A stretch of 64,000 bases of DNA from the NCBI GenBank assembly GCA_043810775.1, contig JBDRNU010000007.1, forward strand, positions 5,050-69,049. Direction: 5' to 3'. The DNA is from an archaeon (lineage in GTDB: Archaea > Nanobdellota > Nanobdellia > Pacearchaeales > GW2011-AR1). The notes beneath the pieces were generated by a model, which saw only the letters and a program-made list of their open reading frames with translations, had not been told where the DNA came from and ran no database searches. The position numbers and the translations under genes were made by a program. Below, one piece after another: positions 1 to 64,000 of this stretch; positions within the stretch are counted from its first letter, which is position 1, and the number at the start of each line of letters is the position of its first letter.

Positions 1-768
1 AAGTTTATTGCTCGCTTGGTCATAAATAGTGATTTTAAAGCTAACATTCTCCCCAGGCTTTAAAGTCTGGGTATTCATTGCAATTTCTAATCCGCTGGCA
101 GTCTGCCTTAAATTTATTCCTGTGCTTGCTGAGCCTTGGTTGGCTATTTCTCCGTCAATTTTTTCATAAGCCCTAATATTTATAATATAATTTCCTGAGC
201 TGAGAGTTTTTGGCAGTGAAAAATTCGCTTGGAAATTTCCACCAGTAACAGATCTTGTTATCTTTATGTCGCTATTTTCAACCACTATCTCAACAAATCC
301 TTCTAAAGGCTGCCCATTAGCTTTTATTGCAGTTCCCTTGACAACTGTCTGAGTTCCTGCAGTTATTTCTATGCTGTCAAGATTAGCCACAACATCAATT
401 TTATCACTAATTAAAAAAGAAGAAGTTGCATCAAAGTCATCTTTATATCTTGCTTCAATATTACAGCTTCCTTTGATGTCTCCTAAAAAAGACTTTGATA
501 AAGATAATCCAATATCAATTGTCTCTTCACTTCCTGCACTAAGAGTTAAAGGAAGAACATAAAATTCCTTGCTTTTATTTTCACATACTAAAGTTAGCCT
601 TAAAATATCATCAGTAGTGCTTAAAGCTTTTACAGCAACATTAAGCTCAATATTATCTCCAAGACTATACAAAGAGTCAGGTTGAGAAAGCATAACTTCT
701 GCAGCTGCCGAATAAACTAATAATGCTATTAATACTGCCGTGAAAATAAAAATAATTGATTTCCCCAT
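1..768 (-). CDS. Secreted or surface-anchored protein, N-terminal 256 codons (gene continues beyond window start)
   Basis: Not in the ORF track because it is open at the window edge. Hand translation of the reverse strand from ATG 768-766 runs without a stop to base 1 (MGKSIIFIFTAVLIALLVYSAAAEV...KPGENVSFKITIYDQASNKL). Hydrophobic N-terminal signal/anchor, then a beta-rich repetitive body. Confidence 0.7.
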   Translation of the reverse strand, partial: MGKSIIFIFTAVLIALLVYSAAAEVMLSQPDSLYSLGDNIELNVAVKALSTTDDILRLTLVCENKSKEFYVLPLTLSAGSEETIDIGLSLSKSFLGDIKGSCNIEARYKDDFDATSSFLISDKIDVVANLDSIEITAGTQTVVKGTAIKANGQPLEGFVEIVVENSDIKITRSVTGGNFQANFSLPKTLSSGNYIINIRAYEKIDGEIANQGSASTGINLRQTASGLEIAMNTQTLKPGENVSFKITIYDQASNKL

Positions 769-840
769 TTTTATCTTATGTGATTAATAGATATTCGTAG
801 CTATTTAAAGTTTTTCAAAGCATAATTTTATAAATACTCA

Positions 841-1986
841 GTGATAAAAATATCTATGTCAAGAGGTTTTAAAGTAACGCCTTATGAGGTTCAAGGAGAG
901 GTTGATTATGGAAAACTGATTAAACAGTTTGGGGTTTCTAAATTAGATGATAAAACTCTTAAAAGAATTGAGAAACACGCTGGAGAGATGCACTTATTTT
1001 TAAGGAGGGGGGTATTTTTTGCACATAGAGACTTAAACTGGCTTTTAGATGAATATGAAAAAGGTAATAAGTTCTTTCTTTATACTGGTAGAGCCTCATC
1101 AAAAGGTAGTAAGGTCCATATAGGCCACTTAATGCCCTGGATGATGTGCAAGTGGCTGCAAGAAAAGTTTGATGTTGATTTCTGGTTTCAGTTTCCAGAT
1201 GAGGAAAAATTCCTGTATAAACAAGATGTAACCTTAGAAGACACAGAAAAAGCAACAAGAGAAGATATGCTTGATGTTATTGCTCTTGGTTTTGATTCAA
1301 AAAAGACAAATTTTCTAATTGACACTAAACACGCGGGAATTATGTATCCAGAAGCTTGCAAAGTCGCCAAAAAAATAACTTTCTCAACTATCAAAGCCAG
1401 TTTTGGATTTAATGATACTAATAATATAGGGAGCATTTTTTATACCGCAATGCAGGCTGTTCCTGCCTTTCTTCCATCTGTATTAAAAGGAAAGAAAATT
1501 CCCTGTTTAATTCCTTTAGGAATTGATCAAGATACTCATTTTAGAATATCAAGGGATGTTATGCCTAAATTAGGGCATTATAAACCAGCGATTATTCATA
1601 ATGTTTTTCTGCCACCATTAACAGGAATTGGAGGTAAGATGGCTGCTTCAGGAGCAGTTGATGCTTCAATTTGGACTACAGATACAGAAAAAGAAGTTGA
1701 AAGAAAAATAAAAAAATATGCTTTCTCAGGAGGGCAAGCCACTATTGAGGAGCACAGGAAAAAGGGAGGCAACCCAGATATTGATGTCTCTTTCCAGTAT
1801 TTGAGGATGTTTTTCGAGCCTTCTGACCAGAAGCTGGCCAAGATTTACCAAGATTACAAGTCTGGAAAAATGCTTACTTCTGAATTAAAGGAGATTTTAA
1901 TAGAAAAAGTAAACGCATTTCTTAAGGAACATCAGAAAAAAAGAAAATTAGCAGAAAAACAGATTGATAAATTTATATTTAAATGA
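841..1986 (+). CDS. trpS: Tryptophanyl-tRNA synthetase (archaeal/eukaryal type)
   Basis: 381 aa. Class I HIGH-type motif (KVHIGHLMPW) and KMSKS-type loop (GGKMAASG). Length and layout fit archaeal TrpRS. GTG start at 841; alternative ATG at 856. Confidence 0.92.
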   Translation: MIKISMSRGFKVTPYEVQGEVDYGKLIKQFGVSKLDDKTLKRIEKHAGEMHLFLRRGVFFAHRDLNWLLDEYEKGNKFFLYTGRASSKGSKVHIGHLMPWMMCKWLQEKFDVDFWFQFPDEEKFLYKQDVTLEDTEKATREDMLDVIALGFDSKKTNFLIDTKHAGIMYPEACKVAKKITFSTIKASFGFNDTNNIGSIFYTAMQAVPAFLPSVLKGKKIPCLIPLGIDQDTHFRISRDVMPKLGHYKPAIIHNVFLPPLTGIGGKMAASGAVDASIWTTDTEKEVERKIKKYAFSGGQATIEEHRKKGGNPDIDVSFQYLRMFFEPSDQKLAKIYQDYKSGKMLTSELKEILIEKVNAFLKEHQKKRKLAEKQIDKFIFK

Positions 1987-1993
1987 TTAAAGC

Positions 1994-2154
1994 TTGATTA
2001 TCTATTAACTAACTCCTGTAGGAAGTTAATGCGTTGTGCTGATAAGCACGACAGTTGGCAACCTCCTAAACCGCAAAAATGCGTGTTCATTCTTGCATTT
2101 TTGGGGCACAGAGTAGCGAAACATCAGTGAGCTACTCTGTTGGGTTGATTATCT
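1994..2154. repeat. Exact 10-nt direct repeat TTGATTATCT (1994-2003 and 2145-2154) bracketing a GC-enriched hairpin-rich spacer
   Basis: Both copies read directly from the sequence. The second copy contains the stop codon of the 2149..3156 gene. Confidence 0.6.
2010..2140. ncRNA. Candidate structured RNA or bidirectional terminator module (four consecutive hairpins)
   Basis: Four hairpins: 2010-2016/2021-2028 (loop TGTA), 2033-2040/2045-2052 (loop GATA), 2071-2082/2095-2106 (11 of 12 bp, A5/T5 core) and 2108-2117/2131-2140 (10 bp). By hand count about 48% G+C, against a much more AT-rich surround. Lies between convergent trpS and the KaiC-like gene. Confidence 0.35.
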
Positions 2155-3156
2155 GATTTTTCCGTCAACAGCCACTTTTCCACCAACATGCACTCCTGCT
2201 TTAGTAATTTCAAATGAAAATATTTCAGTTGAATGGTTAGTTCCCCTCATTTTAAGCACCTCAATTAATCTTCTTCTCCTGTTTTTTAGCCTTATAAAAT
2301 AAAGCAGAATAATACTGTCAGCTTCAAACTCCAAGCTTGTTGAAGAGCCCTCTTCCCTATATACTGGGTCTTCTTGCAAAGTCAATAAAGAGGTGCACTC
2401 CCAATTCCTTATTATATCAAATAATTGCAGAGCCGCCTCTCTTTTTGTCAGCTCATCCTTAAAAAGCAAAGCAAAACTAGAAACAGAGTCAATTACAAGT
2501 CTTGTAATTTTATGCTTTAAAATTATGCTTTCTACAGTGCCTCCCCCCTCTTCAAGCATGACTCTTATTTTTTCAGGAGAATACTCTAAAAATACAAATT
2601 TCCCTTCTTTCTCTAGTTTATCCAAGTCCCAGCCAAATTTAAGCATATTCCTAAAGAACTCTTCCTTTTTTTCTTCAAAAGTAATGTACAAGCAATTTTC
2701 ATTATTTTTTATACCTTCAATTAAAAATTGCATTGCAAAAATAGTTTTTCCGCCTCCACTATTTCCCACAACTAGATTCACAGAATTTTCTTCAAATCCT
2801 CCCCCAATAATCCTGTCAAATCCATGAATGCCAGAAGGAACTCTTCGCAATTTAACAGGTTTATTTTCCTTAATTTTTTTCCCAGATTTTTTGCTTTTAA
2901 CCTCTTTTTTAACAGGCCTTTCAGCAAACTTAAAAGCAGTATCAATATCCTTTCCATCCCACTCTTTAGCCAGCAGTGCTTTCTTAATGTCACTCTTGCT
3001 GTAACCTTTAGCTAAAGCATCTTTAATATAAGGGACTAGCTGGTTGTTGCTTCCAGATCCGGAACTTTTTTTCGCTCTTTTTACCCTGGATTTGGAGCTC
3101 TTTTTAGGTTTAGTTTTAGAACTCTTTTTATGAGATTTCTTTTTCCCCTTTTTCAT
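2149..3156 (-). CDS. Single-domain KaiC/RecA-superfamily ATPase, FlaH-like, with lysine-rich N-terminal tail
   Basis: 335 aa. Walker A GNSGGGKT, Walker B-like RLVIDSVS, and KaiC-family C-terminal signature LIEVLKMRGTNHS...FEITKAGV. N-terminus is MKKGKKKSHKKSSKTKPKK... Sits in the type IV filament locus. Confidence 0.8.
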   Translation of the reverse strand: MKKGKKKSHKKSSKTKPKKSSKSRVKRAKKSSGSGSNNQLVPYIKDALAKGYSKSDIKKALLAKEWDGKDIDTAFKFAERPVKKEVKSKKSGKKIKENKPVKLRRVPSGIHGFDRIIGGGFEENSVNLVVGNSGGGKTIFAMQFLIEGIKNNENCLYITFEEKKEEFFRNMLKFGWDLDKLEKEGKFVFLEYSPEKIRVMLEEGGGTVESIILKHKITRLVIDSVSSFALLFKDELTKREAALQLFDIIRNWECTSLLTLQEDPVYREEGSSTSLEFEADSIILLYFIRLKNRRRRLIEVLKMRGTNHSTEIFSFEITKAGVHVGGKVAVDGKIR

Positions 3157-3178
3157 AGTATACTAAAAAAGAATTAGC

Positions 3179-3192
3179 TTATAAACCTTACT
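3179..3192 (-). promoter_or_regulatory. Putative BRE/TATA promoter element (minus strand AGTAAGGTTTATAA) for the KaiC-like gene
   Basis: TATA core centred about 26 nt upstream of ATG 3156, consistent with a leaderless mRNA. An identical 14-mer recurs at 7569-7582. Confidence 0.4.
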
Positions 3193-4198
3193 TTACCATT
3201 GAAAAACTTGAAGCTACAAACTTGAATAAGACAGTTCTTATCATGAAGAATATTGCCAGGCTTAATGCTAGCATTGGCAGCAAATATCTTAAGCCCTCTT
3301 TTTCATCACCTTTATTTACAAGCCCTATTATTAAACTAGCTAGCACATCTGTGATAATCATAAATATTACTGAAAACCAGATAATAAAACTAATTGAAAT
3401 ATCAAGAGCATTAAACTGGAAAGGAGTCTTCACAGAAGTGGCAGCAGTTGTAGCTGTTTCAGGAAAGCTTCCTATTATCTCAATTATTACCTGCACAAGA
3501 ATAGAGCTTAAGCCAAATAATATTGGAGCTCCGATTGAAGCTGCAAAGAAAATAAATATTACATACATCACAATATTTGAAGCAGCTCTTTTCTCAATAA
3601 ACTCTTTTTCACGCATATTGTTTGCGGTTTCTTCAAGCAAAGTGGAAATATTTCCTCCAGCTTTTATTCCAGAAATAATAAGCATAATAGTCTTGTGGAT
3701 TTTTTCTGAACCTATTCTTTTTGACATATCCATCATTGCACTTCCAACATCTTTTCCAGTAGTAACATCTCTTCCAGCTTTGCTCATTTCTTGGTCCAAA
3801 GGGGCAAATTCAGGTCTGGCTGAAAGCAAAAAAGCCCTGTCAATAGTCAAGCCAGCTCTTAAATTACTAGACATAAGCTGCACTACATCTGGAAATATAA
3901 ATTCCATTTTCTTGATTCTTGCGTCAGCTTGCAAGAAAACTTTAAAGTAAAAGAAAACATTTATTAAAATATAACTTACAAAAAAAGTTAAAATTACATT
4001 TATGAATAAGTTTCCCTCAAATACAGCCCTCCCAATAATATCAAGCAAAAATATCAGGCTTGAAATTACTAAAGAAATTAGCAGGCTTCCAACAATTAGG
4101 TTTGACTGGTATCTTTCAGGATTTTCTATTCCAGCTTTTGTGCTAAGACTAAGTAATTTATTCCTAAAGATTCTTGGATAAATTTTAAGAATTTTCAT
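3188..4198 (-). CDS. Type IV filament membrane platform protein, FlaJ/TadC-like half-size paralog 2
   Basis: 336 aa polytopic membrane protein. GspF/FlaJ-like soluble helical domain (LRAGLTIDRAFLLSARPEFAPLDQEMSKAGRDVTTGKDV...GGNISTLLEETA) flanked by TM helices. 4-nt ATGA overlap with the upstream paralog. Confidence 0.65.
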   Translation of the reverse strand: MKILKIYPRIFRNKLLSLSTKAGIENPERYQSNLIVGSLLISLVISSLIFLLDIIGRAVFEGNLFINVILTFFVSYILINVFFYFKVFLQADARIKKMEFIFPDVVQLMSSNLRAGLTIDRAFLLSARPEFAPLDQEMSKAGRDVTTGKDVGSAMMDMSKRIGSEKIHKTIMLIISGIKAGGNISTLLEETANNMREKEFIEKRAASNIVMYVIFIFFAASIGAPILFGLSSILVQVIIEIIGSFPETATTAATSVKTPFQFNALDISISFIIWFSVIFMIITDVLASLIIGLVNKGDEKEGLRYLLPMLALSLAIFFMIRTVLFKFVASSFSMVK

Positions 4199-5088
4199 AA
4201 CAAGCTTGGCCTCCTTGATTTTATAATTCCTAAAAACATTATTTGTATTATCGTAACTATGGCGAGAATACCAATATACATTAATTTCAACATCTTGCTT
4301 TCCATACCCACCATTGATGCAATAATAGTTAGGAATGTCAGCCCCAGTGCCGGAACAATAACCCCTATAAGCAGATAGAACATAACCATGGGATTTAGCT
4401 TGCTTCCATAACTCTGTATTTGTATTGCCTGTTCTTTAGTCATATGGTCAATGCTGTCTTTTATAACCATACTCATGTCACTTCCTGACCTCATTCCATT
4501 GCTTATCTGCCAGACTATTCTTCTAAAATAAACAGAAACATTTTCATTGCCAATTTTATCCAAAACCTCTATTTGTGGCTTTCCAGCACTTATCTCTTTT
4601 ACAGCTTTTTTAAATTCAGAACTTAACTGTCCGTAGTCTGAGCTTGCAATGTTGCTGATTATCTGGAACATTGGAACCCCAGAACTTAGTTGAACCTGAA
4701 TGTCTTGGAGTGAAGGAATAATATTTTTTTCTATGTCTTTAATTTTTTTAAATGAATATATTCTCGGATACATCATTTGGCTTAAAAGTATGAAAAAAGA
4801 AAAAATAATTGCAATGCCTATGCCATAATAATAAAAGTATCTTGTTTTAAGAATAAGAAATAATATAGAAGCGAAAACAGTGGAAAAAATCAAAAAGAAA
4901 ATTACAAAGCTTCTTATAACTAAAGCTATAAATTCCTGTTTATTAAAATCAGATTCAGAATATCTGAGATATTTTTCTAAATTACGAAAAGAGCCTCTTC
5001 TTGCTTTTACAAATCTTAAGTAAGGTTTTGTCTTTCTTCTTAAAATTTCACTGCTTGAGAAAGTATATGGGACTTTAAATTTCTTCAT
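4195..5088 (-). CDS. Type IV filament membrane platform protein, FlaJ/TadB-like half-size paralog 1
   Basis: 297 aa with TM helices flanking a GspF/FlaJ-like soluble domain (LSSGVPMFQIISNIASSDYGQLSSEFKKAVKEISAGKPQIEVL). Immediately downstream of the FlaI-like ATPase gene. Confidence 0.65.
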   Translation of the reverse strand: MKKFKVPYTFSSSEILRRKTKPYLRFVKARRGSFRNLEKYLRYSESDFNKQEFIALVIRSFVIFFLIFSTVFASILFLILKTRYFYYYGIGIAIIFSFFILLSQMMYPRIYSFKKIKDIEKNIIPSLQDIQVQLSSGVPMFQIISNIASSDYGQLSSEFKKAVKEISAGKPQIEVLDKIGNENVSVYFRRIVWQISNGMRSGSDMSMVIKDSIDHMTKEQAIQIQSYGSKLNPMVMFYLLIGVIVPALGLTFLTIIASMVGMESKMLKLMYIGILAIVTIIQIMFLGIIKSRRPSLL

Positions 5089-5100
5089 TTGTTTCTAGGA

Positions 5101-7068
5101 TTATTTTTTCTTTTTTCTTAATTTTGATTTCTTTTTTATTGGAGCAGATTTCACTAAATCTTTATCCTCTTTTATTGAGGTTTTTTCTTCAGTTGTGATC
5201 GGAGACTTGGATTTAATTTCTTCGAATCTGTTGTGTTTAATAATTTCAAAAAGCCTTTCTCGATTAGTATAGTATAGGCTCATAACTTTTCCCATTTCAT
5301 TAAGGCTTCTTATTCTGTTTTTAATAAGCCATTCCAAGATATCTTTTTTCTCTTTAAGATAGCTGTTTATCTCGCTTTGTGACATTCCAGTATGCCTGTT
5401 TAATTCCTCATAAAAAGAAAGGCTTTCGCTATGCTTCAAAATCTGGTCTTTTTCAGGTACATACCTATACAATATATTAGGATTAGCATCATCTTTAGTT
5501 ACAATAAATTCAGCAACCTGAAATACTCTTCTAACCCCTTTTCTTCTGTCTCTGAACATCACTATATTTAAGTTTACTGCTTTCAATAAATTAACAGGCA
5601 CGTTTATTGGTGGATGAGTAAGCCTATTTATAGTTTCTCCAGCAGTATCTGCATGTACAGTTGCATAAACTGAATGTCCGGTATGCATTGCCTCAAATAA
5701 TACTTCAGCCTCTTTCTGCCTTCTCATTTCTCCAAGAACTATCCTGTCAGGCCTCATTCTCAAGCTATTTACAAGAAGATCTAGCATAGAAACCTCTCCT
5801 TTGCCTTCTGGATTAGGGGTTCTCGTAACAAGAGGGCACCAGTATAAGAAATTAGGGAGCATTAGCTCACGAGTATCCTCAATGCTGATAATCCTGTGGT
5901 TTGGTGGAATAAAAGGCATGCACGCATTTAAAAATACTGTTTTTCCTGAAGCAGTTCCTCCAGAAATTAGGACATTCATCTCATACTCCACTGCAAGCCA
6001 TAATAATGCAGCTACATCAAGACTTACTGTACTATTCATAATTAAATCAATCATAGTCCAAGGGTCTCGTGCAAATTTTCTCAATGTAATTGTATTTCCT
6101 TTTGTGGCTATTGGATACAATACAGCATTTGCTCTGTCCCCAGTAACTATGTGGGCATCAAGAAGTGGTGAAAGTATGTTAATCTGCCTCCCAACTCTTC
6201 TTGCAATAATATTTGCATAATTATTTATCTCTTCTTCTCTTCGTATTCTTACATTACTTGAAAGCCATCCATATTTTTTGTGATAAACTCTAATTGGTTC
6301 AGTTTCACTTACAACTACTATTTCCTCCAAATTAGGGTCATTAATTAAGAATTCCATTTTACCTAATCCAAGCATTTCCTGCATCAGAGTGCCAATAAGA
6401 AAATCTTTGGTTTTATCCTCAATATGCGGGACTTTATCTGTAATAATTTTTGATGCCTCTTCCATAAATCTTTTCTTCATCTTAATAATTGCTTCCTGGT
6501 CCACTGTCTCCCCAATCGCAATTGCAGTAACTGCTACAAGCTCATTCCTTATATCATCAAGCAAGGCCCTTGTACCAATTTCAATTGTTGGCATGTAAAG
6601 ATTATAGCTTAGTCCTTCCAATCCCCTCTCAATACTAATAGTAATATTAGCTTTGTCAACTGAAACATTATAGGTTTCAACTACATCTTTCCTAACTACC
6701 TTCTCAACAACTGCTTTTTTCTTCAGTAGCTTTTTAGGTACTCCCAATTTTTTTACTTTAGAGTTTTCAGCTGAATCGCCAACTAGCTTAAATGCATCTT
6801 CAATTTCTTTAGAAGGCCACCCCCTTTCTAAAAGAGCTCTCCTCAAGTTTTCTTTTTTATAACCCTGTTTAAGAGCTTTTCTTAAATGTGGGATTAAATT
6901 AGCTGCATGACTAGACACACTTTTACTTTTTTTTGCCCTTACTTTTCTTACTGAGCTTTTTTTCACTCTTTTCGGCTTTACTGTCTTTGCTCTTTTCTGG
7001 CTCTTTTTCTTTAACCTCTTTTTCTGCAGCTTTTTCATCTTCATCCTCTTTTTCTTCTTTTTCTTCAT
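5101..7068 (-). CDS. FlaI/TadA/VirB11-family type IV filament assembly ATPase with lysine-rich N-terminal extension
   Basis: 655 aa. Walker A SGGTASGKT, Asp box IISIEDTREL, Walker B RPDRIVLGEMR, His box TGHSVYATVHA. N-terminal MKKKKKKRMKMKK... tail. The 5' 146 nt overlap the upstream ORF. Confidence 0.9.
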   Translation of the reverse strand: MKKKKKKRMKMKKLQKKRLKKKSQKRAKTVKPKRVKKSSVRKVRAKKSKSVSSHAANLIPHLRKALKQGYKKENLRRALLERGWPSKEIEDAFKLVGDSAENSKVKKLGVPKKLLKKKAVVEKVVRKDVVETYNVSVDKANITISIERGLEGLSYNLYMPTIEIGTRALLDDIRNELVAVTAIAIGETVDQEAIIKMKKRFMEEASKIITDKVPHIEDKTKDFLIGTLMQEMLGLGKMEFLINDPNLEEIVVVSETEPIRVYHKKYGWLSSNVRIRREEEINNYANIIARRVGRQINILSPLLDAHIVTGDRANAVLYPIATKGNTITLRKFARDPWTMIDLIMNSTVSLDVAALLWLAVEYEMNVLISGGTASGKTVFLNACMPFIPPNHRIISIEDTRELMLPNFLYWCPLVTRTPNPEGKGEVSMLDLLVNSLRMRPDRIVLGEMRRQKEAEVLFEAMHTGHSVYATVHADTAGETINRLTHPPINVPVNLLKAVNLNIVMFRDRRKGVRRVFQVAEFIVTKDDANPNILYRYVPEKDQILKHSESLSFYEELNRHTGMSQSEINSYLKEKKDILEWLIKNRIRSLNEMGKVMSLYYTNRERLFEIIKHNRFEEIKSKSPITTEEKTSIKEDKDLVKSAPIKKKSKLRKKKK

Positions 7069-7531
7069 ATAATTCTACCTCTGGTTCCGAAAACGCAGGG
7101 TAATTTATCAATGCAAGATTATGATCTTCAAGTATTCTCATCCACTCAAGTGCCCTTTCCCTGTCAATATTAAAAATTTCAGCTACAACAGAAACTCTTA
7201 ATTTTTTACCATCTTTTAACAAGCTGTAAAGAAGGTCAATATCTGTTCCTGCCTTGCCTTTTCTTTTTTCAAGACTAGAATAACTTATTTGTATTTTTTC
7301 AGTTTTAGTTTTTTTAAGATGCCTGACATAAGCAAAATAAACAATAAGGAGAATTATTAACCATTGTGCTATAAATGCAATTTTTGAAAAATCAAGCGCA
7401 CCCTCAAAATCTTCACCAATTGCAAGTCCAGTAAATGAAAAAGCACCTGTCAAATATAAAAAAATATTTATGACAGCTAATAGAATCACTATTCCAATCA
7501 CAATCACAAATCCCCTTTTTTCTCCTTCCAT
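6923..7531 (-). CDS. Membrane protein with C-terminal winged-helix-like domain and acidic/lysine tail (first gene of the ATPase operon)
   Basis: 202 aa. Two N-terminal hydrophobic helices. wHTH-like segment (DIDLLYSLLKDGKKLRVSVVAEIFNIDRERALEWMRILEDHNL). E/K-rich tail. Confidence 0.6.
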   Translation of the reverse strand: MEGEKRGFVIVIGIVILLAVINIFLYLTGAFSFTGLAIGEDFEGALDFSKIAFIAQWLIILLIVYFAYVRHLKKTKTEKIQISYSSLEKRKGKAGTDIDLLYSLLKDGKKLRVSVVAEIFNIDRERALEWMRILEDHNLALINYPAFSEPEVELYEEKEEKEDEDEKAAEKEVKEKEPEKSKDSKAEKSEKKLSKKSKGKKK

Positions 7532-7568
7532 TTTGATAATGTTTATAAACTTATTATCATATCTAATT

Positions 7569-7582
7569 TTATAAACCTTACT
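7569..7582. promoter_or_regulatory. Second copy of the 14-mer TTATAAACCTTACT in the 72-bp divergent promoter region of the filament locus
   Basis: Exact match to 3179-3192. Contains the palindromic TATA core TTTATAAA. Lies between the divergent starts 7531 (-) and 7604 (+). Confidence 0.4.
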
Positions 7583-7603
7583 GTATAAAAAGAGGAGTAT
7601 TCC

Positions 7604-8017
7604 ATGTTTGTTAAAAGATCACAAAGTAGCGTAGAGTATCTTATTGTTATAGGATTTGTCACTTTTGCAGTAATGTCAATTCTTGTTGTGGCTTTCTACT
7701 ATTCAGGTGTTGCAAGGGACAGAATAAGAGTTAATCAACTGGAAATTTTCTCGCAGAAAATCATAAATTCAGCAGAAGCAGTCTTTTTTGCTGGTGAACC
7801 TTCAAAATCAACGTTTTCAATATATGTTCCAGAAGGAGTATATAGTATATCTATACCTGAAAATGATTATTATCTAGTTGTAAGTATGTCGACAAGTTCT
7901 GGGCAGATAGTAAGAGCTTTTGACTCAAAAGTGCCTATTAATGGTACAATTTCTGCATCAAACGGAATAAAGACTATAGTAATGGAAGCTCACGAAAATT
8001 ATGTACAGATAAACTAA
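7604..8017 (+). CDS. Pilin-like protein with class III (prepilin-type) signal peptide
   Basis: N-terminus MFVKRSQSSVEYLIVIGFVTFAVMSILVVAF: basic stretch, small residue + Q, conserved E, then a hydrophobic helix. GAGGAG Shine-Dalgarno-like element upstream. Confidence 0.7.
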   Translation: MFVKRSQSSVEYLIVIGFVTFAVMSILVVAFYYSGVARDRIRVNQLEIFSQKIINSAEAVFFAGEPSKSTFSIYVPEGVYSISIPENDYYLVVSMSTSSGQIVRAFDSKVPINGTISASNGIKTIVMEAHENYVQIN

Positions 8018-8018
8018 T

Positions 8019-8408
8019 ATGGAACTGTCAAAAAAATCCCAAACTGCTATTGAGTTTATGATTGTTTTAGGTTCAGCTTTATTTTTTTTTACACTAATTT
8101 TTTTAGTAATTAATGAGAACATTGCTGATAAAAATCGTGAGAAAGAAACAATAATTGTTTCAAATCTTGCCAAATCTGTGCAGGATGAAATAAATCTTGC
8201 TTCAGAAGCAAGCAATGGATACTATCGGGAGTTTTTTATTGCTGATAATATAATTGGCAAGGATTATTTAATTAGTGTAATTGAAAGCAGGATAATTATT
8301 AAAACAGATAAAAATGCAATTTCACTGCCTGTTCAAAATGTGACAGGATTTATACAAAAAGGTTCAAATACTATAAGAAAAGAGGATGGAATCGTGTATC
8401 TTAACTAG
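8019..8408 (+). CDS. Pilin-like protein with class III signal peptide
   Basis: MELSKKSQTAIEFMIVLGSALFFFTLIFLVI. Starts 1 nt after the upstream stop. Confidence 0.7.
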   Translation: MELSKKSQTAIEFMIVLGSALFFFTLIFLVINENIADKNREKETIIVSNLAKSVQDEINLASEASNGYYREFFIADNIIGKDYLISVIESRIIIKTDKNAISLPVQNVTGFIQKGSNTIRKEDGIVYLN

Positions 8409-8880
8409 AAAAGCCCAGGTCTGGAGTATAGACTTAGCAATAGCTATTGTAATTTTTTTAATTGGAATTACAATGATGTATTTTTATGCTCTTAACTACA
8501 CTCAGGAGACAGAAGACAAGCTGGAAGTTCTGTTTTATGATGGAAATAATGTCGGAGAAATCTTGCTTTCTCCTGGCTATCCAGAAGACTGGACTGTATC
8601 TGATGTAGTAACCCCTGGGATTCTTTCAGAAAATAAAATAAATCAGACAAAGCTTGATAATTTTAATTCGCTGAATTATGATGAGATTCAGCGCCGTCTA
8701 AATACTAATTATGAGCTCTTCTTTAACTTTTCAGAGCCAATGTACATTTCAGGAGCATATCAGAAAGGAATAGGCCGTGACCCTCTTGATTATTCACCTC
8801 GGGATATAGTAAAAGTTTCTCGATTTACAATTTACCAAAATAAACCTGTAAGGATAGATATTTTTATTTGGGATGATTAA
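8386..8880 (+). CDS. Pilin-like protein with class III signal peptide
   Basis: MESCILTRKAQVWSIDLAIAIVIFLIGITMMYF. Overlaps the upstream gene by 23 nt. Confidence 0.6.
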   Translation: MESCILTRKAQVWSIDLAIAIVIFLIGITMMYFYALNYTQETEDKLEVLFYDGNNVGEILLSPGYPEDWTVSDVVTPGILSENKINQTKLDNFNSLNYDEIQRRLNTNYELFFNFSEPMYISGAYQKGIGRDPLDYSPRDIVKVSRFTIYQNKPVRIDIFIWDD

Positions 8881-11800
8881 AATGAGGAAAAAAGGATATT
8901 ATTTTAGCATTGATGCTTTAATTGCATTAATTATAATTTTTACAGTTATTGTTACAGTCAGGCCTCCAATCAGGCAGGTTACTTCAGATATGTACCTTCA
9001 GGAAGACCTCTTGCTAGTTTTAACTAGCTTAAAAATAGGGGAAATAAATGAAACTGCTTATCCTTATGTGTATAATGACTGGATTCCTAATAATTATGTC
9101 ACTAATCAAAATCTGACTTTGTTAGACCAAATAGGGGCATTTTACTCTTATGATGATGGCCTTCCTGGCTCAAGGTCAAATAAGCTTACTCAAGATATCA
9201 TAAATCATCTGGGCGCAAAAGATAAAATTGGATTATGGTTTGATAATAGGATGATAGCTAATTCCTCTATTTATAATAATACTTACCAGGTCTGGACTTC
9301 TCGCCAGCTAATATCTGGAATTCAAAATGGAACAAATGTCACTGGTTTTACTGCTACTGCTTCCCTAAGTTCTACAAGCAGGCAGAGTTATTATTACTTT
9401 GGAGGTTATGTTGGTGATGGAATTATTAAAAAGAAAGTGGAATATCAGGGTAGCATTAAGAATGCATCTATAGAAGGAGAGCTTGTTGGAACATTTGACC
9501 TTTCAGTAATTAATTCAGCAGGAGTTGAAACTCCAGCAGGAACTTATACTGGTAGTGCAGGACAGATAACTAAAATAAATATTGAACCAGCCCAAAACTA
9601 TTTCACTCCTGGGGTGAATTATGTCAAATTTAATTCAAATGATTTTTATATTTCAGGAGGATTTGTAAAATTATCTTACGAAAATGTAACTTCTCCTTTT
9701 TCAAGATATAAAAGATATAATTTCCCGGGAATCCAAGGAGTAATAAATCTTTATGATAGCTTTTATGTTCCAGGTACTTTAAATTATATGAGTATTTACT
9801 TAAATTATTCAAGTAATTATACAGCATTTTTAAATCTTGGAAATATCACAATTGTAAATCAAACTAATACTTTTAATACACCAATCAGTTTATCTAATTC
9901 TGACTTGCTTTCACTGGGGTTAAATTATAATTCTCTTACTAATGAGACAATTCCGCTAAGGTTTGGCTTGTGGAATGTTTCTTACTCTTCATCTTCAAAA
10001 TCAAATGCAGATGTATTCTCAGTAACTGACTTAAGCGGAAGTATGGATGGTTCTAAAATTTCTGCTGCTAAAAGTGCTAATAAGGCACTTATTAGTGCAA
10101 TACTTAATGAAAGTATACCTGATAATGAAAATCGTTTAGGATTAGTAGGATATGAGTATTCAGCATCACAAGATGATTTTCACCCTCTCACGAAAAACAA
10201 TAATTCTTTAATAAATAAAGTAAACCAATGGGTTGCTGAAGGATACACATGTATTTGTTGTGGTATAAATAAAGTAATTGGAAACTTTATTGGAAAAGAG
10301 GAAATATATTACAATTTTGATGACAATGTCAATGATCAGTCAGGAAACGGAAATGACGCAGCAATTGTTGGCAGTCCTTCATATGTTTCAGGAGTGGATA
10401 ATACTGCTTTAAAATTTGATGGTGTTGATGACTATGTAAATGCCCATGATGATAATCTTTATTATACGCGCTCTGGAGCAATCTCATTCTGGTTTAAGCT
10501 CGAAAGTGATTTTGACAGGTATTCAGCAACAACTCAACCAATTTGGGGAAAATATATGAATAACAATAATAATGCCTTTATTGTCTTGCGGGGAAATGAT
10601 TTAACCAGTGCTGGTAGGTCAGGTGCAATCCTGGCAAAAATGGAAATGGCAGGGGAAGGGGGTGGTGATGATTATGCTTATTCAAATAGAAGAACATGGG
10701 ATGCTGATACTTGGTATCATTTAGCATTTGTATGGAATAGTAATACTATGCAAATTTATATAAATGGCGTCTTAGACAGAAGCACTTCTGGTGGGCAGGA
10801 TATAGGTTTTACTGGAGATAATGAAATTGGAAGAGTTAGCTTTGATTCCAGTGATATCAGCGGTCAGAGATATTTAGATGGCACAATTGATGAATTCAGG
10901 ATGCATAATCGTGCTTTAAATCTTACAGAAATTCAACAACTTGCAAATAATGTTCCTGTCTGTGGTGATAATCGCATTCAAGTAGGAGAGGTTTGCGATG
11001 GAAACTTTTTAGGATGCAATTCAGGAAGTGAAGTTGGAACTAAAAACTGCAGTTCTGATTGCATTTCTTATAATACTTGCGCAACTGAAAACAAGCACAG
11101 GACAATGATTGTAATGAGTGATGGTCTTGCTAATCGTGTTTGTGGAAATACTGCTTTGGATTATGATGGTGACAGCGATACTACTGAAGACCCCCAAGAC
11201 CAGGCAATAGATGCAGCTTGTGATGCATTTAAAAACTACAGTATAACTGTCCACGCTGTTGCTTTTGGTTCAGATGCAGATGATGACACCTTGCAGCTAA
11301 TAGCTCAATGTGGAAACGGAAGCTTTAGCTCAGGGACAGTTGAAGATATTGTAGATGTTTATATGCAGTTAGCTCGTTATATTCTTGAAGCAACTTTTCA
11401 AGAGCAAAGAATAGTAACTACTGGGGGGATTAACACTACTTTAGACCCAAGCTCGTATATTATTTTTAATTATTCTGCACCCTCAGTTTCAACCGGATTA
11501 TTGCTAAATATTGAAACTAATGAGTTTAATAATAATATAGCTGAAGGAAACTTTAGTGTTCCTGAAGACGCTGAATTATTAGAAGCAAATCTCATATCTT
11601 ATTCAAGAAGCTGGTGGACCTCAAATGTCTCAATTTTTAATACAAACTGGAAAAAAGTTTTTAATCTAGCTGACTATGGCTCTGATTATCTGCAGCTTGG
11701 CGACCCTTATGTTATAAATATTCCCATTGATTTAGCTGAGAATGGAGAAAATAAAGTTAGAGTTCAGTTAGGGTTATCTCCAACAAACTATACTGGTGGT

Positions 11801-12157
11801 TCTAATAAGAGTAAAATAATCTATACTATATTAAAAGAGCGTACTTCATTTTCCCCAATTAAACCAAAAGCAGACGGATGTATCTGGATTTTAAAATTTA
11901 ATGATGGGCAGGAATCTTCTATAAAAGTTCCACAGTACTATACTGGAACTCGCCTGTGCTATTATAATGAATCAGTCTACAACACTAATGATGCAATAGA
12001 TGAAGCTACTTATGCTTTACTAGAAAAAATGGATATTAATTCAGACGGAATAATAGATACTAAATTTACAGAGCAGGACTTGGAAGTTACAACCAATAGG
12101 CTAAAAGGAGTGCCATTTGCCTGGTCTACTGAAGCTCAGGTGAGAGTGTGGAGGTAA
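8873..12157 (+). CDS. Giant pilin-like adhesin candidate: class III signal peptide + vWA domain interrupted by LamG-like and Cys-rich modules
   Basis: 1094 aa. N-terminus MRKKGYYFSIDALIALIIIFTVIV. vWA MIDAS DLSGS at 10028-10042, with the matching distal vWA strand MIVMSDGLAN near 11105-11130. In between: LamG/ConA-like signature (GNGNDAAIVGSPSYVSGVDNTALKFDGVDDYV...TIDEFRMHNRALNLTEIQQL, about 10313-10942) and a Cys-rich repeat (CGDNRIQVGEVCDGNFLGCNSG...C, about 10960-11080). Confidence 0.75.
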   Translation: MIKMRKKGYYFSIDALIALIIIFTVIVTVRPPIRQVTSDMYLQEDLLLVLTSLKIGEINETAYPYVYNDWIPNNYVTNQNLTLLDQIGAFYSYDDGLPGSRSNKLTQDIINHLGAKDKIGLWFDNRMIANSSIYNNTYQVWTSRQLISGIQNGTNVTGFTATASLSSTSRQSYYYFGGYVGDGIIKKKVEYQGSIKNASIEGELVGTFDLSVINSAGVETPAGTYTGSAGQITKINIEPAQNYFTPGVNYVKFNSNDFYISGGFVKLSYENVTSPFSRYKRYNFPGIQGVINLYDSFYVPGTLNYMSIYLNYSSNYTAFLNLGNITIVNQTNTFNTPISLSNSDLLSLGLNYNSLTNETIPLRFGLWNVSYSSSSKSNADVFSVTDLSGSMDGSKISAAKSANKALISAILNESIPDNENRLGLVGYEYSASQDDFHPLTKNNNSLINKVNQWVAEGYTCICCGINKVIGNFIGKEEIYYNFDDNVNDQSGNGNDAAIVGSPSYVSGVDNTALKFDGVDDYVNAHDDNLYYTRSGAISFWFKLESDFDRYSATTQPIWGKYMNNNNNAFIVLRGNDLTSAGRSGAILAKMEMAGEGGGDDYAYSNRRTWDADTWYHLAFVWNSNTMQIYINGVLDRSTSGGQDIGFTGDNEIGRVSFDSSDISGQRYLDGTIDEFRMHNRALNLTEIQQLANNVPVCGDNRIQVGEVCDGNFLGCNSGSEVGTKNCSSDCISYNTCATENKHRTMIVMSDGLANRVCGNTALDYDGDSDTTEDPQDQAIDAACDAFKNYSITVHAVAFGSDADDDTLQLIAQCGNGSFSSGTVEDIVDVYMQLARYILEATFQEQRIVTTGGINTTLDPSSYIIFNYSAPSVSTGLLLNIETNEFNNNIAEGNFSVPEDAELLEANLISYSRSWWTSNVSIFNTNWKKVFNLADYGSDYLQLGDPYVINIPIDLAENGENKVRVQLGLSPTNYTGGSNKSKIIYTILKERTSFSPIKPKADGCIWILKFNDGQESSIKVPQYYTGTRLCYYNESVYNTNDAIDEATYALLEKMDINSDGIIDTKFTEQDLEVTTNRLKGVPFAWSTEAQVRVWR

Positions 12158-12158
12158 A

Positions 12159-13103
12159 ATGAATTCAAAAGCCCAGATGTTTACAATGTTTGCAATATCA
12201 ATTCTTATTCTGCTTTTTGTATCTTATAGTGTCTATACTTTAGCCCAGGATAGAAAGGCAATAAAAATAAGAGTCACTACTATGGATAGTTTTCTTTCAT
12301 CCATAGAGCAAGATCTCGAAAGGCAGCTGTATATTTATGGTTTTAGATCACTAATCATAGCTGAAGATTATGTTTCAACAAAAGGAGAGTATATTCCTGA
12401 TGTAAATGAATTTTTCAATCTAACTTTTTACAATGAAACAGTTTACGAAAAAAATTATACTGAACTAATTTCAGGCGCAAACTATCCTTATATCCTTTCA
12501 AAAATTAACAAAGCCTCTTCAAAAATAAATGTTGAAATCTTGCTGACTGATATAAATATTTCTGTGGCTCAGGAAGATCCCTGGCACGTGGTTGTTATTT
12601 TCCAGGCAAACCTGACAATGCGCGATAAAGCTGGCCTTGCATACTGGAATAAGACAGAAGTGATAAAATCCTATATTCCTATTGAAGGATTTGGAGAGCC
12701 TGTTTATATAGTCAAGACAAAATCATTTTTATTAGATAAGTCAAAAATAAATAAAACTTTATATGATGGGAATTACAACTCTGCAGGAGATCGCTCCAAT
12801 CTTACCAGTCATGTTATTTATGGCCTTTATGCAGAAAATCCAGATGCCCCTAGTTACTTGCAGAGATTAGAGGGGAAAATTTCAGATTCAAGCCCAAATG
12901 GAATTGAGAGATTATTATATATTCCAGATTTGAGCTTGTATGAAGACCAGGGTGTTCAAGTTTTTGACGGAAAAAGTGTTGTTGACCATGTTTATTTTTC
13001 TTCAGGGTTTACAGGTGGCTCTCAAATTTCAGGAACAGGAATTCCTGCTGGTTGGAGTTGGTTTATTATTGACTCAAATCATGACGATGAAAAGTATACT
13101 TAA
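12159..13103 (+). CDS. Pilin-like protein with class III signal peptide
   Basis: MNSKAQMFTMFAISILILLFVSYSVY. Starts 1 nt after the upstream stop. Confidence 0.6.
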   Translation: MNSKAQMFTMFAISILILLFVSYSVYTLAQDRKAIKIRVTTMDSFLSSIEQDLERQLYIYGFRSLIIAEDYVSTKGEYIPDVNEFFNLTFYNETVYEKNYTELISGANYPYILSKINKASSKINVEILLTDINISVAQEDPWHVVVIFQANLTMRDKAGLAYWNKTEVIKSYIPIEGFGEPVYIVKTKSFLLDKSKINKTLYDGNYNSAGDRSNLTSHVIYGLYAENPDAPSYLQRLEGKISDSSPNGIERLLYIPDLSLYEDQGVQVFDGKSVVDHVYFSSGFTGGSQISGTGIPAGWSWFIIDSNHDDEKYT

Positions 13104-13121
13104 TTATAATTCAGCGATACA

Positions 13122-13129
13122 TTTATAAA
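13122..13129 (+). promoter_or_regulatory. TATA-box-like TTTATAAA upstream of the major-pilin candidate
   Basis: About 50 nt upstream of ATG 13179. This leaves a short leader carrying the GGAGGT ribosome-binding site. Confidence 0.35.
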
Positions 13130-13167
13130 GTCCACATTCAAAATAATATTATATACTGATTAAAAAA

Positions 13168-13173
13168 GGAGGT
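13168..13173 (+). promoter_or_regulatory. Strong Shine-Dalgarno sequence GGAGGT
   Basis: AAAAGGAGGTAAAAAATG; 5-nt spacer to ATG 13179. Confidence 0.6.
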
Positions 13174-13178
13174 AAAAA

Positions 13179-13643
13179 ATGATAATGTCTAAAAAAGGAC
13201 AGGCAGCAATGGAATTTTTGATGACCTATGGTTGGGCCATTCTGGCAGCTATAGTAGTAATTGCAGTGCTTGCATGGTTTGGTGTATTTAATCTTGGAAA
13301 TCTCGCACCTAGTGCTTGTGTAATTTCTGCGCCTTTTAGCTGTGAAGAATACGGAATAACTGAAACATCAGGAATTCAGCTAGTTGTAAGAAATGGATAT
13401 GGTAATACTGTTGATATTGCAAGTATTGATGTTATGGGTTGTGGTTCTGAAGATAATAGTGCAGCAGGATGGATTGTACAAGATGGGCAGCTTGTTAGTG
13501 GAACAACTTTGACAATTACATGCGGAACAGCATTAACAGCAGGTGAACTTTTCAGAGGAGATATAAATATCACTTACATGAAATCTGGTGGTTCAATTTC
13601 ACAAACAGCATCTGGTTCAATCAAAGGCGAAGTAGCACCTTAA
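13179..13643 (+). CDS. Major pilin candidate (class III signal peptide, small secreted globular domain)
   Basis: MIMSKKGQAAMEFLMTYGWAILAAIVVIAVLAWF. 154 aa. Has its own TATA box and strong SD, and is followed by oligo-T tracts. Confidence 0.7.
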   Translation: MIMSKKGQAAMEFLMTYGWAILAAIVVIAVLAWFGVFNLGNLAPSACVISAPFSCEEYGITETSGIQLVVRNGYGNTVDIASIDVMGCGSEDNSAAGWIVQDGQLVSGTTLTITCGTALTAGELFRGDINITYMKSGGSISQTASGSIKGEVAP

Positions 13644-13644
13644 A

Positions 13645-13674
13645 TTTATTTTTTTATTTTTTTAAATATTTTTC
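13645..13674 (+). terminator. Oligo-T archaeal-type terminator region
   Basis: Two T7 runs (13649-13655 and 13657-13663) directly after stop 13641-13643. Confidence 0.45.
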
Positions 13675-13825
13675 TTAAGTATAGTTTAGTCTAGTTTTAT
13701 ATAGAACAAATATTATTGTCAATCAGATAAATTTAAAAATTACCTAAGATTAAGTCAAATATGATAAGAAAAATTAAATTAAACAATTTAAGGGAAAGCA
13801 AAAGAAAACCATAGGTTGTCAGAAT

Positions 13826-15508
13826 ATGAAAATTATAACTTTGCATTGTGACTATATTAAATTCAAGCCTTTGAAAAAGGCATTGAAGTCAGCTGAAGAA
13901 GTTGATAATAATGAAAAAAAAGTGAGTGAGTGCCTTGTAGTCTTAACTGCAGTTGAGAAAGGCGATACTGAAAAAACTACTGATTTATATATTAAGGAAA
14001 TAAAAGATATTGCCTCGCAAGTTAAGGCAAAGAATATTGTCCTTTATCCTTATGCACATTTATCTTCAAATCTTTCTAATCCAGATTTGGCAGTTAGCAT
14101 TATGAAAGATGCAGAGAAAAAACTTGGAAAGGAATTTTCAGTTGAGCGGGCTCCTTTTGGCTACTATAAGGAATTTGAGTTAAAATGCAAGGGCCATCCT
14201 CTTAGCGAACTGTCTCGCACGATAACTAGTGAAGGAAAAGTCAAAGAAAAATATGATGTTAAACAGCTTTTAAGAGAGCTTTCAAAAGCTAAGCTAGATA
14301 CTTCCAAGCTAAAGGAAAATGACCACAGAATTTTAGGGCAGAAGCTGGACTTATTTAGCTTTCATGACTCAGCCCCAGGAGCAGTTTTTTTGCATGACAA
14401 GGGACTGATAATTTATAATGAACTAATTAAATACTGGAGAGAAATGCATAGGAAATCCCAATACAGAGAAATATCCACCCCTTTTATACTGGACAAAAAA
14501 TTATGGCAGATTTCAGGGCACTGGGAAAAATACCATGAAAATATATTTCTAACTGAATATGAAAAGCGTCAGTTTGCAGTCAAGCCAATGAACTGCCCGG
14601 GCGGAATTCTAGTCTTTAAGTCTAATCCAAAATCTTATCGGGATTTTCCATTGAGAGTAGCTGAACTTGGAGTTGTTCACAGGCAGGAATTATCTGGAAC
14701 TCTTGCAGGATTATTTAGAGTTATTAAAATAACACAAGATGATGCCCATATTTACTGTACAAATGAAAGCCAGGTAGAATCAGAAATTGGCAAAATTATT
14801 GATTTAACTCTTGAAATTTATAAGAAATTCAAGCTGAAGGTAGACCATATTGAGCTGTCTACTCGCCCGGAAAAAAGAATTGGAAGTGATGCTATCTGGG
14901 ACCTTGCAGAAAAAACTCTTGAAAAAGTTTTAAAAAAGAAAAAAATTCCATTTAAAGTCAATAAAGGTGATGGAGCTTTTTACGGCCCTAAAATAGATTA
15001 TCATATAAAGGACTCTCTTGAAAGAAACTGGCAGTTAGGAACAATCCAGCTGGATTTTGCAATACCAGAACGTTTTGACTTAAATTACACTGGAGAGGAC
15101 AATAAAGAGCATCGCCCAATAATGATTCATCGAACTATTTATGGGAGTTTAGAGAGATTTATAGGGATATTATTAGAGCATACAAATGGCAATCTTCCTG
15201 CCTGGCTAGCTCCAATTCAGGTTCGAGTATTAAGCTTCACTTCCAGAAATGAGAAATATACAAGGCAAGTCGCTGGCAAGTTGCTTGAAGCTGGAATTAG
15301 GGTCGATTTAGATGTCGAAGATAAAACAGTCTCAAGTAAAGTAAGAGAAGCTGAAATTCAGAAAATACCCTATATTATAGTAGCAGGAGATAAAGAGCAG
15401 AAATCCAAGAAAATAGCACTAAGATCCCATGGAAGCAAGAAAATATCTACCTTGAGTATAGATAATTTTATAAAAGACATAAGCTTAGAAATAAAAGAGA
15501 GGAAATAA
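13826..15508 (+). CDS. thrS: Threonyl-tRNA synthetase, archaeal type with N-terminal editing domain
   Basis: 560 aa. N-terminus MKIITLHCDYIKFKPLKKAL resembles the archaeal ThrRS editing domain. Class II core (HRQELSGTLAGLFRVIKITQDDAHIYC, GAFYGPKID). C-terminal anticodon-binding domain (VRVLSF...IPYIIVAGDKE). Confidence 0.92.
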   Translation: MKIITLHCDYIKFKPLKKALKSAEEVDNNEKKVSECLVVLTAVEKGDTEKTTDLYIKEIKDIASQVKAKNIVLYPYAHLSSNLSNPDLAVSIMKDAEKKLGKEFSVERAPFGYYKEFELKCKGHPLSELSRTITSEGKVKEKYDVKQLLRELSKAKLDTSKLKENDHRILGQKLDLFSFHDSAPGAVFLHDKGLIIYNELIKYWREMHRKSQYREISTPFILDKKLWQISGHWEKYHENIFLTEYEKRQFAVKPMNCPGGILVFKSNPKSYRDFPLRVAELGVVHRQELSGTLAGLFRVIKITQDDAHIYCTNESQVESEIGKIIDLTLEIYKKFKLKVDHIELSTRPEKRIGSDAIWDLAEKTLEKVLKKKKIPFKVNKGDGAFYGPKIDYHIKDSLERNWQLGTIQLDFAIPERFDLNYTGEDNKEHRPIMIHRTIYGSLERFIGILLEHTNGNLPAWLAPIQVRVLSFTSRNEKYTRQVAGKLLEAGIRVDLDVEDKTVSSKVREAEIQKIPYIIVAGDKEQKSKKIALRSHGSKKISTLSIDNFIKDISLEIKERK

Positions 15509-15523
15509 TAAGGAGAAAAAAAG

Positions 15524-16018
15524 GTGAAATTTGACCACTATTTAAATCGTGCACAAGAAAGCAGTGAATTTAAAAAATTCAAAGGTAAACATGAAAAAGC
15601 ATACCTGTGCGCAGGTTTCTTTGTCCTAGATTTTGAGTCTGGGAAGAACATGCACCAGATTGATTTTTATATTCCTACTAATAAAAAAATAGCTACTTTT
15701 AATTTACACGAAGGAATTGATTTTCATGTTTCAAAAGGAGTTATGAAAAAAAAGCCAAAAGTGCTTGATAATAATATAAAACTGGACTTAGAGCAGCTAA
15801 AGGGGATAGTTGAAGATGAGATGCATAATCGTACAGTAACTCATGAAATCAAAAAAATAATTGCAGTAATACAAAACGTAGACGGCAAGAAAACCTGGGT
15901 TCTTAACTGCATAACTGACGGTCTTGGCCTGATAAAAGTTAATATTGATGATTCTGATGAATCTGTCCTTAAATTTGAAAAAGCTAATTTAATGGACTTC
16001 ATCAAAAAGGTCAAGTAA
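15524..16018 (+). CDS. Hypothetical protein
   Basis: 164 aa. GTG start preceded by AAGGAG. Tightly follows thrS. No motif recognised. Confidence 0.55.
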   Translation: MKFDHYLNRAQESSEFKKFKGKHEKAYLCAGFFVLDFESGKNMHQIDFYIPTNKKIATFNLHEGIDFHVSKGVMKKKPKVLDNNIKLDLEQLKGIVEDEMHNRTVTHEIKKIIAVIQNVDGKKTWVLNCITDGLGLIKVNIDDSDESVLKFEKANLMDFIKKVK

Positions 16019-16050
16019 GATTTAAATATACTCTTTCTATCAGGAAATTA

Positions 16051-17403
16051 ATGGTTTTCAAAGTTGAAGTTATAGATTATCCATCATCAGATGAATTATT
16101 AAATTCAGATTTTGTTCTTGCCGGAAATTCAATTCAAGTAGCTTCTAGTCTTAGAGTTCTTGAGCTAGACCCTTCAAGAGATATTAGAAGAGGAGTTTAT
16201 TGCCCAAATATCTCAAATATTCTTGAAATAATAAAAGGGTGTGAAATTCCAGAAGAAGCCTGTCTGGGGGACTTAAATGATAGCCCCTCAGCAGTTTATC
16301 TTGATGTTGAAAATAATAAGATTGCAGGATGCACTGCTTATCATGATGGATTTGATAAAGCAAGTCTTCTGGACTTTCAGGCTACAGTTTTTTTAAGGGA
16401 TTTAAGAGGTTTTGTAGATGTTCTAACTCCAAGAGGAGTTGATAAGTTAGATAATCTTAAGTATGCTTTTCATAGATACCTTGGCTTAAGAACTGAATTT
16501 TTTCCTGTAACTGAAGAGGATTTAGTAAGATTTAATTCAGAAGCAAGAGATAAGCAAGTTGAATCATTTAAGAAAGTTCCAAGGAAAAGCGAGCCAGAAT
16601 GCGCTGAATTTTTTAGTAAAGTATTTGATGAAGCTTATTTAGGATGGGATACTTTTCTTTATTTTGGAGATAGTGATATGGATCTAAAATTCACAGATAA
16701 TCTAAGAGAATTGACTGGAAAAACTTGTCGTACTGTAATGATTCCGAGATTTAGCCTTGAAGAAATAGTCAATGTCCTTGATGAAGTGCAGATTTCTAAG
16801 TCAACCATAGTAGCTTCTGATATTGACAAAACCTTTCTTGCACCTAAAGAAAATAGCAGTGTTCTAGATTCAGTTTTTGTTCGAGCTCTAAAAGATTTTA
16901 CTTTAGACGTACTAGGTTATTGCAACGAGCAAAGATTAAGAGATAGCTATTTTTGGCTATCAGGAGATAAATGCAGCAGAGTTATTAAACATGATAATTG
17001 CAGAGTAGCTTTAGCTGTGCTTTTAGACCAAGCAAATCTTGTAGAGTACCAGTATATAGATAGAAGAGCAAGCTTTTCAAGTCTATTATTTACTTCAGAA
17101 GTAACTCATAATATGGGGAAGCTAGGAAAGATAGTCGCTGAAGCAAAAGAATACTATGGAAGACAAGAGCCTATTCTTCTCCCATTATATCGTGAAAAAG
17201 AAGCCAAAGCAACTCATGATGCCCTATACAGTGGAGAATTAATGTATAATCGTCCTCTCGCAGAGTTTTTCCATCTTATTTCTAATAAAGTTGGATTTCT
17301 AGCCTTGATATCTGATAAGCCATTGCAGTCTTCTGCACCAATAGCAAAAGGAAGACTTATTGGAAATTCCATACTTCCAGAGTTAATCAGAAAACTTCAC
17401 TAA
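16051..17403 (+). CDS. Hypothetical protein (possible HAD-like DxDxT motif in the C-terminal half)
   Basis: 450 aa. IVASDIDKTFL resembles HAD motif I; the other HAD motifs were not confidently seen. Confidence 0.5.
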   Translation: MVFKVEVIDYPSSDELLNSDFVLAGNSIQVASSLRVLELDPSRDIRRGVYCPNISNILEIIKGCEIPEEACLGDLNDSPSAVYLDVENNKIAGCTAYHDGFDKASLLDFQATVFLRDLRGFVDVLTPRGVDKLDNLKYAFHRYLGLRTEFFPVTEEDLVRFNSEARDKQVESFKKVPRKSEPECAEFFSKVFDEAYLGWDTFLYFGDSDMDLKFTDNLRELTGKTCRTVMIPRFSLEEIVNVLDEVQISKSTIVASDIDKTFLAPKENSSVLDSVFVRALKDFTLDVLGYCNEQRLRDSYFWLSGDKCSRVIKHDNCRVALAVLLDQANLVEYQYIDRRASFSSLLFTSEVTHNMGKLGKIVAEAKEYYGRQEPILLPLYREKEAKATHDALYSGELMYNRPLAEFFHLISNKVGFLALISDKPLQSSAPIAKGRLIGNSILPELIRKLH

Positions 17404-18678
17404 TCACTCACCTGCAAATTCTATCATCTTAAAAATAGAATATTCCTTAAGTTTTTCCCTTCCTTTTAGCTCTGGAAGCTCAATAATAAACGCAATTTCC
17501 ACAATTTCCCCGCCCAGTCTCTCAATTAGCTTGCACGCAGCTTGTGCAGTTCCTCCAGTAGCAATTAAATCATCAACAAGCAGGACTCTCTGCCCGGGCT
17601 TGATAGCATCCTTATGAACCTCAATAGAGTCAGTTCCATACTCTAAGACATACTCCTGTCTCTCAACCTCACTAGGAAGCTTGCCGGGTTTTCTTAGCGG
17701 AACAAATCCTACACCAAGCTTCTCAGCCAGCATTCCCCCAAATATAAAACCTCTTGACTCAATTGCAGCTACAACGCCAATCTGCTTATTTTTGTATCTC
17801 TGGTAAAAAATTTCAGTTACCCTCTTTAGCCCTTCAGGGTCTTTTAGTAAAGTAGTTATGTCGCGAAACATAACTCCTTGTTTAGGCCAGTTAGGAATTG
17901 TTCTTATCCTGCTTTTCAAAAAATCCTGGTCTTTTCCCGAAAGTTTTTCTATGCTTTTTATAATTAATTTTTTAACTTTTTCTGAATTAGAATTCATTAT
18001 CTTCATAATTTCTTCCCAAGATACTGGAGCTTCATCTTGTTTCCAGCAGTCATAGTCAGTTGACATTGCAATTACACCATATTCAATCCCAGTTTCTTTT
18101 GCAAGAATAGCTTCAGGACTAGTTGACATATTAATTACATCTGCACCCCACTGTCTGAATATATTGCTTTCAGCTCTTGTTGAAAATCTTGGCCCTTCAA
18201 TTGTAACTACAGTTCCAACTTTATGGTGTTTAATTCCAAGTTCTTCGCATGCAGCTATAATCTGCTCCCTAATCTCTTTAGAAAAAGGTTCAGCAAGACT
18301 TACATGATTTATTCCTTTTTGAAAGTCATCATAAAAAGTTATTTCCCTATGTCTGGTAAAATCAATTAAGTCAGAAAGAATAACAAAATCCTCTCTCTGA
18401 ATTTCTTGTTTTAAGCTTCCTACCGCAGTTGTTGCAATAATATGCGAGCAACCTTCTTTAGCTAGCGCAAAAATATTAGCCCTGTTATTAACTTTAGTTG
18501 GAGTAATCTCATGATTCTTGCCGTGTCTTGAGAGAATACAAACCTCAGTTCCAGATATTTTTCCACAAACCAAACAGCTTGAAGGCTTGCCATATGGAGT
18601 TATAATTTCTTTTTCCTCATAATTCTCAACTAATTTAGGGTCCTCAAGTCCACTACCCCCAATAATTCCAATTTTCAT
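17404..18678 (-). CDS. mtnP/apt: Bifunctional fusion: 5'-methylthioadenosine/purine nucleoside phosphorylase (N-terminal) + adenine phosphoribosyltransferase (C-terminal)
   Basis: 424 aa. Residues 1 to ~248 are MTAP-like (MKIGIIGGSGL..., TIEGPRFSTRAES, VINMSTSPEA). Residues ~252-424 are APRT-like (LKSRIRTIPNWPKQGVMFRDITTLL, PRPP loop VLLVDDLIATGGTA). Confidence 0.9.
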   Translation of the reverse strand: MKIGIIGGSGLEDPKLVENYEEKEIITPYGKPSSCLVCGKISGTEVCILSRHGKNHEITPTKVNNRANIFALAKEGCSHIIATTAVGSLKQEIQREDFVILSDLIDFTRHREITFYDDFQKGINHVSLAEPFSKEIREQIIAACEELGIKHHKVGTVVTIEGPRFSTRAESNIFRQWGADVINMSTSPEAILAKETGIEYGVIAMSTDYDCWKQDEAPVSWEEIMKIMNSNSEKVKKLIIKSIEKLSGKDQDFLKSRIRTIPNWPKQGVMFRDITTLLKDPEGLKRVTEIFYQRYKNKQIGVVAAIESRGFIFGGMLAEKLGVGFVPLRKPGKLPSEVERQEYVLEYGTDSIEVHKDAIKPGQRVLLVDDLIATGGTAQAACKLIERLGGEIVEIAFIIELPELKGREKLKEYSIFKMIEFAGE

Positions 18679-18746
18679 CTTAGTCTTATTCTACACTAAA
18701 ACTTTAGCTTTAAATACATTATTTTTCTTCAGTATATAGAATTAAA

Positions 18747-20099
18747 ATGAAAATCCCTCATAAAAATCAAATAAGAAAGCCGACAAAGACACTTTCAGGA
18801 GTAACTCCAATTGCAGTTATGTCCAAGCCTAGAAAATGCTCTCACGGAACCTGCTTATACTGTCCTTCGCTAGAAGTTCCCCAATCTTATACGCCTTTAT
18901 CTCCTCCTGTAATCAGAGCTAAGATGCTTAATTATAATCCTTACGAGCAAGTTTGCTCTAGGCTAAAGGCCTTTAAGCTCATGAATCATCCAACAGAAAA
19001 AATCGAGCTAATAATAATGGGCGGAACTTTTCTGGCATTTCCTTACAAGTATCAGGAAAATTTTATTAAGCAATGCTACGACGCTTTAAACTCGAAAAAA
19101 TCTCACAATCTAGCTCAATCAAAAAAGCTAAATGAAAAAGCAAAGCATCGCTGTGTTGCCCTAGCTATGGAGACTCGTCCAGATTACTGCACCAATAAAC
19201 TTGTAAAGCAAATGTTAAAGTTCGGAGTTACAAGAGTTGAGCTTGGCGTTCAGGCTATTTCAGATAAAATTTATAAAAAAGTAAATAGAGGTCATACAGT
19301 CAAAGATGTAATCCTTGCCACTAAACTTCTCAAAGATTCAGGTTTTAAAGTAGGCTATCATATAATGCCTGGCCTTCCTTCAAGTAATCCTAAACTAGAC
19401 CTAAAAATGTTTAAAGAGCTTTTTTCAGATGAAAACTATCGTCCAGACCAGCTTAAAATATATCCCTGTCAGGTCATTAAAGGTTCAGCTCTGGAATCTA
19501 TGTACTTGCAGGGAAAATACAAGCCTTATACAAAAACTCAAACAGAAAAATTGCTGATTCAGATGTTTAAAGTTATTCCAGAATATACCCGAGTTATGAG
19601 AGTTATGAGGGAAATTCCCCCGGTATTTTTAAAAGCCGGAACAATTAGAATTGATTTGCGAAAAGATGTAGAAGCCTATCTAAGAAAGAAAAATATCAAA
19701 CTCAAAGAAATTCGCTTTAGGGAAATTGGATTTTCTGGCTCAAAAGACAGGAAAATCCAAATCAAAACTATAAATTATAATGCTAGTGGTGGAAAGGAAA
19801 TATTTATTCAGGCAGTTAATAAGGATAATATTATTTTTGGCTTGCTTAGGTTAAGAATTCTTAGAGATAGAGCTTTTATTCGAGAGCTTCATATTTATGG
19901 TAAATCTGCAGAAATTGGTAAGAAAGGAAAAATACAGCATACAGGTATTGGCAAGTCTCTGCTAAAAACAGCAGAAGAGCTAGTTAAAAAAGCTAAAATT
20001 AAAGATTTGTATATTATTTCAGGAGTGGGAGTCCGCGAGTATTATCGCAAGTTAGGCTACAAACTAAAAGATGAATATATGTTTAAGGAGATAGTTTAA
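18747..20099 (+). CDS. elp3: Elp3-family radical SAM / GNAT acetyltransferase (tRNA wobble-uridine modification)
   Basis: 450 aa. TLSGVTPIAVMSKPRKCSHGTCLYCP Fe-S motif. Radical SAM core (RVELGVQAISDKIY). C-terminal GNAT-like domain (HTGIGKSLLKTAEE). Confidence 0.85.
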   Translation: MKIPHKNQIRKPTKTLSGVTPIAVMSKPRKCSHGTCLYCPSLEVPQSYTPLSPPVIRAKMLNYNPYEQVCSRLKAFKLMNHPTEKIELIIMGGTFLAFPYKYQENFIKQCYDALNSKKSHNLAQSKKLNEKAKHRCVALAMETRPDYCTNKLVKQMLKFGVTRVELGVQAISDKIYKKVNRGHTVKDVILATKLLKDSGFKVGYHIMPGLPSSNPKLDLKMFKELFSDENYRPDQLKIYPCQVIKGSALESMYLQGKYKPYTKTQTEKLLIQMFKVIPEYTRVMRVMREIPPVFLKAGTIRIDLRKDVEAYLRKKNIKLKEIRFREIGFSGSKDRKIQIKTINYNASGGKEIFIQAVNKDNIIFGLLRLRILRDRAFIRELHIYGKSAEIGKKGKIQHTGIGKSLLKTAEELVKKAKIKDLYIISGVGVREYYRKLGYKLKDEYMFKEIV

Positions 20100-20111
20100 T
20101 AATTTCTATTA

Positions 20112-20357
20112 TTATTCTAAATTTATGCCTAAAATTTCGGCTATTAAGAATATGCCACCTATTACTAATAAAAATATTCCAATAGCAAGCATTAATTTTC
20201 TTCCCTTATTTTTTCCCAATTTTTCTTCAAAACTCTTGCCTTTAAACCCCTTGGGAATTGTTATGGTATGAGATTTAGAAAAGTAACTTCTAAAAATTAT
20301 TATTGCCAGTCCAATAACTATATTAATAATACCTCTTATTATATTCGAGCTAATCAT
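20112..20357 (-). CDS. Small membrane protein (two TM helices)
   Basis: 81 aa. Hydrophobic N- and C-terminal helices separated by a basic loop. Confidence 0.45.
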   Translation of the reverse strand: MISSNIIRGIINIVIGLAIIIFRSYFSKSHTITIPKGFKGKSFEEKLGKNKGRKLMLAIGIFLLVIGGIFLIAEILGINLE

Positions 20358-20434
20358 ATTAGTTAAATAAATTCATTTCTTTATAAATTTTAACTTAATC
20401 AGACAATTTAAAAAATTACAAGAAAAAAATAAAA

Positions 20435-20881
20435 TTAAGGAACTTCGTAACTGTCCATTATATCACACTGAAATACATCTGTTCCGTCAGGGTCTTTGAT
20501 TATAGGAGCAATCTTAACAAACTCTCCAGCTGCAAGCTGTACTCCTGACAGCACTATTGTCTTTGTCTCAAATATATCTAAATCATCTGAAACAGTTCCA
20601 TTATTCACTATACTGTCACTTCCGCCTGAACTCTTTATTACAACAATCTTGTAAAGTCTGCCCTCTCCAACACCTCTCTTAACAGTTATATTAGCATCAA
20701 CCCCATTATTTTGAGCGCTCGTTATATCCATACTAAGAGTAAAGCAGTCAGCAGATAAGGTTCCAGTTTCAGTTCTCTGAATCAAAGGGCTAATTACTTG
20801 CCAGATAATAATTACTGCAGTTATTGATAGAAGTATAATTAAGATAACAGTAACAATCTCGCTAACACCTTTTTTATTCAT
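20435..20881 (-). CDS. Archaeal type IV pilin-like protein (class III signal peptide), unlinked to the main locus
   Basis: MNKKGVSEIVTVILIILLSITAVIIIWQV. 148 aa. Confidence 0.7.
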   Translation of the reverse strand: MNKKGVSEIVTVILIILLSITAVIIIWQVISPLIQRTETGTLSADCFTLSMDITSAQNNGVDANITVKRGVGEGRLYKIVVIKSSGGSDSIVNNGTVSDDLDIFETKTIVLSGVQLAAGEFVKIAPIIKDPDGTDVFQCDIMDSYEVP

Positions 20882-20923
20882 ATTTAATGCCTCTTTTTAT
20901 TATTAATAATTTGAATTTATACT

Positions 20924-20937
20924 ATATAAACTTTACT
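20924..20937 (-). promoter_or_regulatory. Promoter-like element related to the filament-locus 14-mer (minus strand AGTAAAGTTTATAT)
   Basis: 12 of 14 positions match TTATAAACCTTACT. Lies 43-56 nt upstream of pilin ATG 20881. Confidence 0.3.
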
Positions 20938-20957
20938 ATCTCAATGGAAGTTTATTT

Positions 20958-22646
20958 TCACCTATGACCAAACCAAAACTCATTTCTGTCTTTATTATTA
21001 AGCTTGCAGAATCCAACTCTTTCAAACTGGATAATATCTTCACTCTTTAGTATGGAAATTCCAGATTCAGCCAGCCCCTCCACCCAGTTGCCTTCAGGCA
21101 TCAGAATCTTGGCATTTACTCCTTCTGAAACCCACTGAATTTTTTGAATATCTTTTCTGTCAGTGCCCTTGAACTTTGCTTCCAGCTTGCCGTCTTTTTC
21201 AATTTTTTTTCCAAGCTTAATATTAAAAAGATGCATTAATCTAATTTCCTGTCCTTTGAATTTTTCAAAATCCTCCCGCGAAATAAAAATCTTGCTGATT
21301 TTTACAGTCCGAGTCTCTTCTTTTTCAGGATGAACCTTTATATCCACGCTGCTTATTCCAATTTTTCCCAGCTCTTTATTTAGCTTTATCTCAATAGGGT
21401 CAGGAACAAAATAATATCTATACACTACAGGGTCAAGTTTTTTCCTGTTTATAGCATAAAGCGAGTCAACTGGCACAATTATATCATTTTCATTTAATCC
21501 TATGCTTTCAACAAACTCCCTTATTGATTCTGCAAAAATCCCCCTGTTCTTTAAAGAGTGAATGCTCCAGGTTCTTGGGTCATCCCATCCCATGAATTTC
21601 CCGCTTTCAACCTCTTTCTGAGCCTTGCTCTTAGATATCTTTGCGCCAACTCCTTCTAATTGAACTAATCCTGTATGAATTATTACCGGTGATTTCCACT
21701 TAAATATTTCCCAAATGTATTTTTCCATTTCAGTTTCAATCATAAGGTCCTTTCCCCTGATAATATGGGTAATTTTAAGCAAATGGTCATCTACTGCCCA
21801 GGAAAATTCCAGCATCGGCCAGACTCTATATTTTTTTCCAACTCTCGGATGCTCCTTGTCAGAAATCCTGAAAATAACCCTGTCCCGAAATGCTGGATTT
21901 GGATTCTGCATATCAGTTTTTATTCTTAAGGTAAAATCCCCCTGCTTAGCTTTAAACATTTTCTTCCACCTTTTTTTCTGCTCACTAACTGGAAACTGTC
22001 GGCAGCTGCACTCTACTCCTTTTGCTCGGTTTTCTCTAAGTTCTGCTTGAGGACAGCTGCAAACATAGGCTTTTCCTTTTTTAATTAATTCCTCAGCATA
22101 TTTATAATAAGTTTTCAGCCTAGAAGACTTGTAAATAATTTTTTTGTCATATTTAACTCCAAGCCACTTAAATGATTCCTGAATAAGATTGTATGCATCT
22201 TTATGCAGCCCTTTTGCATCACTTCCAATTGTGTCATCAAATACAAAAATAGTTTTTCCCTTGTAAGCTTCACCATAAATTGCATTTAGCAAATAAGTTT
22301 TGGCATTTCCAATATGCAAGTCCCCTGAAGGAAACGGTGCCAGCCTCAGAACTATCTTTCCTTTAACAGCATCAGGCAATGGTGCAAGTTCCTTGTCTTT
22401 TTTTTCAGGCTTTACAAGCAGGTCTTTGATTTTTTCAAGTTCAGATTCAAGTTTTTCTTTATTCAAGGAATTAACTTGCTTAACACTCTCTTTAATCAAG
22501 GGCATAATCTCTTTAATTTGTTCTTTCTTCAGGCCCTCTTTAAATAATCTTCCCAAAACCTTGTCTTCTCTGGCTTTTCCATATGAGGTGGCATTTTCAA
22601 TAGCATATGCATAAATCTTATTTTTAAAATTATCTAATTTTTCCAT
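20958..22646 (-). CDS. gltX: Glutamyl-tRNA synthetase (archaeal type)
   Basis: 562 aa. HIGH motif (PSGDLHIGNAKT). KMSKS-type loop (GAKISKSK). Archaeal GluRS-like C-terminal domains. Confidence 0.92.
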   Translation of the reverse strand: MEKLDNFKNKIYAYAIENATSYGKAREDKVLGRLFKEGLKKEQIKEIMPLIKESVKQVNSLNKEKLESELEKIKDLLVKPEKKDKELAPLPDAVKGKIVLRLAPFPSGDLHIGNAKTYLLNAIYGEAYKGKTIFVFDDTIGSDAKGLHKDAYNLIQESFKWLGVKYDKKIIYKSSRLKTYYKYAEELIKKGKAYVCSCPQAELRENRAKGVECSCRQFPVSEQKKRWKKMFKAKQGDFTLRIKTDMQNPNPAFRDRVIFRISDKEHPRVGKKYRVWPMLEFSWAVDDHLLKITHIIRGKDLMIETEMEKYIWEIFKWKSPVIIHTGLVQLEGVGAKISKSKAQKEVESGKFMGWDDPRTWSIHSLKNRGIFAESIREFVESIGLNENDIIVPVDSLYAINRKKLDPVVYRYYFVPDPIEIKLNKELGKIGISSVDIKVHPEKEETRTVKISKIFISREDFEKFKGQEIRLMHLFNIKLGKKIEKDGKLEAKFKGTDRKDIQKIQWVSEGVNAKILMPEGNWVEGLAESGISILKSEDIIQFERVGFCKLNNKDRNEFWFGHR

Positions 22647-22743
22647 TAATACATAAGAAAAAACACTTTATTAAAGATTTTATAACTACTATCTAGAGGC
22701 TACATACAGAAAGATTTATAAATATTAAAGTTATATTAAAACA

Positions 22744-23334
22744 ATGACATCTACTACTGATTGGAATGACCAGCTTATTAAATGGTATGATAGCCAGAAA
22801 GATTATGCAACAATTAAAGAATTAGCAGAAGCAACTGGAATTCCTAGGTCTACTCTTAGTGATTATCTCAATAAAAAAGCAACTAATCTTAAGAGAGTAG
22901 CTGATAAAAGAAAAGATTTATTATACAGAATCACAGGATTAGATGTTTTCAGAACTGGAGCACCATTAGAAGAAGACTCTAAGCCTTACAGTGAAGTTGG
23001 AGGTTATGAGCAGTTAATGGAAAAGTTTTCAGCAGCTGTCAGTGAATTATCTCAAATTGAGAAAATACTTTCCCAGAATTATCCAGAGAGAGTTAAGCAG
23101 ATAACTGCAAAACAAAGAGCATCTGATATTGTTGAATTATTTAAGGATGCAGCAGGATTAATATTATCTTTTAATACAGCAAGTAACAATGAAATTCAAA
23201 TTTTAATGGATAAATTAAAGGAAAACAGGGAAGTATATATGACCATAGTCAGGGCAGTTGGAGCATATGACCAAGAAAAACCAGAGCATGTTAGACCCAT
23301 ACTTAAATTACTCCCAGATAAACTAACAAAATAA
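22744..23334 (+). CDS. Putative HTH DNA-binding protein (first gene of the GHKL cassette)
   Basis: 196 aa. Helix-turn-helix-like segment TIKELAEATGIPRSTLSDYLNKK; the rest is helical. Stop and next start form TAAAATG. Confidence 0.5.
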   Translation: MTSTTDWNDQLIKWYDSQKDYATIKELAEATGIPRSTLSDYLNKKATNLKRVADKRKDLLYRITGLDVFRTGAPLEEDSKPYSEVGGYEQLMEKFSAAVSELSQIEKILSQNYPERVKQITAKQRASDIVELFKDAAGLILSFNTASNNEIQILMDKLKENREVYMTIVRAVGAYDQEKPEHVRPILKLLPDKLTK

Positions 23335-23335
23335 A

Positions 23336-25030
23336 ATGCCAAAATATGAAGATGTAAAGTTTGGAGAAAAAGGAGCTAGCAGGGCTCTTCTTCAGATAGC
23401 TAAACTTTATGATGCTGAGAGTGTTGTCAGAGAATATCTTACAAATTCATATGATGCTGCAATAGAAGGACTTCTTTTAAATGCAAGAGTAAGTGTAATT
23501 CCTGAACAAAAAAGATTAATATTCAGTGATAATGGCTGTGGAATGAGCCTTGAAAAACTAACATCATTAAGGTCAAGAATTGGTGAATCAGATAAAGTGG
23601 AGAGAGAAGATTTAAGGGGAAACAAAGGTTTAGGAATACTATCTTTTGCATCTGTAGGTGACATGGTGCATATAGTCTCAAGAGAAGCAGGAAATCCAAA
23701 TCAAGTTTATGGATATATGCAGTTTATAAATAAAAGCAATATAATTAAGGCATTTTCTGAGGCTGAAGAATTAGATATGGATAAGTTAGACCAGTTAGGA
23801 GGGTATTTTGATTTTGGAACAAGAATAATAATTGACTTAATAGACCCATATCATTTTGAAAAAAGAAAAGGAAGACAAAGTTTTGGTTCAGGAACATTTG
23901 GCCAGGCAAATCTGGTAAACTTACTATCAAGATTATACACACCAGCCTTAAGAAAACAAGATATATCTATTCTTGTAGAAAGAAAAAAAGATTTATTAAG
24001 CGGCAGAAAAACAAATGCAAAGCAGGTTGAACCAATAGAGTACAAAGGTGATATTCTTTTAGAAACTGAATTGGAATTTCAGGACATGGATAAGAAAATT
24101 GGACAAGATAAAAATCTAAAACTAGAATGTCTTTTGCTTTTTAACCCAAAGGCAGATACAAGCAAAGTAGCTGTATATTCAAGAAATGTATTAGTAAATA
24201 ATTCAGTAACTTTAATTCCAGGTTTTGAAAAGAACAAATTTTGGGGTTGCGGGAAGCTTAGTGGTTATGTAAATGATGAATTTGTAGACCTTAAATTAGC
24301 AAGAAAAGATATAGATACTCAATCAAGGGAATTTAGAATTTGGCTTGGTGGAATCGATCAGATTGAAGAACAACTTGGAAAAACAGTAGCAGATAGAATT
24401 TCAAGAGAGCCAAAAGATAAACATAAGCAGGATGAAAGAGTCAAGAGAGTATGGGATGCAATTACAGATACTTTAAAAAATCTTACACCACTGTATGATA
24501 CCCAATTATACGTAAGAGCAGGAAATAAAGGTGTGTTAAGAAGAGTTAGGGGAGTATCACCATCAATAGGTACTACTGATAATAAACAAAAAGACAAGAT
24601 TAATGATGATCCTTCTAAAGGAAAGCCAAGAAGAAAAAACAAAGTAAAAGGAAAAAAAGGCGGATTGTACGAGCCTGATGAAGGAGGAGAAGAAAAAAAA
24701 GTAGCACCAAAAACTAAAACTATAATTGAATGCCCTATACTATCTCGTTTTTCAGAAGAGGAATCTCATCTAAGAAGCAAGTTTGATACTAAATTAGGGG
24801 AGCCTGCAATTTATATTAGCAGTATTCATGAGGATTATCTTAGAAGTTTAAAAGATGAAAATAGCCAGTATAGATACCTTCTATACCATACATCAAAAGA
24901 ATTAGCCCACATAGAAGCAGCAAATATTCCAGAAGGATTGGTAATCACAAAAGAAGAAATTGCCAAAAATACTCTTCTTAGAGCAGAAGAAATTTATTTT
25001 CAGGCTATTTCAGCACTGAATATAAGATAA
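23336..25030 (+). CDS. GHKL-superfamily ATPase (Bergerat fold, MORC/HATPase_c_3-like) with an uncharacterised lysine-rich C-terminal half
   Basis: 564 aa. N box REYLTNSYDA, G1 box SDNGCGMS, G2 box GNKGLGILSFASVGD, followed by GTRIIIDL. Confidence 0.8.
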   Translation: MPKYEDVKFGEKGASRALLQIAKLYDAESVVREYLTNSYDAAIEGLLLNARVSVIPEQKRLIFSDNGCGMSLEKLTSLRSRIGESDKVEREDLRGNKGLGILSFASVGDMVHIVSREAGNPNQVYGYMQFINKSNIIKAFSEAEELDMDKLDQLGGYFDFGTRIIIDLIDPYHFEKRKGRQSFGSGTFGQANLVNLLSRLYTPALRKQDISILVERKKDLLSGRKTNAKQVEPIEYKGDILLETELEFQDMDKKIGQDKNLKLECLLLFNPKADTSKVAVYSRNVLVNNSVTLIPGFEKNKFWGCGKLSGYVNDEFVDLKLARKDIDTQSREFRIWLGGIDQIEEQLGKTVADRISREPKDKHKQDERVKRVWDAITDTLKNLTPLYDTQLYVRAGNKGVLRRVRGVSPSIGTTDNKQKDKINDDPSKGKPRRKNKVKGKKGGLYEPDEGGEEKKVAPKTKTIIECPILSRFSEEESHLRSKFDTKLGEPAIYISSIHEDYLRSLKDENSQYRYLLYHTSKELAHIEAANIPEGLVITKEEIAKNTLLRAEEIYFQAISALNIR

Positions 25031-25031
25031 A

Positions 25032-25778
25032 ATGAAAACTGAATTAAAAAAAATAATTGAAAAAGACAAGCAAAGTAAATTAAATTTTATCAGAGAAGAA
25101 ATTATCAACCCATTATACGAAGGAAAGATTTCTGATATAGAAAAGCTTGAAGTATTTTTAAAATTAATAGGTGAAAGCGTTAAAGACGGAACTCTTGAGC
25201 AGAGAATTCAGGCATTTAATAAATTTACTTCAGATGATGAAGCAATTAAATCTAAAGCAAGAGAAATAATTGAATCAGTCAAACCTAAAGAACCAAAAGT
25301 AATAGATTACCAGGTATATTGTAAAGCTATGGAAAATGGATATTCTGTTGAAGACTTAAAAAAATCATATCCAGACACTACATCAAGGCAATGGGGAGGA
25401 TTGAAGACAGCTTATCAGAAAAAAAAGAAAAAAGCTGAGGAAAAATTAGAAGATGCTCCAGCATCAGATGATTTAACATTTGAAGAATTTAGAAAACTGA
25501 TAGATCAAGGAAATCCTTATGAAACAATTATAAAAAATTATGCAACTGATCAAAAAGTAAAACTAAAAATTACAAGTTTTAAAGCTAAACTTACACAGCA
25601 GAAAAAACAAGAGCAAATTAACAATGATCCAAGGGAACCCCTCCATTATGGATTATACTGCAAATTAAGAAAGGAAGGATATTCAGAAGAAGAAATGTTA
25701 AAAGTCTATAAATCTCCTAAACCAAATTCTATGGTAGGGTTTAGAAGGCAATATAAATCAAGAGAATTAGGGAAATAA
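25032..25778 (+). CDS. Repeat protein with three copies of a ~45-aa module (YCK-x-x-x-x-GYS-type), unknown function
   Basis: 248 aa. Internal repeats DYQVYCKAMENGYSVEDLKKSY..., FEEFRKLIDQGNPYETIIKNY..., HYGLYCKLRKEGYSEEEMLKVY... TAAAATG junction with the upstream gene. Confidence 0.6.
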   Translation: MKTELKKIIEKDKQSKLNFIREEIINPLYEGKISDIEKLEVFLKLIGESVKDGTLEQRIQAFNKFTSDDEAIKSKAREIIESVKPKEPKVIDYQVYCKAMENGYSVEDLKKSYPDTTSRQWGGLKTAYQKKKKKAEEKLEDAPASDDLTFEEFRKLIDQGNPYETIIKNYATDQKVKLKITSFKAKLTQQKKQEQINNDPREPLHYGLYCKLRKEGYSEEEMLKVYKSPKPNSMVGFRRQYKSRELGK

Positions 25779-26123
25779 TTACTTCCCTTCAAACCTGTTT
25801 AGTTTTTTTTCAACCAAATCAATTCTGTCAATTAGCTTATCCACTCTTCTTAGCATTGATTCAAGCTTGAATTCAATATCTTCAACCTTGTTTTTCATGC
25901 TAGACTCTAATCCTGGTTTTTCAAGCTTGCTTCCAGAACTTGAGGCAAGTGCTCCAAGAAAATCCATGCCGCTGGTATCTTCACTAGAAACACTTGTTTT
26001 AGTTAAATCTAATTCTTCAACTTCTCTTTCAGGAGCCTTAATAATCCCCCTTTTATGAAGCATGCTTAAATCAATAACATCAGCCTTCTTTTTCTTCCAT
26101 AACATAACTATCTTAGCAATCAT
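25779..26123 (-). CDS. Hypothetical coiled-coil protein
   Basis: 114 aa. C-terminal heptad-like segment (VEDIEFKLESMLRRVDKLIDRIDLVEKKLNRF). Confidence 0.5.
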   Translation of the reverse strand: MIAKIVMLWKKKKADVIDLSMLHKRGIIKAPEREVEELDLTKTSVSSEDTSGMDFLGALASSSGSKLEKPGLESSMKNKVEDIEFKLESMLRRVDKLIDRIDLVEKKLNRFEGK

Positions 26124-26141
26124 AATTTTATAAATATATCG

Positions 26142-26738
26142 TTAATCTATATTGACAAAATCAGAAGAGTAATTAGGAATGCAGTCTCTTAAATTACCCT
26201 GATAATTTACCCAGTCAATGCCCAAATCATCCAAATTTATAAGTTTATAGGATTTATATTCATTAAATGATTTCACCAAATCACTAATTGTATCAAATGG
26301 CTTGCTGTTTTTTAATCTGTCTACATATCTCCACTTCTCGCTCTCTTTATAAATAAAAACAGCATGCCCGTATTTTCTTGTTCCTTGTGCATCATTTACT
26401 AAATTTTCACCATCTCTTTTATAAGGTTCCATATCCAGTATTAAGGGAGGATAGTCATTATCAGCAAGAACTCCTGCAGCAAGTATAGCCATTCCATCAC
26501 AGTCTTCCATCATTGTTTCAGCTGTTTTTGCCGGAGCCTGCCAGTAATCTTCAGCATTATGCATGTATAAATCATGGGAATATGCAACTGCATCAAGAAA
26601 ATAAGCGCAATCATCAGGAGTTTTAACAGTTTCTTGATATCTCTTGAAATAATCAAAATCCTCACTATGCCCTTTTAAAGGAAGCATGCTCAAAGCTGAA
26701 CATACTAATACAGCTGCCAAATTCTTTATTTTCCCCAT
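26142..26738 (-). CDS. Secreted protein, possible transglutaminase-like/papain-fold cysteine peptidase
   Basis: 198 aa. Signal peptide (MGKIKNLAAVLVCSALSMLPLKG). Candidate Cys-His-Asp triad context (EDCDGMAILAAG, YGHAVFIY, RYVD). GGAGGT SD upstream. Confidence 0.4.
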   Translation of the reverse strand: MGKIKNLAAVLVCSALSMLPLKGHSEDFDYFKRYQETVKTPDDCAYFLDAVAYSHDLYMHNAEDYWQAPAKTAETMMEDCDGMAILAAGVLADNDYPPLILDMEPYKRDGENLVNDAQGTRKYGHAVFIYKESEKWRYVDRLKNSKPFDTISDLVKSFNEYKSYKLINLDDLGIDWVNYQGNLRDCIPNYSSDFVNID

Positions 26739-26788
26739 AATTATACCTCCATGCAGGGAATTTTTAAATTTATCGCTAGCCAGAATAT

Positions 26789-27331
26789 CTACCCATTAGA
26801 AATCCTCAGGTTTTTACCGCATTCAAATAATCTTCCAACAACTCCTTGTTTTCCAAAATACTCAAAATAATCATGAAATAACCAATCAGTTTCTCCCTCG
26901 TTTTTCACTATTGATTTAACTTCTCCAATAAATAAATCATGGTCACCTAGTTCAAGTATCTCTGTTAATTCACACTCTACACTCAGTGGAGACTCTTTAA
27001 TTAGAGGAACTCCAGTAATTCCTTTTTGTTTTGTGAATTTAGTCACCTCAAACTTATTTACATCTCTTCCAGAAACTAAACCGCAATAATCAGTTTCCTT
27101 AACATAATCTGCCCCCATATAATTAATTCCAAATTTTCTTTGCTCGCTTATTAATTTATTACTATGTCTTGAAGGTCTAATTCCAATATACATTAATCTA
27201 TCTGATAATTGTCCAACATAACTTATAGTTATAATATTTGGTTCTTCATAAGTTCCACAAGTAACTAGTGTCACTGGTTTAGGACCAGGAATTACCCCTA
27301 ATCTTAACTCCTGAGGATTTATTATCTTCAT
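26789..27331 (-). CDS. Flavin reductase-like FMN-binding protein (flavoredoxin family)
   Basis: Track ORF is 26789..27370. The probable start is ATG 27331, forming a TAAAATG junction with the upstream radical SAM gene. Motifs: VTLVTCGT...PNIITISY, IGIRPSRHS, DHDLFIGEV. Confidence 0.7.
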   Translation of the reverse strand: MKIINPQELRLGVIPGPKPVTLVTCGTYEEPNIITISYVGQLSDRLMYIGIRPSRHSNKLISEQRKFGINYMGADYVKETDYCGLVSGRDVNKFEVTKFTKQKGITGVPLIKESPLSVECELTEILELGDHDLFIGEVKSIVKNEGETDWLFHDYFEYFGKQGVVGRLFECGKNLRISNG

Positions 27332-27332
27332 T

Positions 27333-28784
27333 TTAAAACCCACTAATAATTCTAGAAGGATCAACACCAAGTTTATCTTTAAAATCTAAAGGAAGTTTGC
27401 TTTCATAAATATCTGCCATAATTGTAACTCTTTCAATATCTAATTCATGCATCTTTTCTCTTGGAATTCCTCCTTCATATTCAAAAACTGGAAAGGTTTC
27501 TCCCTTCCATCCAGAATAATTCCAATCAACAATTTTTAATCCATATTCATCTCTTGAGTTAAATAGAGCAGATCCAGGAGATGGAATAACAATATAACTT
27601 TCAGCATAATCCATTATTCCCTCACTCATTAGTCTGCAAATTGCATCAGTAGTATATCTTTGAGTTGACTCTGATTCGCCAGGAAGCCAAGATAACCAAT
27701 TTCCAAAATATCTCATTCCCTGTTCTTTTACCATTTCTCCTGCTTCTTTAATGACTTTTGCTCTCAGGCCTTTTCTTGCTAAATTTAATACTTTTTGGTC
27801 AGCACTTTCAGCTCCTACCTGCACCTCTTTGCACATTCCAGAGTCTCCTAATTCTTTTAATAATTCAGGTCTTTGTAATATGCTTTCAGCATTTCCCTGA
27901 ACAAAATAAGTAAGCCTTCCCTGAAATCTATCTTTCAGTTCCCTGACTAATTTAGAAGAATGTTCAGGATTTCTGAAAAAGTTTTCATCTCCAATATATA
28001 TAAATTTAGTTCCAAAATCATCTACTAGCTCCTCAACATAGGAAATAATCTTTTCCAAATCTCCCACAAAATGCTTATTCTCTAGCTGATTAATACTTGA
28101 ACAAAAAGTACATGGCTTTGTTTTACCACATCCAAGAGTAGTATAAATTCTTCCAGCAGGAAGAAAATCAACATTCATTAAGCTATTATCTGGTTGTGGA
28201 AAAAGTGAAGGCTCTTCAGTACCTTGAAAATAATCTTCTGGAATATCTCTTTCTGAAACTACTGATTTTTTTACATTTGCTTCAACAATCCAAGGAAGAA
28301 CTTTATGACCTTTGCCACGTGCATAAATATCAATTGGTGAGTCTTCTTTTTCTGTAAATCCACTTGGATGAGGTCCTCCAAGAACTACTGTAAGTTCCGG
28401 GTTAGCTTCTTTCGCCTGAACAGTTAGCTTTTCTGCAAGAGGAACTCCACAAGTATGGCTATAAAAACCTAGAAAATCACTATCTTTTGATTTTTCTAGC
28501 ACACCACTAACAAATTCTTCTTCACTAAGAGTAGCCCAAGGAGCAAAATAATCTACTATATGGTTTCTCTTCTTAAGTATCCCTCCTAAATGTAGCAATC
28601 CTATGTTTTGATTTCCTAAATTAGCATAAAAAGGGAGCTCATCTTGCTTTAGTCCAACACTATTATCTGCAGCACGCGAAGCTAAATAAGCCCTCCAGAA
28701 CCTTTCGTGCTCTGGATGCTGTTTTGTTACAGGGTCCATATTTGCAACAAGCAATACTTTTTTACTCTTATTTGTCATTTTCAT
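27333..28784 (-). CDS. B12-binding-domain radical SAM protein
   Basis: 483 aa. N-terminal cobalamin-binding-like domain (KKVLLVANM..., VVLGGPHPSGF). Cys cluster TTLGCGKTKPCTFCSS. Radical SAM core (FIYIGDENFF). Confidence 0.8.
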   Translation of the reverse strand: MKMTNKSKKVLLVANMDPVTKQHPEHERFWRAYLASRAADNSVGLKQDELPFYANLGNQNIGLLHLGGILKKRNHIVDYFAPWATLSEEEFVSGVLEKSKDSDFLGFYSHTCGVPLAEKLTVQAKEANPELTVVLGGPHPSGFTEKEDSPIDIYARGKGHKVLPWIVEANVKKSVVSERDIPEDYFQGTEEPSLFPQPDNSLMNVDFLPAGRIYTTLGCGKTKPCTFCSSINQLENKHFVGDLEKIISYVEELVDDFGTKFIYIGDENFFRNPEHSSKLVRELKDRFQGRLTYFVQGNAESILQRPELLKELGDSGMCKEVQVGAESADQKVLNLARKGLRAKVIKEAGEMVKEQGMRYFGNWLSWLPGESESTQRYTTDAICRLMSEGIMDYAESYIVIPSPGSALFNSRDEYGLKIVDWNYSGWKGETFPVFEYEGGIPREKMHELDIERVTIMADIYESKLPLDFKDKLGVDPSRIISGF

Positions 28785-28799
28785 GTTATTTTTTTAAGA

Positions 28800-29294
28800 T
28801 CATTTAATTAAAGATGCGAGATTTCTCCAACTATCTGCCCATGTGCTGAGAGATTCTCCCAATTCCCTAACCCTTCTAAGCTCTGATGCCCCTCTTGGCC
28901 CATACATTTGATAAATAAAATTCATATGCATTTTCCCGCGATAATCTTTCCTATCTTGGTACCATTTTCTAGGTTTAGTTTTTTTATAGAGATCTCCATC
29001 TGGAAGATTGATAGCTAAGTAATACAATGCTTTTCTCAGATGAAATTCAGTATCTGCTTCTCCTAATTTTGGCCTTAAAGGCCATCTAACAGGAGATGTT
29101 AAGGAATATACCAGTTTATGACAGATTCTTTTTAATAAAGGAGTCTCAACTAACCATTGTTTATGAATTTTTTCAGCTTCTTCAGCTTCTTCAGCAACTC
29201 TAGCTATCTGTTTCTCTTGCATTTCTTCATGCCATTCTCTGAGTTCGGGAGTTATAGGTCCATAGTAATTATCCATTTTCTCAATAAATATCAT
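28800..29294 (-). CDS. Hypothetical protein (first gene of the radical SAM operon)
   Basis: 164 aa. 15-nt spacer to the radical SAM gene. No motif recognised. Confidence 0.55.
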   Translation of the reverse strand: MIFIEKMDNYYGPITPELREWHEEMQEKQIARVAEEAEEAEKIHKQWLVETPLLKRICHKLVYSLTSPVRWPLRPKLGEADTEFHLRKALYYLAINLPDGDLYKKTKPRKWYQDRKDYRGKMHMNFIYQMYGPRGASELRRVRELGESLSTWADSWRNLASLIK

Positions 29295-29396
29295 AATTTA
29301 TTACTCCATAGTTAATAATAAACTATATTTAAAATAATATAACTCATAATTTTTAAAAATAGTAAGATTTATAAGTAAAATATACTATTAATTCTA

Positions 29397-30371
29397 ATGG
29401 GACATAAATCTAAGCTTGATAAAAAAGATAAGCAAATATTATTTGAACTAGATTTAAATGCAAAAATTCCGCTGACTCAGCTTGCAAAAAAAATCAATCT
29501 TTCTCCTCAGACAACTAAATACAGGATTCAGCAACTTGAAAAAAAAGGTATAATTAGGGGATATGTCACTTTTTTTGATGTTTCTAAATTTGGATATTTA
29601 TATTATAGATTATACATCAGATATGAAAATGTATCTTTAGAAGATGAGAAAAAAATAATTGAATATTTTAAAAAGCATTCAAATGTGGTCTGGTTTATTT
29701 CTACATCAGGAAGATATGACTTAGAGGTTTTATTTACAGCAAGAAATTTTATTCATTTTGATGCAATGCTCAAAAAAATTTATAAAAGATTTCCAGGAAA
29801 GCTACATAACAATGTCACTTCTGTATCAATTAAAAACTATCATCATCTTAGAGGATATCTTTTAAATAAAAAAACAGAGCTCCAACTTAGTATTGGTGGA
29901 GAGCCAGTTTTTGAGAAAATTGACAAAATTGATGAAAAAATCATAAAAATAATAAATCAAAATGCAAAACTCACAAATGCAGAAATTGGAAATAAACTAA
30001 ATTTAAATTACAAAACAATTCAAAATAGAATAAAAAAAATTGAGGAAAAAGGAATTATACAAGCTTATAGAACTTGGATTGACTACCAAAAAATAGGTTC
30101 AACATACTATAAAGCTTTAATTACTTTGAGAAAATTCTCAGATGAAGAAGAAAAAAAGATATTAGAATTTGCAAAACAACACCCAAATATAATTTATATT
30201 ATAACTTGTGTATGGCCTTGGGATATTGAAATAGAAGTTGAATGTGAAAAACATGAAACATTCCTTGATATACTTAAGGAATTTAGGGAAAAAATGGGAA
30301 ATCTTATTGTTGATTATGAATCTCTGACTGTAACAAAAGAACACAAGCTTAACTATTATCCTGTGATATAA
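29397..30371 (+). CDS. Lrp/AsnC-family transcription regulator, covalent tandem duplication (two HTH + two effector domains)
   Basis: 324 aa. Two full units: LDKKDKQILFELDLNAKIPLTQLAKKINLSPQTTKYRIQQLEKKGIIRGY and IDEKIIKIINQNAKLTNAEIGNKLNLNYKTIQNRIKKIEEKGIIQAY. Confidence 0.85.
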   Translation: MGHKSKLDKKDKQILFELDLNAKIPLTQLAKKINLSPQTTKYRIQQLEKKGIIRGYVTFFDVSKFGYLYYRLYIRYENVSLEDEKKIIEYFKKHSNVVWFISTSGRYDLEVLFTARNFIHFDAMLKKIYKRFPGKLHNNVTSVSIKNYHHLRGYLLNKKTELQLSIGGEPVFEKIDKIDEKIIKIINQNAKLTNAEIGNKLNLNYKTIQNRIKKIEEKGIIQAYRTWIDYQKIGSTYYKALITLRKFSDEEEKKILEFAKQHPNIIYIITCVWPWDIEIEVECEKHETFLDILKEFREKMGNLIVDYESLTVTKEHKLNYYPVI

Positions 30372-30430
30372 GAATTTATCGCTATATTTAAAAACATCTC
30401 CCTCTAAATATAATAGAGGAAAAAGAGAAA

Positions 30431-31816
30431 ATGACAGCAAGTGTAACAAAGATAATATCTGAAATATCAAAATATAATAAGGAGCCTTTAGAAGAGCATA
30501 AGCTTCGCTATGATTCTTCTTCTGAAACCTTGGAGCCGGTATATTTCTGGATTTTAGATAAAATGAATGATGATTTTGATGAAGTTGAAAAGCTGGTGGA
30601 TAACTTCACTTCCTCCCCGGGAAGCGGGCATTTTTCTGAGCTAATGGGAAAATCAACACACATGCAAAAAGAAGCAATGACCACCATGTCTACAATCAAC
30701 ACACTAATTAGAAGCATAATTAATATTATTTATGATTTAAAGGAATTTAAAATAAGGTTAGGTTATTATGATGCAGCAAACTCGAAAAATGAATCAGAAG
30801 CTCAAGCAGGAGTTCTTGGTTTAAAGCAGCTCTGGATGGATAATGTAGATATGAAAAGGGGAAATACTGCACTAAAAGCAATGGCAGCACAGTTTTCCTA
30901 TGTAACTGTAATTGACGCATTTATGGCTGCAAAATCAGCTGACGATGTTGATAAAATGGACCTAAATGACCGAGTTAAGAGATTTATAAAGCCAAGAATT
31001 CACGAATTTTTTGACTGGAAAAAGCGTTCAGAATCAGAACTCAAAAAAAGATACGAAATTGAAAAAACATATCTTAAAAGCCAGGTAAATTCTCTTAAAT
31101 TATATTCAAGGTGGGTAAAGCCTTACCTCAAAGCATCATCTCAGCTTGAAATGTCAGACCAAGAAAATCCAGCCCTGGTCACAGCTTTTAATACAATTGT
31201 TTTTCAGCTAACACTAATTGGGAAAAAACCTATTAAAGTTGACCAGTCAATCGTAGATGACGACCTTCCAAGAGCTTTCAAAAATGTAAAACTAAAAAGG
31301 AAATACTATTCATGTGTTTTAGTTGATTTTAATTTTAGGGGAATTCCTCAAAAAGCCGGACAGCACTATGTCTTTGGAGGGCGAGCTGAAGTTACTTTTA
31401 GAGGATATACACTGAATGACGACGAAATTAAAATGCTAAAACAGAAATTAGATGATTCTGACTTGCAAGAAGGGCTAAGATTAGCTGAAGGAGCAACTAG
31501 CGAATCTCTGGACCAATTACAAGAAGATATCGAAAAATTTATTGAGGAAGATTTTGAGGATAAAAAAGAAAAAAAATCCAGTGATGATACTGACCCATTT
31601 TCAGCTTTATTTTCAGGTCTATTCAAAAAATCAGGCAAAGAAGAAAAGAAAATAGATTCAGGAAAGATTGACAAAGTAAAGCCTGATAATCATGTTGAAA
31701 GCATAATCAGAATTCTTGCTGAAAAAAAAGTCAAAGACCAGTGTTTTGGCTTATTTAATAACTATAAAAAAGCCCATAATATGGCAAACTATCCTACTCC
31801 TTATGATTCCACCTAA
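30431..31816 (+). CDS. Hypothetical protein, largely helical with an acidic C-terminal region
   Basis: 461 aa. No motif recognised. The 3' end is duplicated downstream (see the repeat at 31782-31947). Confidence 0.65.
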   Translation: MTASVTKIISEISKYNKEPLEEHKLRYDSSSETLEPVYFWILDKMNDDFDEVEKLVDNFTSSPGSGHFSELMGKSTHMQKEAMTTMSTINTLIRSIINIIYDLKEFKIRLGYYDAANSKNESEAQAGVLGLKQLWMDNVDMKRGNTALKAMAAQFSYVTVIDAFMAAKSADDVDKMDLNDRVKRFIKPRIHEFFDWKKRSESELKKRYEIEKTYLKSQVNSLKLYSRWVKPYLKASSQLEMSDQENPALVTAFNTIVFQLTLIGKKPIKVDQSIVDDDLPRAFKNVKLKRKYYSCVLVDFNFRGIPQKAGQHYVFGGRAEVTFRGYTLNDDEIKMLKQKLDDSDLQEGLRLAEGATSESLDQLQEDIEKFIEEDFEDKKEKKSSDDTDPFSALFSGLFKKSGKEEKKIDSGKIDKVKPDNHVESIIRILAEKKVKDQCFGLFNNYKKAHNMANYPTPYDST

Positions 31817-31947
31817 TCCATATAAGTAGTTTGCCGTTAACCAGACTCATTGCAGTAAGTTAACATGGTGAGCTGTAAGCTCGCGTTTGCCAAGCTTATT
31901 TTAAGCTTGACTTGGCAGACTATCCTACTCCTTATGAGTAGTTTGCC
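31782..31947 (+). repeat. Duplicated gene 3' end (25-nt direct repeat, 24/25 identical, 131-bp period) enclosing a hairpin-rich GC-enriched spacer
   Basis: TGGCA[A/G]ACTATCCTACTCCTTATGA at 31782-31806 and 31913-31937. GTAGTTTGCC at 31826-31835 and 31938-47 is complementary to the start of each repeat. Internal hairpins: GTTAAC...GTTAAC, GAGCT-GTA-AGCTC, GCCAAG...CTTGGC. Confidence 0.75.
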
Positions 31948-31995
31948 CTCGGTTAAATTCATTAAACTTATAAATTCTTGATTCCTAGTATTCTT

Positions 31996-32508
31996 ATGGC
32001 TAGAAAAGTAATTCGCGAGTTGCGGGAAGAAAAGTTTAAGAAAGTTAAGGAAATAAAAAAGAAAGAGGAGTCACTCGAAGATATAAAAGACAGCCAGGAT
32101 GTAAAAGAATTTGATAATTTTTTCAGCTCATCAGGAGAAACAGCTCCCTCACTAAAGCCTTCAGATCGAGCTCAGCAGGCTCAAACACCTGTTCTTGAAG
32201 ATACAGCTGGCAATGCTCCTTCAGAAAAAAAAGAGAAAGAACAAGTAACCTATGCAGGAGCTGTCAATGCTCCTGAATACGGCAATGTATACGAGCAAAT
32301 ATCTCAGAGAGTCGAAAACAGGCGAACAGATTCTCAAGTAGATATAACTCGTGCTCAAAGAATGAGTATGGAGCCAAGGTTTACAAGCGAACAGGAAATT
32401 AATTTTGCAAACTGGCAGCGGGAAAATCTCGAGAGAAAAGATTCTAGTAATGACTATCAGATAGGTAAAATAAGAAAAAGAAAGCGTGATGATGAGCCAT
32501 TTGACTGA
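31996..32508 (+). CDS. Hypothetical acidic, probably disordered protein
   Basis: Track ORF begins at TTG 31978. The first ATG is at 31996 (MARKVIRELREEKF...). Confidence 0.5.
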   Translation: MARKVIRELREEKFKKVKEIKKKEESLEDIKDSQDVKEFDNFFSSSGETAPSLKPSDRAQQAQTPVLEDTAGNAPSEKKEKEQVTYAGAVNAPEYGNVYEQISQRVENRRTDSQVDITRAQRMSMEPRFTSEQEINFANWQRENLERKDSSNDYQIGKIRKRKRDDEPFD

Positions 32509-32573
32509 TAAGTATATTTTTAAACTAATTTAACTAAATAATACAGATTAAAAGAGGGAAATAAAAGAGAAAA

Positions 32574-34397
32574 ATGGTTGAAAATTATGAGTATTTTTAT
32601 ACTGGGACAAAGTATAGTTTAGAGCCTACTTATGGTAATGTTTTTACTGGATATAGGTCTCCAGCTGCATATATAGGAGGCACTACTTCAGTTCAGACAG
32701 CTAATCAGCTTAAGGAAGTTTCAAATCTGCTAAATACAGGTATGAAAGTAATTGAAGTTTCACAAATTCAGCCAGAAGTATTTGAGTCAATCCCCAAACA
32801 GCATTTAGAAGAAGTTAATCGTCTTTCAAAGCTTACAGGAGCTCAAGTTTCAGTTCACGCCCCAATAGTTGAGCCTTCTGGCTTCACTCAGCAAGGATGG
32901 AGTGAACAAAACAGGTTTCAGGCAGAAACACAGATGAAGGATACTGTGTTAAGGTCTCATGCAATGAATCCTGATGGAGTAATGCCAGTGACTTTTCACG
33001 CTTCAGCTATTCCAGGAACAGAAACAGTTCCAGTACATCTTATAAAAGACATACAGCCTGATGAAATACAAATTGCAGAAAAGTTAGGAGGAGTCCCTAC
33101 AACTCTTGTCGCAGTTAACCGGGAAACTGGTGAGTTCGTCCCTCTAAGAAGGGAAAAACAAGTTCATCCTGCTACAGGAGAGTCAGTATGGACAGCTGAA
33201 AAACGTCTTGAAGCGCTAAATCATACTCAATGGCTAAAGGATATAAGAAATATTGCTTTTTACAAAAAAGAGTCTGACGAGGTTCTTGGAAATGTTCAGG
33301 CCCAGCTTCACCCATTTTTAGAAAAAATCCAAAAAGGCAACTTAACAAAAGAAGAATATTATGAATTATACAGCAGATATCAACCTCAACTAAGCCAAAT
33401 AAGAAGAGTTGATTTATTTTTAGATAATGTAGATAATTCATTTCGTGAATTATACGAGAAAGCTGCAAAATACGGCAATGATGAAACAAAAGAAGTATGC
33501 AGAGATATTTCAAAAGAATGGCAAGAACATTTAGATGAGAGGAGAAAAGGTATGGATCCTGCTCAGGCTGTTATAAGGAGATCCCATCTTTTAGATTACT
33601 CTATGGACAAGCTTCAGGCAGTGACAAATCAAACAGAAGAGCCTCAAGTATTTATTCCAATTGAGCAGTTTGCAATTGAAAAAGCAGGAGATACCTTTTC
33701 AAATGTTGCTCTTGAAGCTTACAAAAAATACGGTGAAAAAGCTCCAATAATCAGTATTGAAAATCCTCCTTACGGAACTGCTCTATCAACTGGTCACGAG
33801 CTTAAGAAACTAATTGAAGCAACTAGAGATAAATTTGTAGAAAAAGCAGTAAAGCAGGGTATGGGTAGGGGAGAAGCTCAAAATGCAGCCAAAAAACTTA
33901 TCGGAGCTACCTGGGATACTTCCCATATAAGTATGATGAGGAAAATGGGCTATGATGAAAAAGCCTTGATTGAAGAATCACGTCAAATTGCTCCTTTTGT
34001 CAAGCATGTTCATTTAAATGATAATTTTGGTCATACACATACTGACCTTCCTCCTGGAATGGGAAATGTTCCTATCAAGGAAATCTTGGAAGAGTTTGAG
34101 AGAAAAGGAGTAAAAGCTAATAAAATTGTGGAAGGTGGAAATTTCTTCCAGCACTTCCAGATGGGGCCTCATTCAATTGCTTTAGAAGCAATGGGCTCTC
34201 CCTTATATTCAATGGTAGCTCAGCCAGGTTGGAATCAGGTATCCCAGATTTATGGAAATTATTTTACAGGATATGGTAGAGTCATGCCAGAACAGCATTT
34301 TAATTTATACGGTGGAGGTTGGACCACTCTTCCAGTAGAGCTTGGCGGTCAGGTGCAAGGAGCACAGTCACGCTTTTCAGGAACTCCAACAGAATAA
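32574..34397 (+). CDS. Xylose-isomerase-like/AP-endonuclease-2-like TIM-barrel protein with a large internal insertion
   Basis: 607 aa. N-terminal barrel strands (MKVIEVSQ..., AQVSVHAPIVEPSGF). C-terminal metal-site-like motifs (GATWDTSHI, VKHVHLNDNFGHTHTDLPPGMGNVPI). These are separated by about 250 aa of helical sequence. Confidence 0.55.
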   Translation: MVENYEYFYTGTKYSLEPTYGNVFTGYRSPAAYIGGTTSVQTANQLKEVSNLLNTGMKVIEVSQIQPEVFESIPKQHLEEVNRLSKLTGAQVSVHAPIVEPSGFTQQGWSEQNRFQAETQMKDTVLRSHAMNPDGVMPVTFHASAIPGTETVPVHLIKDIQPDEIQIAEKLGGVPTTLVAVNRETGEFVPLRREKQVHPATGESVWTAEKRLEALNHTQWLKDIRNIAFYKKESDEVLGNVQAQLHPFLEKIQKGNLTKEEYYELYSRYQPQLSQIRRVDLFLDNVDNSFRELYEKAAKYGNDETKEVCRDISKEWQEHLDERRKGMDPAQAVIRRSHLLDYSMDKLQAVTNQTEEPQVFIPIEQFAIEKAGDTFSNVALEAYKKYGEKAPIISIENPPYGTALSTGHELKKLIEATRDKFVEKAVKQGMGRGEAQNAAKKLIGATWDTSHISMMRKMGYDEKALIEESRQIAPFVKHVHLNDNFGHTHTDLPPGMGNVPIKEILEEFERKGVKANKIVEGGNFFQHFQMGPHSIALEAMGSPLYSMVAQPGWNQVSQIYGNYFTGYGRVMPEQHFNLYGGGWTTLPVELGGQVQGAQSRFSGTPTE

Positions 34398-34445
34398 GAA
34401 GCTTTTTAAATATAGCTCAATTAATTAAAATATTATTAAAAAAAG

Positions 34446-35771
34446 ATGGTGGAAAAAGACGAATTTCCAGATTTTGAAAAACTTTCTCAAGGTAAGTCTG
34501 AAAAGAAAGCAAAGCCAGCTCCAGCTGTAAGCAGGAATTTAGATTCTCCTTTAGATTTGCCTGTTTTTGGAGGTGCGAAAAAATCAGCTCCAGAGTCTAA
34601 ACCTCCTGCCCCGCCAAAACCAATTCCTCCTGTTCCTAAGCCAAAAAAAGTTAAAGTTAAAAAGGAAAAGCCTAAGAAAAAAGTAAAGAAAGTGCATAAA
34701 GTTAAGATAAAAAAAGCCAAAGTTAAAAAACCTAAAGCTAAGAAAGTAAAAAAAGAGCATAAGAAAGCTCAAGTTAAAAAAGAAATTCCAAAGCCAGCAA
34801 GTCCTCAAATTCAAGCTCCAAGTTTTCCAGAAGAAGCTCAGCAAGAAGTCCAAAAAGCAACTCCAAAAATTGAAGATAATAAGGTGAAAATTAGTCAAGT
34901 TCCAAAACCAGTTGCTCCAATCCTCCCAGTAGAGTTCGGAGCAATAAAAAAATCAGTTCAAAAAATAAAACAAGTTCCTTCTAAATATCCTTCACTTAAG
35001 CTGGTAGATGAAAGAGAAATTGCTATGGATTTTGCAGCAAAGGTTTACGAAAGATATGACAAGCTGATTAAATCAGTTGTATTATTTGGAAGCCAGAATA
35101 AAGATACAGCTACAACCACTTCAGATATTGATATTATAATAATAGTTGATGATGCTTCAATAAAATGGGACGACGAGCTTGTAGCCTGGTATCGTGAAGA
35201 GCTTGGGAAAATAATTCAGACAAATCCATACAGAAAAAGTCTTCATATAAATTCTGTTAGGCTGACTACCTGGTGGCAGGATATGATAATGGGGGATCCA
35301 ATAGTCATAAATGTATTAAGATATGGTGAATCTCTAATTGATTTTGGAGGATTTTTTAATCCTCTTAAAGTCTTATTGCAATCTGGAAGAATAAAATCAA
35401 CTCCTGAAGCAATTTATTCTGCTCTTCAGCGAGCTCCATTGCATTTATCAAGAAGCCGCGTTTCAAAGCTTTCATCAATTGAAGGAATCTACTGGGCAAT
35501 GGTAGATTCAGCTCATGCATTGCTCATGGCAGCAAAACAAGTTCCTCCAAGCCCAGAGCACGTGCCTATTATGTTAAAAGAAATTTTCGTAGATACTAAG
35601 CAGCTTAAGATTAAGTATGTAGTCTGGTATAGGGACATCTACCTCCTTCATAGGAAAATAGTTCACGGAATTCTTACTGAAATAAAAGGCGAAGAAATTG
35701 ATGAGTGGCAGGCCAAAGCTGATGAGTTCATGAGAGTAATGACTGCTTTAGTAAAAAGATTAGTAGAATAA
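34446..35771 (+). CDS. Nucleotidyltransferase-domain protein with a Pro/Lys-rich N-terminal extension and a helical C-terminal domain
   Basis: 441 aa. Pol-beta-type NTase motif VVLFGSQNKDTATTTSDIDIIIIVDD. N-terminal PPAPPKPIPPVPKPKKVKVKKEKPKKK. Paralog of 43296..45083. Confidence 0.7.
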   Translation: MVEKDEFPDFEKLSQGKSEKKAKPAPAVSRNLDSPLDLPVFGGAKKSAPESKPPAPPKPIPPVPKPKKVKVKKEKPKKKVKKVHKVKIKKAKVKKPKAKKVKKEHKKAQVKKEIPKPASPQIQAPSFPEEAQQEVQKATPKIEDNKVKISQVPKPVAPILPVEFGAIKKSVQKIKQVPSKYPSLKLVDEREIAMDFAAKVYERYDKLIKSVVLFGSQNKDTATTTSDIDIIIIVDDASIKWDDELVAWYREELGKIIQTNPYRKSLHINSVRLTTWWQDMIMGDPIVINVLRYGESLIDFGGFFNPLKVLLQSGRIKSTPEAIYSALQRAPLHLSRSRVSKLSSIEGIYWAMVDSAHALLMAAKQVPPSPEHVPIMLKEIFVDTKQLKIKYVVWYRDIYLLHRKIVHGILTEIKGEEIDEWQAKADEFMRVMTALVKRLVE

Positions 35772-35777
35772 ATGAAT

Positions 35778-36695
35778 TTATTTTACTCTCTGATAAGCAA
35801 TCTCGCCTACTCCCATGTAGTAAGGTGTTATCTCTTTATTGAATATTTCTTCTCTCTTGCTTTTCTTTTTCTCATTGTAGAACTTTTCATTAGCTTTAAC
35901 TAAGTTCTTATTCAATACTTTTTCAAGTAATTTTTCATCAAGCACTAGCTTTTTCCTGTTTCCATCAATTACTTCTTTTGTAATTGCTTTTGTAAGGTCA
36001 GCTAAAGCCTCTTCAATGTAAGATTCAAAAGCAGCTTCATTATACCCTCTGCTCATTACATTAAATGATTCATATGAATCTCTTAGCCAGTCAGGAGTAT
36101 CAGGGTCTTTCATTTTTTCTTCAATATAATTTGCATGTTGTCCTGAAGCTTTAAGCCCAGCCATCTCCTTAATTTTTTGAATAGCCTTAGTAACATTATC
36201 TACTTTTTCATCTCCAGTTTCATAAAGCTGCAAAGTCATTAATAGACCAGCTGCTCCACCATAAAGATTTCTTAATTCATCTTCACCTAAACTTCTAGAA
36301 GATAAAATTGTTCTAATTGCATCAGGATTAATTAAATCTTGAGCTTTTAGTTTGCTTACAAGATCATTCCAGTTTTTTGAAACATAACCTTCATTTATAT
36401 CAAGATTACTTCTCCTATTCACAAGCTCACCATTAAGTAATTTATCAAAGCTTTTTAAAGCTGCCTTTATATCAGCATCTCTATTTTCAGGTTTTATTTC
36501 ATCTCTAGCATAAAAACCAGGATCTTCAGGTCTAAGTTCAAGACCTATATTCATTATTGCTTCAGAATTATTAGGATTTTGAGTAAGTAAAGAATCAAGT
36601 GTCTTAAGTTTGCCTCGTTTTTGCAGTCCTCTGGCAAACTTCTGTTTATCATAATCATCATTCGGATTAATGTCAGTTATTGGATTGTATGGCAT
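35778..36695 (-). CDS. Hypothetical protein
   Basis: 305 aa. No motif recognised. Confidence 0.55.
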   Translation of the reverse strand: MPYNPITDINPNDDYDKQKFARGLQKRGKLKTLDSLLTQNPNNSEAIMNIGLELRPEDPGFYARDEIKPENRDADIKAALKSFDKLLNGELVNRRSNLDINEGYVSKNWNDLVSKLKAQDLINPDAIRTILSSRSLGEDELRNLYGGAAGLLMTLQLYETGDEKVDNVTKAIQKIKEMAGLKASGQHANYIEEKMKDPDTPDWLRDSYESFNVMSRGYNEAAFESYIEEALADLTKAITKEVIDGNRKKLVLDEKLLEKVLNKNLVKANEKFYNEKKKSKREEIFNKEITPYYMGVGEIAYQRVK

Positions 36696-36790
36696 TTTAC
36701 CTTTATTTTTCCTTCAATTTTCTTAAAATACATAGTATTTTAACCTTTATAAATCTTTCTATTTTGTTACTACTAGGTAGTTAATATATA

Positions 36791-37600
36791 TCACTCTTCA
36801 ACCTCAATTTCTTCTGCATCATAAACTTCATTATTTTCATCAACTTTAGCTCTGATTTTACTTTCCTTCCCAGACAATATTATTTCAATCATTCTAGCCG
36901 ATAATCCAGTCTCTCTGTAATCAATGCAAGCATCTTTTGCAGGATAATATAGTCTCCCTTTAAACTGTATTTTATCATTATCCAGCCATTCTGGTTCATA
37001 AAAGCTGCTTTGTATACCTAAATTCCATCTCTGATTATTATAATTCTCACCAGAATGAAGGTCTATTCCTTCAATATGGTTAATTTCAACAAGATTAGTT
37101 CCATCAAGATTTACAATAAAAACTGATTTAATATCTTCAGGAAATAAAATTTTATTCTTACCTCTTACATCAAATACAAGCCTTCTTGAATCAGGAGATA
37201 AAGAAGCATTTCCAATAAGATTCCATAATAATGATAATCTGGTATAATCAAATTTTTGAGCTGTGCACACCACCTTTTCTTGCTCTTCTTTTTTAGCAAG
37301 CAAAATTTCAAGCCTATATCCTGGATATTTAAACATCTTTAATTCCTTGCTTATTTTTACAGGCTCTTCAATTATTACATATTTTTCTTCTTCATAAGGT
37401 AATCCCTTGCTAGTATGTTCATATAATAACCTGCCAGTATCAAAACTAATTTGGCTTGCCACAATAGTAGCCCCTTCAGATTTAGTAGCTTTAGAATAAA
37501 TCCTTTGCTTATCTCCACCACCATCCCCCCCTCCGCTATCACCCGCCTCCCCCATTTCAGCAAGCTTTCTTAATTCTTCTTCTAAATTTTCCTCAGCCAT
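36791..37600 (-). CDS. Hypothetical protein (Gly/Asp-rich N-terminus, beta-rich body with a PD40-like segment)
   Basis: 269 aa. SPDSRRLVFDVRGKNKILFPEDIKSVFIVNLDGTNLVEI is reminiscent of TolB/PD40 beta-propeller blades. Confidence 0.45.
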   Translation of the reverse strand: MAEENLEEELRKLAEMGEAGDSGGGDGGGDKQRIYSKATKSEGATIVASQISFDTGRLLYEHTSKGLPYEEEKYVIIEEPVKISKELKMFKYPGYRLEILLAKKEEQEKVVCTAQKFDYTRLSLLWNLIGNASLSPDSRRLVFDVRGKNKILFPEDIKSVFIVNLDGTNLVEINHIEGIDLHSGENYNNQRWNLGIQSSFYEPEWLDNDKIQFKGRLYYPAKDACIDYRETGLSARMIEIILSGKESKIRAKVDENNEVYDAEEIEVEE

Positions 37601-37620
37601 TTTCCTCCACCACCTCTTAA

Positions 37621-40200
37621 CTAGAATATATCAAGAGACTCATCTTCCCCCTCATCCTCCTCCGCCTCCTTAGCTTCAGCTTTTTCCTCAGGCTCTTCTT
37701 TGTCTTCCTTGTTTTCTTCTTGCTTTTCCTCAGAATCTACCTGGCTTGCAAAAGGGTCAAATCCATACTCAACACTCTCACTCCACTCTTCCTTTTTTTC
37801 CTCTTTCTTGCTCTCTTCTTCCTCTTCCTCAGCTTTTTCCTCCGCTTCAGCTTCTACTTGTTTCTCTTCAACTTCAGCTTCTCCTATTGGTTTATCTTCT
37901 TTCATAGTACTATCCTCTTGCTTTTCCTCAATCTCAGAACCTTTTAAACCTTTCTCCTCCAGCTCCTTAACAAATTCAGAAATCTCCCAGGCAACATCAG
38001 CATTTACACTTATGCTGTCAATTCCGTGCTTAACTAGAAATTCAACCATATCTTTATTGCTTCCTGCCTGTCCGCAAATGCTGGTTTCAATATCATATTT
38101 TTTGCATACTCTAATTACATGAGCTAGCTGGGAAAGTACAGCCGGGTTAGTCTCATCATAAATATACTGCACTTCCTCATTATTCCTGTCAATAGCAAGA
38201 GTAAACTGTGTCAAATCATTAGTTCCAAATGAAATAAACTCAATTCCTTCCTTGCATAGCTCTTCAATTATCTGCACAGAAGCAGGAGTTTCTACCATTA
38301 CACCTACCTTTGCATCTAGAAACTCTATTTCCTGAAGAGTTTCCTTAACCTGCTTAACTTCATGAACAGAAATAACTTGGGGCAATAACAATCCTATTTT
38401 CGTATTTTCAATTCTTTTTAGCGCTCTTAACTCAGCTTTTAGTATTTCTTTAAATTTTAAGCCAGCCCTTATGCCATGCATTCCTAGCATTGGATTTGAT
38501 TCAATCTCCTTAGGTGCACCTTCTAAATTACTATACTCATCAGACCTGATATCTGAAGTCCTGACCCAAATCTCATCAAAATACTCTGCAATCTGTTTAA
38601 TGCCTTCATATATGATTTTTTCATACTCCCCCATATTCCCTTTCTTTAAAAAATAAAAAGGGTGTTTCTGGCTGGAGGCAATTATCCCTTCCAGCCTTGT
38701 AAGCCCAGTATGCTTTAGCCCGGTTAGGCTTGCTCTTTTTGCAAATCCAGGCAAATCAACAATAACTTTTAATTTTGTTTTTGTAGGTACAGCTTCCTTA
38801 ATCTCAGCTTTTTTGCTTTCAGCCAGACCCTCATATACCTTTCCGGTTGAGCCATTAACTGTAACTTCCATATCATCTTTTAGTATTTTAGTAGCTTCCC
38901 TGGTTCCAACAACACACGGAATTCCCATCTCTCTAGATACAATTGAGGCATGGCAGGTCATCCCGCCCTCGTCAGTTACAATGGCGATGGATTTCTGCAT
39001 AGTCACTACCATATCTGGATTAGTCATTTCAGTAACAAGAACATCACCTTTCTTTACTTTCTTCATATCCTTTAAGTCTAATACAAGCCTTACTTTTCCA
39101 GAACCAATTCCAGGACTGGCAGGAATTCCAGCTAAAATTTCCTTGCCCTCAGTCTCTTCAATTGCTATTGTTTCAGTAGTAATTGGTCTTGTCTGTACAA
39201 TATAAATCTCATTAGCTTCTAAGGCAAATTCAACATCCTGGGGCTTGCCATAATGCTCTTCTAGTTTAACCCCATAATCTGCAAGCTTTTTTATTTCATA
39301 ATCTTTCAATACCTGGCTTTTGCTTCTGTCTTCATTTAGCTTAACTAGCTCATTTGCTCCAGCTGAATTTCTGACTATTGCAATTTTTTTATTAGATATA
39401 TCCTTGCTTAGTATTTCTAAATCCCTTGAAACCTTATAGTGGTCTGGTTTTATCTTGCCAGAAACTATTCCCTCTCCCAAGCCATAAACAGCCTCAATAA
39501 TCAAATTGTCAGTCTGCTCCACAGGATCCTGGGAAAACATTACTCCAGACTTTTCAGAGTCAATCATTTTTTGAACCACTACTGCCACAAATACATCTTC
39601 ATGCTTGAATCCTTTTTTCAATCTATAATAAATGCTCCTCGCAGTAAATAAAGAAGAAAAGCATTTTTTAACATGCTCAATTAAGCTGCTTTTTCCCTTG
39701 ACATTCAAGAAACTATCTTGCTGTCCTGCAAAGCTTGCAGCGTCGCTGTCCTCAGCAGTAGCTGAGCTTCTAACTGCAACAAAAACCGGCTCTTTGCCTT
39801 TTTTTAATATAGCTAGTGCATCTCCAGAAGCCTGCTGTAGAGCCTCCCTGTTTATATCTAGATGCTCATATGCTTCTAAAATTTCTTCCTGCATATCTTT
39901 AGGCATTTCAGGAGTTTCAATTATTTCCCTTATTTTTTTGCTTGCTTCATCAAGTTCATCAGTATCTTCCTCGTCAAGCTTTTCTAAAATTGAGTATATT
40001 TCCTTGTCAATCCCAGTTTTTTCCAAAAAGCTCTTGTAAGTTTCAGAAGTAATTACAAAAGCCGGAGGAACAGGAAACTTGTTATTATACATTTCAGCTA
40101 AATTAGCTCCTTTACCGCCGACTTTAGCAACATCATCCTTGCTTAGTTCAGAAAGCCATTTAACATAAATTTCCTCCTGTTTAACCTCTTTTTTCTGCAT
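37621..40200 (-). CDS. ppsA: Phosphoenolpyruvate synthase (pyruvate, water dikinase) with a ~115-aa acidic C-terminal extension
   Basis: 859 aa. N-terminal ATP-grasp signature (VAKVGGKGANLAEM). Phosphohistidine swivel (TDEGGMTCHASIVSREMGIPCVVG). PEP-utilising TIM barrel (FISFGTNDLTQFTLAIDRNN). Confidence 0.9.
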   Translation of the reverse strand: MQKKEVKQEEIYVKWLSELSKDDVAKVGGKGANLAEMYNNKFPVPPAFVITSETYKSFLEKTGIDKEIYSILEKLDEEDTDELDEASKKIREIIETPEMPKDMQEEILEAYEHLDINREALQQASGDALAILKKGKEPVFVAVRSSATAEDSDAASFAGQQDSFLNVKGKSSLIEHVKKCFSSLFTARSIYYRLKKGFKHEDVFVAVVVQKMIDSEKSGVMFSQDPVEQTDNLIIEAVYGLGEGIVSGKIKPDHYKVSRDLEILSKDISNKKIAIVRNSAGANELVKLNEDRSKSQVLKDYEIKKLADYGVKLEEHYGKPQDVEFALEANEIYIVQTRPITTETIAIEETEGKEILAGIPASPGIGSGKVRLVLDLKDMKKVKKGDVLVTEMTNPDMVVTMQKSIAIVTDEGGMTCHASIVSREMGIPCVVGTREATKILKDDMEVTVNGSTGKVYEGLAESKKAEIKEAVPTKTKLKVIVDLPGFAKRASLTGLKHTGLTRLEGIIASSQKHPFYFLKKGNMGEYEKIIYEGIKQIAEYFDEIWVRTSDIRSDEYSNLEGAPKEIESNPMLGMHGIRAGLKFKEILKAELRALKRIENTKIGLLLPQVISVHEVKQVKETLQEIEFLDAKVGVMVETPASVQIIEELCKEGIEFISFGTNDLTQFTLAIDRNNEEVQYIYDETNPAVLSQLAHVIRVCKKYDIETSICGQAGSNKDMVEFLVKHGIDSISVNADVAWEISEFVKELEEKGLKGSEIEEKQEDSTMKEDKPIGEAEVEEKQVEAEAEEKAEEEEEESKKEEKKEEWSESVEYGFDPFASQVDSEEKQEENKEDKEEPEEKAEAKEAEEDEGEDESLDIF

Positions 40201-40239
40201 AGAATTTAGTATAATATTTAGTTAATAAACTTTTCTTCA

Positions 40240-40935
40240 CTAGTTTTCGCTAATTTCTTCATTTGCACCTAGCTTTTTCATTACTTCATTATAATATCCA
40301 TCTAAGAGAATCAAATATTCACCTAAAATAGATTCAGCGCAAGGTGCTTTAATCTGATTATACATCTGGGTTGAAATATCAATATGGTTATTTCTTAAGA
40401 CCTCTTCTCTTGTCTCTTCTAAAGGTGGTCTTAAAATAACCAAGCCATTTTTAATAAAAAACCAAAAGTCATTGACCTGGGTGTATATTGACTTTATTGC
40501 TCTCTGAAGTCCGTTTAATTTTGTTTTTTCAATTAAATCCTTTTCTCCATCATCAAATTTTCCTCTTAAATATTTAAGTCTTGAATTGGTTATTTCCAGG
40601 ACTTTTTTCGGAATCATTTGCTCTAAAAAAATCTCACCTATATTCTCTGCTCCTGCATTGCAGCAGTCAGACTCGCTAATATCAAGCGCAAGTTTCTTAT
40701 AATACTCTCTTAAAGGAATATAATTTGGATTTTTTGAAAGCATCTCATTTCTTAATTCAACAGCATTTTCAGGAAAAGGCTTATCAGGATGGCCATCATC
40801 TAAAATTGAGTCTAAAAATTTTCCTTCATTGATATTAATTAAGTTGCATAATTCAGACGCTTCATGTTCAGAAAGTTCTAAACTAAAATCAATCTCATAG
40901 ATTAATTTTTCTTTCTGAAGTAATTGCCTTAACAT
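40240..40935 (-). CDS. Hypothetical protein
   Basis: 231 aa. No motif recognised. Confidence 0.5.
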   Translation of the reverse strand: MLRQLLQKEKLIYEIDFSLELSEHEASELCNLININEGKFLDSILDDGHPDKPFPENAVELRNEMLSKNPNYIPLREYYKKLALDISESDCCNAGAENIGEIFLEQMIPKKVLEITNSRLKYLRGKFDDGEKDLIEKTKLNGLQRAIKSIYTQVNDFWFFIKNGLVILRPPLEETREEVLRNNHIDISTQMYNQIKAPCAESILGEYLILLDGYYNEVMKKLGANEEISEN

Positions 40936-40965
40936 TTTTATTTACCTAGAAAATAGTTTATAAAT

Positions 40966-41499
40966 TTATCTTTTCTCAACAATAACTCTTGTCTTGCAGG
41001 GAAGCTTTGACTTTATTTTGTTCAACGCATCTCTTGCAATTTTAACTGCCTTGTCCCCATTAACTGCAACCAGCATAACATCCTGCCCTGATGCAACCAA
41101 TGCAGCTCTACCCATGGCTTTACCATAACTCTGCTGCATGCCTTGTGACATTCTGTCTGCTCCAGCTCCAGTTAGGGCTTTATTTTCTCTTAAAATATGA
41201 TGTGGAAATACTCTTATTGCAAAGTAATGCTCTTTAGGTAAATTTTTATCAAGAATTTTATTAATAAACTGTCTTGAGGCTTCAAGTGCATTATCCCTAA
41301 CTTGAATTCTTTCCAAGCTTACTAGTTTTAAAATAGATGAATATTTTCCTCTTTCATAACCTTGTATATCTCCCATCTGCATCTTTACAATCTTATGTGG
41401 TGGAATAGCTTTAATATAAGATTTAGCCTTAACACTGGACTTTCTAGTATAAGGGCGGGCTTTTTTCTTACTGTAAGCAGCAGCTTTTCTTAGTGCCAT
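40966..41499 (-). CDS. rpl10e: Ribosomal protein uL16 (L10e)
   Basis: 177 aa. MALRKAAAYSKKKARPYTRKS...IPPHKIVKMQMGD, typical of the L10e N-terminus. Confidence 0.92.
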   Translation of the reverse strand: MALRKAAAYSKKKARPYTRKSSVKAKSYIKAIPPHKIVKMQMGDIQGYERGKYSSILKLVSLERIQVRDNALEASRQFINKILDKNLPKEHYFAIRVFPHHILRENKALTGAGADRMSQGMQQSYGKAMGRAALVASGQDVMLVAVNGDKAVKIARDALNKIKSKLPCKTRVIVEKR

Positions 41500-41501
41500 T
41501 T

Positions 41502-41699
41502 TTAAATTTCACCTTCAGTTTTTTTATAATTTTGTTTTTGAGGGCAGTAATCTCCACCCTGCCTGCACCTTAAAAAATAATCTCTAGCTAGTTCATCCTC
41601 TTGGTCATTTCTACTAACTGGCAGATTAGTTCTGACTCGCATTCTGCTGCATTTCCCTATATATTTACAAGTGTCTCCCATTTTAAATTTCACCTTCAA
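41502..41699 (-). CDS. Small four-cysteine protein, possibly a zinc-binding protein, co-transcribed with rpl10e
   Basis: 65 aa (59 aa from the internal MGDTCKY start). Cys at CKYIGKC and C...C in the C-terminal half. Stop lies 2 nt from the rpl10e start. Confidence 0.4.
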   Translation of the reverse strand: MKVKFKMGDTCKYIGKCSRMRVRTNLPVSRNDQEDELARDYFLRCRQGGDYCPQKQNYKKTEGEI

Positions 41700-41787
41700 T
41701 TTTAATCATAATATTCCTCTTCATCTATATCTTCTTCTTCAAAAGTCTTTTCAGATTCACTATTCTTACTAATTATGTTTTCTGGCC

Positions 41788-42060
41788 TCATTTTGCTTCC
41801 ACCTCTGTGGTTAATGATTGTCCTGGTAGCCCTTTTTCAAATATTGCTCTGACCAATCCTTTATTTCCGTGGGCGCTGGCAACCTTTCCTTTGATAATTT
41901 TTCCAGCTGGAGATTTCCAGCTAACTTCCTTGCCAACTAGCTTGCTGGCTTCTTCTCTATTTTTTGCACCTAAATCTAGCAAAAAATGCTTTTCGTGAAT
42001 TGTGCGTTTTCCTCTTCTAAACTGCACTACTATTCCTTTAGTTGTCATTTTCCTTAACAT
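41788..42060 (-). CDS. rpl35ae: Ribosomal protein eL33 (L35Ae)
   Basis: 90 aa. KGKVASAHGNKGLVRAIFEKGLPGQ matches the L35Ae C-terminal signature. Confidence 0.85.
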   Translation of the reverse strand: MLRKMTTKGIVVQFRRGKRTIHEKHFLLDLGAKNREEASKLVGKEVSWKSPAGKIIKGKVASAHGNKGLVRAIFEKGLPGQSLTTEVEAK

Positions 42061-42100
42061 TTACTGATAAAATTAGTTTTTAAAGCTTGCTATTTACATA

Positions 42101-43261
42101 TCAATAATATTTCTCTAAATGTTTCTTTTTTCTTGCTTCATATTCTGATATTGATTCCCCAGATTTTCTAAAGATTTTTGGGGGTTTTTCAGGCTTCCCA
42201 TATTGTTTTTCAAATTCTTTTGCTTGAGAATTAGATAATTGACCAGAAAAATACATTTCTCTTTTTACAACAAAATCACTAGGTTTATAGTCATCTCCTA
42301 TTGAATATTCAACTCTTCTTTTATTAGAGTCATAATTTGAATTATAATCTCTTTTATTTAATTTCTCACTTTTTTTATTTACATCATATGAAGGTGTATT
42401 ATCTTTACCTCCAAAAACACCATCAACAAATTTTTTATTTAAATTAGAAAATGATTCCAGTAAACTTCCGCTTTCTTCTTGCTTTGGTTGGGGTGGTGAG
42501 GTATAGGTTTGCGTAGGTTTTGATGATTGAATTGAAACAGGGGGAGTGTAAGTTAGAGTAGGAGCAGGTTTAGGGGTTGGTTTTGGAGTAGGAGGGATAT
42601 AGGTTTGAGTTGGCTGCGGTGTTGGTTTGGATGCTTCTAACCCATTAAGAACATTATCAGGAACTTCAATAATTATATTATTGCCTTGAATTTTTGATGG
42701 TTTTGGATTATAATTTGGGTTATTTTCTTCAGAAGAAGGTATGAATATAATACTTCTCTCTTTATTTTTAATTGTATTTCTCGTCGTTCTTGCATCAATT
42801 TCAGTAAAAGAAGTTATTTGTTTTGGAGGAATATACGGCTGTGAAATTTCCTGAGGAATTGGGGTTTGTTCATGTCTAGATATAAAATTAGCCACCTGAT
42901 ATATTACTGTAAGTATTGTACCTGCAGCAGCCAATCCCCCAATTAACCATTTTAGTTTGCCTGATTTTTTTGCTGGTGTAATTTGAGTGGCAGAAGGTTG
43001 TGCTTTTGAAGGTTTTGGTTTTAGACTAGCCCCCTGCTGCTTATTTAATCTAGCAATATAAATTCCTTCCCATCCTTTTTTTACATTACTATAAACTCTA
43101 GAAATATCTTGATACTCAAGTCCGCCATCTCTTAATTTACAATAATGTTCAAAGTCATTTATTTTTATTTCAGAATCAACCTTTCTCTCAAGAGGCTGTC
43201 CAGCTTCTCTACCTAACTTAACTAGTTCAGCTTCTAAATTTCCTTCATCCCCATTAGTCAT
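42101..43261 (-). CDS. Single-pass membrane protein with an N-terminal YCKLR module and a Pro/Thr-rich extracellular region
   Basis: 386 aa. FEHYCKLRDGGLEYQDISRVY is related to the repeats of 25032..25778. TM helix LKWLIGGLAAAGTILTVIYQVANFI. PTQTY-type proline repeats. Confidence 0.6.
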   Translation of the reverse strand: MTNGDEGNLEAELVKLGREAGQPLERKVDSEIKINDFEHYCKLRDGGLEYQDISRVYSNVKKGWEGIYIARLNKQQGASLKPKPSKAQPSATQITPAKKSGKLKWLIGGLAAAGTILTVIYQVANFISRHEQTPIPQEISQPYIPPKQITSFTEIDARTTRNTIKNKERSIIFIPSSEENNPNYNPKPSKIQGNNIIIEVPDNVLNGLEASKPTPQPTQTYIPPTPKPTPKPAPTLTYTPPVSIQSSKPTQTYTSPPQPKQEESGSLLESFSNLNKKFVDGVFGGKDNTPSYDVNKKSEKLNKRDYNSNYDSNKRRVEYSIGDDYKPSDFVVKREMYFSGQLSNSQAKEFEKQYGKPEKPPKIFRKSGESISEYEARKKKHLEKYY

Positions 43262-43295
43262 AAAAACAATAAGAAATAGAAATATAAATATTTAT

Positions 43296-45083
43296 CTAAA
43301 AGATAATTTCAAAGTCGCCAAGCTCTTTCTTCAATACTTCAAATATCTTGCTAGTGCTCTTAATTATCATCTTGTCCTTTTGTTCAGTCAGTGCTTTTTT
43401 CAGCTCTTCTTCATTGCTGTCCACAAGCTTGCTTGTTATCTTGCTTATTTTTCCCTCTTGAATTAAAAATGAAGCAGTATCGCTAATAATTAAATCATAA
43501 TGCTTATCTCCTGCTTTTATTCCAATCCTGCCTTTCTGCAAGCTTACTAGCTCGCATCTCTGATTATACTCAATCAAGTGATTTAATAGTATGGAAGCAT
43601 TTTTCCTTGCCTCTTCAACACCATGCTTGTCCAGCTTGCCCTGCTTGAACTTATTTTTTGAAGAAACCAGCTCTTTCAAAATCCTCAGATAAGTTTCAGG
43701 TAGCTTTCCCTTGTCAATAAATTCAGTTTCAAACTCCTTAATTATTGCAGCCTCTCCTTTCTTGCCAAATACTGATTGAAGCATCTTAAACACATCACTG
43801 TAAATCTGGTCAACAGTCTTTTCATTAAACCTTTTTTCAATCTGCTTTCTTAATTCCTTAAGCCTTTTCATATAAGATTCAAAGTCTTTTCTCAGTTCAT
43901 CGATTTCTTTTCCGCTGACTTCCTTTACTTTTTCATGCTCATATCCCTTGTAAAGCTTCAAAACCCTGTCTAAAATATCAACATACTTCTTTTCAAGCAT
44001 TTTCTCTTTATCAACAAAAATTTCTTTCATCATTGGAACAGTCTCCTTAGTAGTTGGAGGAGGCAGTCCGTATAGCATAAGTATTGCCTGGCTAGGCGTC
44101 AAAATTCCCCAATAAATATCTCCAATTGCAATATCCAATAATCTTCTTTTTACTGTTTCAGAAACTTTATCACCCATAGACATGAACATATCAATAGCTT
44201 CTGGGCTAGGTTTTAACTTGCCCATTTTAAGCAATAGCTTCCATGGCATAAAAGTTCCCTTGTCAAATAAAGGAACACCATCTCTAATCAGTGTAAAGAA
44301 AACAGGATTTGCGTCTTTAACTCCATCCCAGAATTCAGTTAAAATATAAATCTGCACATTCAGCTTGTTTTTAACTCCAGCTAGTTCACCAGCCTCAATA
44401 ATATAGCTGTAAATTATGCTTCTTAGCTTTTCTTTTAGCTCTAATCTTGGCATTCTCTTAACGTCAGTGTCATCAATTACAATCCATACATCAACATCAG
44501 AAGTTTTAGTAGTGTCTCCTCTTACGAAACTTCCTGAAAGAATATAACTTACCACATATTTTTCAAATTTTCTTAAAACTAGGCTTTTATGAATTTCAGA
44601 AACTCTCAAGCTTCCTAAAAAGCCCTTGTCATGCAGTGGAAAAGACATTGAATATGCAGATACAAGCTCAAACTTGCTGTCTAAGCTTGCATTAAAAATA
44701 TCAACTGGCGTCTTAATATGAATCCAGAGTTTCATCTTTGTATTTGCAGCCATCTTAATTATTTCTGGCTTGATTTTTGGAATAGATTTGAACTTTTCTT
44801 CAGGAATCATAACTAATAAGTGAATTGGCTTTTCTTTCCTTTCAGCTTCAGGGACCTGTTCCTCATCTTCTACTTTTTGCGCAGCCTGCGGAGGTATGAT
44901 TCCTATACTAAAAATAAAAGGATACTTCTTAATCAAGTCTTTTTTCAGTTTTTCAAGCTTGGTTCTTGTTTTTTCCAAGTCCTTTCTTACACTATCAGGA
45001 ATATCAGAAGGAAGTTTTTCAGAATTATACTTGTCCTTTACCTGCTTCATGGTTTCTTCAACGCCTTTCTTTTCCTCTGTCAT
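43296..45083 (-). CDS. Nucleotidyltransferase-domain protein with helical C-terminal domains (paralog of 34446..35771)
   Basis: 595 aa. LSGSFVRGDTTKTSDVDVWIVIDD. Shares the SPEAI...MLKEIFVD segment with the 441-aa protein. Confidence 0.7.
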   Translation of the reverse strand: MTEEKKGVEETMKQVKDKYNSEKLPSDIPDSVRKDLEKTRTKLEKLKKDLIKKYPFIFSIGIIPPQAAQKVEDEEQVPEAERKEKPIHLLVMIPEEKFKSIPKIKPEIIKMAANTKMKLWIHIKTPVDIFNASLDSKFELVSAYSMSFPLHDKGFLGSLRVSEIHKSLVLRKFEKYVVSYILSGSFVRGDTTKTSDVDVWIVIDDTDVKRMPRLELKEKLRSIIYSYIIEAGELAGVKNKLNVQIYILTEFWDGVKDANPVFFTLIRDGVPLFDKGTFMPWKLLLKMGKLKPSPEAIDMFMSMGDKVSETVKRRLLDIAIGDIYWGILTPSQAILMLYGLPPPTTKETVPMMKEIFVDKEKMLEKKYVDILDRVLKLYKGYEHEKVKEVSGKEIDELRKDFESYMKRLKELRKQIEKRFNEKTVDQIYSDVFKMLQSVFGKKGEAAIIKEFETEFIDKGKLPETYLRILKELVSSKNKFKQGKLDKHGVEEARKNASILLNHLIEYNQRCELVSLQKGRIGIKAGDKHYDLIISDTASFLIQEGKISKITSKLVDSNEEELKKALTEQKDKMIIKSTSKIFEVLKKELGDFEIIF

Positions 45084-45165
45084 ATTAATTACTCAAAAGA
45101 AGTATATTTAAAGCTATTGGTGGGTGTATGCAAATTTTTATATAGTTATAAATAAAGTGATTTTC

Positions 45166-46305
45166 ATGGTTTTTGATAGCCTAAGGGAATCTATAAGTGA
45201 TTTGAATAAAAGACTTGTTAGTAGAATTACAGGCGGCAAGAAAAAACAACAAGGGAAAAATCCACAAGTTAAAACTAAATCGTCAGTGCCAACTCCCCCT
45301 TCAATCACTAGAGAAAAAACTCCTCAAAAAGAATCTATTTCTATTTCTCCTAAAGAATTAGCTCCTTCTGCTCAAGAATCAGCAGTAGAAAATTATATGC
45401 GAAATTATCCAGAGCAATATAAGCAGGAGCAGGAGTTCAATCAATTTAAACAGACTCTTTATAATGCAGAAGCTAATAGAAAAGCAGCTTATACTCTAGC
45501 TTACTCAATTGGAAAAGACATACACGGAAAGGAAAAAATAGAAGTATTAAATTATTCAGCACTAACTGATTTAAAGCCTATTTTTTATGAAAAATATAAT
45601 AAAAAATCTTTTAGAGGAGTAATTGCAGCAGTTAAAACTCCTCAGGGAAAAAAGCAAAATATTCTTACAGCTAAGACAGTTCATAATCTTCTTAAAAAGC
45701 TAGAAAAAGACGGAATAGAGCCAGTTTCACTTGAGCAAAGAATTAAGCTATTTAGAGAAAGGCAAATAAAATCAACTAAGCCAGTTGATATTTCTGGCAC
45801 TACTTATAGTGAAGATGTAGGATACGCATCTTTAAGAAAAATGAATGACGAGCTTAAAGCTCAAAAAAAACCTCCAGCTTTCCGGTTTCCAGGTGAAAGT
45901 AAACCAATATATGAATATATTAAAGAGCCAGAACCTCCAAAAGTTGATTCAAGTACAGGCCAGCTAATAAAGCCCAAAGATCCTAGGCAAGAATTAAGGG
46001 AAAGAGTTAAAAAAAGCTATGAAAGCATAAAAAATATTCTTGGAAAAGATATTAATCTAATTATTAAAGATTCAGAAGAAAACGAGCTTTATCGCGGAAA
46101 AGATTCACAAGCTATTTATCAGGTTCTCTGGGAACAGCTTGGGCAAGATACCTATCCACTAAGCTTTTCATATGAAGGTAAGTCTGACCCTTCAAAGCTC
46201 TATGATTTAATTTTTTGTGAAAAAATAGATTCAAATCTTCATGAAGAGCTTCAATGCCACTACTGGACTATAACTAGAAAAGAGTCACTTCAGCTTAAGG
46301 ATTAG
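45166..46305 (+). CDS. Hypothetical protein
   Basis: Track ORF starts at GTG 45124. ATG 45166 lies 22-29 nt downstream of a TTTATATA box (45137-45144), suggesting a leaderless start. Confidence 0.55.
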   Translation: MVFDSLRESISDLNKRLVSRITGGKKKQQGKNPQVKTKSSVPTPPSITREKTPQKESISISPKELAPSAQESAVENYMRNYPEQYKQEQEFNQFKQTLYNAEANRKAAYTLAYSIGKDIHGKEKIEVLNYSALTDLKPIFYEKYNKKSFRGVIAAVKTPQGKKQNILTAKTVHNLLKKLEKDGIEPVSLEQRIKLFRERQIKSTKPVDISGTTYSEDVGYASLRKMNDELKAQKKPPAFRFPGESKPIYEYIKEPEPPKVDSSTGQLIKPKDPRQELRERVKKSYESIKNILGKDINLIIKDSEENELYRGKDSQAIYQVLWEQLGQDTYPLSFSYEGKSDPSKLYDLIFCEKIDSNLHEELQCHYWTITRKESLQLKD

Positions 46306-46618
46306 CTTGCTCATTTTTCCTTAAGTAAGGCCCTCCATGAACAATCTGCATTCTTGAAGAAACTGTTTCTTGGAATTCTTTAAAATGATAAACTACAGTT
46401 CCCCCAACTTTTTCTACATCAAATGATTCTTCCCAATACTCTGTAGCACAATGATCATGGGGCTGTTCAGGGAGTTTTGGAGGAGAAGCTAATAATAAAA
46501 TATTTTCATATAAAATCTCTTTAAATCTGTTTTCATCTGGAATATGCATACCATTACTAAAATGCAAGTGAATCTTCACTCTATCTTCAAGCTCTTCAAC
46601 TTTTTCAATTACAGGCAT
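46295..46618 (-). CDS. Hypothetical protein
   Basis: 107 aa. Convergent with the 45166..46305 gene, with an 11-nt overlap. Confidence 0.45.
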   Translation of the reverse strand: MPVIEKVEELEDRVKIHLHFSNGMHIPDENRFKEILYENILLLASPPKLPEQPHDHCATEYWEESFDVEKVGGTVVYHFKEFQETVSSRMQIVHGGPYLRKNEQANP

Positions 46619-46657
46619 TAAAGTAAATACTTAATAGAATATTTAAATTTTATTATA

Positions 46658-46870
46658 CTAAGTTGCTAGGAACTTAAGCACTTCATATACTAAAAAAGCA
46701 GGCCATACTAATGCTTTTAAAAATCCAAGAACTCCATTCCAAAAGCCAGTTGCCTGCTGTATATAATATACTGCAGCTCCTAAAAATCCTAAGAAATAAG
46801 TACAACCTCCACAAGCACCACTGCATGAACCACACTTAAGTCTTTCTTTATCAGTTTTTCTTCTTGCCAT
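46658..46870 (-). CDS. Small membrane protein with an N-terminal Cys-rich motif
   Basis: 70 aa. CGSCSGACGGC followed by two hydrophobic helices. Confidence 0.5.
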   Translation of the reverse strand: MARRKTDKERLKCGSCSGACGGCTYFLGFLGAAVYYIQQATGFWNGVLGFLKALVWPAFLVYEVLKFLAT

Positions 46871-46924
46871 GTTAATATTAATAATTTAAGTTATTTAAAT
46901 CTTTAGAAATATAAACTGTTTATT

Positions 46925-47086
46925 TCACTTTCTCTTCCTTGATTTGATTACTAGAAAGGTAATTAAAATTATGAAAAATAATGCAGTTCCTGAATATGCT
47001 AAAAAATTACTTTCTGGATTTGGAAAAAAGAACAAAGTAAGAACTCCAATAATAATGATTATTAGGATTAAATTATTGATTTTCAT
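46925..47086 (-). CDS. Possible 53-aa two-TM membrane peptide (below the ORF-track size cutoff)
   Basis: Hand translation: MKINNLILIIIIIGVLTLFFFPNPESNFLAYSGTALFFIILITFLVIKSRKRK, then stop. Confidence 0.3.
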   Translation of the reverse strand: MKINNLILIIIIIGVLTLFFFPNPESNFLAYSGTALFFIILITFLVIKSRKRK

Positions 47087-47095
47087 TATAAAATA

Positions 47096-47202
47096 TGGGC
47101 CTGCGCAGAATTGAACTGCGGATCTACTCGGTGTAAACGAGTCGTCATTTGCGGGCTTCTAAAATGATTATTTCAAGAAGCTAACCACTAGACCACAGGC
47201 CC
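47096..47202 (-). tRNA. tRNA-Val (anticodon UAC) with a 34-nt non-canonical intron in the D-loop
   Basis: Reverse strand reads GGGCCTG TG GTCT AGTGGTTA [34 nt] TGAC G ACTCG TTTACAC CGAGT AGATC CGCAG TTCAATT CTGCG CAGGCCC A. It has a 7-bp acceptor stem, 5-bp anticodon and T stems, and discriminator A. No encoded CCA. Confidence 0.85.
47148..47181 (-). other. tRNA-Val intron (between nucleotides 21 and 22 of the mature tRNA; boundaries +/- 1-2 nt)
   Basis: Removing GCTTCTTGAAATAATCATTTTAGAAGCCCGCAAA restores the canonical tRNA-Val D-arm GGTCTAGTGGTTATGAC. The insert contains its own 6-bp hairpin GCTTCT/AGAAGC. The flanking GTTA/TGAC can pair, giving a relaxed bulge-helix-type structure. Confidence 0.7.
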
Positions 47203-47208
47203 ATTAGA

Positions 47209-48108
47209 CTAAGAAGATTTACTCATTAAAAAGCTTTCTGTTTCTTTAGAAGTTGGAATTTTTCCAATTTTAATAAATTGTTTAAACTTAAATAAATTTT
47301 TAGGATTTGATGAACCAATAATCTTATAAAATTGATTAATTTTATTTTCACCATAAATAAGTATTCCTTTATTATACTTACCAACTTTTATTCCGAGATG
47401 ATTAAAACCTAAACAAATTGAATCTCTAAGAGATTCTGAAGTTACTGACAAATGAATCATTGCTTTAGAGTGAGGATGTGCAGATAAACTTCCATCTGTG
47501 TCAAATAATCCTCTAATACAGTATGAGGTTAACTCATTATTTTTTAAAATATACTTTGGTATCTTTATTTTATGATTTAATTTCTTCCCCTTAGGAAATC
47601 CTATTTTTAATAAGTATTCTGAAATGGGTTTGCTATACATAATTAATCGTAGTGACCTATTAGCATTTGATAAGTTTATCCTAGGAGTCATATTAAATAG
47701 GTTTTTCAAAAGCTTTTTCAAATAATTCTCAAAATATTCTCTTTCAAGAATTTTATCGCCACTAATACATATTCCTTTAAGATCAGAATAGAGACATCCA
47801 TCTCCAAGCATTATCCCATAAAATTCTGCAAATTCTTTTGTATTTTTGCTTGGTAATAAATATGGTTTAAAATATTTATTACCAGATTTTTGCCCCCAAT
47901 ATGGTTCTAAAATTTCAATTTTGCTTTTGAAATCCTCAAAAGATAATTTAGGATTTAATCTAATAAGCTTTCTAAAAACTGATAAAGGAATTGTATTTCC
48001 TTTAATCAACCAATCATATCTTAGAGTATATTCACTAATACCTAATTCTTTAGCTAAATAAATAAAGCTTTTACCATTTTTTATTTCAAAAACTAGTGAG
48101 TTAATCAA
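47209..48108 (-). CDS. Free-standing double-motif LAGLIDADG homing-endonuclease-family protein with an N-terminal HTH-like region
   Basis: 299 aa. Two LAGLIDADG motifs (FYGIMLGDGCLY and IRGLFDTDGSLS). Stop lies 6 nt from the tRNA-Val 5' end. Confidence 0.85.
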   Translation of the reverse strand: MINSLVFEIKNGKSFIYLAKELGISEYTLRYDWLIKGNTIPLSVFRKLIRLNPKLSFEDFKSKIEILEPYWGQKSGNKYFKPYLLPSKNTKEFAEFYGIMLGDGCLYSDLKGICISGDKILEREYFENYLKKLLKNLFNMTPRINLSNANRSLRLIMYSKPISEYLLKIGFPKGKKLNHKIKIPKYILKNNELTSYCIRGLFDTDGSLSAHPHSKAMIHLSVTSESLRDSICLGFNHLGIKVGKYNKGILIYGENKINQFYKIIGSSNPKNLFKFKQFIKIGKIPTSKETESFLMSKSS

Positions 48109-48196
48109 TTTTTTTGAAATTTTGACTCTTTTTTCAATAAATCATTGCCCAATTTTATTCATACTAATTAAACCACTATAATTTTTAAAAACATTT

Positions 48197-48796
48197 CTAT
48201 TCTAAATGTTTTGTATAATTAAAGGATTCAAATTCACTTCTTCCTTCTTCATCAATATTTACTATAGAAATAGTGGCATTTTTCCTCATAACATATTTTT
48301 CAGTATTTTGCAATGTATCTCCATGCAAATATGAAAGAAGGCAGGAAATTGGCCCTCCATGGCTTACAAAAAGCACAGATTTATCATGATGTTCACTTCT
48401 AATTTTTTCATAAAACTTTATAACTTTTTCCCAGACCTCTCCCATTGTCTCCCCCCCTTCTGGTTGAAATTCCCACCACTCTTGCCCTAATTTTTCTAAA
48501 TCATTTTGACTCACTTCTCGCGGTTTGCCCTCATATATTCCCTTTGACTGTTCTCTTAATTCAGGAATTTTCCTCATTTCAACTTCAGGATGAAACTTTA
48601 AAATTTCTTCAGCAGTTCTTACACATCTGTCCAAATCACTTGAATAGCAATAATCAATTTTATCATCTTTAAGTTTTAAAGCAGCTCTTCTTGCTTCATC
48701 CTCTCCTTTAAGAGTTAGTTTAGAATTAAAATGCCCTTGAGAGATTTTATTTAAATTTGCATGACTTTCACCATGTCTTACTATATATAATCTCAT
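48197..48796 (-). CDS. Histidine phosphatase family protein (phosphoglycerate-mutase-like)
   Basis: 199 aa. MRLYIVRHGESHANL (RHG catalytic motif); later SHGGPI. Confidence 0.85.
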   Translation of the reverse strand: MRLYIVRHGESHANLNKISQGHFNSKLTLKGEDEARRAALKLKDDKIDYCYSSDLDRCVRTAEEILKFHPEVEMRKIPELREQSKGIYEGKPREVSQNDLEKLGQEWWEFQPEGGETMGEVWEKVIKFYEKIRSEHHDKSVLFVSHGGPISCLLSYLHGDTLQNTEKYVMRKNATISIVNIDEEGRSEFESFNYTKHLE

Positions 48797-48818
48797 TTTA
48801 TACTGTAGAAATTCTACT

Positions 48819-49112
48819 TTATAAGCTGCTGCTTATATTCCCGCCGCATAAAAGATATAATGAAGGTTTCTTTTCGCCGCACTTATGACAAGTAACTTGT
48901 GTTTCAAAATGTTCCATTATTCCAGATAAGCCTTTCTCACAAATAAATTTTAGCTCGTCATGCTTTTGTTCACTCATTTCAACTTCAAGAACTCTATTAT
49001 CTGGATTAAAATCCAAAATACTTACATCCTTGTATATTTCAGACTCCCTTTCAATTTTTTCCCAGTCCCACTGTTTCTTAAGTAAAATTCCGTATTTTGC
49101 CATATTCTGCAT
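48819..49112 (-). CDS. Hypothetical protein
   Basis: 97 aa. CHKCGEKK...LLCGG suggests a possible small zinc-binding element. Confidence 0.4.
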   Translation of the reverse strand: MQNMAKYGILLKKQWDWEKIERESEIYKDVSILDFNPDNRVLEVEMSEQKHDELKFICEKGLSGIMEHFETQVTCHKCGEKKPSLYLLCGGNISSSL

Positions 49113-49274
49113 ATATTTAAAGTATTTTTAAACTTTATGGCACTAACAAAATTTAAATATAAACAAATCAACAGAAAGGTTAAGAGAGAGTAAAAGAAAA
49201 CCGTTAGGTGTTCATCACCCCCGAGGCATGTTTAATAGGAGGGTTTGATAAAGGGAACCTTTGGTGCCCTTTAT

Positions 49275-49346
49275 GCGCCAGTAGTATAGTGGTTATTATA
49301 CGGCGTTGCCAACGCTGTGGCCCGGGTTCGACTCCCGGCTGGCGCA
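49275..49346 (+). tRNA. tRNA-Gly (anticodon GCC), intron-less
   Basis: GCGCCAG TA GTAT AGTGGTTA TTAT A CGGCG TTGCCAA CGCTG TGGC CCGGG TTCGACT CCCGG CTGGCGC A. Discriminator A. No encoded CCA. TATA-like TTTGATAAA lies about 27 nt upstream. Confidence 0.88.
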
Positions 49347-49349
49347 TTC

Positions 49350-49375
49350 ATGGGATTGAAAAATCCCATTTTATT
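49350..49375 (+). terminator. Hairpin (8-bp stem, GAAA tetraloop) followed by a T-rich tract directly after tRNA-Gly
   Basis: ATGGGATT-GAAA-AATCCCAT (49350-49369), then TTTATT. Confidence 0.45.
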
Positions 49376-49478
49376 CTACCGGTATTTGGAGAGAGTACTC
49401 TGAAAGTGATGGTTTCGAATCACGAGCGATTTCACGAGTAAAAAGCAATGTAGCCCAGAACGAGTGAGGTCGCGAGAA

Positions 49479-49490
49479 GGCTGGCGCATT
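49479..49490 (+). repeat. 12-nt duplicate of the tRNA-Gly 3' end (GGCTGGCGCATT), 142 bp downstream of the original (49337-49348)
   Basis: Exact repeat read from the sequence. A shorter third copy, TGGCGCAT, is at 49536-49543. Confidence 0.6.
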
Positions 49491-49560
49491 TGACTTTGCT
49501 ATATAGTAAGATCAATAAGAAGTCAGGTGCGTCATTGGCGCATATGATTTCACTATCTAA

Positions 49561-50199
49561 TTAGTCTGCCATCATAGGCCCATTATCTATCATTAAAAGA
49601 GCAGCTTCTATCCCAATATCTAATTTAGCTGTTTTATAGCCTTTATCACCTTCAACTGCATCAGCTCTATGAAAAGTATAAGCTCCTAAATCTCTAAACT
49701 CTCCAAACTCCCTTATAGCATCTATCATGCTTCCACTATATCTTAAAAACCCATTTGGAGAAGCCTGCATACTAGCAGCCTCTCTCAGTGTCTCATAATC
49801 TCTTGGATTAAAACTCCTTACTAAAATAACTTCTCTCTTATCAAGATTAATCATCCCTACACTTTTCCCATTAGAAATAAAGCACTTATCTATAATACAC
49901 GAACTATCTGGGAATCTTGCAGCAACAAAACCATTTTCCTCAATTAAGAATCCCTCTTCATCTTTCTGAGCTAATAATTTTTTTATTGTTTTATCTTCGA
50001 GATGTACTCCCCTTATATAGTTTCCATATCTCATTAAAGCAGTTGCATAACCCTCATCACCTTTGTTAATAATTCTAATACCCTTCACACAGCTGCCTAA
50101 TCTAACATCAATCCCTTTTACTACATCCTTCCCTTCTACTAAATCTCTTAACCCAAATTCATAAGTTCTAAAAGGATTAGTATTATGGATTTTTCCCAT
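49561..50199 (-). CDS. Hypothetical protein
   Basis: 212 aa. No motif recognised. Confidence 0.5.
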   Translation of the reverse strand: MGKIHNTNPFRTYEFGLRDLVEGKDVVKGIDVRLGSCVKGIRIINKGDEGYATALMRYGNYIRGVHLEDKTIKKLLAQKDEEGFLIEENGFVAARFPDSSCIIDKCFISNGKSVGMINLDKREVILVRSFNPRDYETLREAASMQASPNGFLRYSGSMIDAIREFGEFRDLGAYTFHRADAVEGDKGYKTAKLDIGIEAALLMIDNGPMMAD

Positions 50200-50226
50200 T
50201 TTATTTAAATTTCCCTTATTTTCATC

Positions 50227-51852
50227 TCAATCCATTCCACCCATTCCAGGAGGCATTCCACCATATCCTCCTCCCCCACCGCCTCCACCCCTGCTTGATG
50301 CAGCAATTACATCATCTATTCTTAATATCATCATTGCAACTTCAGAAGCAGAATCAATAGCCTGGGTCTTTATTCTAAGTGGCTCAACTATTCCTGCGCT
50401 TAAATTATCTTCAATCTTTCCAGTAAACAAGTTTAATCCAGCATTTTTCATTCCAGAATCATGCTTTGCTTTTAGTTCAGTTAAAGTATCAATAGGGTCT
50501 AGTCCTGCATTTTCAGCTAAAGTTACAGGAATATATTCAAGCGCAGAGGCAAACTCATCAACTGCAAGCTGTTCTCTCCCAGATAAACTCTGCCCGTAAA
50601 GCCTAAGCATTCTAGATAGCTCCATCTCAATAGCTCCTCCACCAGCCACAATCTTATCATCTTGAATTGCAGCAGACACATCTCCCAAGCCATCTTTTAT
50701 AGCTCTCTCAATTTCATCAATAACATGTTCAGTTCCGCCATGAATAAGTAAAGTCAAAGCCTTGGGATTATCACAGCCCTTAACATGAGTCATTGCCTCA
50801 TCTCCCTGCTTTACCTCTTCAACTATACTTGCCTTTCCAAGCTGTTCACTGGAAAGCTCATTTAAATTGCTGACTATCTTCCCGCCAGTGGCTCGTGCAA
50901 GTTTTTCCATGTCAGACTTTGCAATTCTTCTGCAGGCATAGATTTTTTCCTTAGCCAGATAATACTGGGCTACATCATCTATTCCCTTCTGGCAGAATAC
51001 AACACTAGCGCCAGAAGTTTTTATCTTTCTCACCATATCTTTCAGCATTTTATCTTCCTGTTCAATAAAGCTCTGTAATTGTTCAGGAGTTGAAATTGAA
51101 ATCTTAGTGTCAGTTTCAGGGCCTTTAATTTCTAATGCAGCATCTAATAATGCTATTCTTGCATTTTCAACTTTAAGAGGCATATCCATTGAAACCTTCT
51201 CCTTGTCAAAAACAATTCCAGAAATTAGTTCTGTACGGTCTATTCCAGATCCCTTGTTTTTTTCAATCTTAATATTGCTTAAATCTACTTTTCCATTTTC
51301 AGAAATCTGCTTCACAGCCTTTACAATCAAGTCAGCAAATTTTTCTTTGACTGATTCAGCGCCCTTTCCAGTCATTGCAGTCATCGCAATATTTTTTAAT
51401 ATCTGGTCATTATTGCCTACACTAGTGGCTAGCTCTTGAAGAATCTGCTGGGCTTTTTCAGCAGCTAATCTATACCCTTTAGTGATTACAGTTGGATGAA
51501 TCTTGTTATCAAGAAGCTTTTCTGCATTTTCTAAAAGCTTTCCTGCAAGCATTACAGCAGTAGTAGTTCCATCTCCTACCTCATTTTCCTGTGTCTTCGC
51601 TATCTCAACCATCATCTTAGCAGCAGGATGCTCAATTTCCATTTCTTCAAGAATAGTAACCCCGTCATTAGTAACAGTAATATCTCCAATACTGTCTACA
51701 AGCATCTTATCCATTCCTTTTGGCCCTAAAGTAGTTTTTACAGTATCTGCAACCAGCCTAGCAGCTAAGATATTATTTCTTTGCGCATCTTTCCCAATCA
51801 TTCTGCTCATATTCTCTGGCAAAATAAAAATTGGCTGTTTGTCGTTATTCAT
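50227..51852 (-). CDS. ths: Thermosome subunit (group II chaperonin)
   Basis: 541 aa. [34 protein letters not shown]. Gly/Met-rich C-terminal tail [19 protein letters not shown]. Confidence 0.95.
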
Positions 51853-51904
51853 ATTTTTCTTCCTGATTTATACTTATTAAATTTTATTATACTGGATAAT
51901 CTAC

Positions 51905-53239
51905 TTATCCCCCGCTTGCTTTAACATAAGAATCTATTTTTTCAGCTGTTAAATTGCCCGCATTAATCTTATATCCTTCTTCACCTTCCATTTTTTTGAA
52001 AAATTCCCTGACTTCATTTAAAGATGAGCTAGTAGTAACTACATTTTCCAATCCATTTATGATTTTATATCCTGTATCTAGGAAGTTTCTAACAGTTTTT
52101 TCAAGATTAGCTAATCTATCTGTATCTTCTAAAAATGCTCTCCAGTAATCATGTCCTGCATTTAGTGGAATTCCGTGAGCTAGGGCTCCGTAGCTTCCTC
52201 TTAATGTACCTGCAATTAAAGCTCCTGCATAAAGCCCGGCAAAAAATTCAGCACTATCAATTGTTGTTATATAATCTGGACTAACTTTAAGTTTTTCAGC
52301 AAAAAGTTTAGTCTTAAGATAGTATTCTTCAAGAGTTCTAATAGCTCTTGTTTCTAAATTCATTTCAATAGCATCTCCATTTTCCTGAAGTTTTGAAAAA
52401 ATAGGATGTAAAGGCAGTGCCAAATCAAATACTAAAGGGCCTTTTTTTGTCTCTCCCGCATCTAAAAGCCTGCTTTTCATTACATGATGTGGGCAGGCTC
52501 CAATATCCCCGCTTATTACTTTTTTAAAGTCATTTTTTACAATATAAGTTTCAGCAATATCTTTAAAAGCCCTTCCTAATTTTTCTCTTTTATCTTCAGG
52601 AAGTCTTTCACCATTAGCTCCAAAATAAAGCCTGTCGCAATATTTTATGCAAGCCTTAGTTATTTTTTCAGAACTCATATAATCTTCAAGCTGTGCTAAT
52701 AATTCTCTTTCAATAATCCCACTGGCTACATGAAGCAATGCTATAGAAGAAATAGAGCTTTTTACATCATCCCATTTAGGAACCTCTTTTCTTCTCACAG
52801 CATCACTAACCATTCTCTGAAGTGTTAAATCAGGAACATACTCTCTGATTATAATCCTATTCTGGTCGCACTCAGGAACATTAGCACTATATAAGTAAGG
52901 AAATATTCTTACTTCTCTTCCATCAGTTGAAACCTTGATATTATTAGCAACACCAAGCACTGCTTTTTCAACTCTGAACTCCTTTTCATATTCCCCATTT
53001 TCACCGTCATATATTTTAAATACAGTTACTGGTTTAATAAGGATGTCAGAAGGCATGTCATATCCAGTTACTTTTACTCTAAATACCCTGGACTTTCTAT
53101 TTTCTTCAGGAGATATTTGATATGCTTCATAACTATTCACAGTCATGTCTCCAAAATTTCTGGAATAAACTTTTGACAATAAGTTGCATACTATTTCAGG
53201 CTCAATTCCAATATCTGCATTAGTATTTTCTTCATTCAT
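51905..53239 (-). CDS. Hypothetical protein, possibly a divergent kinase-like/phosphotransferase fold
   Basis: 444 aa. Weak resemblance only (VFKIYDGENGEYEKEF, IIREYVPDLTL, ISGDIGACPHHVM). Confidence 0.35.
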   Translation of the reverse strand: MNEENTNADIGIEPEIVCNLLSKVYSRNFGDMTVNSYEAYQISPEENRKSRVFRVKVTGYDMPSDILIKPVTVFKIYDGENGEYEKEFRVEKAVLGVANNIKVSTDGREVRIFPYLYSANVPECDQNRIIIREYVPDLTLQRMVSDAVRRKEVPKWDDVKSSISSIALLHVASGIIERELLAQLEDYMSSEKITKACIKYCDRLYFGANGERLPEDKREKLGRAFKDIAETYIVKNDFKKVISGDIGACPHHVMKSRLLDAGETKKGPLVFDLALPLHPIFSKLQENGDAIEMNLETRAIRTLEEYYLKTKLFAEKLKVSPDYITTIDSAEFFAGLYAGALIAGTLRGSYGALAHGIPLNAGHDYWRAFLEDTDRLANLEKTVRNFLDTGYKIINGLENVVTTSSSLNEVREFFKKMEGEEGYKINAGNLTAEKIDSYVKASGG

Positions 53240-53240
53240 T

Positions 53241-54203
53241 TTAAATTATATTATAAATTATAATTTTATTTATCTGGTGAATCTTAGCTCTTATCTGCTT
53301 GAGTTTTTCTCCAATTTTAGCTATGTTAGCTTCCTTATCATCAGCTATAAGGCTGATTTTCTTCATTATATTATCCTTATTTAGTATAACTTGCATAGCC
53401 AAATCCTTATCCTTTTTATAATAAGAATTTATAAGTTCAATATAGCACTGCTTTAATTCTAAAAAAACCTCGCTAATTTTCTTAGTCTTGTCTTTTTGAA
53501 TCTCATCATTCTTTAAAAATCTTGCGATTCTCTTGATTTCATCCCCTACATGCTCTAAATTATATGCAAGCCACCAGTGATTAAACATTTCTAATCCATC
53601 AAGCTTTAGCATATTCAATACTGAAGGATTATTTGCTCCCTTAATAAGAATTTTATTAATTAAAAAATAAAATTTATTTATATCTTCATCAGCTTCATAA
53701 ATTTCATTAAACTGCTTGGAGTTTAGCTTGCCTTCATTAAATCCAGCTTCAAGAAGTTCAAGCATGTTCCTTATATTATTGTCAATTCTCTTGACAAAAT
53801 TAGACATATTTACCTCTTCTAAGTCAAAATAATCCCTGGCAACTAGCCTGTCCTTATCATCTTCAATAATTTCCAGTCCAATCAGGTAGTTTAGCAATTT
53901 TTTTACTTTAGGCTTCTTGTCGCTGTCTAGCCCTTTAATTTCAAAAGTATTAAAATCCTGTGCATAAGCTACAGAAATCTCTCTTTTCATTGTATCCTCT
54001 CCAATTACATTGGAAAAATCCAAAACTTTTTTGTTCTCGCCGTTAATTTTTTTATAAGTAGGGCTGATTGTTATCTCTCCATTTGCACTTCTCTCTAAGA
54101 ATATATGGTCCCCTTTTTTCAAGCCTGACTTATCAATCCAGTCTTTAGGTAAAGCCAAAGCAAAGCTTGAATTCCCAAGTCTGATTAATTTTCTTTGTTC
54201 CAT
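53241..54203 (-). CDS. AbrB/SpoVT-domain + PhoU-domain phosphate-uptake-regulator-like protein
   Basis: 320 aa. N-terminal swapped-hairpin motif (KLIRLGNSSFALALPKDWIDKSGLKKGDHIFLE), followed by PhoU-like helical repeats. Confidence 0.78.
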   Translation of the reverse strand: MEQRKLIRLGNSSFALALPKDWIDKSGLKKGDHIFLERSANGEITISPTYKKINGENKKVLDFSNVIGEDTMKREISVAYAQDFNTFEIKGLDSDKKPKVKKLLNYLIGLEIIEDDKDRLVARDYFDLEEVNMSNFVKRIDNNIRNMLELLEAGFNEGKLNSKQFNEIYEADEDINKFYFLINKILIKGANNPSVLNMLKLDGLEMFNHWWLAYNLEHVGDEIKRIARFLKNDEIQKDKTKKISEVFLELKQCYIELINSYYKKDKDLAMQVILNKDNIMKKISLIADDKEANIAKIGEKLKQIRAKIHQINKIIIYNII

Positions 54204-54316
54204 AATTTATACCCCTTAGACTTTCAAAATTATTAAAATGCGGAAAGTCAAATCTAAGTTTTTTCCACATGAAATGCAGGTTAATTTAGTTTTTAAAGCA
54301 ATATTATAATATAAAG

Positions 54317-54450
54317 TATATATTAAAGAATATATATTAGTAATACTTGTATATACTAAAAAGAATAAAGTTAACACTCTTTTCAAATTAAGTATATAAG
54401 ATATATATTACATTTCCATTACCAATAAAAGTATCTATTACTATATATTA
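54317..54450. repeat. Four exact copies of the 9-mer TATATATTA in the phoU-like/CBS divergent intergenic region
   Basis: Copies at 54317-54325, 54331-54339, 54402-54410 and 54442-54450. Confidence 0.6.
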
Positions 54451-54453
54451 TTA

Positions 54454-54480
54454 CAGCGAGGCTGGCTGGATCCCTCGCTG
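54454..54480. other. GC-rich 8-bp hairpin CAGCGAGG-(11 nt)-CCTCGCTG in an otherwise AT-rich 383-bp intergenic region
   Basis: Read directly from the sequence. Followed by weaker stems and a T-rich tract (TTTATTTTTTC) near 54527-54537. Confidence 0.4.
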
Positions 54481-54586
54481 ACTTTATAATCACTTTAAGA
54501 CAGGGAAAAAGAGTGAAATTAGCGTATTTATTTTTTCTTAACGCAGTTTCCAATTTTATAATTTAAATAAATCAGTTTAAAATAAA

Positions 54587-55021
54587 ATGAAAATAGGAAT
54601 TCAAGCTAGAGAAATAATGAATGAAGATTTTCCAATAGTAGACTCATCGCTAACTTTGGATAAGTGTGTAAAAAGTTTAGGAAGGAATAATGAAGCCTGC
54701 ATAGTTGTAAAACAAGGGTATTTTCACAGCATTCTGGGCTATGATGACTTGCTTAGGGGATTTATGGAAAGAAAGGACAATTCAGCTAAAATCAGTGATA
54801 TAAGCATTGAAGAAAATTTTAGGGTAGTTGGCCCTGATAAAGATATAATTGAGATAATAGAGCTTATGAATTCAAACAATACAGAATTTATAGTTGTCAA
54901 GGACAGCAAAAAGATATTAGGCCTAATAACTAAAAAAGATATTATCGACATTGAACCTTTGTTATTTGATTCTATAAAGCTAAAGAGTCCCGAACAGCAG
55001 CTAATTACACTTTATCACTAA
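54587..55021 (+). CDS. CBS-domain pair protein
   Basis: 144 aa. Two CBS-like units (ARVIMNEDFPIV-type start, ILGLITKKDIIDI). Confidence 0.75.
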   Translation: MKIGIQAREIMNEDFPIVDSSLTLDKCVKSLGRNNEACIVVKQGYFHSILGYDDLLRGFMERKDNSAKISDISIEENFRVVGPDKDIIEIIELMNSNNTEFIVVKDSKKILGLITKKDIIDIEPLLFDSIKLKSPEQQLITLYH

Positions 55022-55102
55022 AATTGTATTTACTTTGAAATATATATTACTAAAATATAACATTTATAAACAGGTGCACCTTTACACATAAAAGAGGACA
55101 AA

Positions 55103-55666
55103 ATGGAAGCAAGAATCAAGGTTGGTGACGTAATGACCCGAAATTTTGTGTCTGTTGCTCCAGATGTAAATCTAACTGACTGCGCTAAAATTATGATAAA
55201 AAAACGCGTAGGAAGTTTAATTATCAAGGACAAGCAAAAGTTACTAGGAATTATAACTGAAAAAGATATTATCTGGGCCCTCACCAAGAAAAGTGAATCT
55301 GATTTAAGGAAAATTAAAGTAAAGGAAATTGCAGCTAGAAAAGTAGCTACTATAAAACCCTCAGCAGATATCTCTCAGGCAATTAACCGTATGAAAAAAC
55401 TAAAATTCAGAAGGCTTCCAGTAGTTGTAAATGGAAATGTTATAGGCATGCTGACTCTAAAAGATGTACTCAGAATCGAGCCTTCTTTATTTGATATAGC
55501 TTCTTACAACAATGATATAAAAGAAGAGGGTGAGAAATTAAGAAGAAAGGCTCAAGATGGAGGGCGCTGGATAAATGAAGGCATGTGCGAGGAATGCGGA
55601 AATTATAACCTTCTTTATAAAGTAGATGGAAGAGTAATATGCCCTGTCTGTAAAGATTCCATGTAA
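55103..55666 (+). CDS. CBS-domain pair protein with a C-terminal zinc ribbon
   Basis: 187 aa. VGDVMTRNFVSVAPD, LLGIITEKDIIWAL, RLPVVVNGNVIGMLTLKDVL. Zinc ribbon CEECGN...CPVC. Confidence 0.8.
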   Translation: MEARIKVGDVMTRNFVSVAPDVNLTDCAKIMIKKRVGSLIIKDKQKLLGIITEKDIIWALTKKSESDLRKIKVKEIAARKVATIKPSADISQAINRMKKLKFRRLPVVVNGNVIGMLTLKDVLRIEPSLFDIASYNNDIKEEGEKLRRKAQDGGRWINEGMCEECGNYNLLYKVDGRVICPVCKDSM

Positions 55667-55721
55667 AAAAAAGATTTAAATATACCCAATTCTAATAATT
55701 ATTAGTAAAAAAGAGAATAAA

Positions 55722-56222
55722 ATGTCAGAGAAAGATGTAATATTTACGGGAAAAGTTAAATCTTCAGCTATTTTTGATTATAAGGAAACTTACAAATTCG
55801 TATATAATGCCTTGCTTGACCTTAGTTATTTTGTAGAGGAAAAAACCTATACTGAGAAAATTACTTCAGCAGGAAAGGAAATAGAAATAGAGTGGTTTGC
55901 TAAAAGAAAGATTTCTGATTATTTTAGGTTTTTGCTTAAAGTTAAATGGAGAGTGATGGATTTAGTAGATGTTGAAGTAGAGGAAAACGGCAGGAAGAGA
56001 AAGATGAATAAAGGAAGTGTTGAAGTCAAGATAACTGCCACCCTTGAAAAAGACTATGAGCATAGGTGGGAAAATAATGCTTTTACCAAGTTTATGCGGG
56101 GATTATATGATAAGTATATTATAAGGTCAAGAGTGGATATGTATGAAGATAAGATTACAGAAGAAACTGAAGAGGTCCTAGCTCAAGTAAAATCCTGGCT
56201 TTCACTAGAAGGAATGAGATGA
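55722..56222 (+). CDS. Hypothetical protein
   Basis: 166 aa. No motif recognised. Confidence 0.5.
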   Translation: MSEKDVIFTGKVKSSAIFDYKETYKFVYNALLDLSYFVEEKTYTEKITSAGKEIEIEWFAKRKISDYFRFLLKVKWRVMDLVDVEVEENGRKRKMNKGSVEVKITATLEKDYEHRWENNAFTKFMRGLYDKYIIRSRVDMYEDKITEETEEVLAQVKSWLSLEGMR

Positions 56223-56267
56223 TCTTAAGGAAAGGTTTATATATTTCTTCCAATTTTAGGTAGCATA

Positions 56268-57659
56268 ATGATAAAAAAAGGTATTTTTTTCATAATATTC
56301 TTGTTCCTATTAATAATCCCAGTTTATGCTGATGTTATAAAACTTAATGTACAGACTGAAGTAGTAAATGATGTAATAATTTCTGAATTAAATGAGCCGG
56401 CAATATTCAATCTTAAAATAACTAATCTGGGGCCAACTGACAATTTTGAAATATATAATTTGTTAGGGATAAGCATGAGTCCAAAAGGCACTTTTAAAAT
56501 AGAATCAGGCCAGATTAAAGAAGTTGAAGTAAGAGCCTTGCTTCCTGAAAAATACAGGGCTCAGTCAGGGTTTTTTAATTTTGTGTATAAGATTAGAGGT
56601 CAGGATTCAGGAATCCAGGATGAGATTCTAACTGTAAATGTAGCTAAAATTCAAGATGCAGTTGAAGTCGGAGCTTATGATATTGACCCTGAGTCTGAAG
56701 CTGCTATAATTTATGTGATAAATAAAGTAAATCATGACTTTACTAATTTAAATTCTAATTTTAATTCAGCTTTTTTCACTTTTAGCGAGTCTTTCTCACT
56801 AGGCCCTCTAAGCCTTAAAGAATTTACAGCTCCTATAAATAAGGATCAAACTAGGACTCTTGAAGCTGGAAATTATATTGTTACTGCTGAAATTGAACTA
56901 GAGAATATTAAAAAAACTCTTGAAGGAAATATTAGGTTTGTTGAAAAAACAGGGATATCTACTTCTGAAAAAAAATCAGGCGTAATAATTTCTAGTCTAA
57001 TAATCACTAAAAATAATGAAGGAAATCTTCCAACAGTGGCTCAAGTTAGTGTAAGTAAAAATGCTATCTCAAGATTATTTACTAGTTTCAGTTTAGAGCC
57101 AGATTCAGTTGAGAGAACAGGTTTTATTATTGAGTATAAATGGCAGTCAGAGCTCCGGCCAGGGGAAAATATCCAAGTCAAAATTACTACTAACTGGACT
57201 TATCCTTTGCTGATATTATTGGGAATTATAATTATTGTATTTTTAGCTTATGTTTATACTAAATCTAACCTAGTTTTAAAGAAAAAAGTAAGCTTTGTCC
57301 ATACTAAATCTGGAGATTTAGCTCTAAAAATTATAATACATGCTAAAGCTAGGAAATTTGTTGAAAAAATATTAGTAGTTGACAAGCTTCCTCCTCTGGT
57401 TAAGCTTCATGAAAGATTTGGTAGCATAGAGCCTGATAAAGTTGATCATAAGAATAAAAGATTAGAATGGAATGTAGATGCCCTGCAGGCTGGAGAAGAG
57501 AGAATATTTACTTACATAGTTTATTCTAAAGTAGGGATAGTTGGAAAGTTTGAGTTGCCTCCAGCTAATGCTGTATTTGAGAGAGAAGGCAAGATTCACG
57601 AGACCGAATCTAATAAGGCATTTTTCGTAGCTGAACAAAGATCTATTAGGGAAGAGTAA
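56268..57659 (+). CDS. Surface protein with an N-terminal signal peptide, beta-rich ectodomain and a TM helix in the C-terminal third
   Basis: 463 aa. MIKKGIFFIIFLFLLIIPVYA signal. TM helix LLILLGIIIIVFLAYVY. Confidence 0.55.
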   Translation: MIKKGIFFIIFLFLLIIPVYADVIKLNVQTEVVNDVIISELNEPAIFNLKITNLGPTDNFEIYNLLGISMSPKGTFKIESGQIKEVEVRALLPEKYRAQSGFFNFVYKIRGQDSGIQDEILTVNVAKIQDAVEVGAYDIDPESEAAIIYVINKVNHDFTNLNSNFNSAFFTFSESFSLGPLSLKEFTAPINKDQTRTLEAGNYIVTAEIELENIKKTLEGNIRFVEKTGISTSEKKSGVIISSLIITKNNEGNLPTVAQVSVSKNAISRLFTSFSLEPDSVERTGFIIEYKWQSELRPGENIQVKITTNWTYPLLILLGIIIIVFLAYVYTKSNLVLKKKVSFVHTKSGDLALKIIIHAKARKFVEKILVVDKLPPLVKLHERFGSIEPDKVDHKNKRLEWNVDALQAGEERIFTYIVYSKVGIVGKFELPPANAVFEREGKIHETESNKAFFVAEQRSIREE

Positions 57660-57660
57660 A

Positions 57661-57668
57661 TTTAAAAA
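57661..57668 (+). promoter_or_regulatory. TATA-box-like TTTAAAAA upstream of tRNA-Tyr
   Basis: Centred about 27 nt upstream of the tRNA 5' end at 57692. Confidence 0.4.
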
Positions 57669-57691
57669 CACTCTCATATTCTAAATTCTAT

Positions 57692-57823
57692 CCCCCGGTG
57701 GCTCAATGGTAGAGCGTCTGGCTGTAGATTGCTAGGGTGGATTTTCCATTCAGGAAATAAAATGAAACCTGAGAAGCCTACGCTGAAACTAGAAGGTCGG
57801 GAGTTCGACTCTCCCCCGGGGGA
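57692..57823 (+). tRNA. tRNA-Tyr (anticodon GUA) with a 60-nt intron at the canonical 37/38 position
   Basis: CCCCCGG TG GCTC AATGGTA GAGC G TCTGG CTGTAG [60 nt] A CTAGA AGGTC GGGAG TTCGACT CTCCC CCGGGGG A. The C1:G72 pair is the archaeal/eukaryal tRNA-Tyr identity pair. No encoded CCA. Confidence 0.88.
57728..57787 (+). other. tRNA-Tyr intron (boundaries +/- 1-2 nt)
   Basis: ATTGCTAGGGTGGATTTTCCATTCAGGAAATAAAATGAAACCTGAGAAGCCTACGCTGAA. Intron CTAC pairs with anticodon-loop GTAG, as expected for a bulge-helix-bulge substrate. Confidence 0.7.
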
Positions 57824-57883
57824 TATATTTTTATATCTCCTCCTATTTCACTGAATATAAAAAAATCAGGGGAAAAAGGTAAT

Positions 57884-58279
57884 ATGGAAGCAACATTAAT
57901 TTTATATCTGGTAATCTTATTATGTTTTCTTTATTTATATTTTAAATCAGATATTATATCTTTTTTATTTAAGAAAAATTTTAAGTGCACTAATTGCACA
58001 CAGTGCTGTAAATTAAGAGTGAAGCTTAGTAAAAAAGATATTGAACGAATTAAAACCGAACTTGATTATATTGAAACTGATAAAGGTAAAAAATGGATAA
58101 AAAGAGTTAATAATTACTGCATATTTATGAATATAAAGCAAGGAAAATCTAGATGTTCAATTTATAAAAATCGCCCAGATATATGCAGAGTTTTCCCTGT
58201 AAGGAGAATTTTTGGCTTTAAAAGTTATGATCATAGATGTAAAGCTTTTAAATTCCCAAAAATCTTGTCTAAAAAATAA
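57884..58279 (+). CDS. YkgJ-family (CxxCxxCC) putative Fe-S/zinc-binding protein with an N-terminal TM helix
   Basis: 131 aa. FKCTNCTQCCKL..., YCIFMN..., RCSIYKNRPDICRVFP. Confidence 0.7.
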   Translation: MEATLILYLVILLCFLYLYFKSDIISFLFKKNFKCTNCTQCCKLRVKLSKKDIERIKTELDYIETDKGKKWIKRVNNYCIFMNIKQGKSRCSIYKNRPDICRVFPVRRIFGFKSYDHRCKAFKFPKILSKK

Positions 58280-58334
58280 GAAAGATATTTTTCTTATCAG
58301 AAAAGCTTAAATTTACTGCTTTCTAATATAACCA

Positions 58335-58700
58335 ATGCGGTATGATGATGACCAATCTTTATTTGAATTGCCTTATATAAAAAGGTTGGAGAAGTCAAGA
58401 GATTTTAAGAAGATTACATCTACAGGAAGAGTTATTGTGAGGTATACTGCTGAGTGGTGCAGGCCTTGTAAAAATTTTGAGAAAAGAATTCTGCCTAGAA
58501 AAGATATGTTAAGATTTCTTAAAGAAAAAGACATTACCTTATTATTTGTGGATGTAGATGATTTTAGAGAGTTAGCTGAAGAAGCAGGAGTAAGGAATTT
58601 ACCCCATGTTGAAGGATATCTAAATGGTAAAAAGGTGGGTTCAAGTTGGACGAATAATAATCCCAAGACTTTTTTTTATACGTTTTTTCAGGATGAGTAA
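58335..58700 (+). CDS. Thioredoxin-fold protein
   Basis: 121 aa. Active-site WCRPC (VIVRYTAEWCRPCKNF). Confidence 0.8.
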   Translation: MRYDDDQSLFELPYIKRLEKSRDFKKITSTGRVIVRYTAEWCRPCKNFEKRILPRKDMLRFLKEKDITLLFVDVDDFRELAEEAGVRNLPHVEGYLNGKKVGSSWTNNNPKTFFYTFFQDE

Positions 58701-58774
58701 TGGGTGGTTGGAATGTAGAGGATATTTTTTATCACCATTAACTTTAAAAGATTTGATTTTTTACAACTAATAAG

Positions 58775-58780
58775 GGAGGT
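58775..58780 (+). promoter_or_regulatory. Strong Shine-Dalgarno sequence GGAGGT
   Basis: TAAGGGAGGTATAAAATATG; 7-nt spacer to ATG 58788. Confidence 0.6.
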
Positions 58781-58787
58781 ATAAAAT

Positions 58788-59141
58788 ATGGTAAAAATTG
58801 CTGACGTGAAGAAACTTCAAGGCAGTGTAGAAGGCAGTATTGAAGCTGAAGTAATGGAAATTGGGGAAACTAGGGAATTCAACAAGTTTGGGAATATTAT
58901 TAAAGTAGCTAATGCAACTTTAAAAGATGACTCTGGCACAATTCAGTTAAGCTTATGGAATGATGAAATTAATAAAGTAAGCAAGGGTGATAAGGTAAAG
59001 GTAACTAATGGATATGTAAAGGAGTTTCAAGGAGACCCTCAACTTTCTGCTGGTAAATTTGGAAAATTAGAAGTTATAGGTGGAGATGGTGGGGAAGGTG
59101 AAGAAGAAAAAGAAGAAGTTGAAGAAGAAAAAGTAGAGTAA
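58788..59141 (+). CDS. Single OB-fold ssDNA-binding protein (RPA/SSB-like) with an acidic C-terminal tail
   Basis: 117 aa. OB-fold pattern VANATLKDDSGTIQLSLWNDEINKVSKGDKVKVTNGYVKEFQGDPQLS. Tail GGDGGEGEEEKEEVEEEKVE. Confidence 0.7.
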   Translation: MVKIADVKKLQGSVEGSIEAEVMEIGETREFNKFGNIIKVANATLKDDSGTIQLSLWNDEINKVSKGDKVKVTNGYVKEFQGDPQLSAGKFGKLEVIGGDGGEGEEEKEEVEEEKVE

Positions 59142-59222
59142 ATCTCTGTTTTTATAAATTTTTTATTATTTTTTTATTATTTGAAAGAATACTTTTAAAA
59201 ACTTCTAATTTCACTACTTCTA

Positions 59223-59684
59223 ATGGAAACAGAAGTAGAGGAAATATATTCTAAGCATGCCTATGAGGGCATATATGACTTAATAAGGCTTAAAGATTCA
59301 ATGGAATTCTGCAAGGAGATTGATGCAGAATTCAGTCAAGACCCTTTTCGTTGTAAACCTTTTATTCTAATGTTTATAGCTTATAGGGTAATTACAGATG
59401 ATACTCAATTTAACAAAGAAATAGAAGACAAAAAATTACACGAGCCACATTTTAGGGCAAAACTTGAACAAATTCAGCAGTATTTTAATTCAACTCTTCT
59501 GGAAGCTACAGTTTCCAAGTTATCTAAAACAGTTCCTACTAAAAGATATATTCTTCATAAAGATGATATTATATCTTCTCGTGAGGCAAATGCATTCTCA
59601 GCGCTCTCGCTTGACAGATTTAATGAATATCTTGATAGTTTCATTAGCGGAGAATTTGACAGGCGCGTTAGAGCTTCCAGTTAA
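59223..59684 (+). CDS. Hypothetical protein
   Basis: 153 aa. No motif recognised. Confidence 0.5.
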   Translation: METEVEEIYSKHAYEGIYDLIRLKDSMEFCKEIDAEFSQDPFRCKPFILMFIAYRVITDDTQFNKEIEDKKLHEPHFRAKLEQIQQYFNSTLLEATVSKLSKTVPTKRYILHKDDIISSREANAFSALSLDRFNEYLDSFISGEFDRRVRASS

Positions 59685-59962
59685 AACTCATCCTTAAGCC
59701 AGTGAGCTACTAGATAAATTACAATTAAACTTACTATAGTTATGAATACAGAGGTGACTATGCTGGCTGCTGAAGAATCCTCAATATGAGTTATAAATCT
59801 TACAAAACTAAGTGAAATATCAAATACTGTCTGCCTCCAGGTAAAAGCTATTGTAAATCCTAAAGTAATTACTATCAACAGTCTAATCTGATTTGCAAAC
59901 TCTCGCTTAAAATTTCTCTCAGTAAATAGCGAATGATTAATCTTCTTAAATTTCTCCCTCAT
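59681..59962 (-). CDS. Small membrane protein (two TM helices)
   Basis: 93 aa. Hydrophobic segments LLIVITLGFTIAFTW and IVTSVFITIVSLIVIYLVAHW. Confidence 0.5.
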   Translation of the reverse strand: MREKFKKINHSLFTERNFKREFANQIRLLIVITLGFTIAFTWRQTVFDISLSFVRFITHIEDSSAASIVTSVFITIVSLIVIYLVAHWLKDEF

Positions 59963-59964
59963 TT

Positions 59965-60162
59965 TTATTGATGTTTGTCAATTAAATCGCATAAATTCCT
60001 TATTAATAATTGTTTCCGAGTATTTAAAAAATGTTCCCTTCCTCTTTCAATTGTATGCTGTCTGCTTGTATTAAGAATTTCTTTTTGCCTCTGCCTCAAT
60101 TCATAAGCTTCACTAGCTAATTTAGCTTGTGTATAAGCAGTATAGCTAGCAGTTAGGCTCAT
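59965..60162 (-). CDS. Hypothetical small helical protein
   Basis: 65 aa. Lies 2 nt upstream of the 93-aa membrane protein gene. Confidence 0.4.
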   Translation of the reverse strand: MSLTASYTAYTQAKLASEAYELRQRQKEILNTSRQHTIERGREHFLNTRKQLLIRNLCDLIDKHQ

Positions 60163-60212
60163 ATCTATCTAAGTATAGTAATTTTTATAAATGCTCTGCT
60201 TTCACTGTTTAT

Positions 60213-61550
60213 ATGAGCAAGAAGAAAAGGCGTCAGGCAAAGCATCCTCATAAGAATAAATATGAAAAAGGCTCCAAAGCTCCTGCAACACCAGGAGAAA
60301 TAATCACTCCAAATTTTCAATCAAGCATATCTCCTGTAAGTATGTCATCTAATCCAAGAGTAGAAAGACCAGCTCCTCAACTAGAAGAAGAGTTTTACTT
60401 AAATGAAAACTACTATCCACCTGAATTTAAGTCAGCAGAAAGCCCAGATACTCAGGTCTGGATAAAAGTCGGGAAAATCATACGTCCCACTAGAGACCAT
60501 TATCCTTTTTATATTTTAGAGGATCAAGAGCAAACAATAGACACTCTACCTTGGGGGCAGGTAAGAAAAGCATTAAAAGATTATGATAAGCGCAAGCTTC
60601 CAACAAAAATTAATAAGCATTCACTTGAAGCTTCTGTAATGATGTCAGAAAATCAGTTTAGAGAATCAAGAGGAATAAAAAGAAAAGGAGAATCTTCTTA
60701 TTTTCATGAACAGGCAAGATTTGGGCAAGTTGCCAGACAAGAGCCTTCAAGGCAATTTCAGCCGGAAATTACTTACAAAGGCAGGGCAACTCAAACACTA
60801 ATTGATCACTGCAGAAATAATGATTTAGATTATGATTTACATGGTGACGAGCTTGTTGTAACTTCATCTAAAGAAGAGTGGGAAGAGTCTTTAAGAAATA
60901 TTCCAAGAAGTAACAGCCAAGAAGATTTAGACCCAGACGAGATAATTGAAACCTCATTTTATGTTACTAGGTTAAGTATAAATGCTGGAATAAATTCCAG
61001 AAATCTTACTCCAAGCCAATCAGAACTGCCTAGAATTTTAGGTACAAGCGGGCTTAACTGGAAATATAACTATCCTAGGCAAGAGAGATCAACTACTTAT
61101 TCCCTATCAAGTGAAAATCCTCAAGTAGAAGTTAGTGTTTTTGGACCGCGCTCACTTATGAATAAATTTCTATCTAATCCTTATGTAAAGAGAGTAATTG
61201 AAGGCGAAAAAGAAGAAGAGACAGGTATGCAAGAAGCCGAGACAGGTATGCAAGAAGCCTCATTTGAAGTAAGGCTTGAAACTCCAGGAGTGTACAGTAA
61301 AGATTATTTAACTGGTTTCAGTTATGGCTTAGTTAATGAAATTGAATCACAGGGATTAAAGCCAGTTATAGAGCCGCATCCAGATGGAGATGATTCTAGA
61401 GCACTGGCAACTGTTCACGCGCCTAAATCAAAAATTGAGAGTTTACTAGAAATGGGAATGATGAGGGAAAGGCAGTATGTTCGAGATGATAAAAATCCAG
61501 ACGAATCTTTTGATGTAAGCAGTTATCTTAAGAAAATATTTGGTGATTAG
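60213..61550 (+). CDS. Hypothetical protein containing a perfect 7-aa tandem duplication
   Basis: 445 aa. ETGMQEA ETGMQEA is encoded by the 21-bp tandem repeat at 61218-61259. Confidence 0.55.
   Translation: MSKKKRRQAKHPHKNKYEKGSKAPATPGEIITPNFQSSISPVSMSSNPRVERPAPQLEEEFYLNENYYPPEFKSAESPDTQVWIKVGKIIRPTRDHYPFYILEDQEQTIDTLPWGQVRKALKDYDKRKLPTKINKHSLEASVMMSENQFRESRGIKRKGESSYFHEQARFGQVARQEPSRQFQPEITYKGRATQTLIDHCRNNDLDYDLHGDELVVTSSKEEWEESLRNIPRSNSQEDLDPDEIIETSFYVTRLSINAGINSRNLTPSQSELPRILGTSGLNWKYNYPRQERSTTYSLSSENPQVEVSVFGPRSLMNKFLSNPYVKRVIEGEKEEETGMQEAETGMQEASFEVRLETPGVYSKDYLTGFSYGLVNEIESQGLKPVIEPHPDGDDSRALATVHAPKSKIESLLEMGMMRERQYVRDDKNPDESFDVSSYLKKIFGD
61218..61259 (+). repeat. Perfect 2 x 21-bp in-frame tandem duplication GAGACAGGTATGCAAGAAGCC
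   Basis: 61218-61238 and 61239-61259 are identical. Confidence 0.9.
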
Positions 61551-61552
61551 CT

Positions 61553-62476
61553 TTAAACTGCCATCTGTACTATATTATTGCTCTCATCAAGCTCATTGAT
61601 GAGATTATCATCATCTAAGATAAAGCTAACTGAGTTGCTTGTAAAAGGCAGCTTGAAATTTTCAACTTTTAGAACTTTGCCAGCTCCAAAATCAATTTTT
61701 TCCAGCTCAAAGCTGTCAATCTCCTTTCCATCAGAAAATATTTGTAAGACTACATTGTCAGCGTCCATTAATCCCTGATTCTTGACTTCCACCTCAAAAT
61801 TAAGCAGTCTGCCCCTTTTTTCAGCTTCAATACTTGAGAAATAAATGTCAGGAAGTTCAGAAATAGAATAAAGCCTGTCAAGCTCATTTAAAATATCTTG
61901 TGTCACTTCTTGATCGCAGGAGCTTGTATTATACATTATGCTTCTCGAGTTACTTGAATGCTCAAAGCCGAAAACATGCAGAAGTTCATGCAGCTCAACA
62001 TTATACTCGCAGGATTCTTTGTAAAGGACAATTTTCCCTTTAGTTATAACATTAAATAAGCTAGTATTTACTATTTTCACTGGTCCCCCTTCTCCAGCTA
62101 CAAATACATCCTCCCCAGTTAAATACTCCTGACCGCAGTAAACATCAATATCTCCAGCATCACTCACTTCCTTAAAGTTGATTGAGTCAATATTATTTTC
62201 AATAAAATCAAATGCAGAGTGAATATTGTCTAATTTTCTAGAACTGCACCCATTATGGATAAGATAAGTTATAGGCATGTGATTAAATCTCATATTAGTG
62301 TAAAATTGCAAGTTTGACTGGTAGCTTATTTCATCTATATTTGCAGAAGGAGTATAATTAGTGGCAAATTCAATAGGAGTTGCAAACTTAATTGATAGTG
62401 CATCATAAAGTAAAAAAGAAGTTACAGCAAGTAATCCAAGCAATATTATAAGAGACACCACTTTTCCAATTTTCAT
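61553..62476 (-). CDS. Secreted/anchored metzincin-type zinc metalloprotease with a C-terminal CARDB-like beta-sandwich domain
   Basis: 307 aa. N-terminal hydrophobic anchor. HELLHVFGFEH (HExxHxxGxxH). C-terminal VEVKNQGLMDADNVVLQIF...ESNNIV. Confidence 0.75.
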   Translation of the reverse strand: MKIGKVVSLIILLGLLAVTSFLLYDALSIKFATPIEFATNYTPSANIDEISYQSNLQFYTNMRFNHMPITYLIHNGCSSRKLDNIHSAFDFIENNIDSINFKEVSDAGDIDVYCGQEYLTGEDVFVAGEGGPVKIVNTSLFNVITKGKIVLYKESCEYNVELHELLHVFGFEHSSNSRSIMYNTSSCDQEVTQDILNELDRLYSISELPDIYFSSIEAEKRGRLLNFEVEVKNQGLMDADNVVLQIFSDGKEIDSFELEKIDFGAGKVLKVENFKLPFTSNSVSFILDDDNLINELDESNNIVQMAV

Positions 62477-62507
62477 ACTATTGGGGGTGGATGTATGTAT
62501 TTAAATT

Positions 62508-63002
62508 TTAACTTCTTTTAGGATCTAAATTTGATTTAGCTAGGCTTAGATATTGGCGAGCTATTGGATATTCAGGTTTTAATTTAAGTGCTTCTTCTAG
62601 GCATTCAATAGCTTCACTATATTTCCTTTGAGAAATATAAGTTGAGCCCTTATTAGTCAGTGCAAGATGTTTTACTTTTTCTCCAATTTTATATGCTTTA
62701 TCAAAATAATCAATTGCCTCATGAAGTCTTTCTAAAGCACAAAGAGCCAGGTTGTAATTATTCAGGCAAGATGAAATCATCTCTCTTTCTTTTATATCAC
62801 CTCGTTCAGCCAGCTCTAAAAGAAAAGAAGAAATTTTCATTGAAGCAGTCGGCCTTCTATTTAAGAGATTATTACTATAGTTAAATAATTCTAATAAGGT
62901 CCTTTCTTTCCCGCCAAATTCATAAGTTTTCTTAAAAAGTGAGCCATCCTTTAATCTTACTCCTTCAGTTCTAGTTTGAATTTCCATTGTAAAATAAATC
63001 AT
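62508..63002 (-). CDS. TPR-repeat protein
   Basis: 164 aa. AIDYFDKAYKIGEK..., YSEAIECLEEALKLKPEYPIA. Confidence 0.6.
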   Translation of the reverse strand: MIYFTMEIQTRTEGVRLKDGSLFKKTYEFGGKERTLLELFNYSNNLLNRRPTASMKISSFLLELAERGDIKEREMISSCLNNYNLALCALERLHEAIDYFDKAYKIGEKVKHLALTNKGSTYISQRKYSEAIECLEEALKLKPEYPIARQYLSLAKSNLDPKRS

Positions 63003-63014
63003 AATTACTAATTT

Positions 63015-63686
63015 TTAAATGTTTTTATAATCTAAGTAAGATACAACACCCCTCGCTGCTCCTAGAATCTCTTCTTTGCTTCTTAAGTCAATAGAGTGAA
63101 GTACAGAAACAGCGTATCTTAGTTCATCAGAATCAAATTGCCTGGCAATATCTACTCTATTTATAGGATACTCCCCAGAATTATAATAACCCTTTATTGC
63201 TAAGAACATAAATGCATGCTTAAACTGCTTCCAGAACTTATCTCTTATTTTTTCAGTTGACCAGTAGCTAGTATTAGCAAGTGCGCTTTGAAGCCTCCTC
63301 CTAACTTTTTCAAGTCCAGATGTATAAATTTTTTTAGTAGTCTCTCTTGAAGGTAGTTTCGCTTTTAAAACTAAATCCTCTCCAAATAATGTTCTGCTCC
63401 TGTATCTATTAGTAAAATCAAAAGTTGTATTTTTTGGACCTATAAAGTGCTCTTTTGTAAGTGGAGTAAGCAGGAAAGTGTCATCAAGTTCAGATTCAGA
63501 CAATATATCTTCAATAGCTGGAAGATGAACTTCAGGATTATTTTCAAATATTAATAAAATATCATTATCACTTCTTCCTTGCATAAAGGGATCATTAGTA
63601 GCTATAGAGCCAGTAGCTATCATGGAAATATAGTCTTTAAATTTTAAACAAAGTCTAGTATTCAATCGCTGTAATTCTGAATTCAT
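63015..63686 (-). CDS. Nucleotidyltransferase-domain protein
   Basis: 223 aa. ATGSIATNDPFMQGRSDNDILLIFEN (GS...D.D NTase motif). Confidence 0.6.
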   Translation of the reverse strand: MNSELQRLNTRLCLKFKDYISMIATGSIATNDPFMQGRSDNDILLIFENNPEVHLPAIEDILSESELDDTFLLTPLTKEHFIGPKNTTFDFTNRYRSRTLFGEDLVLKAKLPSRETTKKIYTSGLEKVRRRLQSALANTSYWSTEKIRDKFWKQFKHAFMFLAIKGYYNSGEYPINRVDIARQFDSDELRYAVSVLHSIDLRSKEEILGAARGVVSYLDYKNI

Positions 63687-63905
63687 AGCTTATCTATTTT
63701 TTTAAACTTTTTAATTATTACTGTGTTTATATGGAAATTTTATCTGCAATAATCTGTAGGCCTTTAGAATTGTACTTTTCCTAGTTTCAGCTGGCTTCTG
63801 AATCTCCAATAACTGAAATAACTGCTATTTCAATTAAAATATAGTAAGGTTTTTAAGCTTGCTCATTTATTGATTTCTATCACCCCAAAGTATATTCAAG
63901 TTAAA

Positions 63906-64000
63906 ATGGAAACATTTGACTATTTTCCAGCAGTTGAATTATCAATTCTCGCAGAAGCATCAAGAGATATTTCAACTAGAGAGCATTTAAGGAATTTAGA
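63906..64000 (+). CDS. Start of an ORF running off the window end (METFDYFPAVELSILAEASRDISTREHLRNL...)
   Basis: ATG at 63906, open to the window end. Too short to assess. Confidence 0.3.
   Translation, partial: METFDYFPAVELSILAEASRDISTREHLRNL

Follow-up and report, generated by a model that had tools for sequence, protein, structure and literature searches.

An undescribed three-gene system of DPANN archaea centred on an Hsp90-like GHKL ATPase

Three co-directional genes at 22744-25778 of the 64,000-nucleotide stretch of archaeal DNA analysed here (the window) constitute a real and undescribed three-gene system, inherited vertically by some DPANN archaea. Gene A (22744..23334) encodes a 196-aa protein with a putative HTH domain, gene B (23336..25030) a 564-aa Hsp90-like GHKL ATPase that founds a small family, and gene C (25032..25778) a 248-aa repeat protein; these genes, and all features located below, lie on the plus strand. 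The preferred reading, given a probability of about 40% and drawn largely from analogy with related enzymes, is that the three products are co-translated parts of a dedicated machine that would clamp, bridge or remodel DNA or a DNA-bound complex under ATP control, in a chromosomal function. PADLOC matches the trio to no system and the searchable literature yielded no description of it, in agreement with the preliminary description of this DNA, which could name no counterpart.

The cassette and its junctions are as first described. Both the A-B junction (23332..23338) and the B-C junction (25028..25034) read TAAAATG in the sequence, a stop-start arrangement with a 1-nt spacer. This word had been taken as a sign of obligate co-expression. 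It occurs in the window at chance level, however (36 found versus 33 expected), and the identical arrangement is used at further operon junctions of the window (12155 and from 53237), so that it reflects the operon style of the genome and carries no special signal. The comparative data support a co-expressed cassette whose genes travel together. The A-B gap is -11 to +2 nt in 14 of 18 tabulated loci; the exceptions are L010 (a gap of -43, given the ORF start chosen), L024 (where a frameshift splits B) and L004 and L020 (different gene order). An A homologue that lies 5' of B is always -43 to +2 nt from it, and nearly always overlaps it or stands 1-2 nt away. B-C gaps range from -4 to +90 nt. 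Upstream of A, the archaeal BRE/TATA promoter element GAAAGATTTATAAA (22709..22722) agrees at every position with a motif that is over-represented in the window (8 matches with at most one mismatch versus 1.5 expected; 0 of 100 shuffles reach 8). The box lies about 25 nt 5' of A, its TATA beginning 29 nt before the ATG, and 15 of 21 loci have a near-identical element 24-39 nt 5' of their A orthologue. Since a TATA 29 nt before the ATG has the standard archaeal TATA-to-start spacing, a leaderless or near-leaderless transcript is implied, its start being predicted from that spacing.

Thirty-five loci were fetched, and the next two counts come from the non-redundant informative loci among them. 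A homologue of A is present within the cluster in 27 of 28, and one of C in 20-21 of the approximately 23 with downstream sequence. The pairwise distances of A-B, B-C and A-C are strongly correlated (Mantel r 0.92, 0.82 and 0.79, respectively; 0 of 2000 permutations as high). In L004 and L020 the order is shuffled to B-Y-C-A, yet A, B and C remain linked. The co-conservation proposed in the preliminary description as a check thus holds. The A-B pair is the universal core, and the third gene is replaceable: in L029 its place is taken by a K/R/G-rich disordered protein, and in L010 by an ORF judged by eye to be methyltransferase-like, for which a family search gave no match. The B family is rare and small. 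An exhaustive phmmer search found 75 cluster representatives among 1.84 billion at E<1e-10 (142 at E<1e-3 and 22 at E<1e-30), mostly 500-560 aa and full length. Matches with genome titles come from nine MAGs of DPANN archaea and one of Methanosarcinales; cluster members are singletons and occurrence is patchy.

Both flanks were expected to be minus-strand housekeeping genes. This is true of the 5' flank, which is GluRS; the immediate 3' neighbour on that strand is an uncharacterised 114-aa ORF that corresponds to no known housekeeping gene. GluRS and the families f3, f7, f8, f18 and f25 are found again close to the cluster in genomes where B is only about 30% identical. The cluster lies in a region of housekeeping genes whose order is partly kept between deeply diverged genomes, and not in a variable island. 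A, B and C themselves are 26-33% identical, against 48-65% for neighbouring housekeeping genes, a much faster divergence that is equally typical of conflict genes and of lineage-specific structural proteins.

These observations bear on the framing of the trio as a conflict system. An undescribed defence against viruses or mobile elements, in which B would be sensor or motor, as in MORC/paraMORC restriction systems, A and C would recognise foreign DNA and the C-terminal domain of B (N495/H498) would act as effector, is rather unlikely. GHKL+S5 ATPases recur in R-M and defence operons (PMC2292703), and the fast divergence, the rarity and patchiness, and the variable third component would all fit such a role. 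So would L010, the Methanosarcinales locus, where MoxR-AAA and VWA genes, besides the methyltransferase-like ORF, run in one co-directional array with the cluster. Housekeeping flanks, partial synteny and the lack of viral or plasmid homologues nevertheless leave a defence role unsupported by context. No nuclease, helicase or methylase is recognised in the scanned flanking DPANN genes, GC content at the cluster is unremarkable, and the window contains no integrase or other mobile-element gene, no tRNA target and no compositional shift. B and A have no relatives among 2.9 million viral contigs; the plasmid collection gives none either, and phage records give N-domain matches only. The same searches, with the housekeeping synteny, speak against an integrated virus or plasmid module, serving for instance partition or replication control. 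That explanation is highly improbable, although the clusters of L009, L010 and L022 lie in long co-directional arrays of small unknown ORFs that have families f51-f53 in common, and B resembles certain phage proteins (see below).

B has the complete Bergerat ATP-binding fold that had been claimed for it. The N-domain (aa 1-185, 23336..23890) matches Pfam HATPase_c_3 over aa 25-140 (E=1.1e-10, 42.1 bits versus a cut-off of 25) and contains all four ATP-binding motifs of GHKL proteins. These are the E/N box of motif I, REYLTNSYDA (aa 32-41, nt 23429-23458; E33/N37/D40); the DxGxG of motif II, SDNGCGMS (aa 64-71, nt 23525-23548; D65/G69); the Gly-rich ATP lid of motif III, GNKGLGILSFASVGD (aa 95-109, nt 23618-23662; G95/G100); and the GT of motif IV, GTRIIIDL (aa 161-168, nt 23816-23839; G161/T162). 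Across 59 sequences E33, N37, G69, G100 and G161 never vary, and D40, D65, G95 and T162 are at least 95% conserved. On this conservation B is judged to be a catalytically intact GHKL ATPase.

The C-terminal 350 aa or so of B had been called unrecognisable; they comprise a middle domain of the Hsp90 type, then a flexible linker and finally a novel domain of about 100 aa. An AF2 model built from a 59-sequence MSA is confident (pLDDT 88.8, pTM 0.82), its only low-confidence stretches being 412-421 and 434-438. The middle (transducer) domain (aa 186-400, 23891..24535), recognised with Foldseek against Hsp90-type folds, includes a catalytic-loop-like segment, GKLSGYVNDEFVDLKLARKDID (aa 306-327, nt 24251-24316), followed by a long helical hairpin (aa 331-382). 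R323 within this segment is kept in 56 of 59 family members, whereas K307 is kept in only 30. The N and middle domains of Hsp90, HtpG, TRAP1 and GRP94 are the best fold matches of the model (approximately 400-430 columns, E from 6e-17 to 1e-14), with the MORC3 ATPase (5ix2) slightly below them (E=1.9e-14, 404 columns). The family profile also matches Hsp90 N-domains in the PDB (E=5e-15). The closest matches of B in sequence and modelled fold are therefore Hsp90/HtpG, and B is best described as Hsp90-like rather than as MORC proper.

The 'MORC-like' label that B first received is imprecise, given these matches and the fact that the MORC-specific S5 motif, GhXhhpXXRhl (Iyer, Abhiman and Aravind 2008, PMC2292703), was found as a regular expression in 0 of 59 family members. 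Nor is the sequence match to MORC3 significant (E=0.24). Resemblance to MORC and paraMORC proteins lies in the architecture: the Foldseek match to MORC3 identifies a GHKL plus S5-fold module in B, which is followed by a family-specific C-terminal extension. In both cases, too, the ATPase is associated in an operon with a putative DNA-binding protein, and an ATP-driven dimeric clamp on DNA is, by analogy, the likely logic. ParaMORCs and prokaryotic MORCs have SF2 helicases, DNA methylases and restriction-fold or HNH endonucleases as neighbours (PMC2292703). No such neighbour was found among the flanking genes scanned in the non-redundant loci, the methyltransferase-like ORF of L010 aside, and the A-B-C cluster, unlike those genes, is vertically inherited amid housekeeping genes and not laterally mobile.

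Likeness to Hsp90/HtpG is more extensive. B shares the GHKL N-domain with its four motifs, a middle domain of the same fold, the overall size and the three-part layout. The Arg of its 'G-x-[IV]-[DN]-x3-L-x-L-x-R' loop finds its counterpart in the HtpG loop 'GVIDCPDLPLNVSR': in a targeted comparison with one genuine HtpG sequence (P0191), the family profile places R323 on the Arg of 'LPLNVSR', scoring 10-11 bits, a value that none of 500 shuffles reached. Identity to Hsp90/HtpG is nevertheless only about 15%, and the C-terminal domains are unrelated by sequence. Pfam HSP90 (PF00183) gave no report on B at E<=1, and the NCBIfam models HtpG NF003555 and PRK14083 scored 16 bits versus a cut-off of 371 and 31.4 versus 455, respectively. 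The Hsp90 signature PROSITE PS00298 is Y-x-[NQHD]-[KHR]-[DE]-[IVA]-F-[LM]-R-[ED]. B reads Y25-DAESVV-R32-E33 here, one residue shorter and without the N-K-E-I-F positions, and shares with this region only a Y...RE..(S/T)N..DA frame. Hsp90 genes are not known to lie in an obligate operon with genes for HTH and repeat proteins, as B does.

Another reading makes B the archaeal counterpart, in function, of Hsp90/HtpG; A and C would be its co-chaperones or adaptors, and the HTH of A would be purely autoregulatory. HtpG is reported absent from Archaea (PMC1525184), which leaves a niche for an Hsp90 analogue. The family's best sequence and fold matches and its conserved Hsp90-type catalytic-loop Arg agree with such a function. 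We consider it improbable: besides the failure of the Hsp90 models to match and a C-terminal domain that in sequence matches no known one, the obligate, co-evolving partner A has a putative DNA-binding domain that is doubled in one lineage, and the very fast evolution and rarity of B are atypical for a general chaperone. Fast evolution and an archaeal host also set B apart from HtpG itself.

Beyond the middle domain, the flexible linker (aa 408-445, 24557..24670), which includes both low-confidence stretches of the model, carries the Lys-rich patch KGKPRRKNKVKGKKGG (aa 428-443, nt 24617-24664) that the preliminary description singled out. The patch is present and lineage-specific; in the family at large G/P/S make up 36% of the linker, whose net charge is basic (>=+3) in only 17 of 59 members. 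The C-terminal alpha/beta domain (aa 467-564, 24734..25027) defines a new family with the consensus motifs F..E...RSK and I.IN..H.DY. F472, N495, H498 and Y514 are at least 90% conserved; residue 495 is Asn in 58 of 59 members and Ser in the window copy. Neither the profile of this domain nor its members matched PDB sequences, Pfam or any nuclease family, and Foldseek alignments of the whole B chain that include it have an rmsd of about 18-21 A with no gain in TM-score. The near-invariant N/H/Y residues hint at a candidate catalytic or ligand site, which the preferred reading does not explain. As the effector of a defence system the domain is made less plausible by the lack of a nuclease match and by the loss of the near-invariant Asn from the window copy.

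Other GHKL systems resemble B less closely. The preliminary description had named orthology to MutL or Topo VI-B as an outcome that would undo its proposal; Pfam, NCBIfam and Foldseek show neither. MutL matches at the N-domain only (28.6 bits versus a cut-off of 391), and its Pfam domains (DNA_mis_repair transducer and C-terminal) are missing from B. The conserved basic residue of B is Arg, and the corresponding residue of MutL is Lys. Topoisomerase VI subunit B, with its transducer/H2TH domains, gave no Pfam match and is not among the best 50 fold matches; the neighbours of B encode the HTH protein of 196 aa and the repeat protein instead of Spo11/Topo VI-A. Phage RIIA-like proteins share the GHKL+transducer fold (Foldseek viral matches 1e-11 to 1e-12). 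PHROG phrog_6203 matches aa 21-336 of B at 2.8e-10 and RIIA PHROGs match its N-domain, similarities that count for a viral module. They are confined to domains, however: the proteins differ from B in length and in their C-terminal parts, the cluster lacks a RIIB-like partner, and viral collections yielded no B-family member.

Among the known defence systems of PADLOC-DB v2, the match of A is confined to the HTH of mad1 (1.8e-5) and that of B to about 100 N-terminal residues of TmtA; C matches nothing. TmtA, which we take to be Tiamat, is hit by two models at aa 25-120, the HATPase_c_3 region (1.4e-5 and 1.8e-4); the match spans about 100 of 1300-1650 model positions, and its architecture and partners are unrelated to those of B. 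A BbrUII/HgiDII restriction enzyme model also matches the N-domain weakly (4.4e-8). Both weak matches can be counted for a defence role, against which stands the want of any PADLOC system match.

A consists of a putative Cro/C1 (Xre)-type HTH domain (aa ~5-72, pI 9.3; HTH core aa 24-42, nt 22813-22869) and a helical domain at the C-terminus (aa ~85-196, pI 5.3) that represents a new family and for which PDB and Pfam searches gave no match. For the HTH first reported in this gene, the Pfam scores over aa ~19-49 fall just short of their cut-offs: 22.8 bits for HTH_3 (cut-off 23, E=9.6e-5) and 21.6 bits for HTH_26 (cut-off 22, E=2.6e-4). HTH_3, HTH_31 or HTH_26 matches recur in 5-6 of 21 orthologues. 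W7 and T64 are invariant in the family alignment (A4). The lineage with a doubled HTH is represented by the L010 orthologue. Autoregulation of the operon could be the sole role of this domain.

A strictly coupled HTH-GHKL pair also recalls CapK-CapS, in which a GHKL kinase and an HTH repressor are likewise encoded together. The kinase, CapK, is of the SpoIIAB type and has STAS domains; the repressor, CapS, is a STAS-wHTH protein (PMC13373217). A signalling switch of this type, in which B would remodel or sequester the transcription factor A (and C) in an ATP-dependent manner and so control genes elsewhere, has this precedent for GHKL-HTH regulatory pairs and is in keeping with a universal A-B core and a varying third gene. 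It is distinctly improbable, as Pfam detects a STAS domain in none of A, B and C, the fold of B is the N+M of Hsp90/MORC and not that of a SpoIIAB-type kinase, and the flanks differ among loci, with no conserved regulated operon found downstream.

C had been described as three copies of an approximately 45-aa module. The three modules are confirmed by HMM, and a helical, non-repeat N-terminal region (aa 1-85) that the description had omitted precedes them. Copy 1 (aa 86-131, nt 25287-25424; module HMM E=1.9e-18) and copy 3 (aa 199-244, nt 25626-25763; E=9e-19) are clearly related (z=10.3). Copy 2 (aa 146-180, nt 25467-25571) is degenerate in pairwise comparison (z about 1.5), yet significant by the family module HMM (E=5.6e-9). 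Orthologues carry one to three copies of this novel helical module. C has no significant Pfam, PDB, PHROG or PADLOC match; in the PDB the module matches only a designed helical repeat. Repeats of this kind are typical of co-chaperones, a point in favour of a chaperone function. Compared with the HTH of A the module gives a probability of 0.4% and is not demonstrably an HTH. The repeat region has a pI of 9.4. A basic pI recurs in all three proteins (the HTH domain of A, the middle domain of B and the repeats of C), which is counted for a DNA-directed model; the non-conserved basic linker of B is counted against it.

The preferred reading, an ATP-gated machine acting on DNA, can be set out as follows. 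The N-domains of B would dimerise upon ATP binding and reopen after hydrolysis, like those of other GHKL+transducer enzymes, with R323 completing the active site. A would dock onto B by its acidic C-terminal helical domain, and its HTH would bring the B clamp to DNA. C would join the complex by its conserved N-domain, its variable number of basic modules providing multivalent, probably non-specific contacts with nucleic acid or partners. The net activity may resemble that of MORC and MutL. For the archaea that carry it, the system would then serve a lineage-specific chromosomal role, such as chromatin compaction or gene silencing, rather than belong to a mobile defence island.

The three genes form a compact forward-strand operon: A (22744-23334, 196 aa), B (23336-25030, 564 aa), which encodes the GHKL ATPase, and C (25032-25778, 248 aa). 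The A-B and B-C junctions alike read TAAAATG. In the preliminary description this shared stop-start arrangement implied obligate co-expression. Both junctions are indeed present, but the heptamer occurs in the window at chance frequency (36 found versus 33 expected) and also joins other gene pairs at 12155-12161 (+) and 53237-53243 (-); it therefore reflects tight operon packing, not a special signal, and is the general operon style of this genome. A single promoter precedes A. A perfect match to the BRE/TATA-type element GAAAGATTTATAAA lies at 22709-22722, its TATA beginning 29 nt before the ATG; in 15 of 21 related loci the A orthologue has a near-identical element 24-39 nt ahead of it. Similar motifs are enriched in the window (8 versus 1.5 expected), among them those at 36746-36759 (-), 56230-56243 and 7568-7581 (-), and appear to be the promoter consensus of the genome. 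With the transcript start placed by the usual archaeal TATA-to-start spacing, the operon would give a leaderless or near-leaderless mRNA. Scans for sigma-70 promoters and intrinsic terminators gave no more hits than chance would, which is normal in an archaeon. No RNA family was found by Rfam over 20000-28000, and a repeat scan of 22300-26300 gave only short AT-rich chance repeats, none operator-like or resembling attachment sites. The window, whose genes bear locus tags beginning ABIH72_, has about 33% G+C and shows no compositional break at the locus.

Related loci were collected by pattern scans with an 11-sequence alignment and analysed with our own ORF calls and iterative HMM searches. 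From GTDB species genomes the scans gave 10 loci, in nine DPANN MAGs (labelled Nanoarchaeota, Pacearchaeota, Woesearchaeota or 'uncultured archaeon') and one Methanosarcinales MAG; metagenomes supplied a further 25, and the pattern scan of 2.9 million viral contigs none. Linkage of the three genes is strict. A homologue of A lies within the cluster in 27 of the 28 non-redundant loci with upstream DNA present. At the sole exception, L023, an unrelated 99-aa ORF (L023:251-550) with a coiled coil and a hydrophobic helix replaces A; this contig is only 3.5 kb long, and A could lie elsewhere. The A-B gap is -11 to +2 nt in 14 of 18 tabulated loci. The other four are the Methanosarcinales locus L010 (-43 nt, with our own ORF start), L024, where a frameshift splits B, and L004 and L020, in which the order is X-B-Y-C-A and the three genes are still linked. 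C is found in 20-21 of about 23 loci with downstream sequence. A methyltransferase-like ORF (assigned by eye, with no family hit) takes its place at L010, and a Lys/Arg/Gly-rich disordered protein does so at L029 and L030. The L029 example (9650-10384, directly after B) has 244 residues, is apparently disordered and may be a functional substitute for C. Pairwise divergences are strongly correlated, with a Mantel r of 0.92 (A-B, n = 18), 0.82 (B-C) and 0.79 (A-C), values reached in 0 of 2000 permutations. A lack of co-conservation in related genomes would have been the second ground for refuting the preliminary description; the trio is clearly co-conserved. A second, weak B-like match on the unlabelled metagenome contig L027 (9108-10873), at a distance of about 6 kb, is no B paralogue but a DNA gyrase B gene, with the QTK loop and Toprim motifs in its sequence.

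B carries a Pfam HATPase_c_3 domain at residues 25-140 (E = 1.1e-10). In an exhaustive phmmer comparison with 1.84 billion cluster representatives, relatives number 142 at E < 1e-3, 75 below 1e-10 and 22 below 1e-30; almost all of them are 500-560 aa long and are matched over their full length; word-index searches with B and with C each found only the query itself. The family is real but small. In a 59-sequence alignment E33, N37, G69, G100 and G161 are invariant, and D40, D65, G95 and T162 are at least 95% conserved, so the ATP site is intact. An AlphaFold2 model built with this alignment is confident (pLDDT 88.8, pTM 0.82), with disorder confined to residues 412-421 and 434-438; prediction from the single sequence was useless (pLDDT 30). 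Foldseek comparison of the model with the PDB places HtpG, GRP94, Hsc82 and TRAP1 on top (E from 6e-17 to 1e-14), with some 400-430 columns aligned between B and the Hsp90 family, corresponding to the N and middle domains. Profile searches agree for the N-domain: the B family profile finds Hsp90 N-domains in the PDB at 5e-15, and in a 5.8-billion-protein set HtpG is the next-best family, through its N-domains only.

In the middle domain it is Arg323 (56/59), not Lys307 (30/59), that stands out as the conserved basic residue. The middle-domain profile pairs kVgvYskgVrVy...klsGyinenflkLtlgR with KLYNNQVFI...LLKGVIDCPDLPLNVSR of genuine HtpG. In a targeted test against one HtpG sequence, Arg323 aligns on the catalytic-loop arginine at 10-11 bits, a score reached by 0 of 500 shuffles (maximum 7.5). 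Alignment of the B family with one HtpG by hhalign was confined to the N-domain, and a sequence-profile search of the PDB with the middle domain gave nothing significant. Pfam HSP90 does not match B, which reaches 16 bits with the NCBIfam HtpG model (cut-off 371); B is therefore Hsp90-like and not a member of the HtpG family. The general view is that Archaea have no Hsp90; HtpG has been reported absent from them, and only divergent 'HSP90-like' proteins were noted (PMC1525184). An Hsp90-like chaperone working with co-chaperones is an unlikely reading of the trio.

The preliminary description called the ATPase MORC-like, and the fold bears this out in part: MORC3 is matched at 1.9e-14, at rank 29 among PDB structures. 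The Hsp90 family ranks first, however, Arg323 is conserved and aligns with the HtpG arginine, and the S5 motif GhXhhpXXRhl that defines MORC proteins (PMC2292703) occurs in 0 of 59 family members, so that B falls outside MORC proper. It is also not an orthologue of MutL or Topo VI B, the housekeeping GHKL enzymes named at the outset, as judged by Pfam, NCBIfam and Foldseek. A histidine kinase was likewise rejected for B, as was a CapK/CapS-type kinase pair for A-B.

Beyond the middle domain, B continues with a helical hairpin (residues 331-382), a Gly/Pro/Ser-rich linker and an alpha/beta C-terminal domain of about 100 aa. The linker is net basic in only 17 of 59 members, and on this comparison the lysine patch of the window protein is evidently lineage-specific. 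The C-terminal domain has near-invariant F472, N495, H498 and Y514 and matches nothing in the PDB (sequence profile) or Pfam; member-wise Pfam scans gave scattered weak hits only. Residue 495 (24818-24820) is serine in the window copy and asparagine, within the motif I.IN..H.DY, in 58 of 59 relatives, a substitution that may mark a functional change.

A contains a probable Cro/C1-type HTH at about residues 19-49 that scores just under the Pfam cut-offs; HTH families are matched in 5-6 of 21 A orthologues, and the domain is basic (pI 9.3). The acidic, helical C-terminal domain of A has no known relatives, and a profile search of the PDB with the A family gave nothing significant. A transcription-factor switch controlled by the ATPase is a slightly less probable account than the chaperone. 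C begins with a helical region of about 85 aa, followed by a basic repeat region (pI 9.4) with three copies of a module of about 45 aa, at residues 86-131, 146-180 and 199-244 (E = 1.9e-18, 5.6e-9 and 9e-19 with a family-derived HMM). Pairwise comparison leaves no doubt that the first and third copies are related (z = 10.3) and shows the second to be degenerate; orthologues carry one, two or three modules. The consensus, D.RP.LT...Y.KAR..GMT.E.IK.KF......QL.GF...Y, shows the helix-Gly-helix pattern of small HTH domains. It is on this pattern that the idea of an HTH rests, as comparison with the HTH of A by hhalign (0.4% probability) lends it no statistical support. The sole PDB similarity of the module is to a designed helical repeat protein; profile searches of the PDB with the C family and the module gave nothing significant, and member-wise Pfam scans of the module only scattered weak hits. 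The module is not confined to C: a 386-aa protein encoded at 42101-43261 (-) has an N-terminal segment, DFEHYCKLRDGGLEYQDISRVYSNVKK, that matches the module HMM (17.6 bits, i-E 1.4e-4 among 795 six-frame ORFs); beyond it come a predicted transmembrane helix and then a long stretch rich in Pro, Thr and Gln.

The operon lies in a housekeeping neighbourhood. Upstream of A, on the minus strand, is glutamyl-tRNA synthetase (GluRS); downstream of C, also on the minus strand, are a 114-aa uncharacterized ORF, a flavin reductase and a B12-radical-SAM protein. Across the loci the flanks are a heterogeneous mix of housekeeping and uncharacterized genes, with RtcB, an aminotransferase, a pilin-like protein and ELP3 among them. 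Of the DPANN flanking genes scanned, none was recognized as an integrase, nuclease, helicase or methylase. At the distantly related loci L008, L024-L026, L029 and L035, several neighbours from the window again lie no more than a few kb from the cluster. These are GluRS and the gene families f3 (461 aa), f7 (AP_endonuc_2-like), f8 (nucleotidyltransferase), f18 and f25; the exact insertion point of the cluster differs among loci sharing them. GluRS is 55% identical between the window and L008, and f3 and f8 are 48-53% and 60-65% identical to orthologues at related loci, whereas A, B and C reach only 26%, 32% and <30%. These comparisons indicate vertical inheritance in the same chromosomal district, with evolution about twice as fast as that of the neighbours. 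The f3 protein (30431-31816, +), about 50% identical in five related loci and often next to or near A-B-C, has no Pfam, NCBIfam or PDB-sequence match and is a conserved DPANN protein. Also in the window, a 424-aa fusion at 17404-18678 (-) joins a purine/uridine phosphorylase-family domain (PNP_UDP_1) to a phosphoribosyltransferase domain. Small co-directional ORFs of families f51, f52 and f53, with no Pfam match, recur upstream of the cluster (L009:4082-5313, L022:173-710, L023:3-254, L010:932-1117) and may be additional accessory genes. At L010 (6723-11507 and 1-4283), where the HTH domain of A is duplicated, the A-B pair belongs to an array of genes that all run in one direction and include a response-regulator protein, a 777-aa HTH_17 protein, the methyltransferase-like ORF, a MoxR-type AAA ATPase and a VWA protein; this setting differs from that at the DPANN loci and may resemble an island.

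For A-B-C, assignment to a prophage or plasmid was rejected. The plasmid collection holds no relatives, phage matches cover the N-domain only and the A family is absent from viral contigs; a mobile-element module is very improbable. Viral structure matches of the B model are generic (giant-virus Hsp90, RIIA, topo II ATPase). Apart from topoisomerases and MutL, prokaryotic GHKL+transducer ATPases have been described chiefly as restriction and defence components that move laterally (PMC2292703), and an undescribed defence system is the rival that deserves most thought. It would be suited by the fast evolution of A, B and C, the rarity of the family, variation in the third gene and conservation of the N/H motif in the C-terminal domain of B; the genomic context speaks against it and no effector is recognized, which leaves it doubtful. 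The scanned flanks show no restriction-modification neighbourhood of the paraMORC kind, and the system is not of the CapK/CapS type. PADLOC matches are domain-level only (the TmtA N-terminus at 1.4e-5 for B, the mad1 HTH at 1.8e-5 for A, nothing for C), and A-B-C belongs to none of its systems. The searchable literature, including that on Tiamat/TmtA and arCOG dark matter, holds no description of the trio, although absence there is no proof of novelty. The initial impression that it matches no named system therefore stands. The ATPase family, its C-terminal domain and the two partner families are new; the GHKL+transducer ATPase is of a known kind.

The reading preferred here, at a probability of roughly 40%, is that A-B-C clamps or remodels DNA under the control of ATP, in a chromosomal role specific to the lineage, and works most like Hsp90/MORC-type clamps. 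By analogy with the established behaviour of GHKL+transducer enzymes such as Hsp90, MutL, MORC and the type II topoisomerases, ATP binding would dimerize the N-domains of B and close the clamp, the middle-domain arginine would complete the active site, and hydrolysis would reopen the clamp. A would dock on B and target the clamp to DNA through its HTH, and C would add multivalent contacts.

More broadly, the trio can tentatively be viewed as a lineage-specific, vertically inherited DPANN nucleoprotein machine, in which a GHKL ATPase of the Hsp90 (Arg-finger) clade acts with an Xre-HTH adaptor and a tandem-module protein, both of new families. It might then be the first archaeal Hsp90-type ATPase system and either a chromatin organizer or ATP-gated DNA clamp of a new class or, no less new, a defence system with an unrecognized effector domain; the module of C would be a new small domain with further uses in the genome, as at the N-terminus of the membrane protein at 42101-43261. 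An Hsp90-like protein of confidently predicted structure, retaining the Hsp90-type arginine, is here tied into a co-evolving operon with two new protein families and surrounded by housekeeping genes, in DPANN archaea whose genomes are reduced and which depend on hosts. As a defence system it would be a new type with an unrecognized effector. Either way, three 'hypothetical' families acquire a testable joint role, and two new elements are defined, a module of about 45 aa and a C-terminal domain in which an Asn, a His and a Tyr are near-invariant. If the trio acts on DNA, it would offer the GHKL field a minimal three-part system in which to study the targeting of an Hsp90/MORC-type clamp, and would give these poorly understood archaea a lineage-specific chromatin or gene-silencing device.

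Follow-up and report, generated by a model that had tools for sequence, protein, structure and literature searches.

The genomes of DPANN archaea are very small and tightly packed, and they are usually considered to contain little mobile DNA. In other compact genomes, modular hairpin repeats that have no known transposase, such as pneumococcal BOX and the Rickettsia palindromic elements, are tolerated at or inside gene ends. These repeats are not known for long locus-specific target duplications. The duplication of gene or tRNA 3' ends is the usual scar of site-specific integration. Direct repeats of variable length, from 8 to 514 bp, have been described for IS1634 and IS1549 of the IS1634 family, which has been reported to occur preferentially among Euryarchaeota (PMC2266710).

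In the window (the whole stretch of archaeal DNA that was analysed, 64,000 nt), the 3' end of a conserved gene was found to be repeated with a period of 131 bp. This period is very probably the footprint of a single insertion with target duplication. The features of the locus are given below in window coordinates.

30431 to 31816, plus strand: ORF of 461 aa (P0001), a conserved DPANN hypothetical protein
31782 to 31806, plus strand: left direct repeat DR1, 25 nt, TGGCAAACTATCCTACTCCTTATGA; putative left copy of the duplicated target, encoding ...(M)ANYPTPY(D)
31807 to 31825, plus strand: 19-nt segment TTCCACCTAATCCATATAA, found in the left copy only; copied imperfectly from the preceding repeat, as filler or by slippage
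31826 to 31835, plus strand: left copy of GTAGTTTGCC, closing 10 nt of the putative target duplication in its 35-nt version; complementary to GGCAAACTAC
31836 to 31912, plus strand: element core, 77 nt, recognized by the covariance models R1 (50 bits) and R2 (78.1 bits, E 1e-12), with covariation and a predicted fold
31913 to 31937, plus strand: right direct repeat DR2, 25 nt, TGGCAGACTATCCTACTCCTTATGA; putative original gene end, (L)ADYPTPYE in the old frame
31938 to 31947, plus strand: right copy of GTAGTTTGCC, holding the putative displaced ancestral stop TAG (31939-41)
31964 to 31975, plus strand: TATA-like box AAACTTATAAAT, predicted to serve the next gene (ATG at 31996) and intact after the insertion

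The ORF ends in ...MANYPTPYDST with the stop TAA at 31814-16, and its last 35 nt fall within the left target copy and the 19-nt extra segment. DR1 and DR2 are identical at 24 of 25 positions. DR2 lies in the same register as the ORF and reads LADYPTPYE, immediately followed by the TAG. The repeat and its 131-bp spacing had been reported in a first-pass annotation of this DNA, and both were confirmed by the coordinates, by shuffling (none of 100 dinucleotide shuffles gave a match) and by the search of the genome, in which no further copy of the 24-mer was found. Stems of 10 bp had also been proposed for the repeats. The pairing of GTAGTTTGCC with GGCARACTAT was found to hold for 9 Watson-Crick or G·U pairs, but the tenth position is a terminal T·G. 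The 186-nt region folded better than its shuffles on both strands (z = -3.97 and -3.91).

The 19-nt segment supplies the present C-terminus ...DST and its stop TAA. The likeness of this segment to the repeat that precedes it (CCTAATCCATATAAGTAGTTTGCC vs CCTACTCCTTATGAGTAGTTTGCC, 21/24) had been overlooked in the first-pass annotation. Its origin is uncertain and may lie in a filler, in slippage or in a later tandem slip; the last is disfavoured by a divergence of 8/19 in the segment vs 1/35 in the rest of the repeat. Downstream, the TATA-like box belongs to a promoter-like motif of the TATA kind that was recovered genome-wide. Boxes of this kind, AAACTTTATAAAT and AAACTTAAATAT, also precede the genes of the relative.

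More than 2600 homologues of P0001 were found, and neither the protein nor the homologues matched any entry in Pfam, NCBIfam or PDB. The tail after the YKKxHxM motif is exactly 8 residues long in 44 of 119 homologues, which is the modal length. A tail of 8 residues (ADYPTPYE*) is encoded by the downstream copy, and one of 10 by the present gene. The closest relative, 67-68% identical in this protein, ends in CCTTACGAGTAGTT, which resembles the downstream copy, and carries an extra HD-domain gene downstream of the homologue. The modal tail and the CCTTACGAGTAGTT ending support the view that the downstream copy preserves the ancestral gene end; the same two observations back the suggestion, made from the letters of this DNA, that an insertion displaced the original stop. 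No empty site was found in a close relative, the nearest genome being the one with 67-68% identity in the P0001 protein.

When one 131-nt period is taken out, the normal gene end is restored. Together with the shortness of the period, this would also suit an intron-like RNA with its splice points at the repeats, or an origin of the region by local tandem duplication or by replication slippage at the gene end. However, only 25-35 of the 131 nt are repeated, and the remainder is a member of a family found on 9 other contigs. As for splicing, the ORF ends upstream of the element and there is no bulge-helix-bulge in register, so the excisable, intron-like element that had been offered as one interpretation was discarded. 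An origin by duplication or splicing is scarcely probable at all. In the scan for archaeal bulge-helix-bulge introns, 7 motif matches were obtained in the region, none of them joining the repeats in register; the background, taken from 20 control regions, averaged 4 matches and reached 12 at most.

The spacer core proved to belong to a three-hairpin element that nhmmer found 15 times in this genome of roughly 1 Mb, and many of these copies have target duplications of their own. The small mobile element, another of the interpretations first offered, was thereby borne out. The covariance models R1 and R2 retrieved 14-15 copies in this genome and 6-9 in the only other genome of the same genus. 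The copies are intergenic, range from 77 to 150 nt in size and lie on 9 contigs besides the present one. Neither model found a copy in 38 other genomes of the family or order, nor in 300 more genomes of the order. The element pattern had no match in viral contigs, was found in the same-genus genome only among GTDB representative genomes, and had 1 match in JGI metagenomes, inside a coding region of higher G+C, which was judged to be due to chance. Judged by these searches, the element family is restricted to the genus. No published description of it was found. The public runs for this organism are all of DNA; they gave only 2-4x fragments, too few to reveal polymorphism. A second copy is present in the window itself.

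1994 to 2154, plus strand: second copy of the element, core 2004-2144, a long form with an extra branched P3

This copy is flanked by the 10-nt repeats TTGATTATCT at 1994-2003 and 2145-2154, and a minus-strand ORF (2149-3156) has its stop codon within the right repeat.

The core at the P0001 locus is composed of three hairpins.

31836 to 31864, plus strand: P1, GTTAAC...GTTAAC, first hairpin of the core
31868 to 31884, plus strand: P2, GTGAGCT-GTA-AGCTCGC, second hairpin, bearing the invariant U·G pair of the element family
31891 to 31909, plus strand: P3, CAAGCTT-ATTTT-AAGCTTG, third hairpin, followed by the tail ACT

Three hairpins had been drawn in the spacer before the family was known. 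GTTAAC...GTTAAC (31836-64) and GAGCT-GTA-AGCTC (inside 31868-84) were retained; GCCAAG/CTTGGC was replaced by CAAGCTT/AAGCTTG (31891-31909), because the comparison of the family shows a conserved stem there. Pairing is kept across 21 copies, with 96.8% of the cells paired, and both sides have changed in 16 of 22 pairs, a value that was equalled in none of 500 shuffles. When the pairing partners were slid, pairing fell to 46% or less. Covariation, one of the checks that had been proposed, is strong in all three helices, although the alignment used for the count was model-fitted and so biased in favour of the structure. The covariance model was used for the alignment, and MAFFT misaligned P2 and P3 when it was run on whole elements. 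The U·G pair of P2 occurs in 21/21 copies, and the other strand would carry a C·A mismatch in its place. Since this pair is invariant, one strand is what matters.

The element has no ORF and no coding capacity. Terminal inverted repeats are absent in every copy: the 5' end, (C)ATTAACTAACTC, is not complementary to the 3' ends (…GCTTGACT, …GGTTTATCA and others) in any of them. In Rfam, only tRNAs were matched at the gathering score, and nothing matched over the element at E up to 10; 12 further copies, searched at E up to 1, likewise had no match.

Such a structure could also mark the copies as genes whose product, a small structured RNA, has a function in the cell. The repeats would then be by-products of the spread of a gene family, and the present locus an ncRNA gene in a 3' UTR. 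The covariation and the invariant U·G pair are in keeping with this, as are the persistence of the family in two genomes whose orthologous proteins are only ~68% identical, the 5 copies that adjoin tRNA genes and the TATA-like sequences upstream of several copies. On the other hand, the lack of any Rfam match even at E up to 10, the complete divergence of P3 and of the P1 loop between copies, and the different number and positions of the copies in the two genomes speak against it, and the locus-specific target duplications show that the copies were inserted. The ncRNA-gene explanation is decidedly unlikely. It is compatible with mobility and is a partial rival only. The structured 3'-UTR RNA that had been suggested earlier is accepted as a consequence, as co-transcription behind the stop is predicted to follow from the insertion, but not as the primary explanation.

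Direct repeats of 10-44 nt, specific to each locus, were found at about 13 of roughly 24 copies in both genomes. The repeats measure 10, 13, 15, 15, 16, 24, 25 (35), 30 and 32 nt in this genome and 19, 21, 24 and 44 nt in the sister genome. An ungapped flank repeat score of at least 15 was obtained for 7/15 copies vs 0/400 random sites, and 1.75% of the random sites scored at least 13. A clear flanking repeat is missing at 6/15 copies in this genome. The repeats often contain a stop codon, a start codon, a TATA box or a tRNA 3' end; among them are 12 nt of the 3' end of tRNA-Thr and the start codon of a 408-aa ORF. Because of these contents, the repeats are read as derived from the target.

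The 3 copies that abut tRNA 3' ends, and the repeat holding 12 nt of tRNA-Thr, could recall attL/attR sites of a tyrosine-recombinase integrative element reduced to 77-131 bp. Yet the repeats are unrelated in sequence and length from locus to locus and share no common core site, the cargo is the same 77-150-nt unit every time, and the junctions carry fillers. Such an origin is very improbable, and the att-like remnant proposed in the first-pass annotation was abandoned, since the flanking repeats differ at every locus. For the P0001 locus, an att scar, a plain tandem duplication and an intron were all rejected.

The junctions on the 5' side of the element are irregular. At 3 copies, the repeat reaches 3-8 nt into the start of the element (…CATTAACT), and in other copies a filler of 2-29 nt stands between the left repeat and P1. 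At two of them (C2:22818 and C4:12705) the filler reproduces the repeat next to it in inverted orientation, as in a fold-back. One copy without P1 sits within the left flank of another copy and has a 24-nt repeat of its own. One copy is truncated at its 3' side, which is unexpected under purely 3'-primed copying.

A candidate mobilising enzyme was sought with RVT_1, DDE_Tnp_1, the TnpB zinc-ribbon, Cas1 and Y1_Tnp in both genomes, which are 80-85% complete. No RVT_1 match exceeded the cut-off in either genome, and the single weak match was the beta-CASP nuclease aCPSF1. Neither genome has DDE_Tnp_1, the TnpB zinc-ribbon domain or Cas1. Y1_Tnp was absent from this genome and present in the sister genome only, on a short contig and without an adjacent element. 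The comparison of this genome with itself yielded only paralogous surface-protein genes, with no insertion sequence and no repeated transposase-like gene.

These results bear on the view that the element descends, in non-autonomous form, from a DDE insertion sequence of a kind that makes long variable duplications; it would then move as dsDNA and depend on a transposase encoded on an unassembled contig, plasmid or virus. The variable repeats of 8-514 bp made by IS1634/IS1549 (PMC2266710) provide a precedent for it, and the element is MITE-like in being small, non-coding, multi-copy and intergenic. Against it stand the absence of terminal inverted repeats from every copy and of DDE_Tnp_1 and repeated transposase-like genes from the genomes searched. 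Moreover, a one-strand structure with an invariant U·G pair is needless for a double-stranded cut-and-paste substrate, and fillers and microhomology at one junction are untypical of DDE transposition. A DDE derivative is unlikely.

In the preferred reading, that of a single insertion, a 77-nt non-coding element with three hairpins would have been inserted directly behind the stop codon of the conserved gene. The target would have been opened with a long stagger and filled in, leaving 25 nt (35 nt including GTAGTTTGCC) on both sides. The right copy would be the original gene end (…YPTPYE-TAG) and the left copy the one translated now, and an imperfect 19-nt second copy of the target, produced during the insertion or later, would help to give the left end …YPTPYDST-TAA. 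As the gene end would be rebuilt by the duplication and the TATA box of the next gene is untouched, the insertion could be tolerated in a very compact genome.

We infer that a discrete single-stranded copy of the element (RNA or ssDNA) may have been joined by its 3' end to the nicked target. As in target-primed copying, the 5' joint may then have formed through microhomology, or else following fold-back or slipped synthesis. The enzyme would act in trans and would be encoded outside the assembled 80-85% of either genome. The microhomology, the fillers, the fold-back fillers and the truncated copy without P1 argue for this mechanism. Within the insertion reading, the chances of a single-stranded route are evenly balanced, and an RNA intermediate is possible but doubtful. 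It is suggested only tentatively that this may be the first archaeal mobile element to spread by a single-stranded copy (SINE-like RNA or ssDNA) into long staggered breaks.

The family could be a parasite or a domesticated RNA suited to compact genomes, in which the duplicated target regenerates the gene end or promoter where the element lands. If single-stranded pasting is true, inverted ends would be unnecessary, the 10-44-nt duplications would rebuild stop codons, start codons, promoters and tRNA ends, and the element could spread along the gene boundaries of a genome of roughly 1 Mb while the genes survive. Its enzyme would either be borrowed from a host or virus or represent a kind that has yet to be tied to archaeal transposition. 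No published prokaryotic transposition mechanism was found that combines the lack of inverted repeats, a one-strand structure with an invariant U·G pair, long variable duplications and fold-back fillers, and identifying the enzyme could uncover new integration chemistry. In the annotation of metagenome-assembled genomes, such insertions would produce false alternative C-termini as well as start codons and promoters in duplicate.

Compared with known systems, the element shares with MITEs its small size (77-150 nt), lack of coding capacity, multi-copy intergenic distribution, target duplications and presumed supply of an enzyme in trans. It differs in having no terminal inverted repeats, no parent insertion sequence that could be found and a structure conserved on one strand only. 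In addition, its duplications are long and variable (10-44 nt), whereas those of MITEs are short and fixed, and no autonomous partner was found among DDE_Tnp_1, the TnpB zinc-ribbon and Cas1 (both genomes, 80-85% complete) or Y1_Tnp (this genome). Long target duplications of variable length are shared with the IS1634 family; however, IS1634 is 1.5-2 kb long with inverted ends and a DDE transposase, and the element has neither such ends nor a transposase. Strand-specific intergenic hairpins are also seen in REP/REPIN sequences, which are linked to Y1 transposases of the IS200/IS605 type, and a Y1 transposase gene exists in the sister genome. In contrast to the element, REP/REPIN have no target duplication and lie beside a fixed 4-5-nt site; Y1_Tnp is absent here, and that of the sister genome is not adjacent to an element. 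The likeness to BOX and the Rickettsia palindromic elements involves no sequence relationship. Eukaryotic SINEs and other target-primed retroposons differ in that no reverse transcriptase was found in either genome (80-85% complete), the element has no A-rich or partner-derived 3' tail and one copy is 3'-truncated. They share with the element a short structured non-coding unit, duplications of variable length, dependence on a partner enzyme, and a regular 3' joint with a ragged 5' joint (microhomology of 3-8 nt, filler of 2-29 nt and one copy without P1).

The duplicated 3' end of the 461-aa gene encloses a non-coding core with three hairpins (P1, P2 and P3). The features of the window concerned are:

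30431-31816, plus strand: 461-aa ORF, stop codon at 31814-31816
31782-31806: left repeat, TGGCAAACTATCCTACTCCTTATGA
31807-31825: extra 19 nt
31826-31835 and 31938-31947: GTAGTTTGCC, directly after both repeats
31836-31912: element core, 77 nt
31913-31937: right repeat, TGGCAGACTATCCTACTCCTTATGA
31939-31941: stop codon of the downstream copy of the gene end
1994-2154: second, long-form copy with its repeats (core 2004-2144), between two convergent genes

The sequence statements of the first-pass annotation on repeats, stems and reading frames were confirmed, except that the third of its three spacer hairpins was corrected by family comparison to the stem CAAGCTT/AAGCTTG (31891-31909). The gene now ends in ...MANYPTPYDST-TAA, and the downstream copy translates to ...ADYPTPYE-TAG. 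No repeat match was obtained in dinucleotide shuffles of the window, and no further copy of the repeat was found elsewhere in the source genome.

The BLASTN comparison that had been proposed for the spacer, run with short words against the whole genome, revealed that parts of it recur on other contigs. A pattern scan followed by nhmmer with the conserved 5' hairpin gave 15 copies on 10 contigs. Covariance models of P1 only (R1) and of P1-P3 (R2) recovered 14-15 copies in the source genome and 6-9 in the only same-genus (sister) genome, and none in 38 others from the family and order or in a further 300 genomes of the order. Among GTDB representatives a degenerate element pattern was found in the same-genus genome only, and it had no match in viral contigs; its single match in JGI metagenomes lay within a coding region and was judged to be due to chance. 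The proposed Infernal/Rfam search returned no matching family. Tandem duplication was rejected, as the repeated part covers only 25-35 of the 131 nt and the remainder is a member of the dispersed family.

All copies fold as P1 (ATTAACT…AGTTAAT), P2 and P3, with P2 extended or P3 enlarged by a branched insertion in some of them. Pairs were counted across 21 copies, drawn from both genomes, in a model-derived alignment; standard pairs occupied 96.8% of cells versus 79.4% in shuffles, and 0/500 shuffles attained the 96.8%, in an alignment that was fitted to the model and thus favours structure. Changes on both sides were seen at 16 of the 22 pairs, and pairing fell to 26-46% when the 3' partners were slid by 1-3 columns. 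Seven or more stem sequences with no mutual similarity occur in P3. In P1, ATTAAC/GTTAAT is replaced by GTTAAC/GTTAAC in the 31836-31912 copy, while ATCAAC/GTTGAT is seen in the sister genome. All 21 copies have U·G at one pair of P2. Since this would be a C·A mismatch on the complementary strand, the selected structure forms only on the sense strand, whether in RNA or in single-stranded DNA. The single mismatch of its repeats and its P1, the most divergent of all, place the 31836-31912 copy among the older family members.

The flanks were evaluated by the best ungapped match between 90 nt around each copy's 5' end and the downstream sequence. A score of 15 or more was reached by 7/15 copies and 0/400 random genome positions, and a score of 13 or more by 8/15 copies and 1.75% of the 400 positions. 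The repeats measured 10, 13, 15, 15, 16, 24, 25 (35 with GTAGTTTGCC), 30 and 32 nt in the source genome and 19, 21, 24 and 44 nt in the sister genome. Their sequences differ entirely from locus to locus and derive from the local target; they are target-site duplications. Among the parts duplicated are a 408-aa ORF's start codon, 12 nt from the 3' end of tRNA-Thr, promoter-like T(T/A)TAAA(G/C)CTT motifs (a kind occurring 54 times in the genome) and, at 31782-31937, the 461-aa gene's final eight codons with its stop. At the 1994-2154 copy, the minus-strand ORF 2149-3156 has its stop codon in the 10-nt repeat TTGATTATCT. In most of the 15 copies, no more than a few bases separate the element or its repeats from the boundary of a gene or tRNA, and terminal inverted repeats are absent from all. 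This three-hairpin family without inverted ends is confined to the genus and non-autonomous, and its long variable target duplications rebuild gene ends. The first-pass annotation had offered a small mobile or att-like remnant; the mobile part was borne out by the dispersed family and the target duplications, whereas an att scar was discarded, as the loci share no common core.

On source contig C2, a pair of paralogous genes for Cys-rich surface proteins (38150-38670 and 51990-52509; 84% identity across 520 nt) terminate within or beside an element's P3, and ORF 37978-38664 obtains its stop codon from the complement of the element's 3' end.

DPANN metagenomes contain more than 2600 homologues of the 461-aa ORF product (E 1e-3 or better), which has no match in Pfam, NCBIfam or PDB. 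This very large, DPANN-wide family carries a highly conserved C-terminal motif, FD(I/V)YKKAHGM. The tail extends exactly 8 residues past the conserved YKKxHxM in 44/119 best homologues, typically ...ASHPSPFE or D; it measures 8 residues in the downstream copy versus 10 in the present gene. The closest relative, in the same-genus genome (67-68% identity), ends in CCT TAC GAG TAG TT, matched by CCT TAT GAG TAG TT in the downstream copy, with a TATA-like box directly after. By these tails and the relative's end, the right-hand copy is the original gene end and the left-hand copy the duplicate now used, in support of the earlier proposal of an inserted segment that displaced the original stop. An excisable intron had been suggested as well; it was rejected, as the ORF stops upstream of the element and no in-register bulge-helix-bulge motif was found. 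An HD-domain gene of the sister genome (L011, 4441-5079) separates the orthologue of the 461-aa gene from that of the 170-aa gene; the corresponding spacer of the window lacks it, so a gene was gained or lost at the spacer into which the element inserted.

Joints are regular on the 3' side, where the right repeat abuts P3 plus 2-5 nt, and irregular on the 5' side. Three copies share the element's first 3-8 nt with the repeat (…CATTAACT); others have 2-29 nt of filler between the left repeat and P1. At C2:22818 and C4:12705 the adjacent repeat recurs in inverted form as the filler (TTTAAAGCTTTC-GGTA-GAAAGCTT and ATTTAAACCTTTC-GAA-GAAAGATTTAAAAT), which would be the expected product of fold-back synthesis from a free 3' end. 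A P1-less copy at C2:22845-22916 sits inside another copy's left flank with its own 24-nt repeat. Around it (C2:22725-22930, minus strand), promoter-like TTTAAAGCTTTCGGT occurs three times and brackets one P1-less and one full element, which looks like a nested second insertion into the first element's flank. At the 461-aa gene, the extra 19 nt are an imperfect re-copy of the target (21/24 matches counting the following GTAGTTTGCC). A later tandem slip is a possible source, but would imply a divergence of 8/19 versus 1/35 in the remaining repeat; error-prone synthesis at insertion is therefore favoured.

Overall, a variable stagger, one clean joint, one ragged joint (microhomology, filler or truncation) and structure on one strand were observed. 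Insertion of the element with target duplication is very probable. The pattern resembles the one that target-primed copying of a discrete single-stranded intermediate would leave, and falls short of proof; granted insertion, the chances of a single-stranded-copy route are about even, and an RNA intermediate is rather doubtful.

The source genome, to whose contig C7 the window belongs, is about 1 Mb, with 33% G+C, 80% complete, and metagenome-assembled genomes of Nanoarchaeota and Pacearchaeota supply the best matches to its proteins. Many of its tRNAs contain introns of 12-68 nt, some at non-canonical positions; at 57692-57823 of the window a tRNA (tRNA-Tyr per ARAGORN on the genome) has an intron of about 60 nt. 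A separate 130-nt structured insert lies directly 3' of tRNA-Gly (49337-49490), flanked by the 12-nt repeat GGCTGGCGCATT, which equals the tRNA 3' end. Its core has relatives of 84-87% identity by tRNA-Glu (C25:79554-79614) and tRNA-Ser (C2:18912-18965), and it may represent either a second family of elements or a trailer shared by tRNAs.

Six-frame translations of the source and sister genomes, both 80-85% complete, were searched for a moving enzyme. DDE_Tnp_1, the TnpB zinc-ribbon domain, Cas1 and RVT_1 were absent from both, a lone 15-bit RVT_1 match being the aCPSF1 nuclease. Y1_Tnp identified a gene in the sister genome only, on a short contig with no element nearby; it encodes a 135-aa IS200-type transposase at the contig end (G001:C33:113-457; L079 89-496, minus strand). 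Genome self-comparison recovered only paralogous surface-protein genes. A known insertion sequence of the IS1634 or IS1549 kind was rejected, since these have inverted ends and a DDE transposase, neither found for the element; common to both are long, variable repeats, which IS1634 and IS1549 make at 8-514 bp (PMC2266710).
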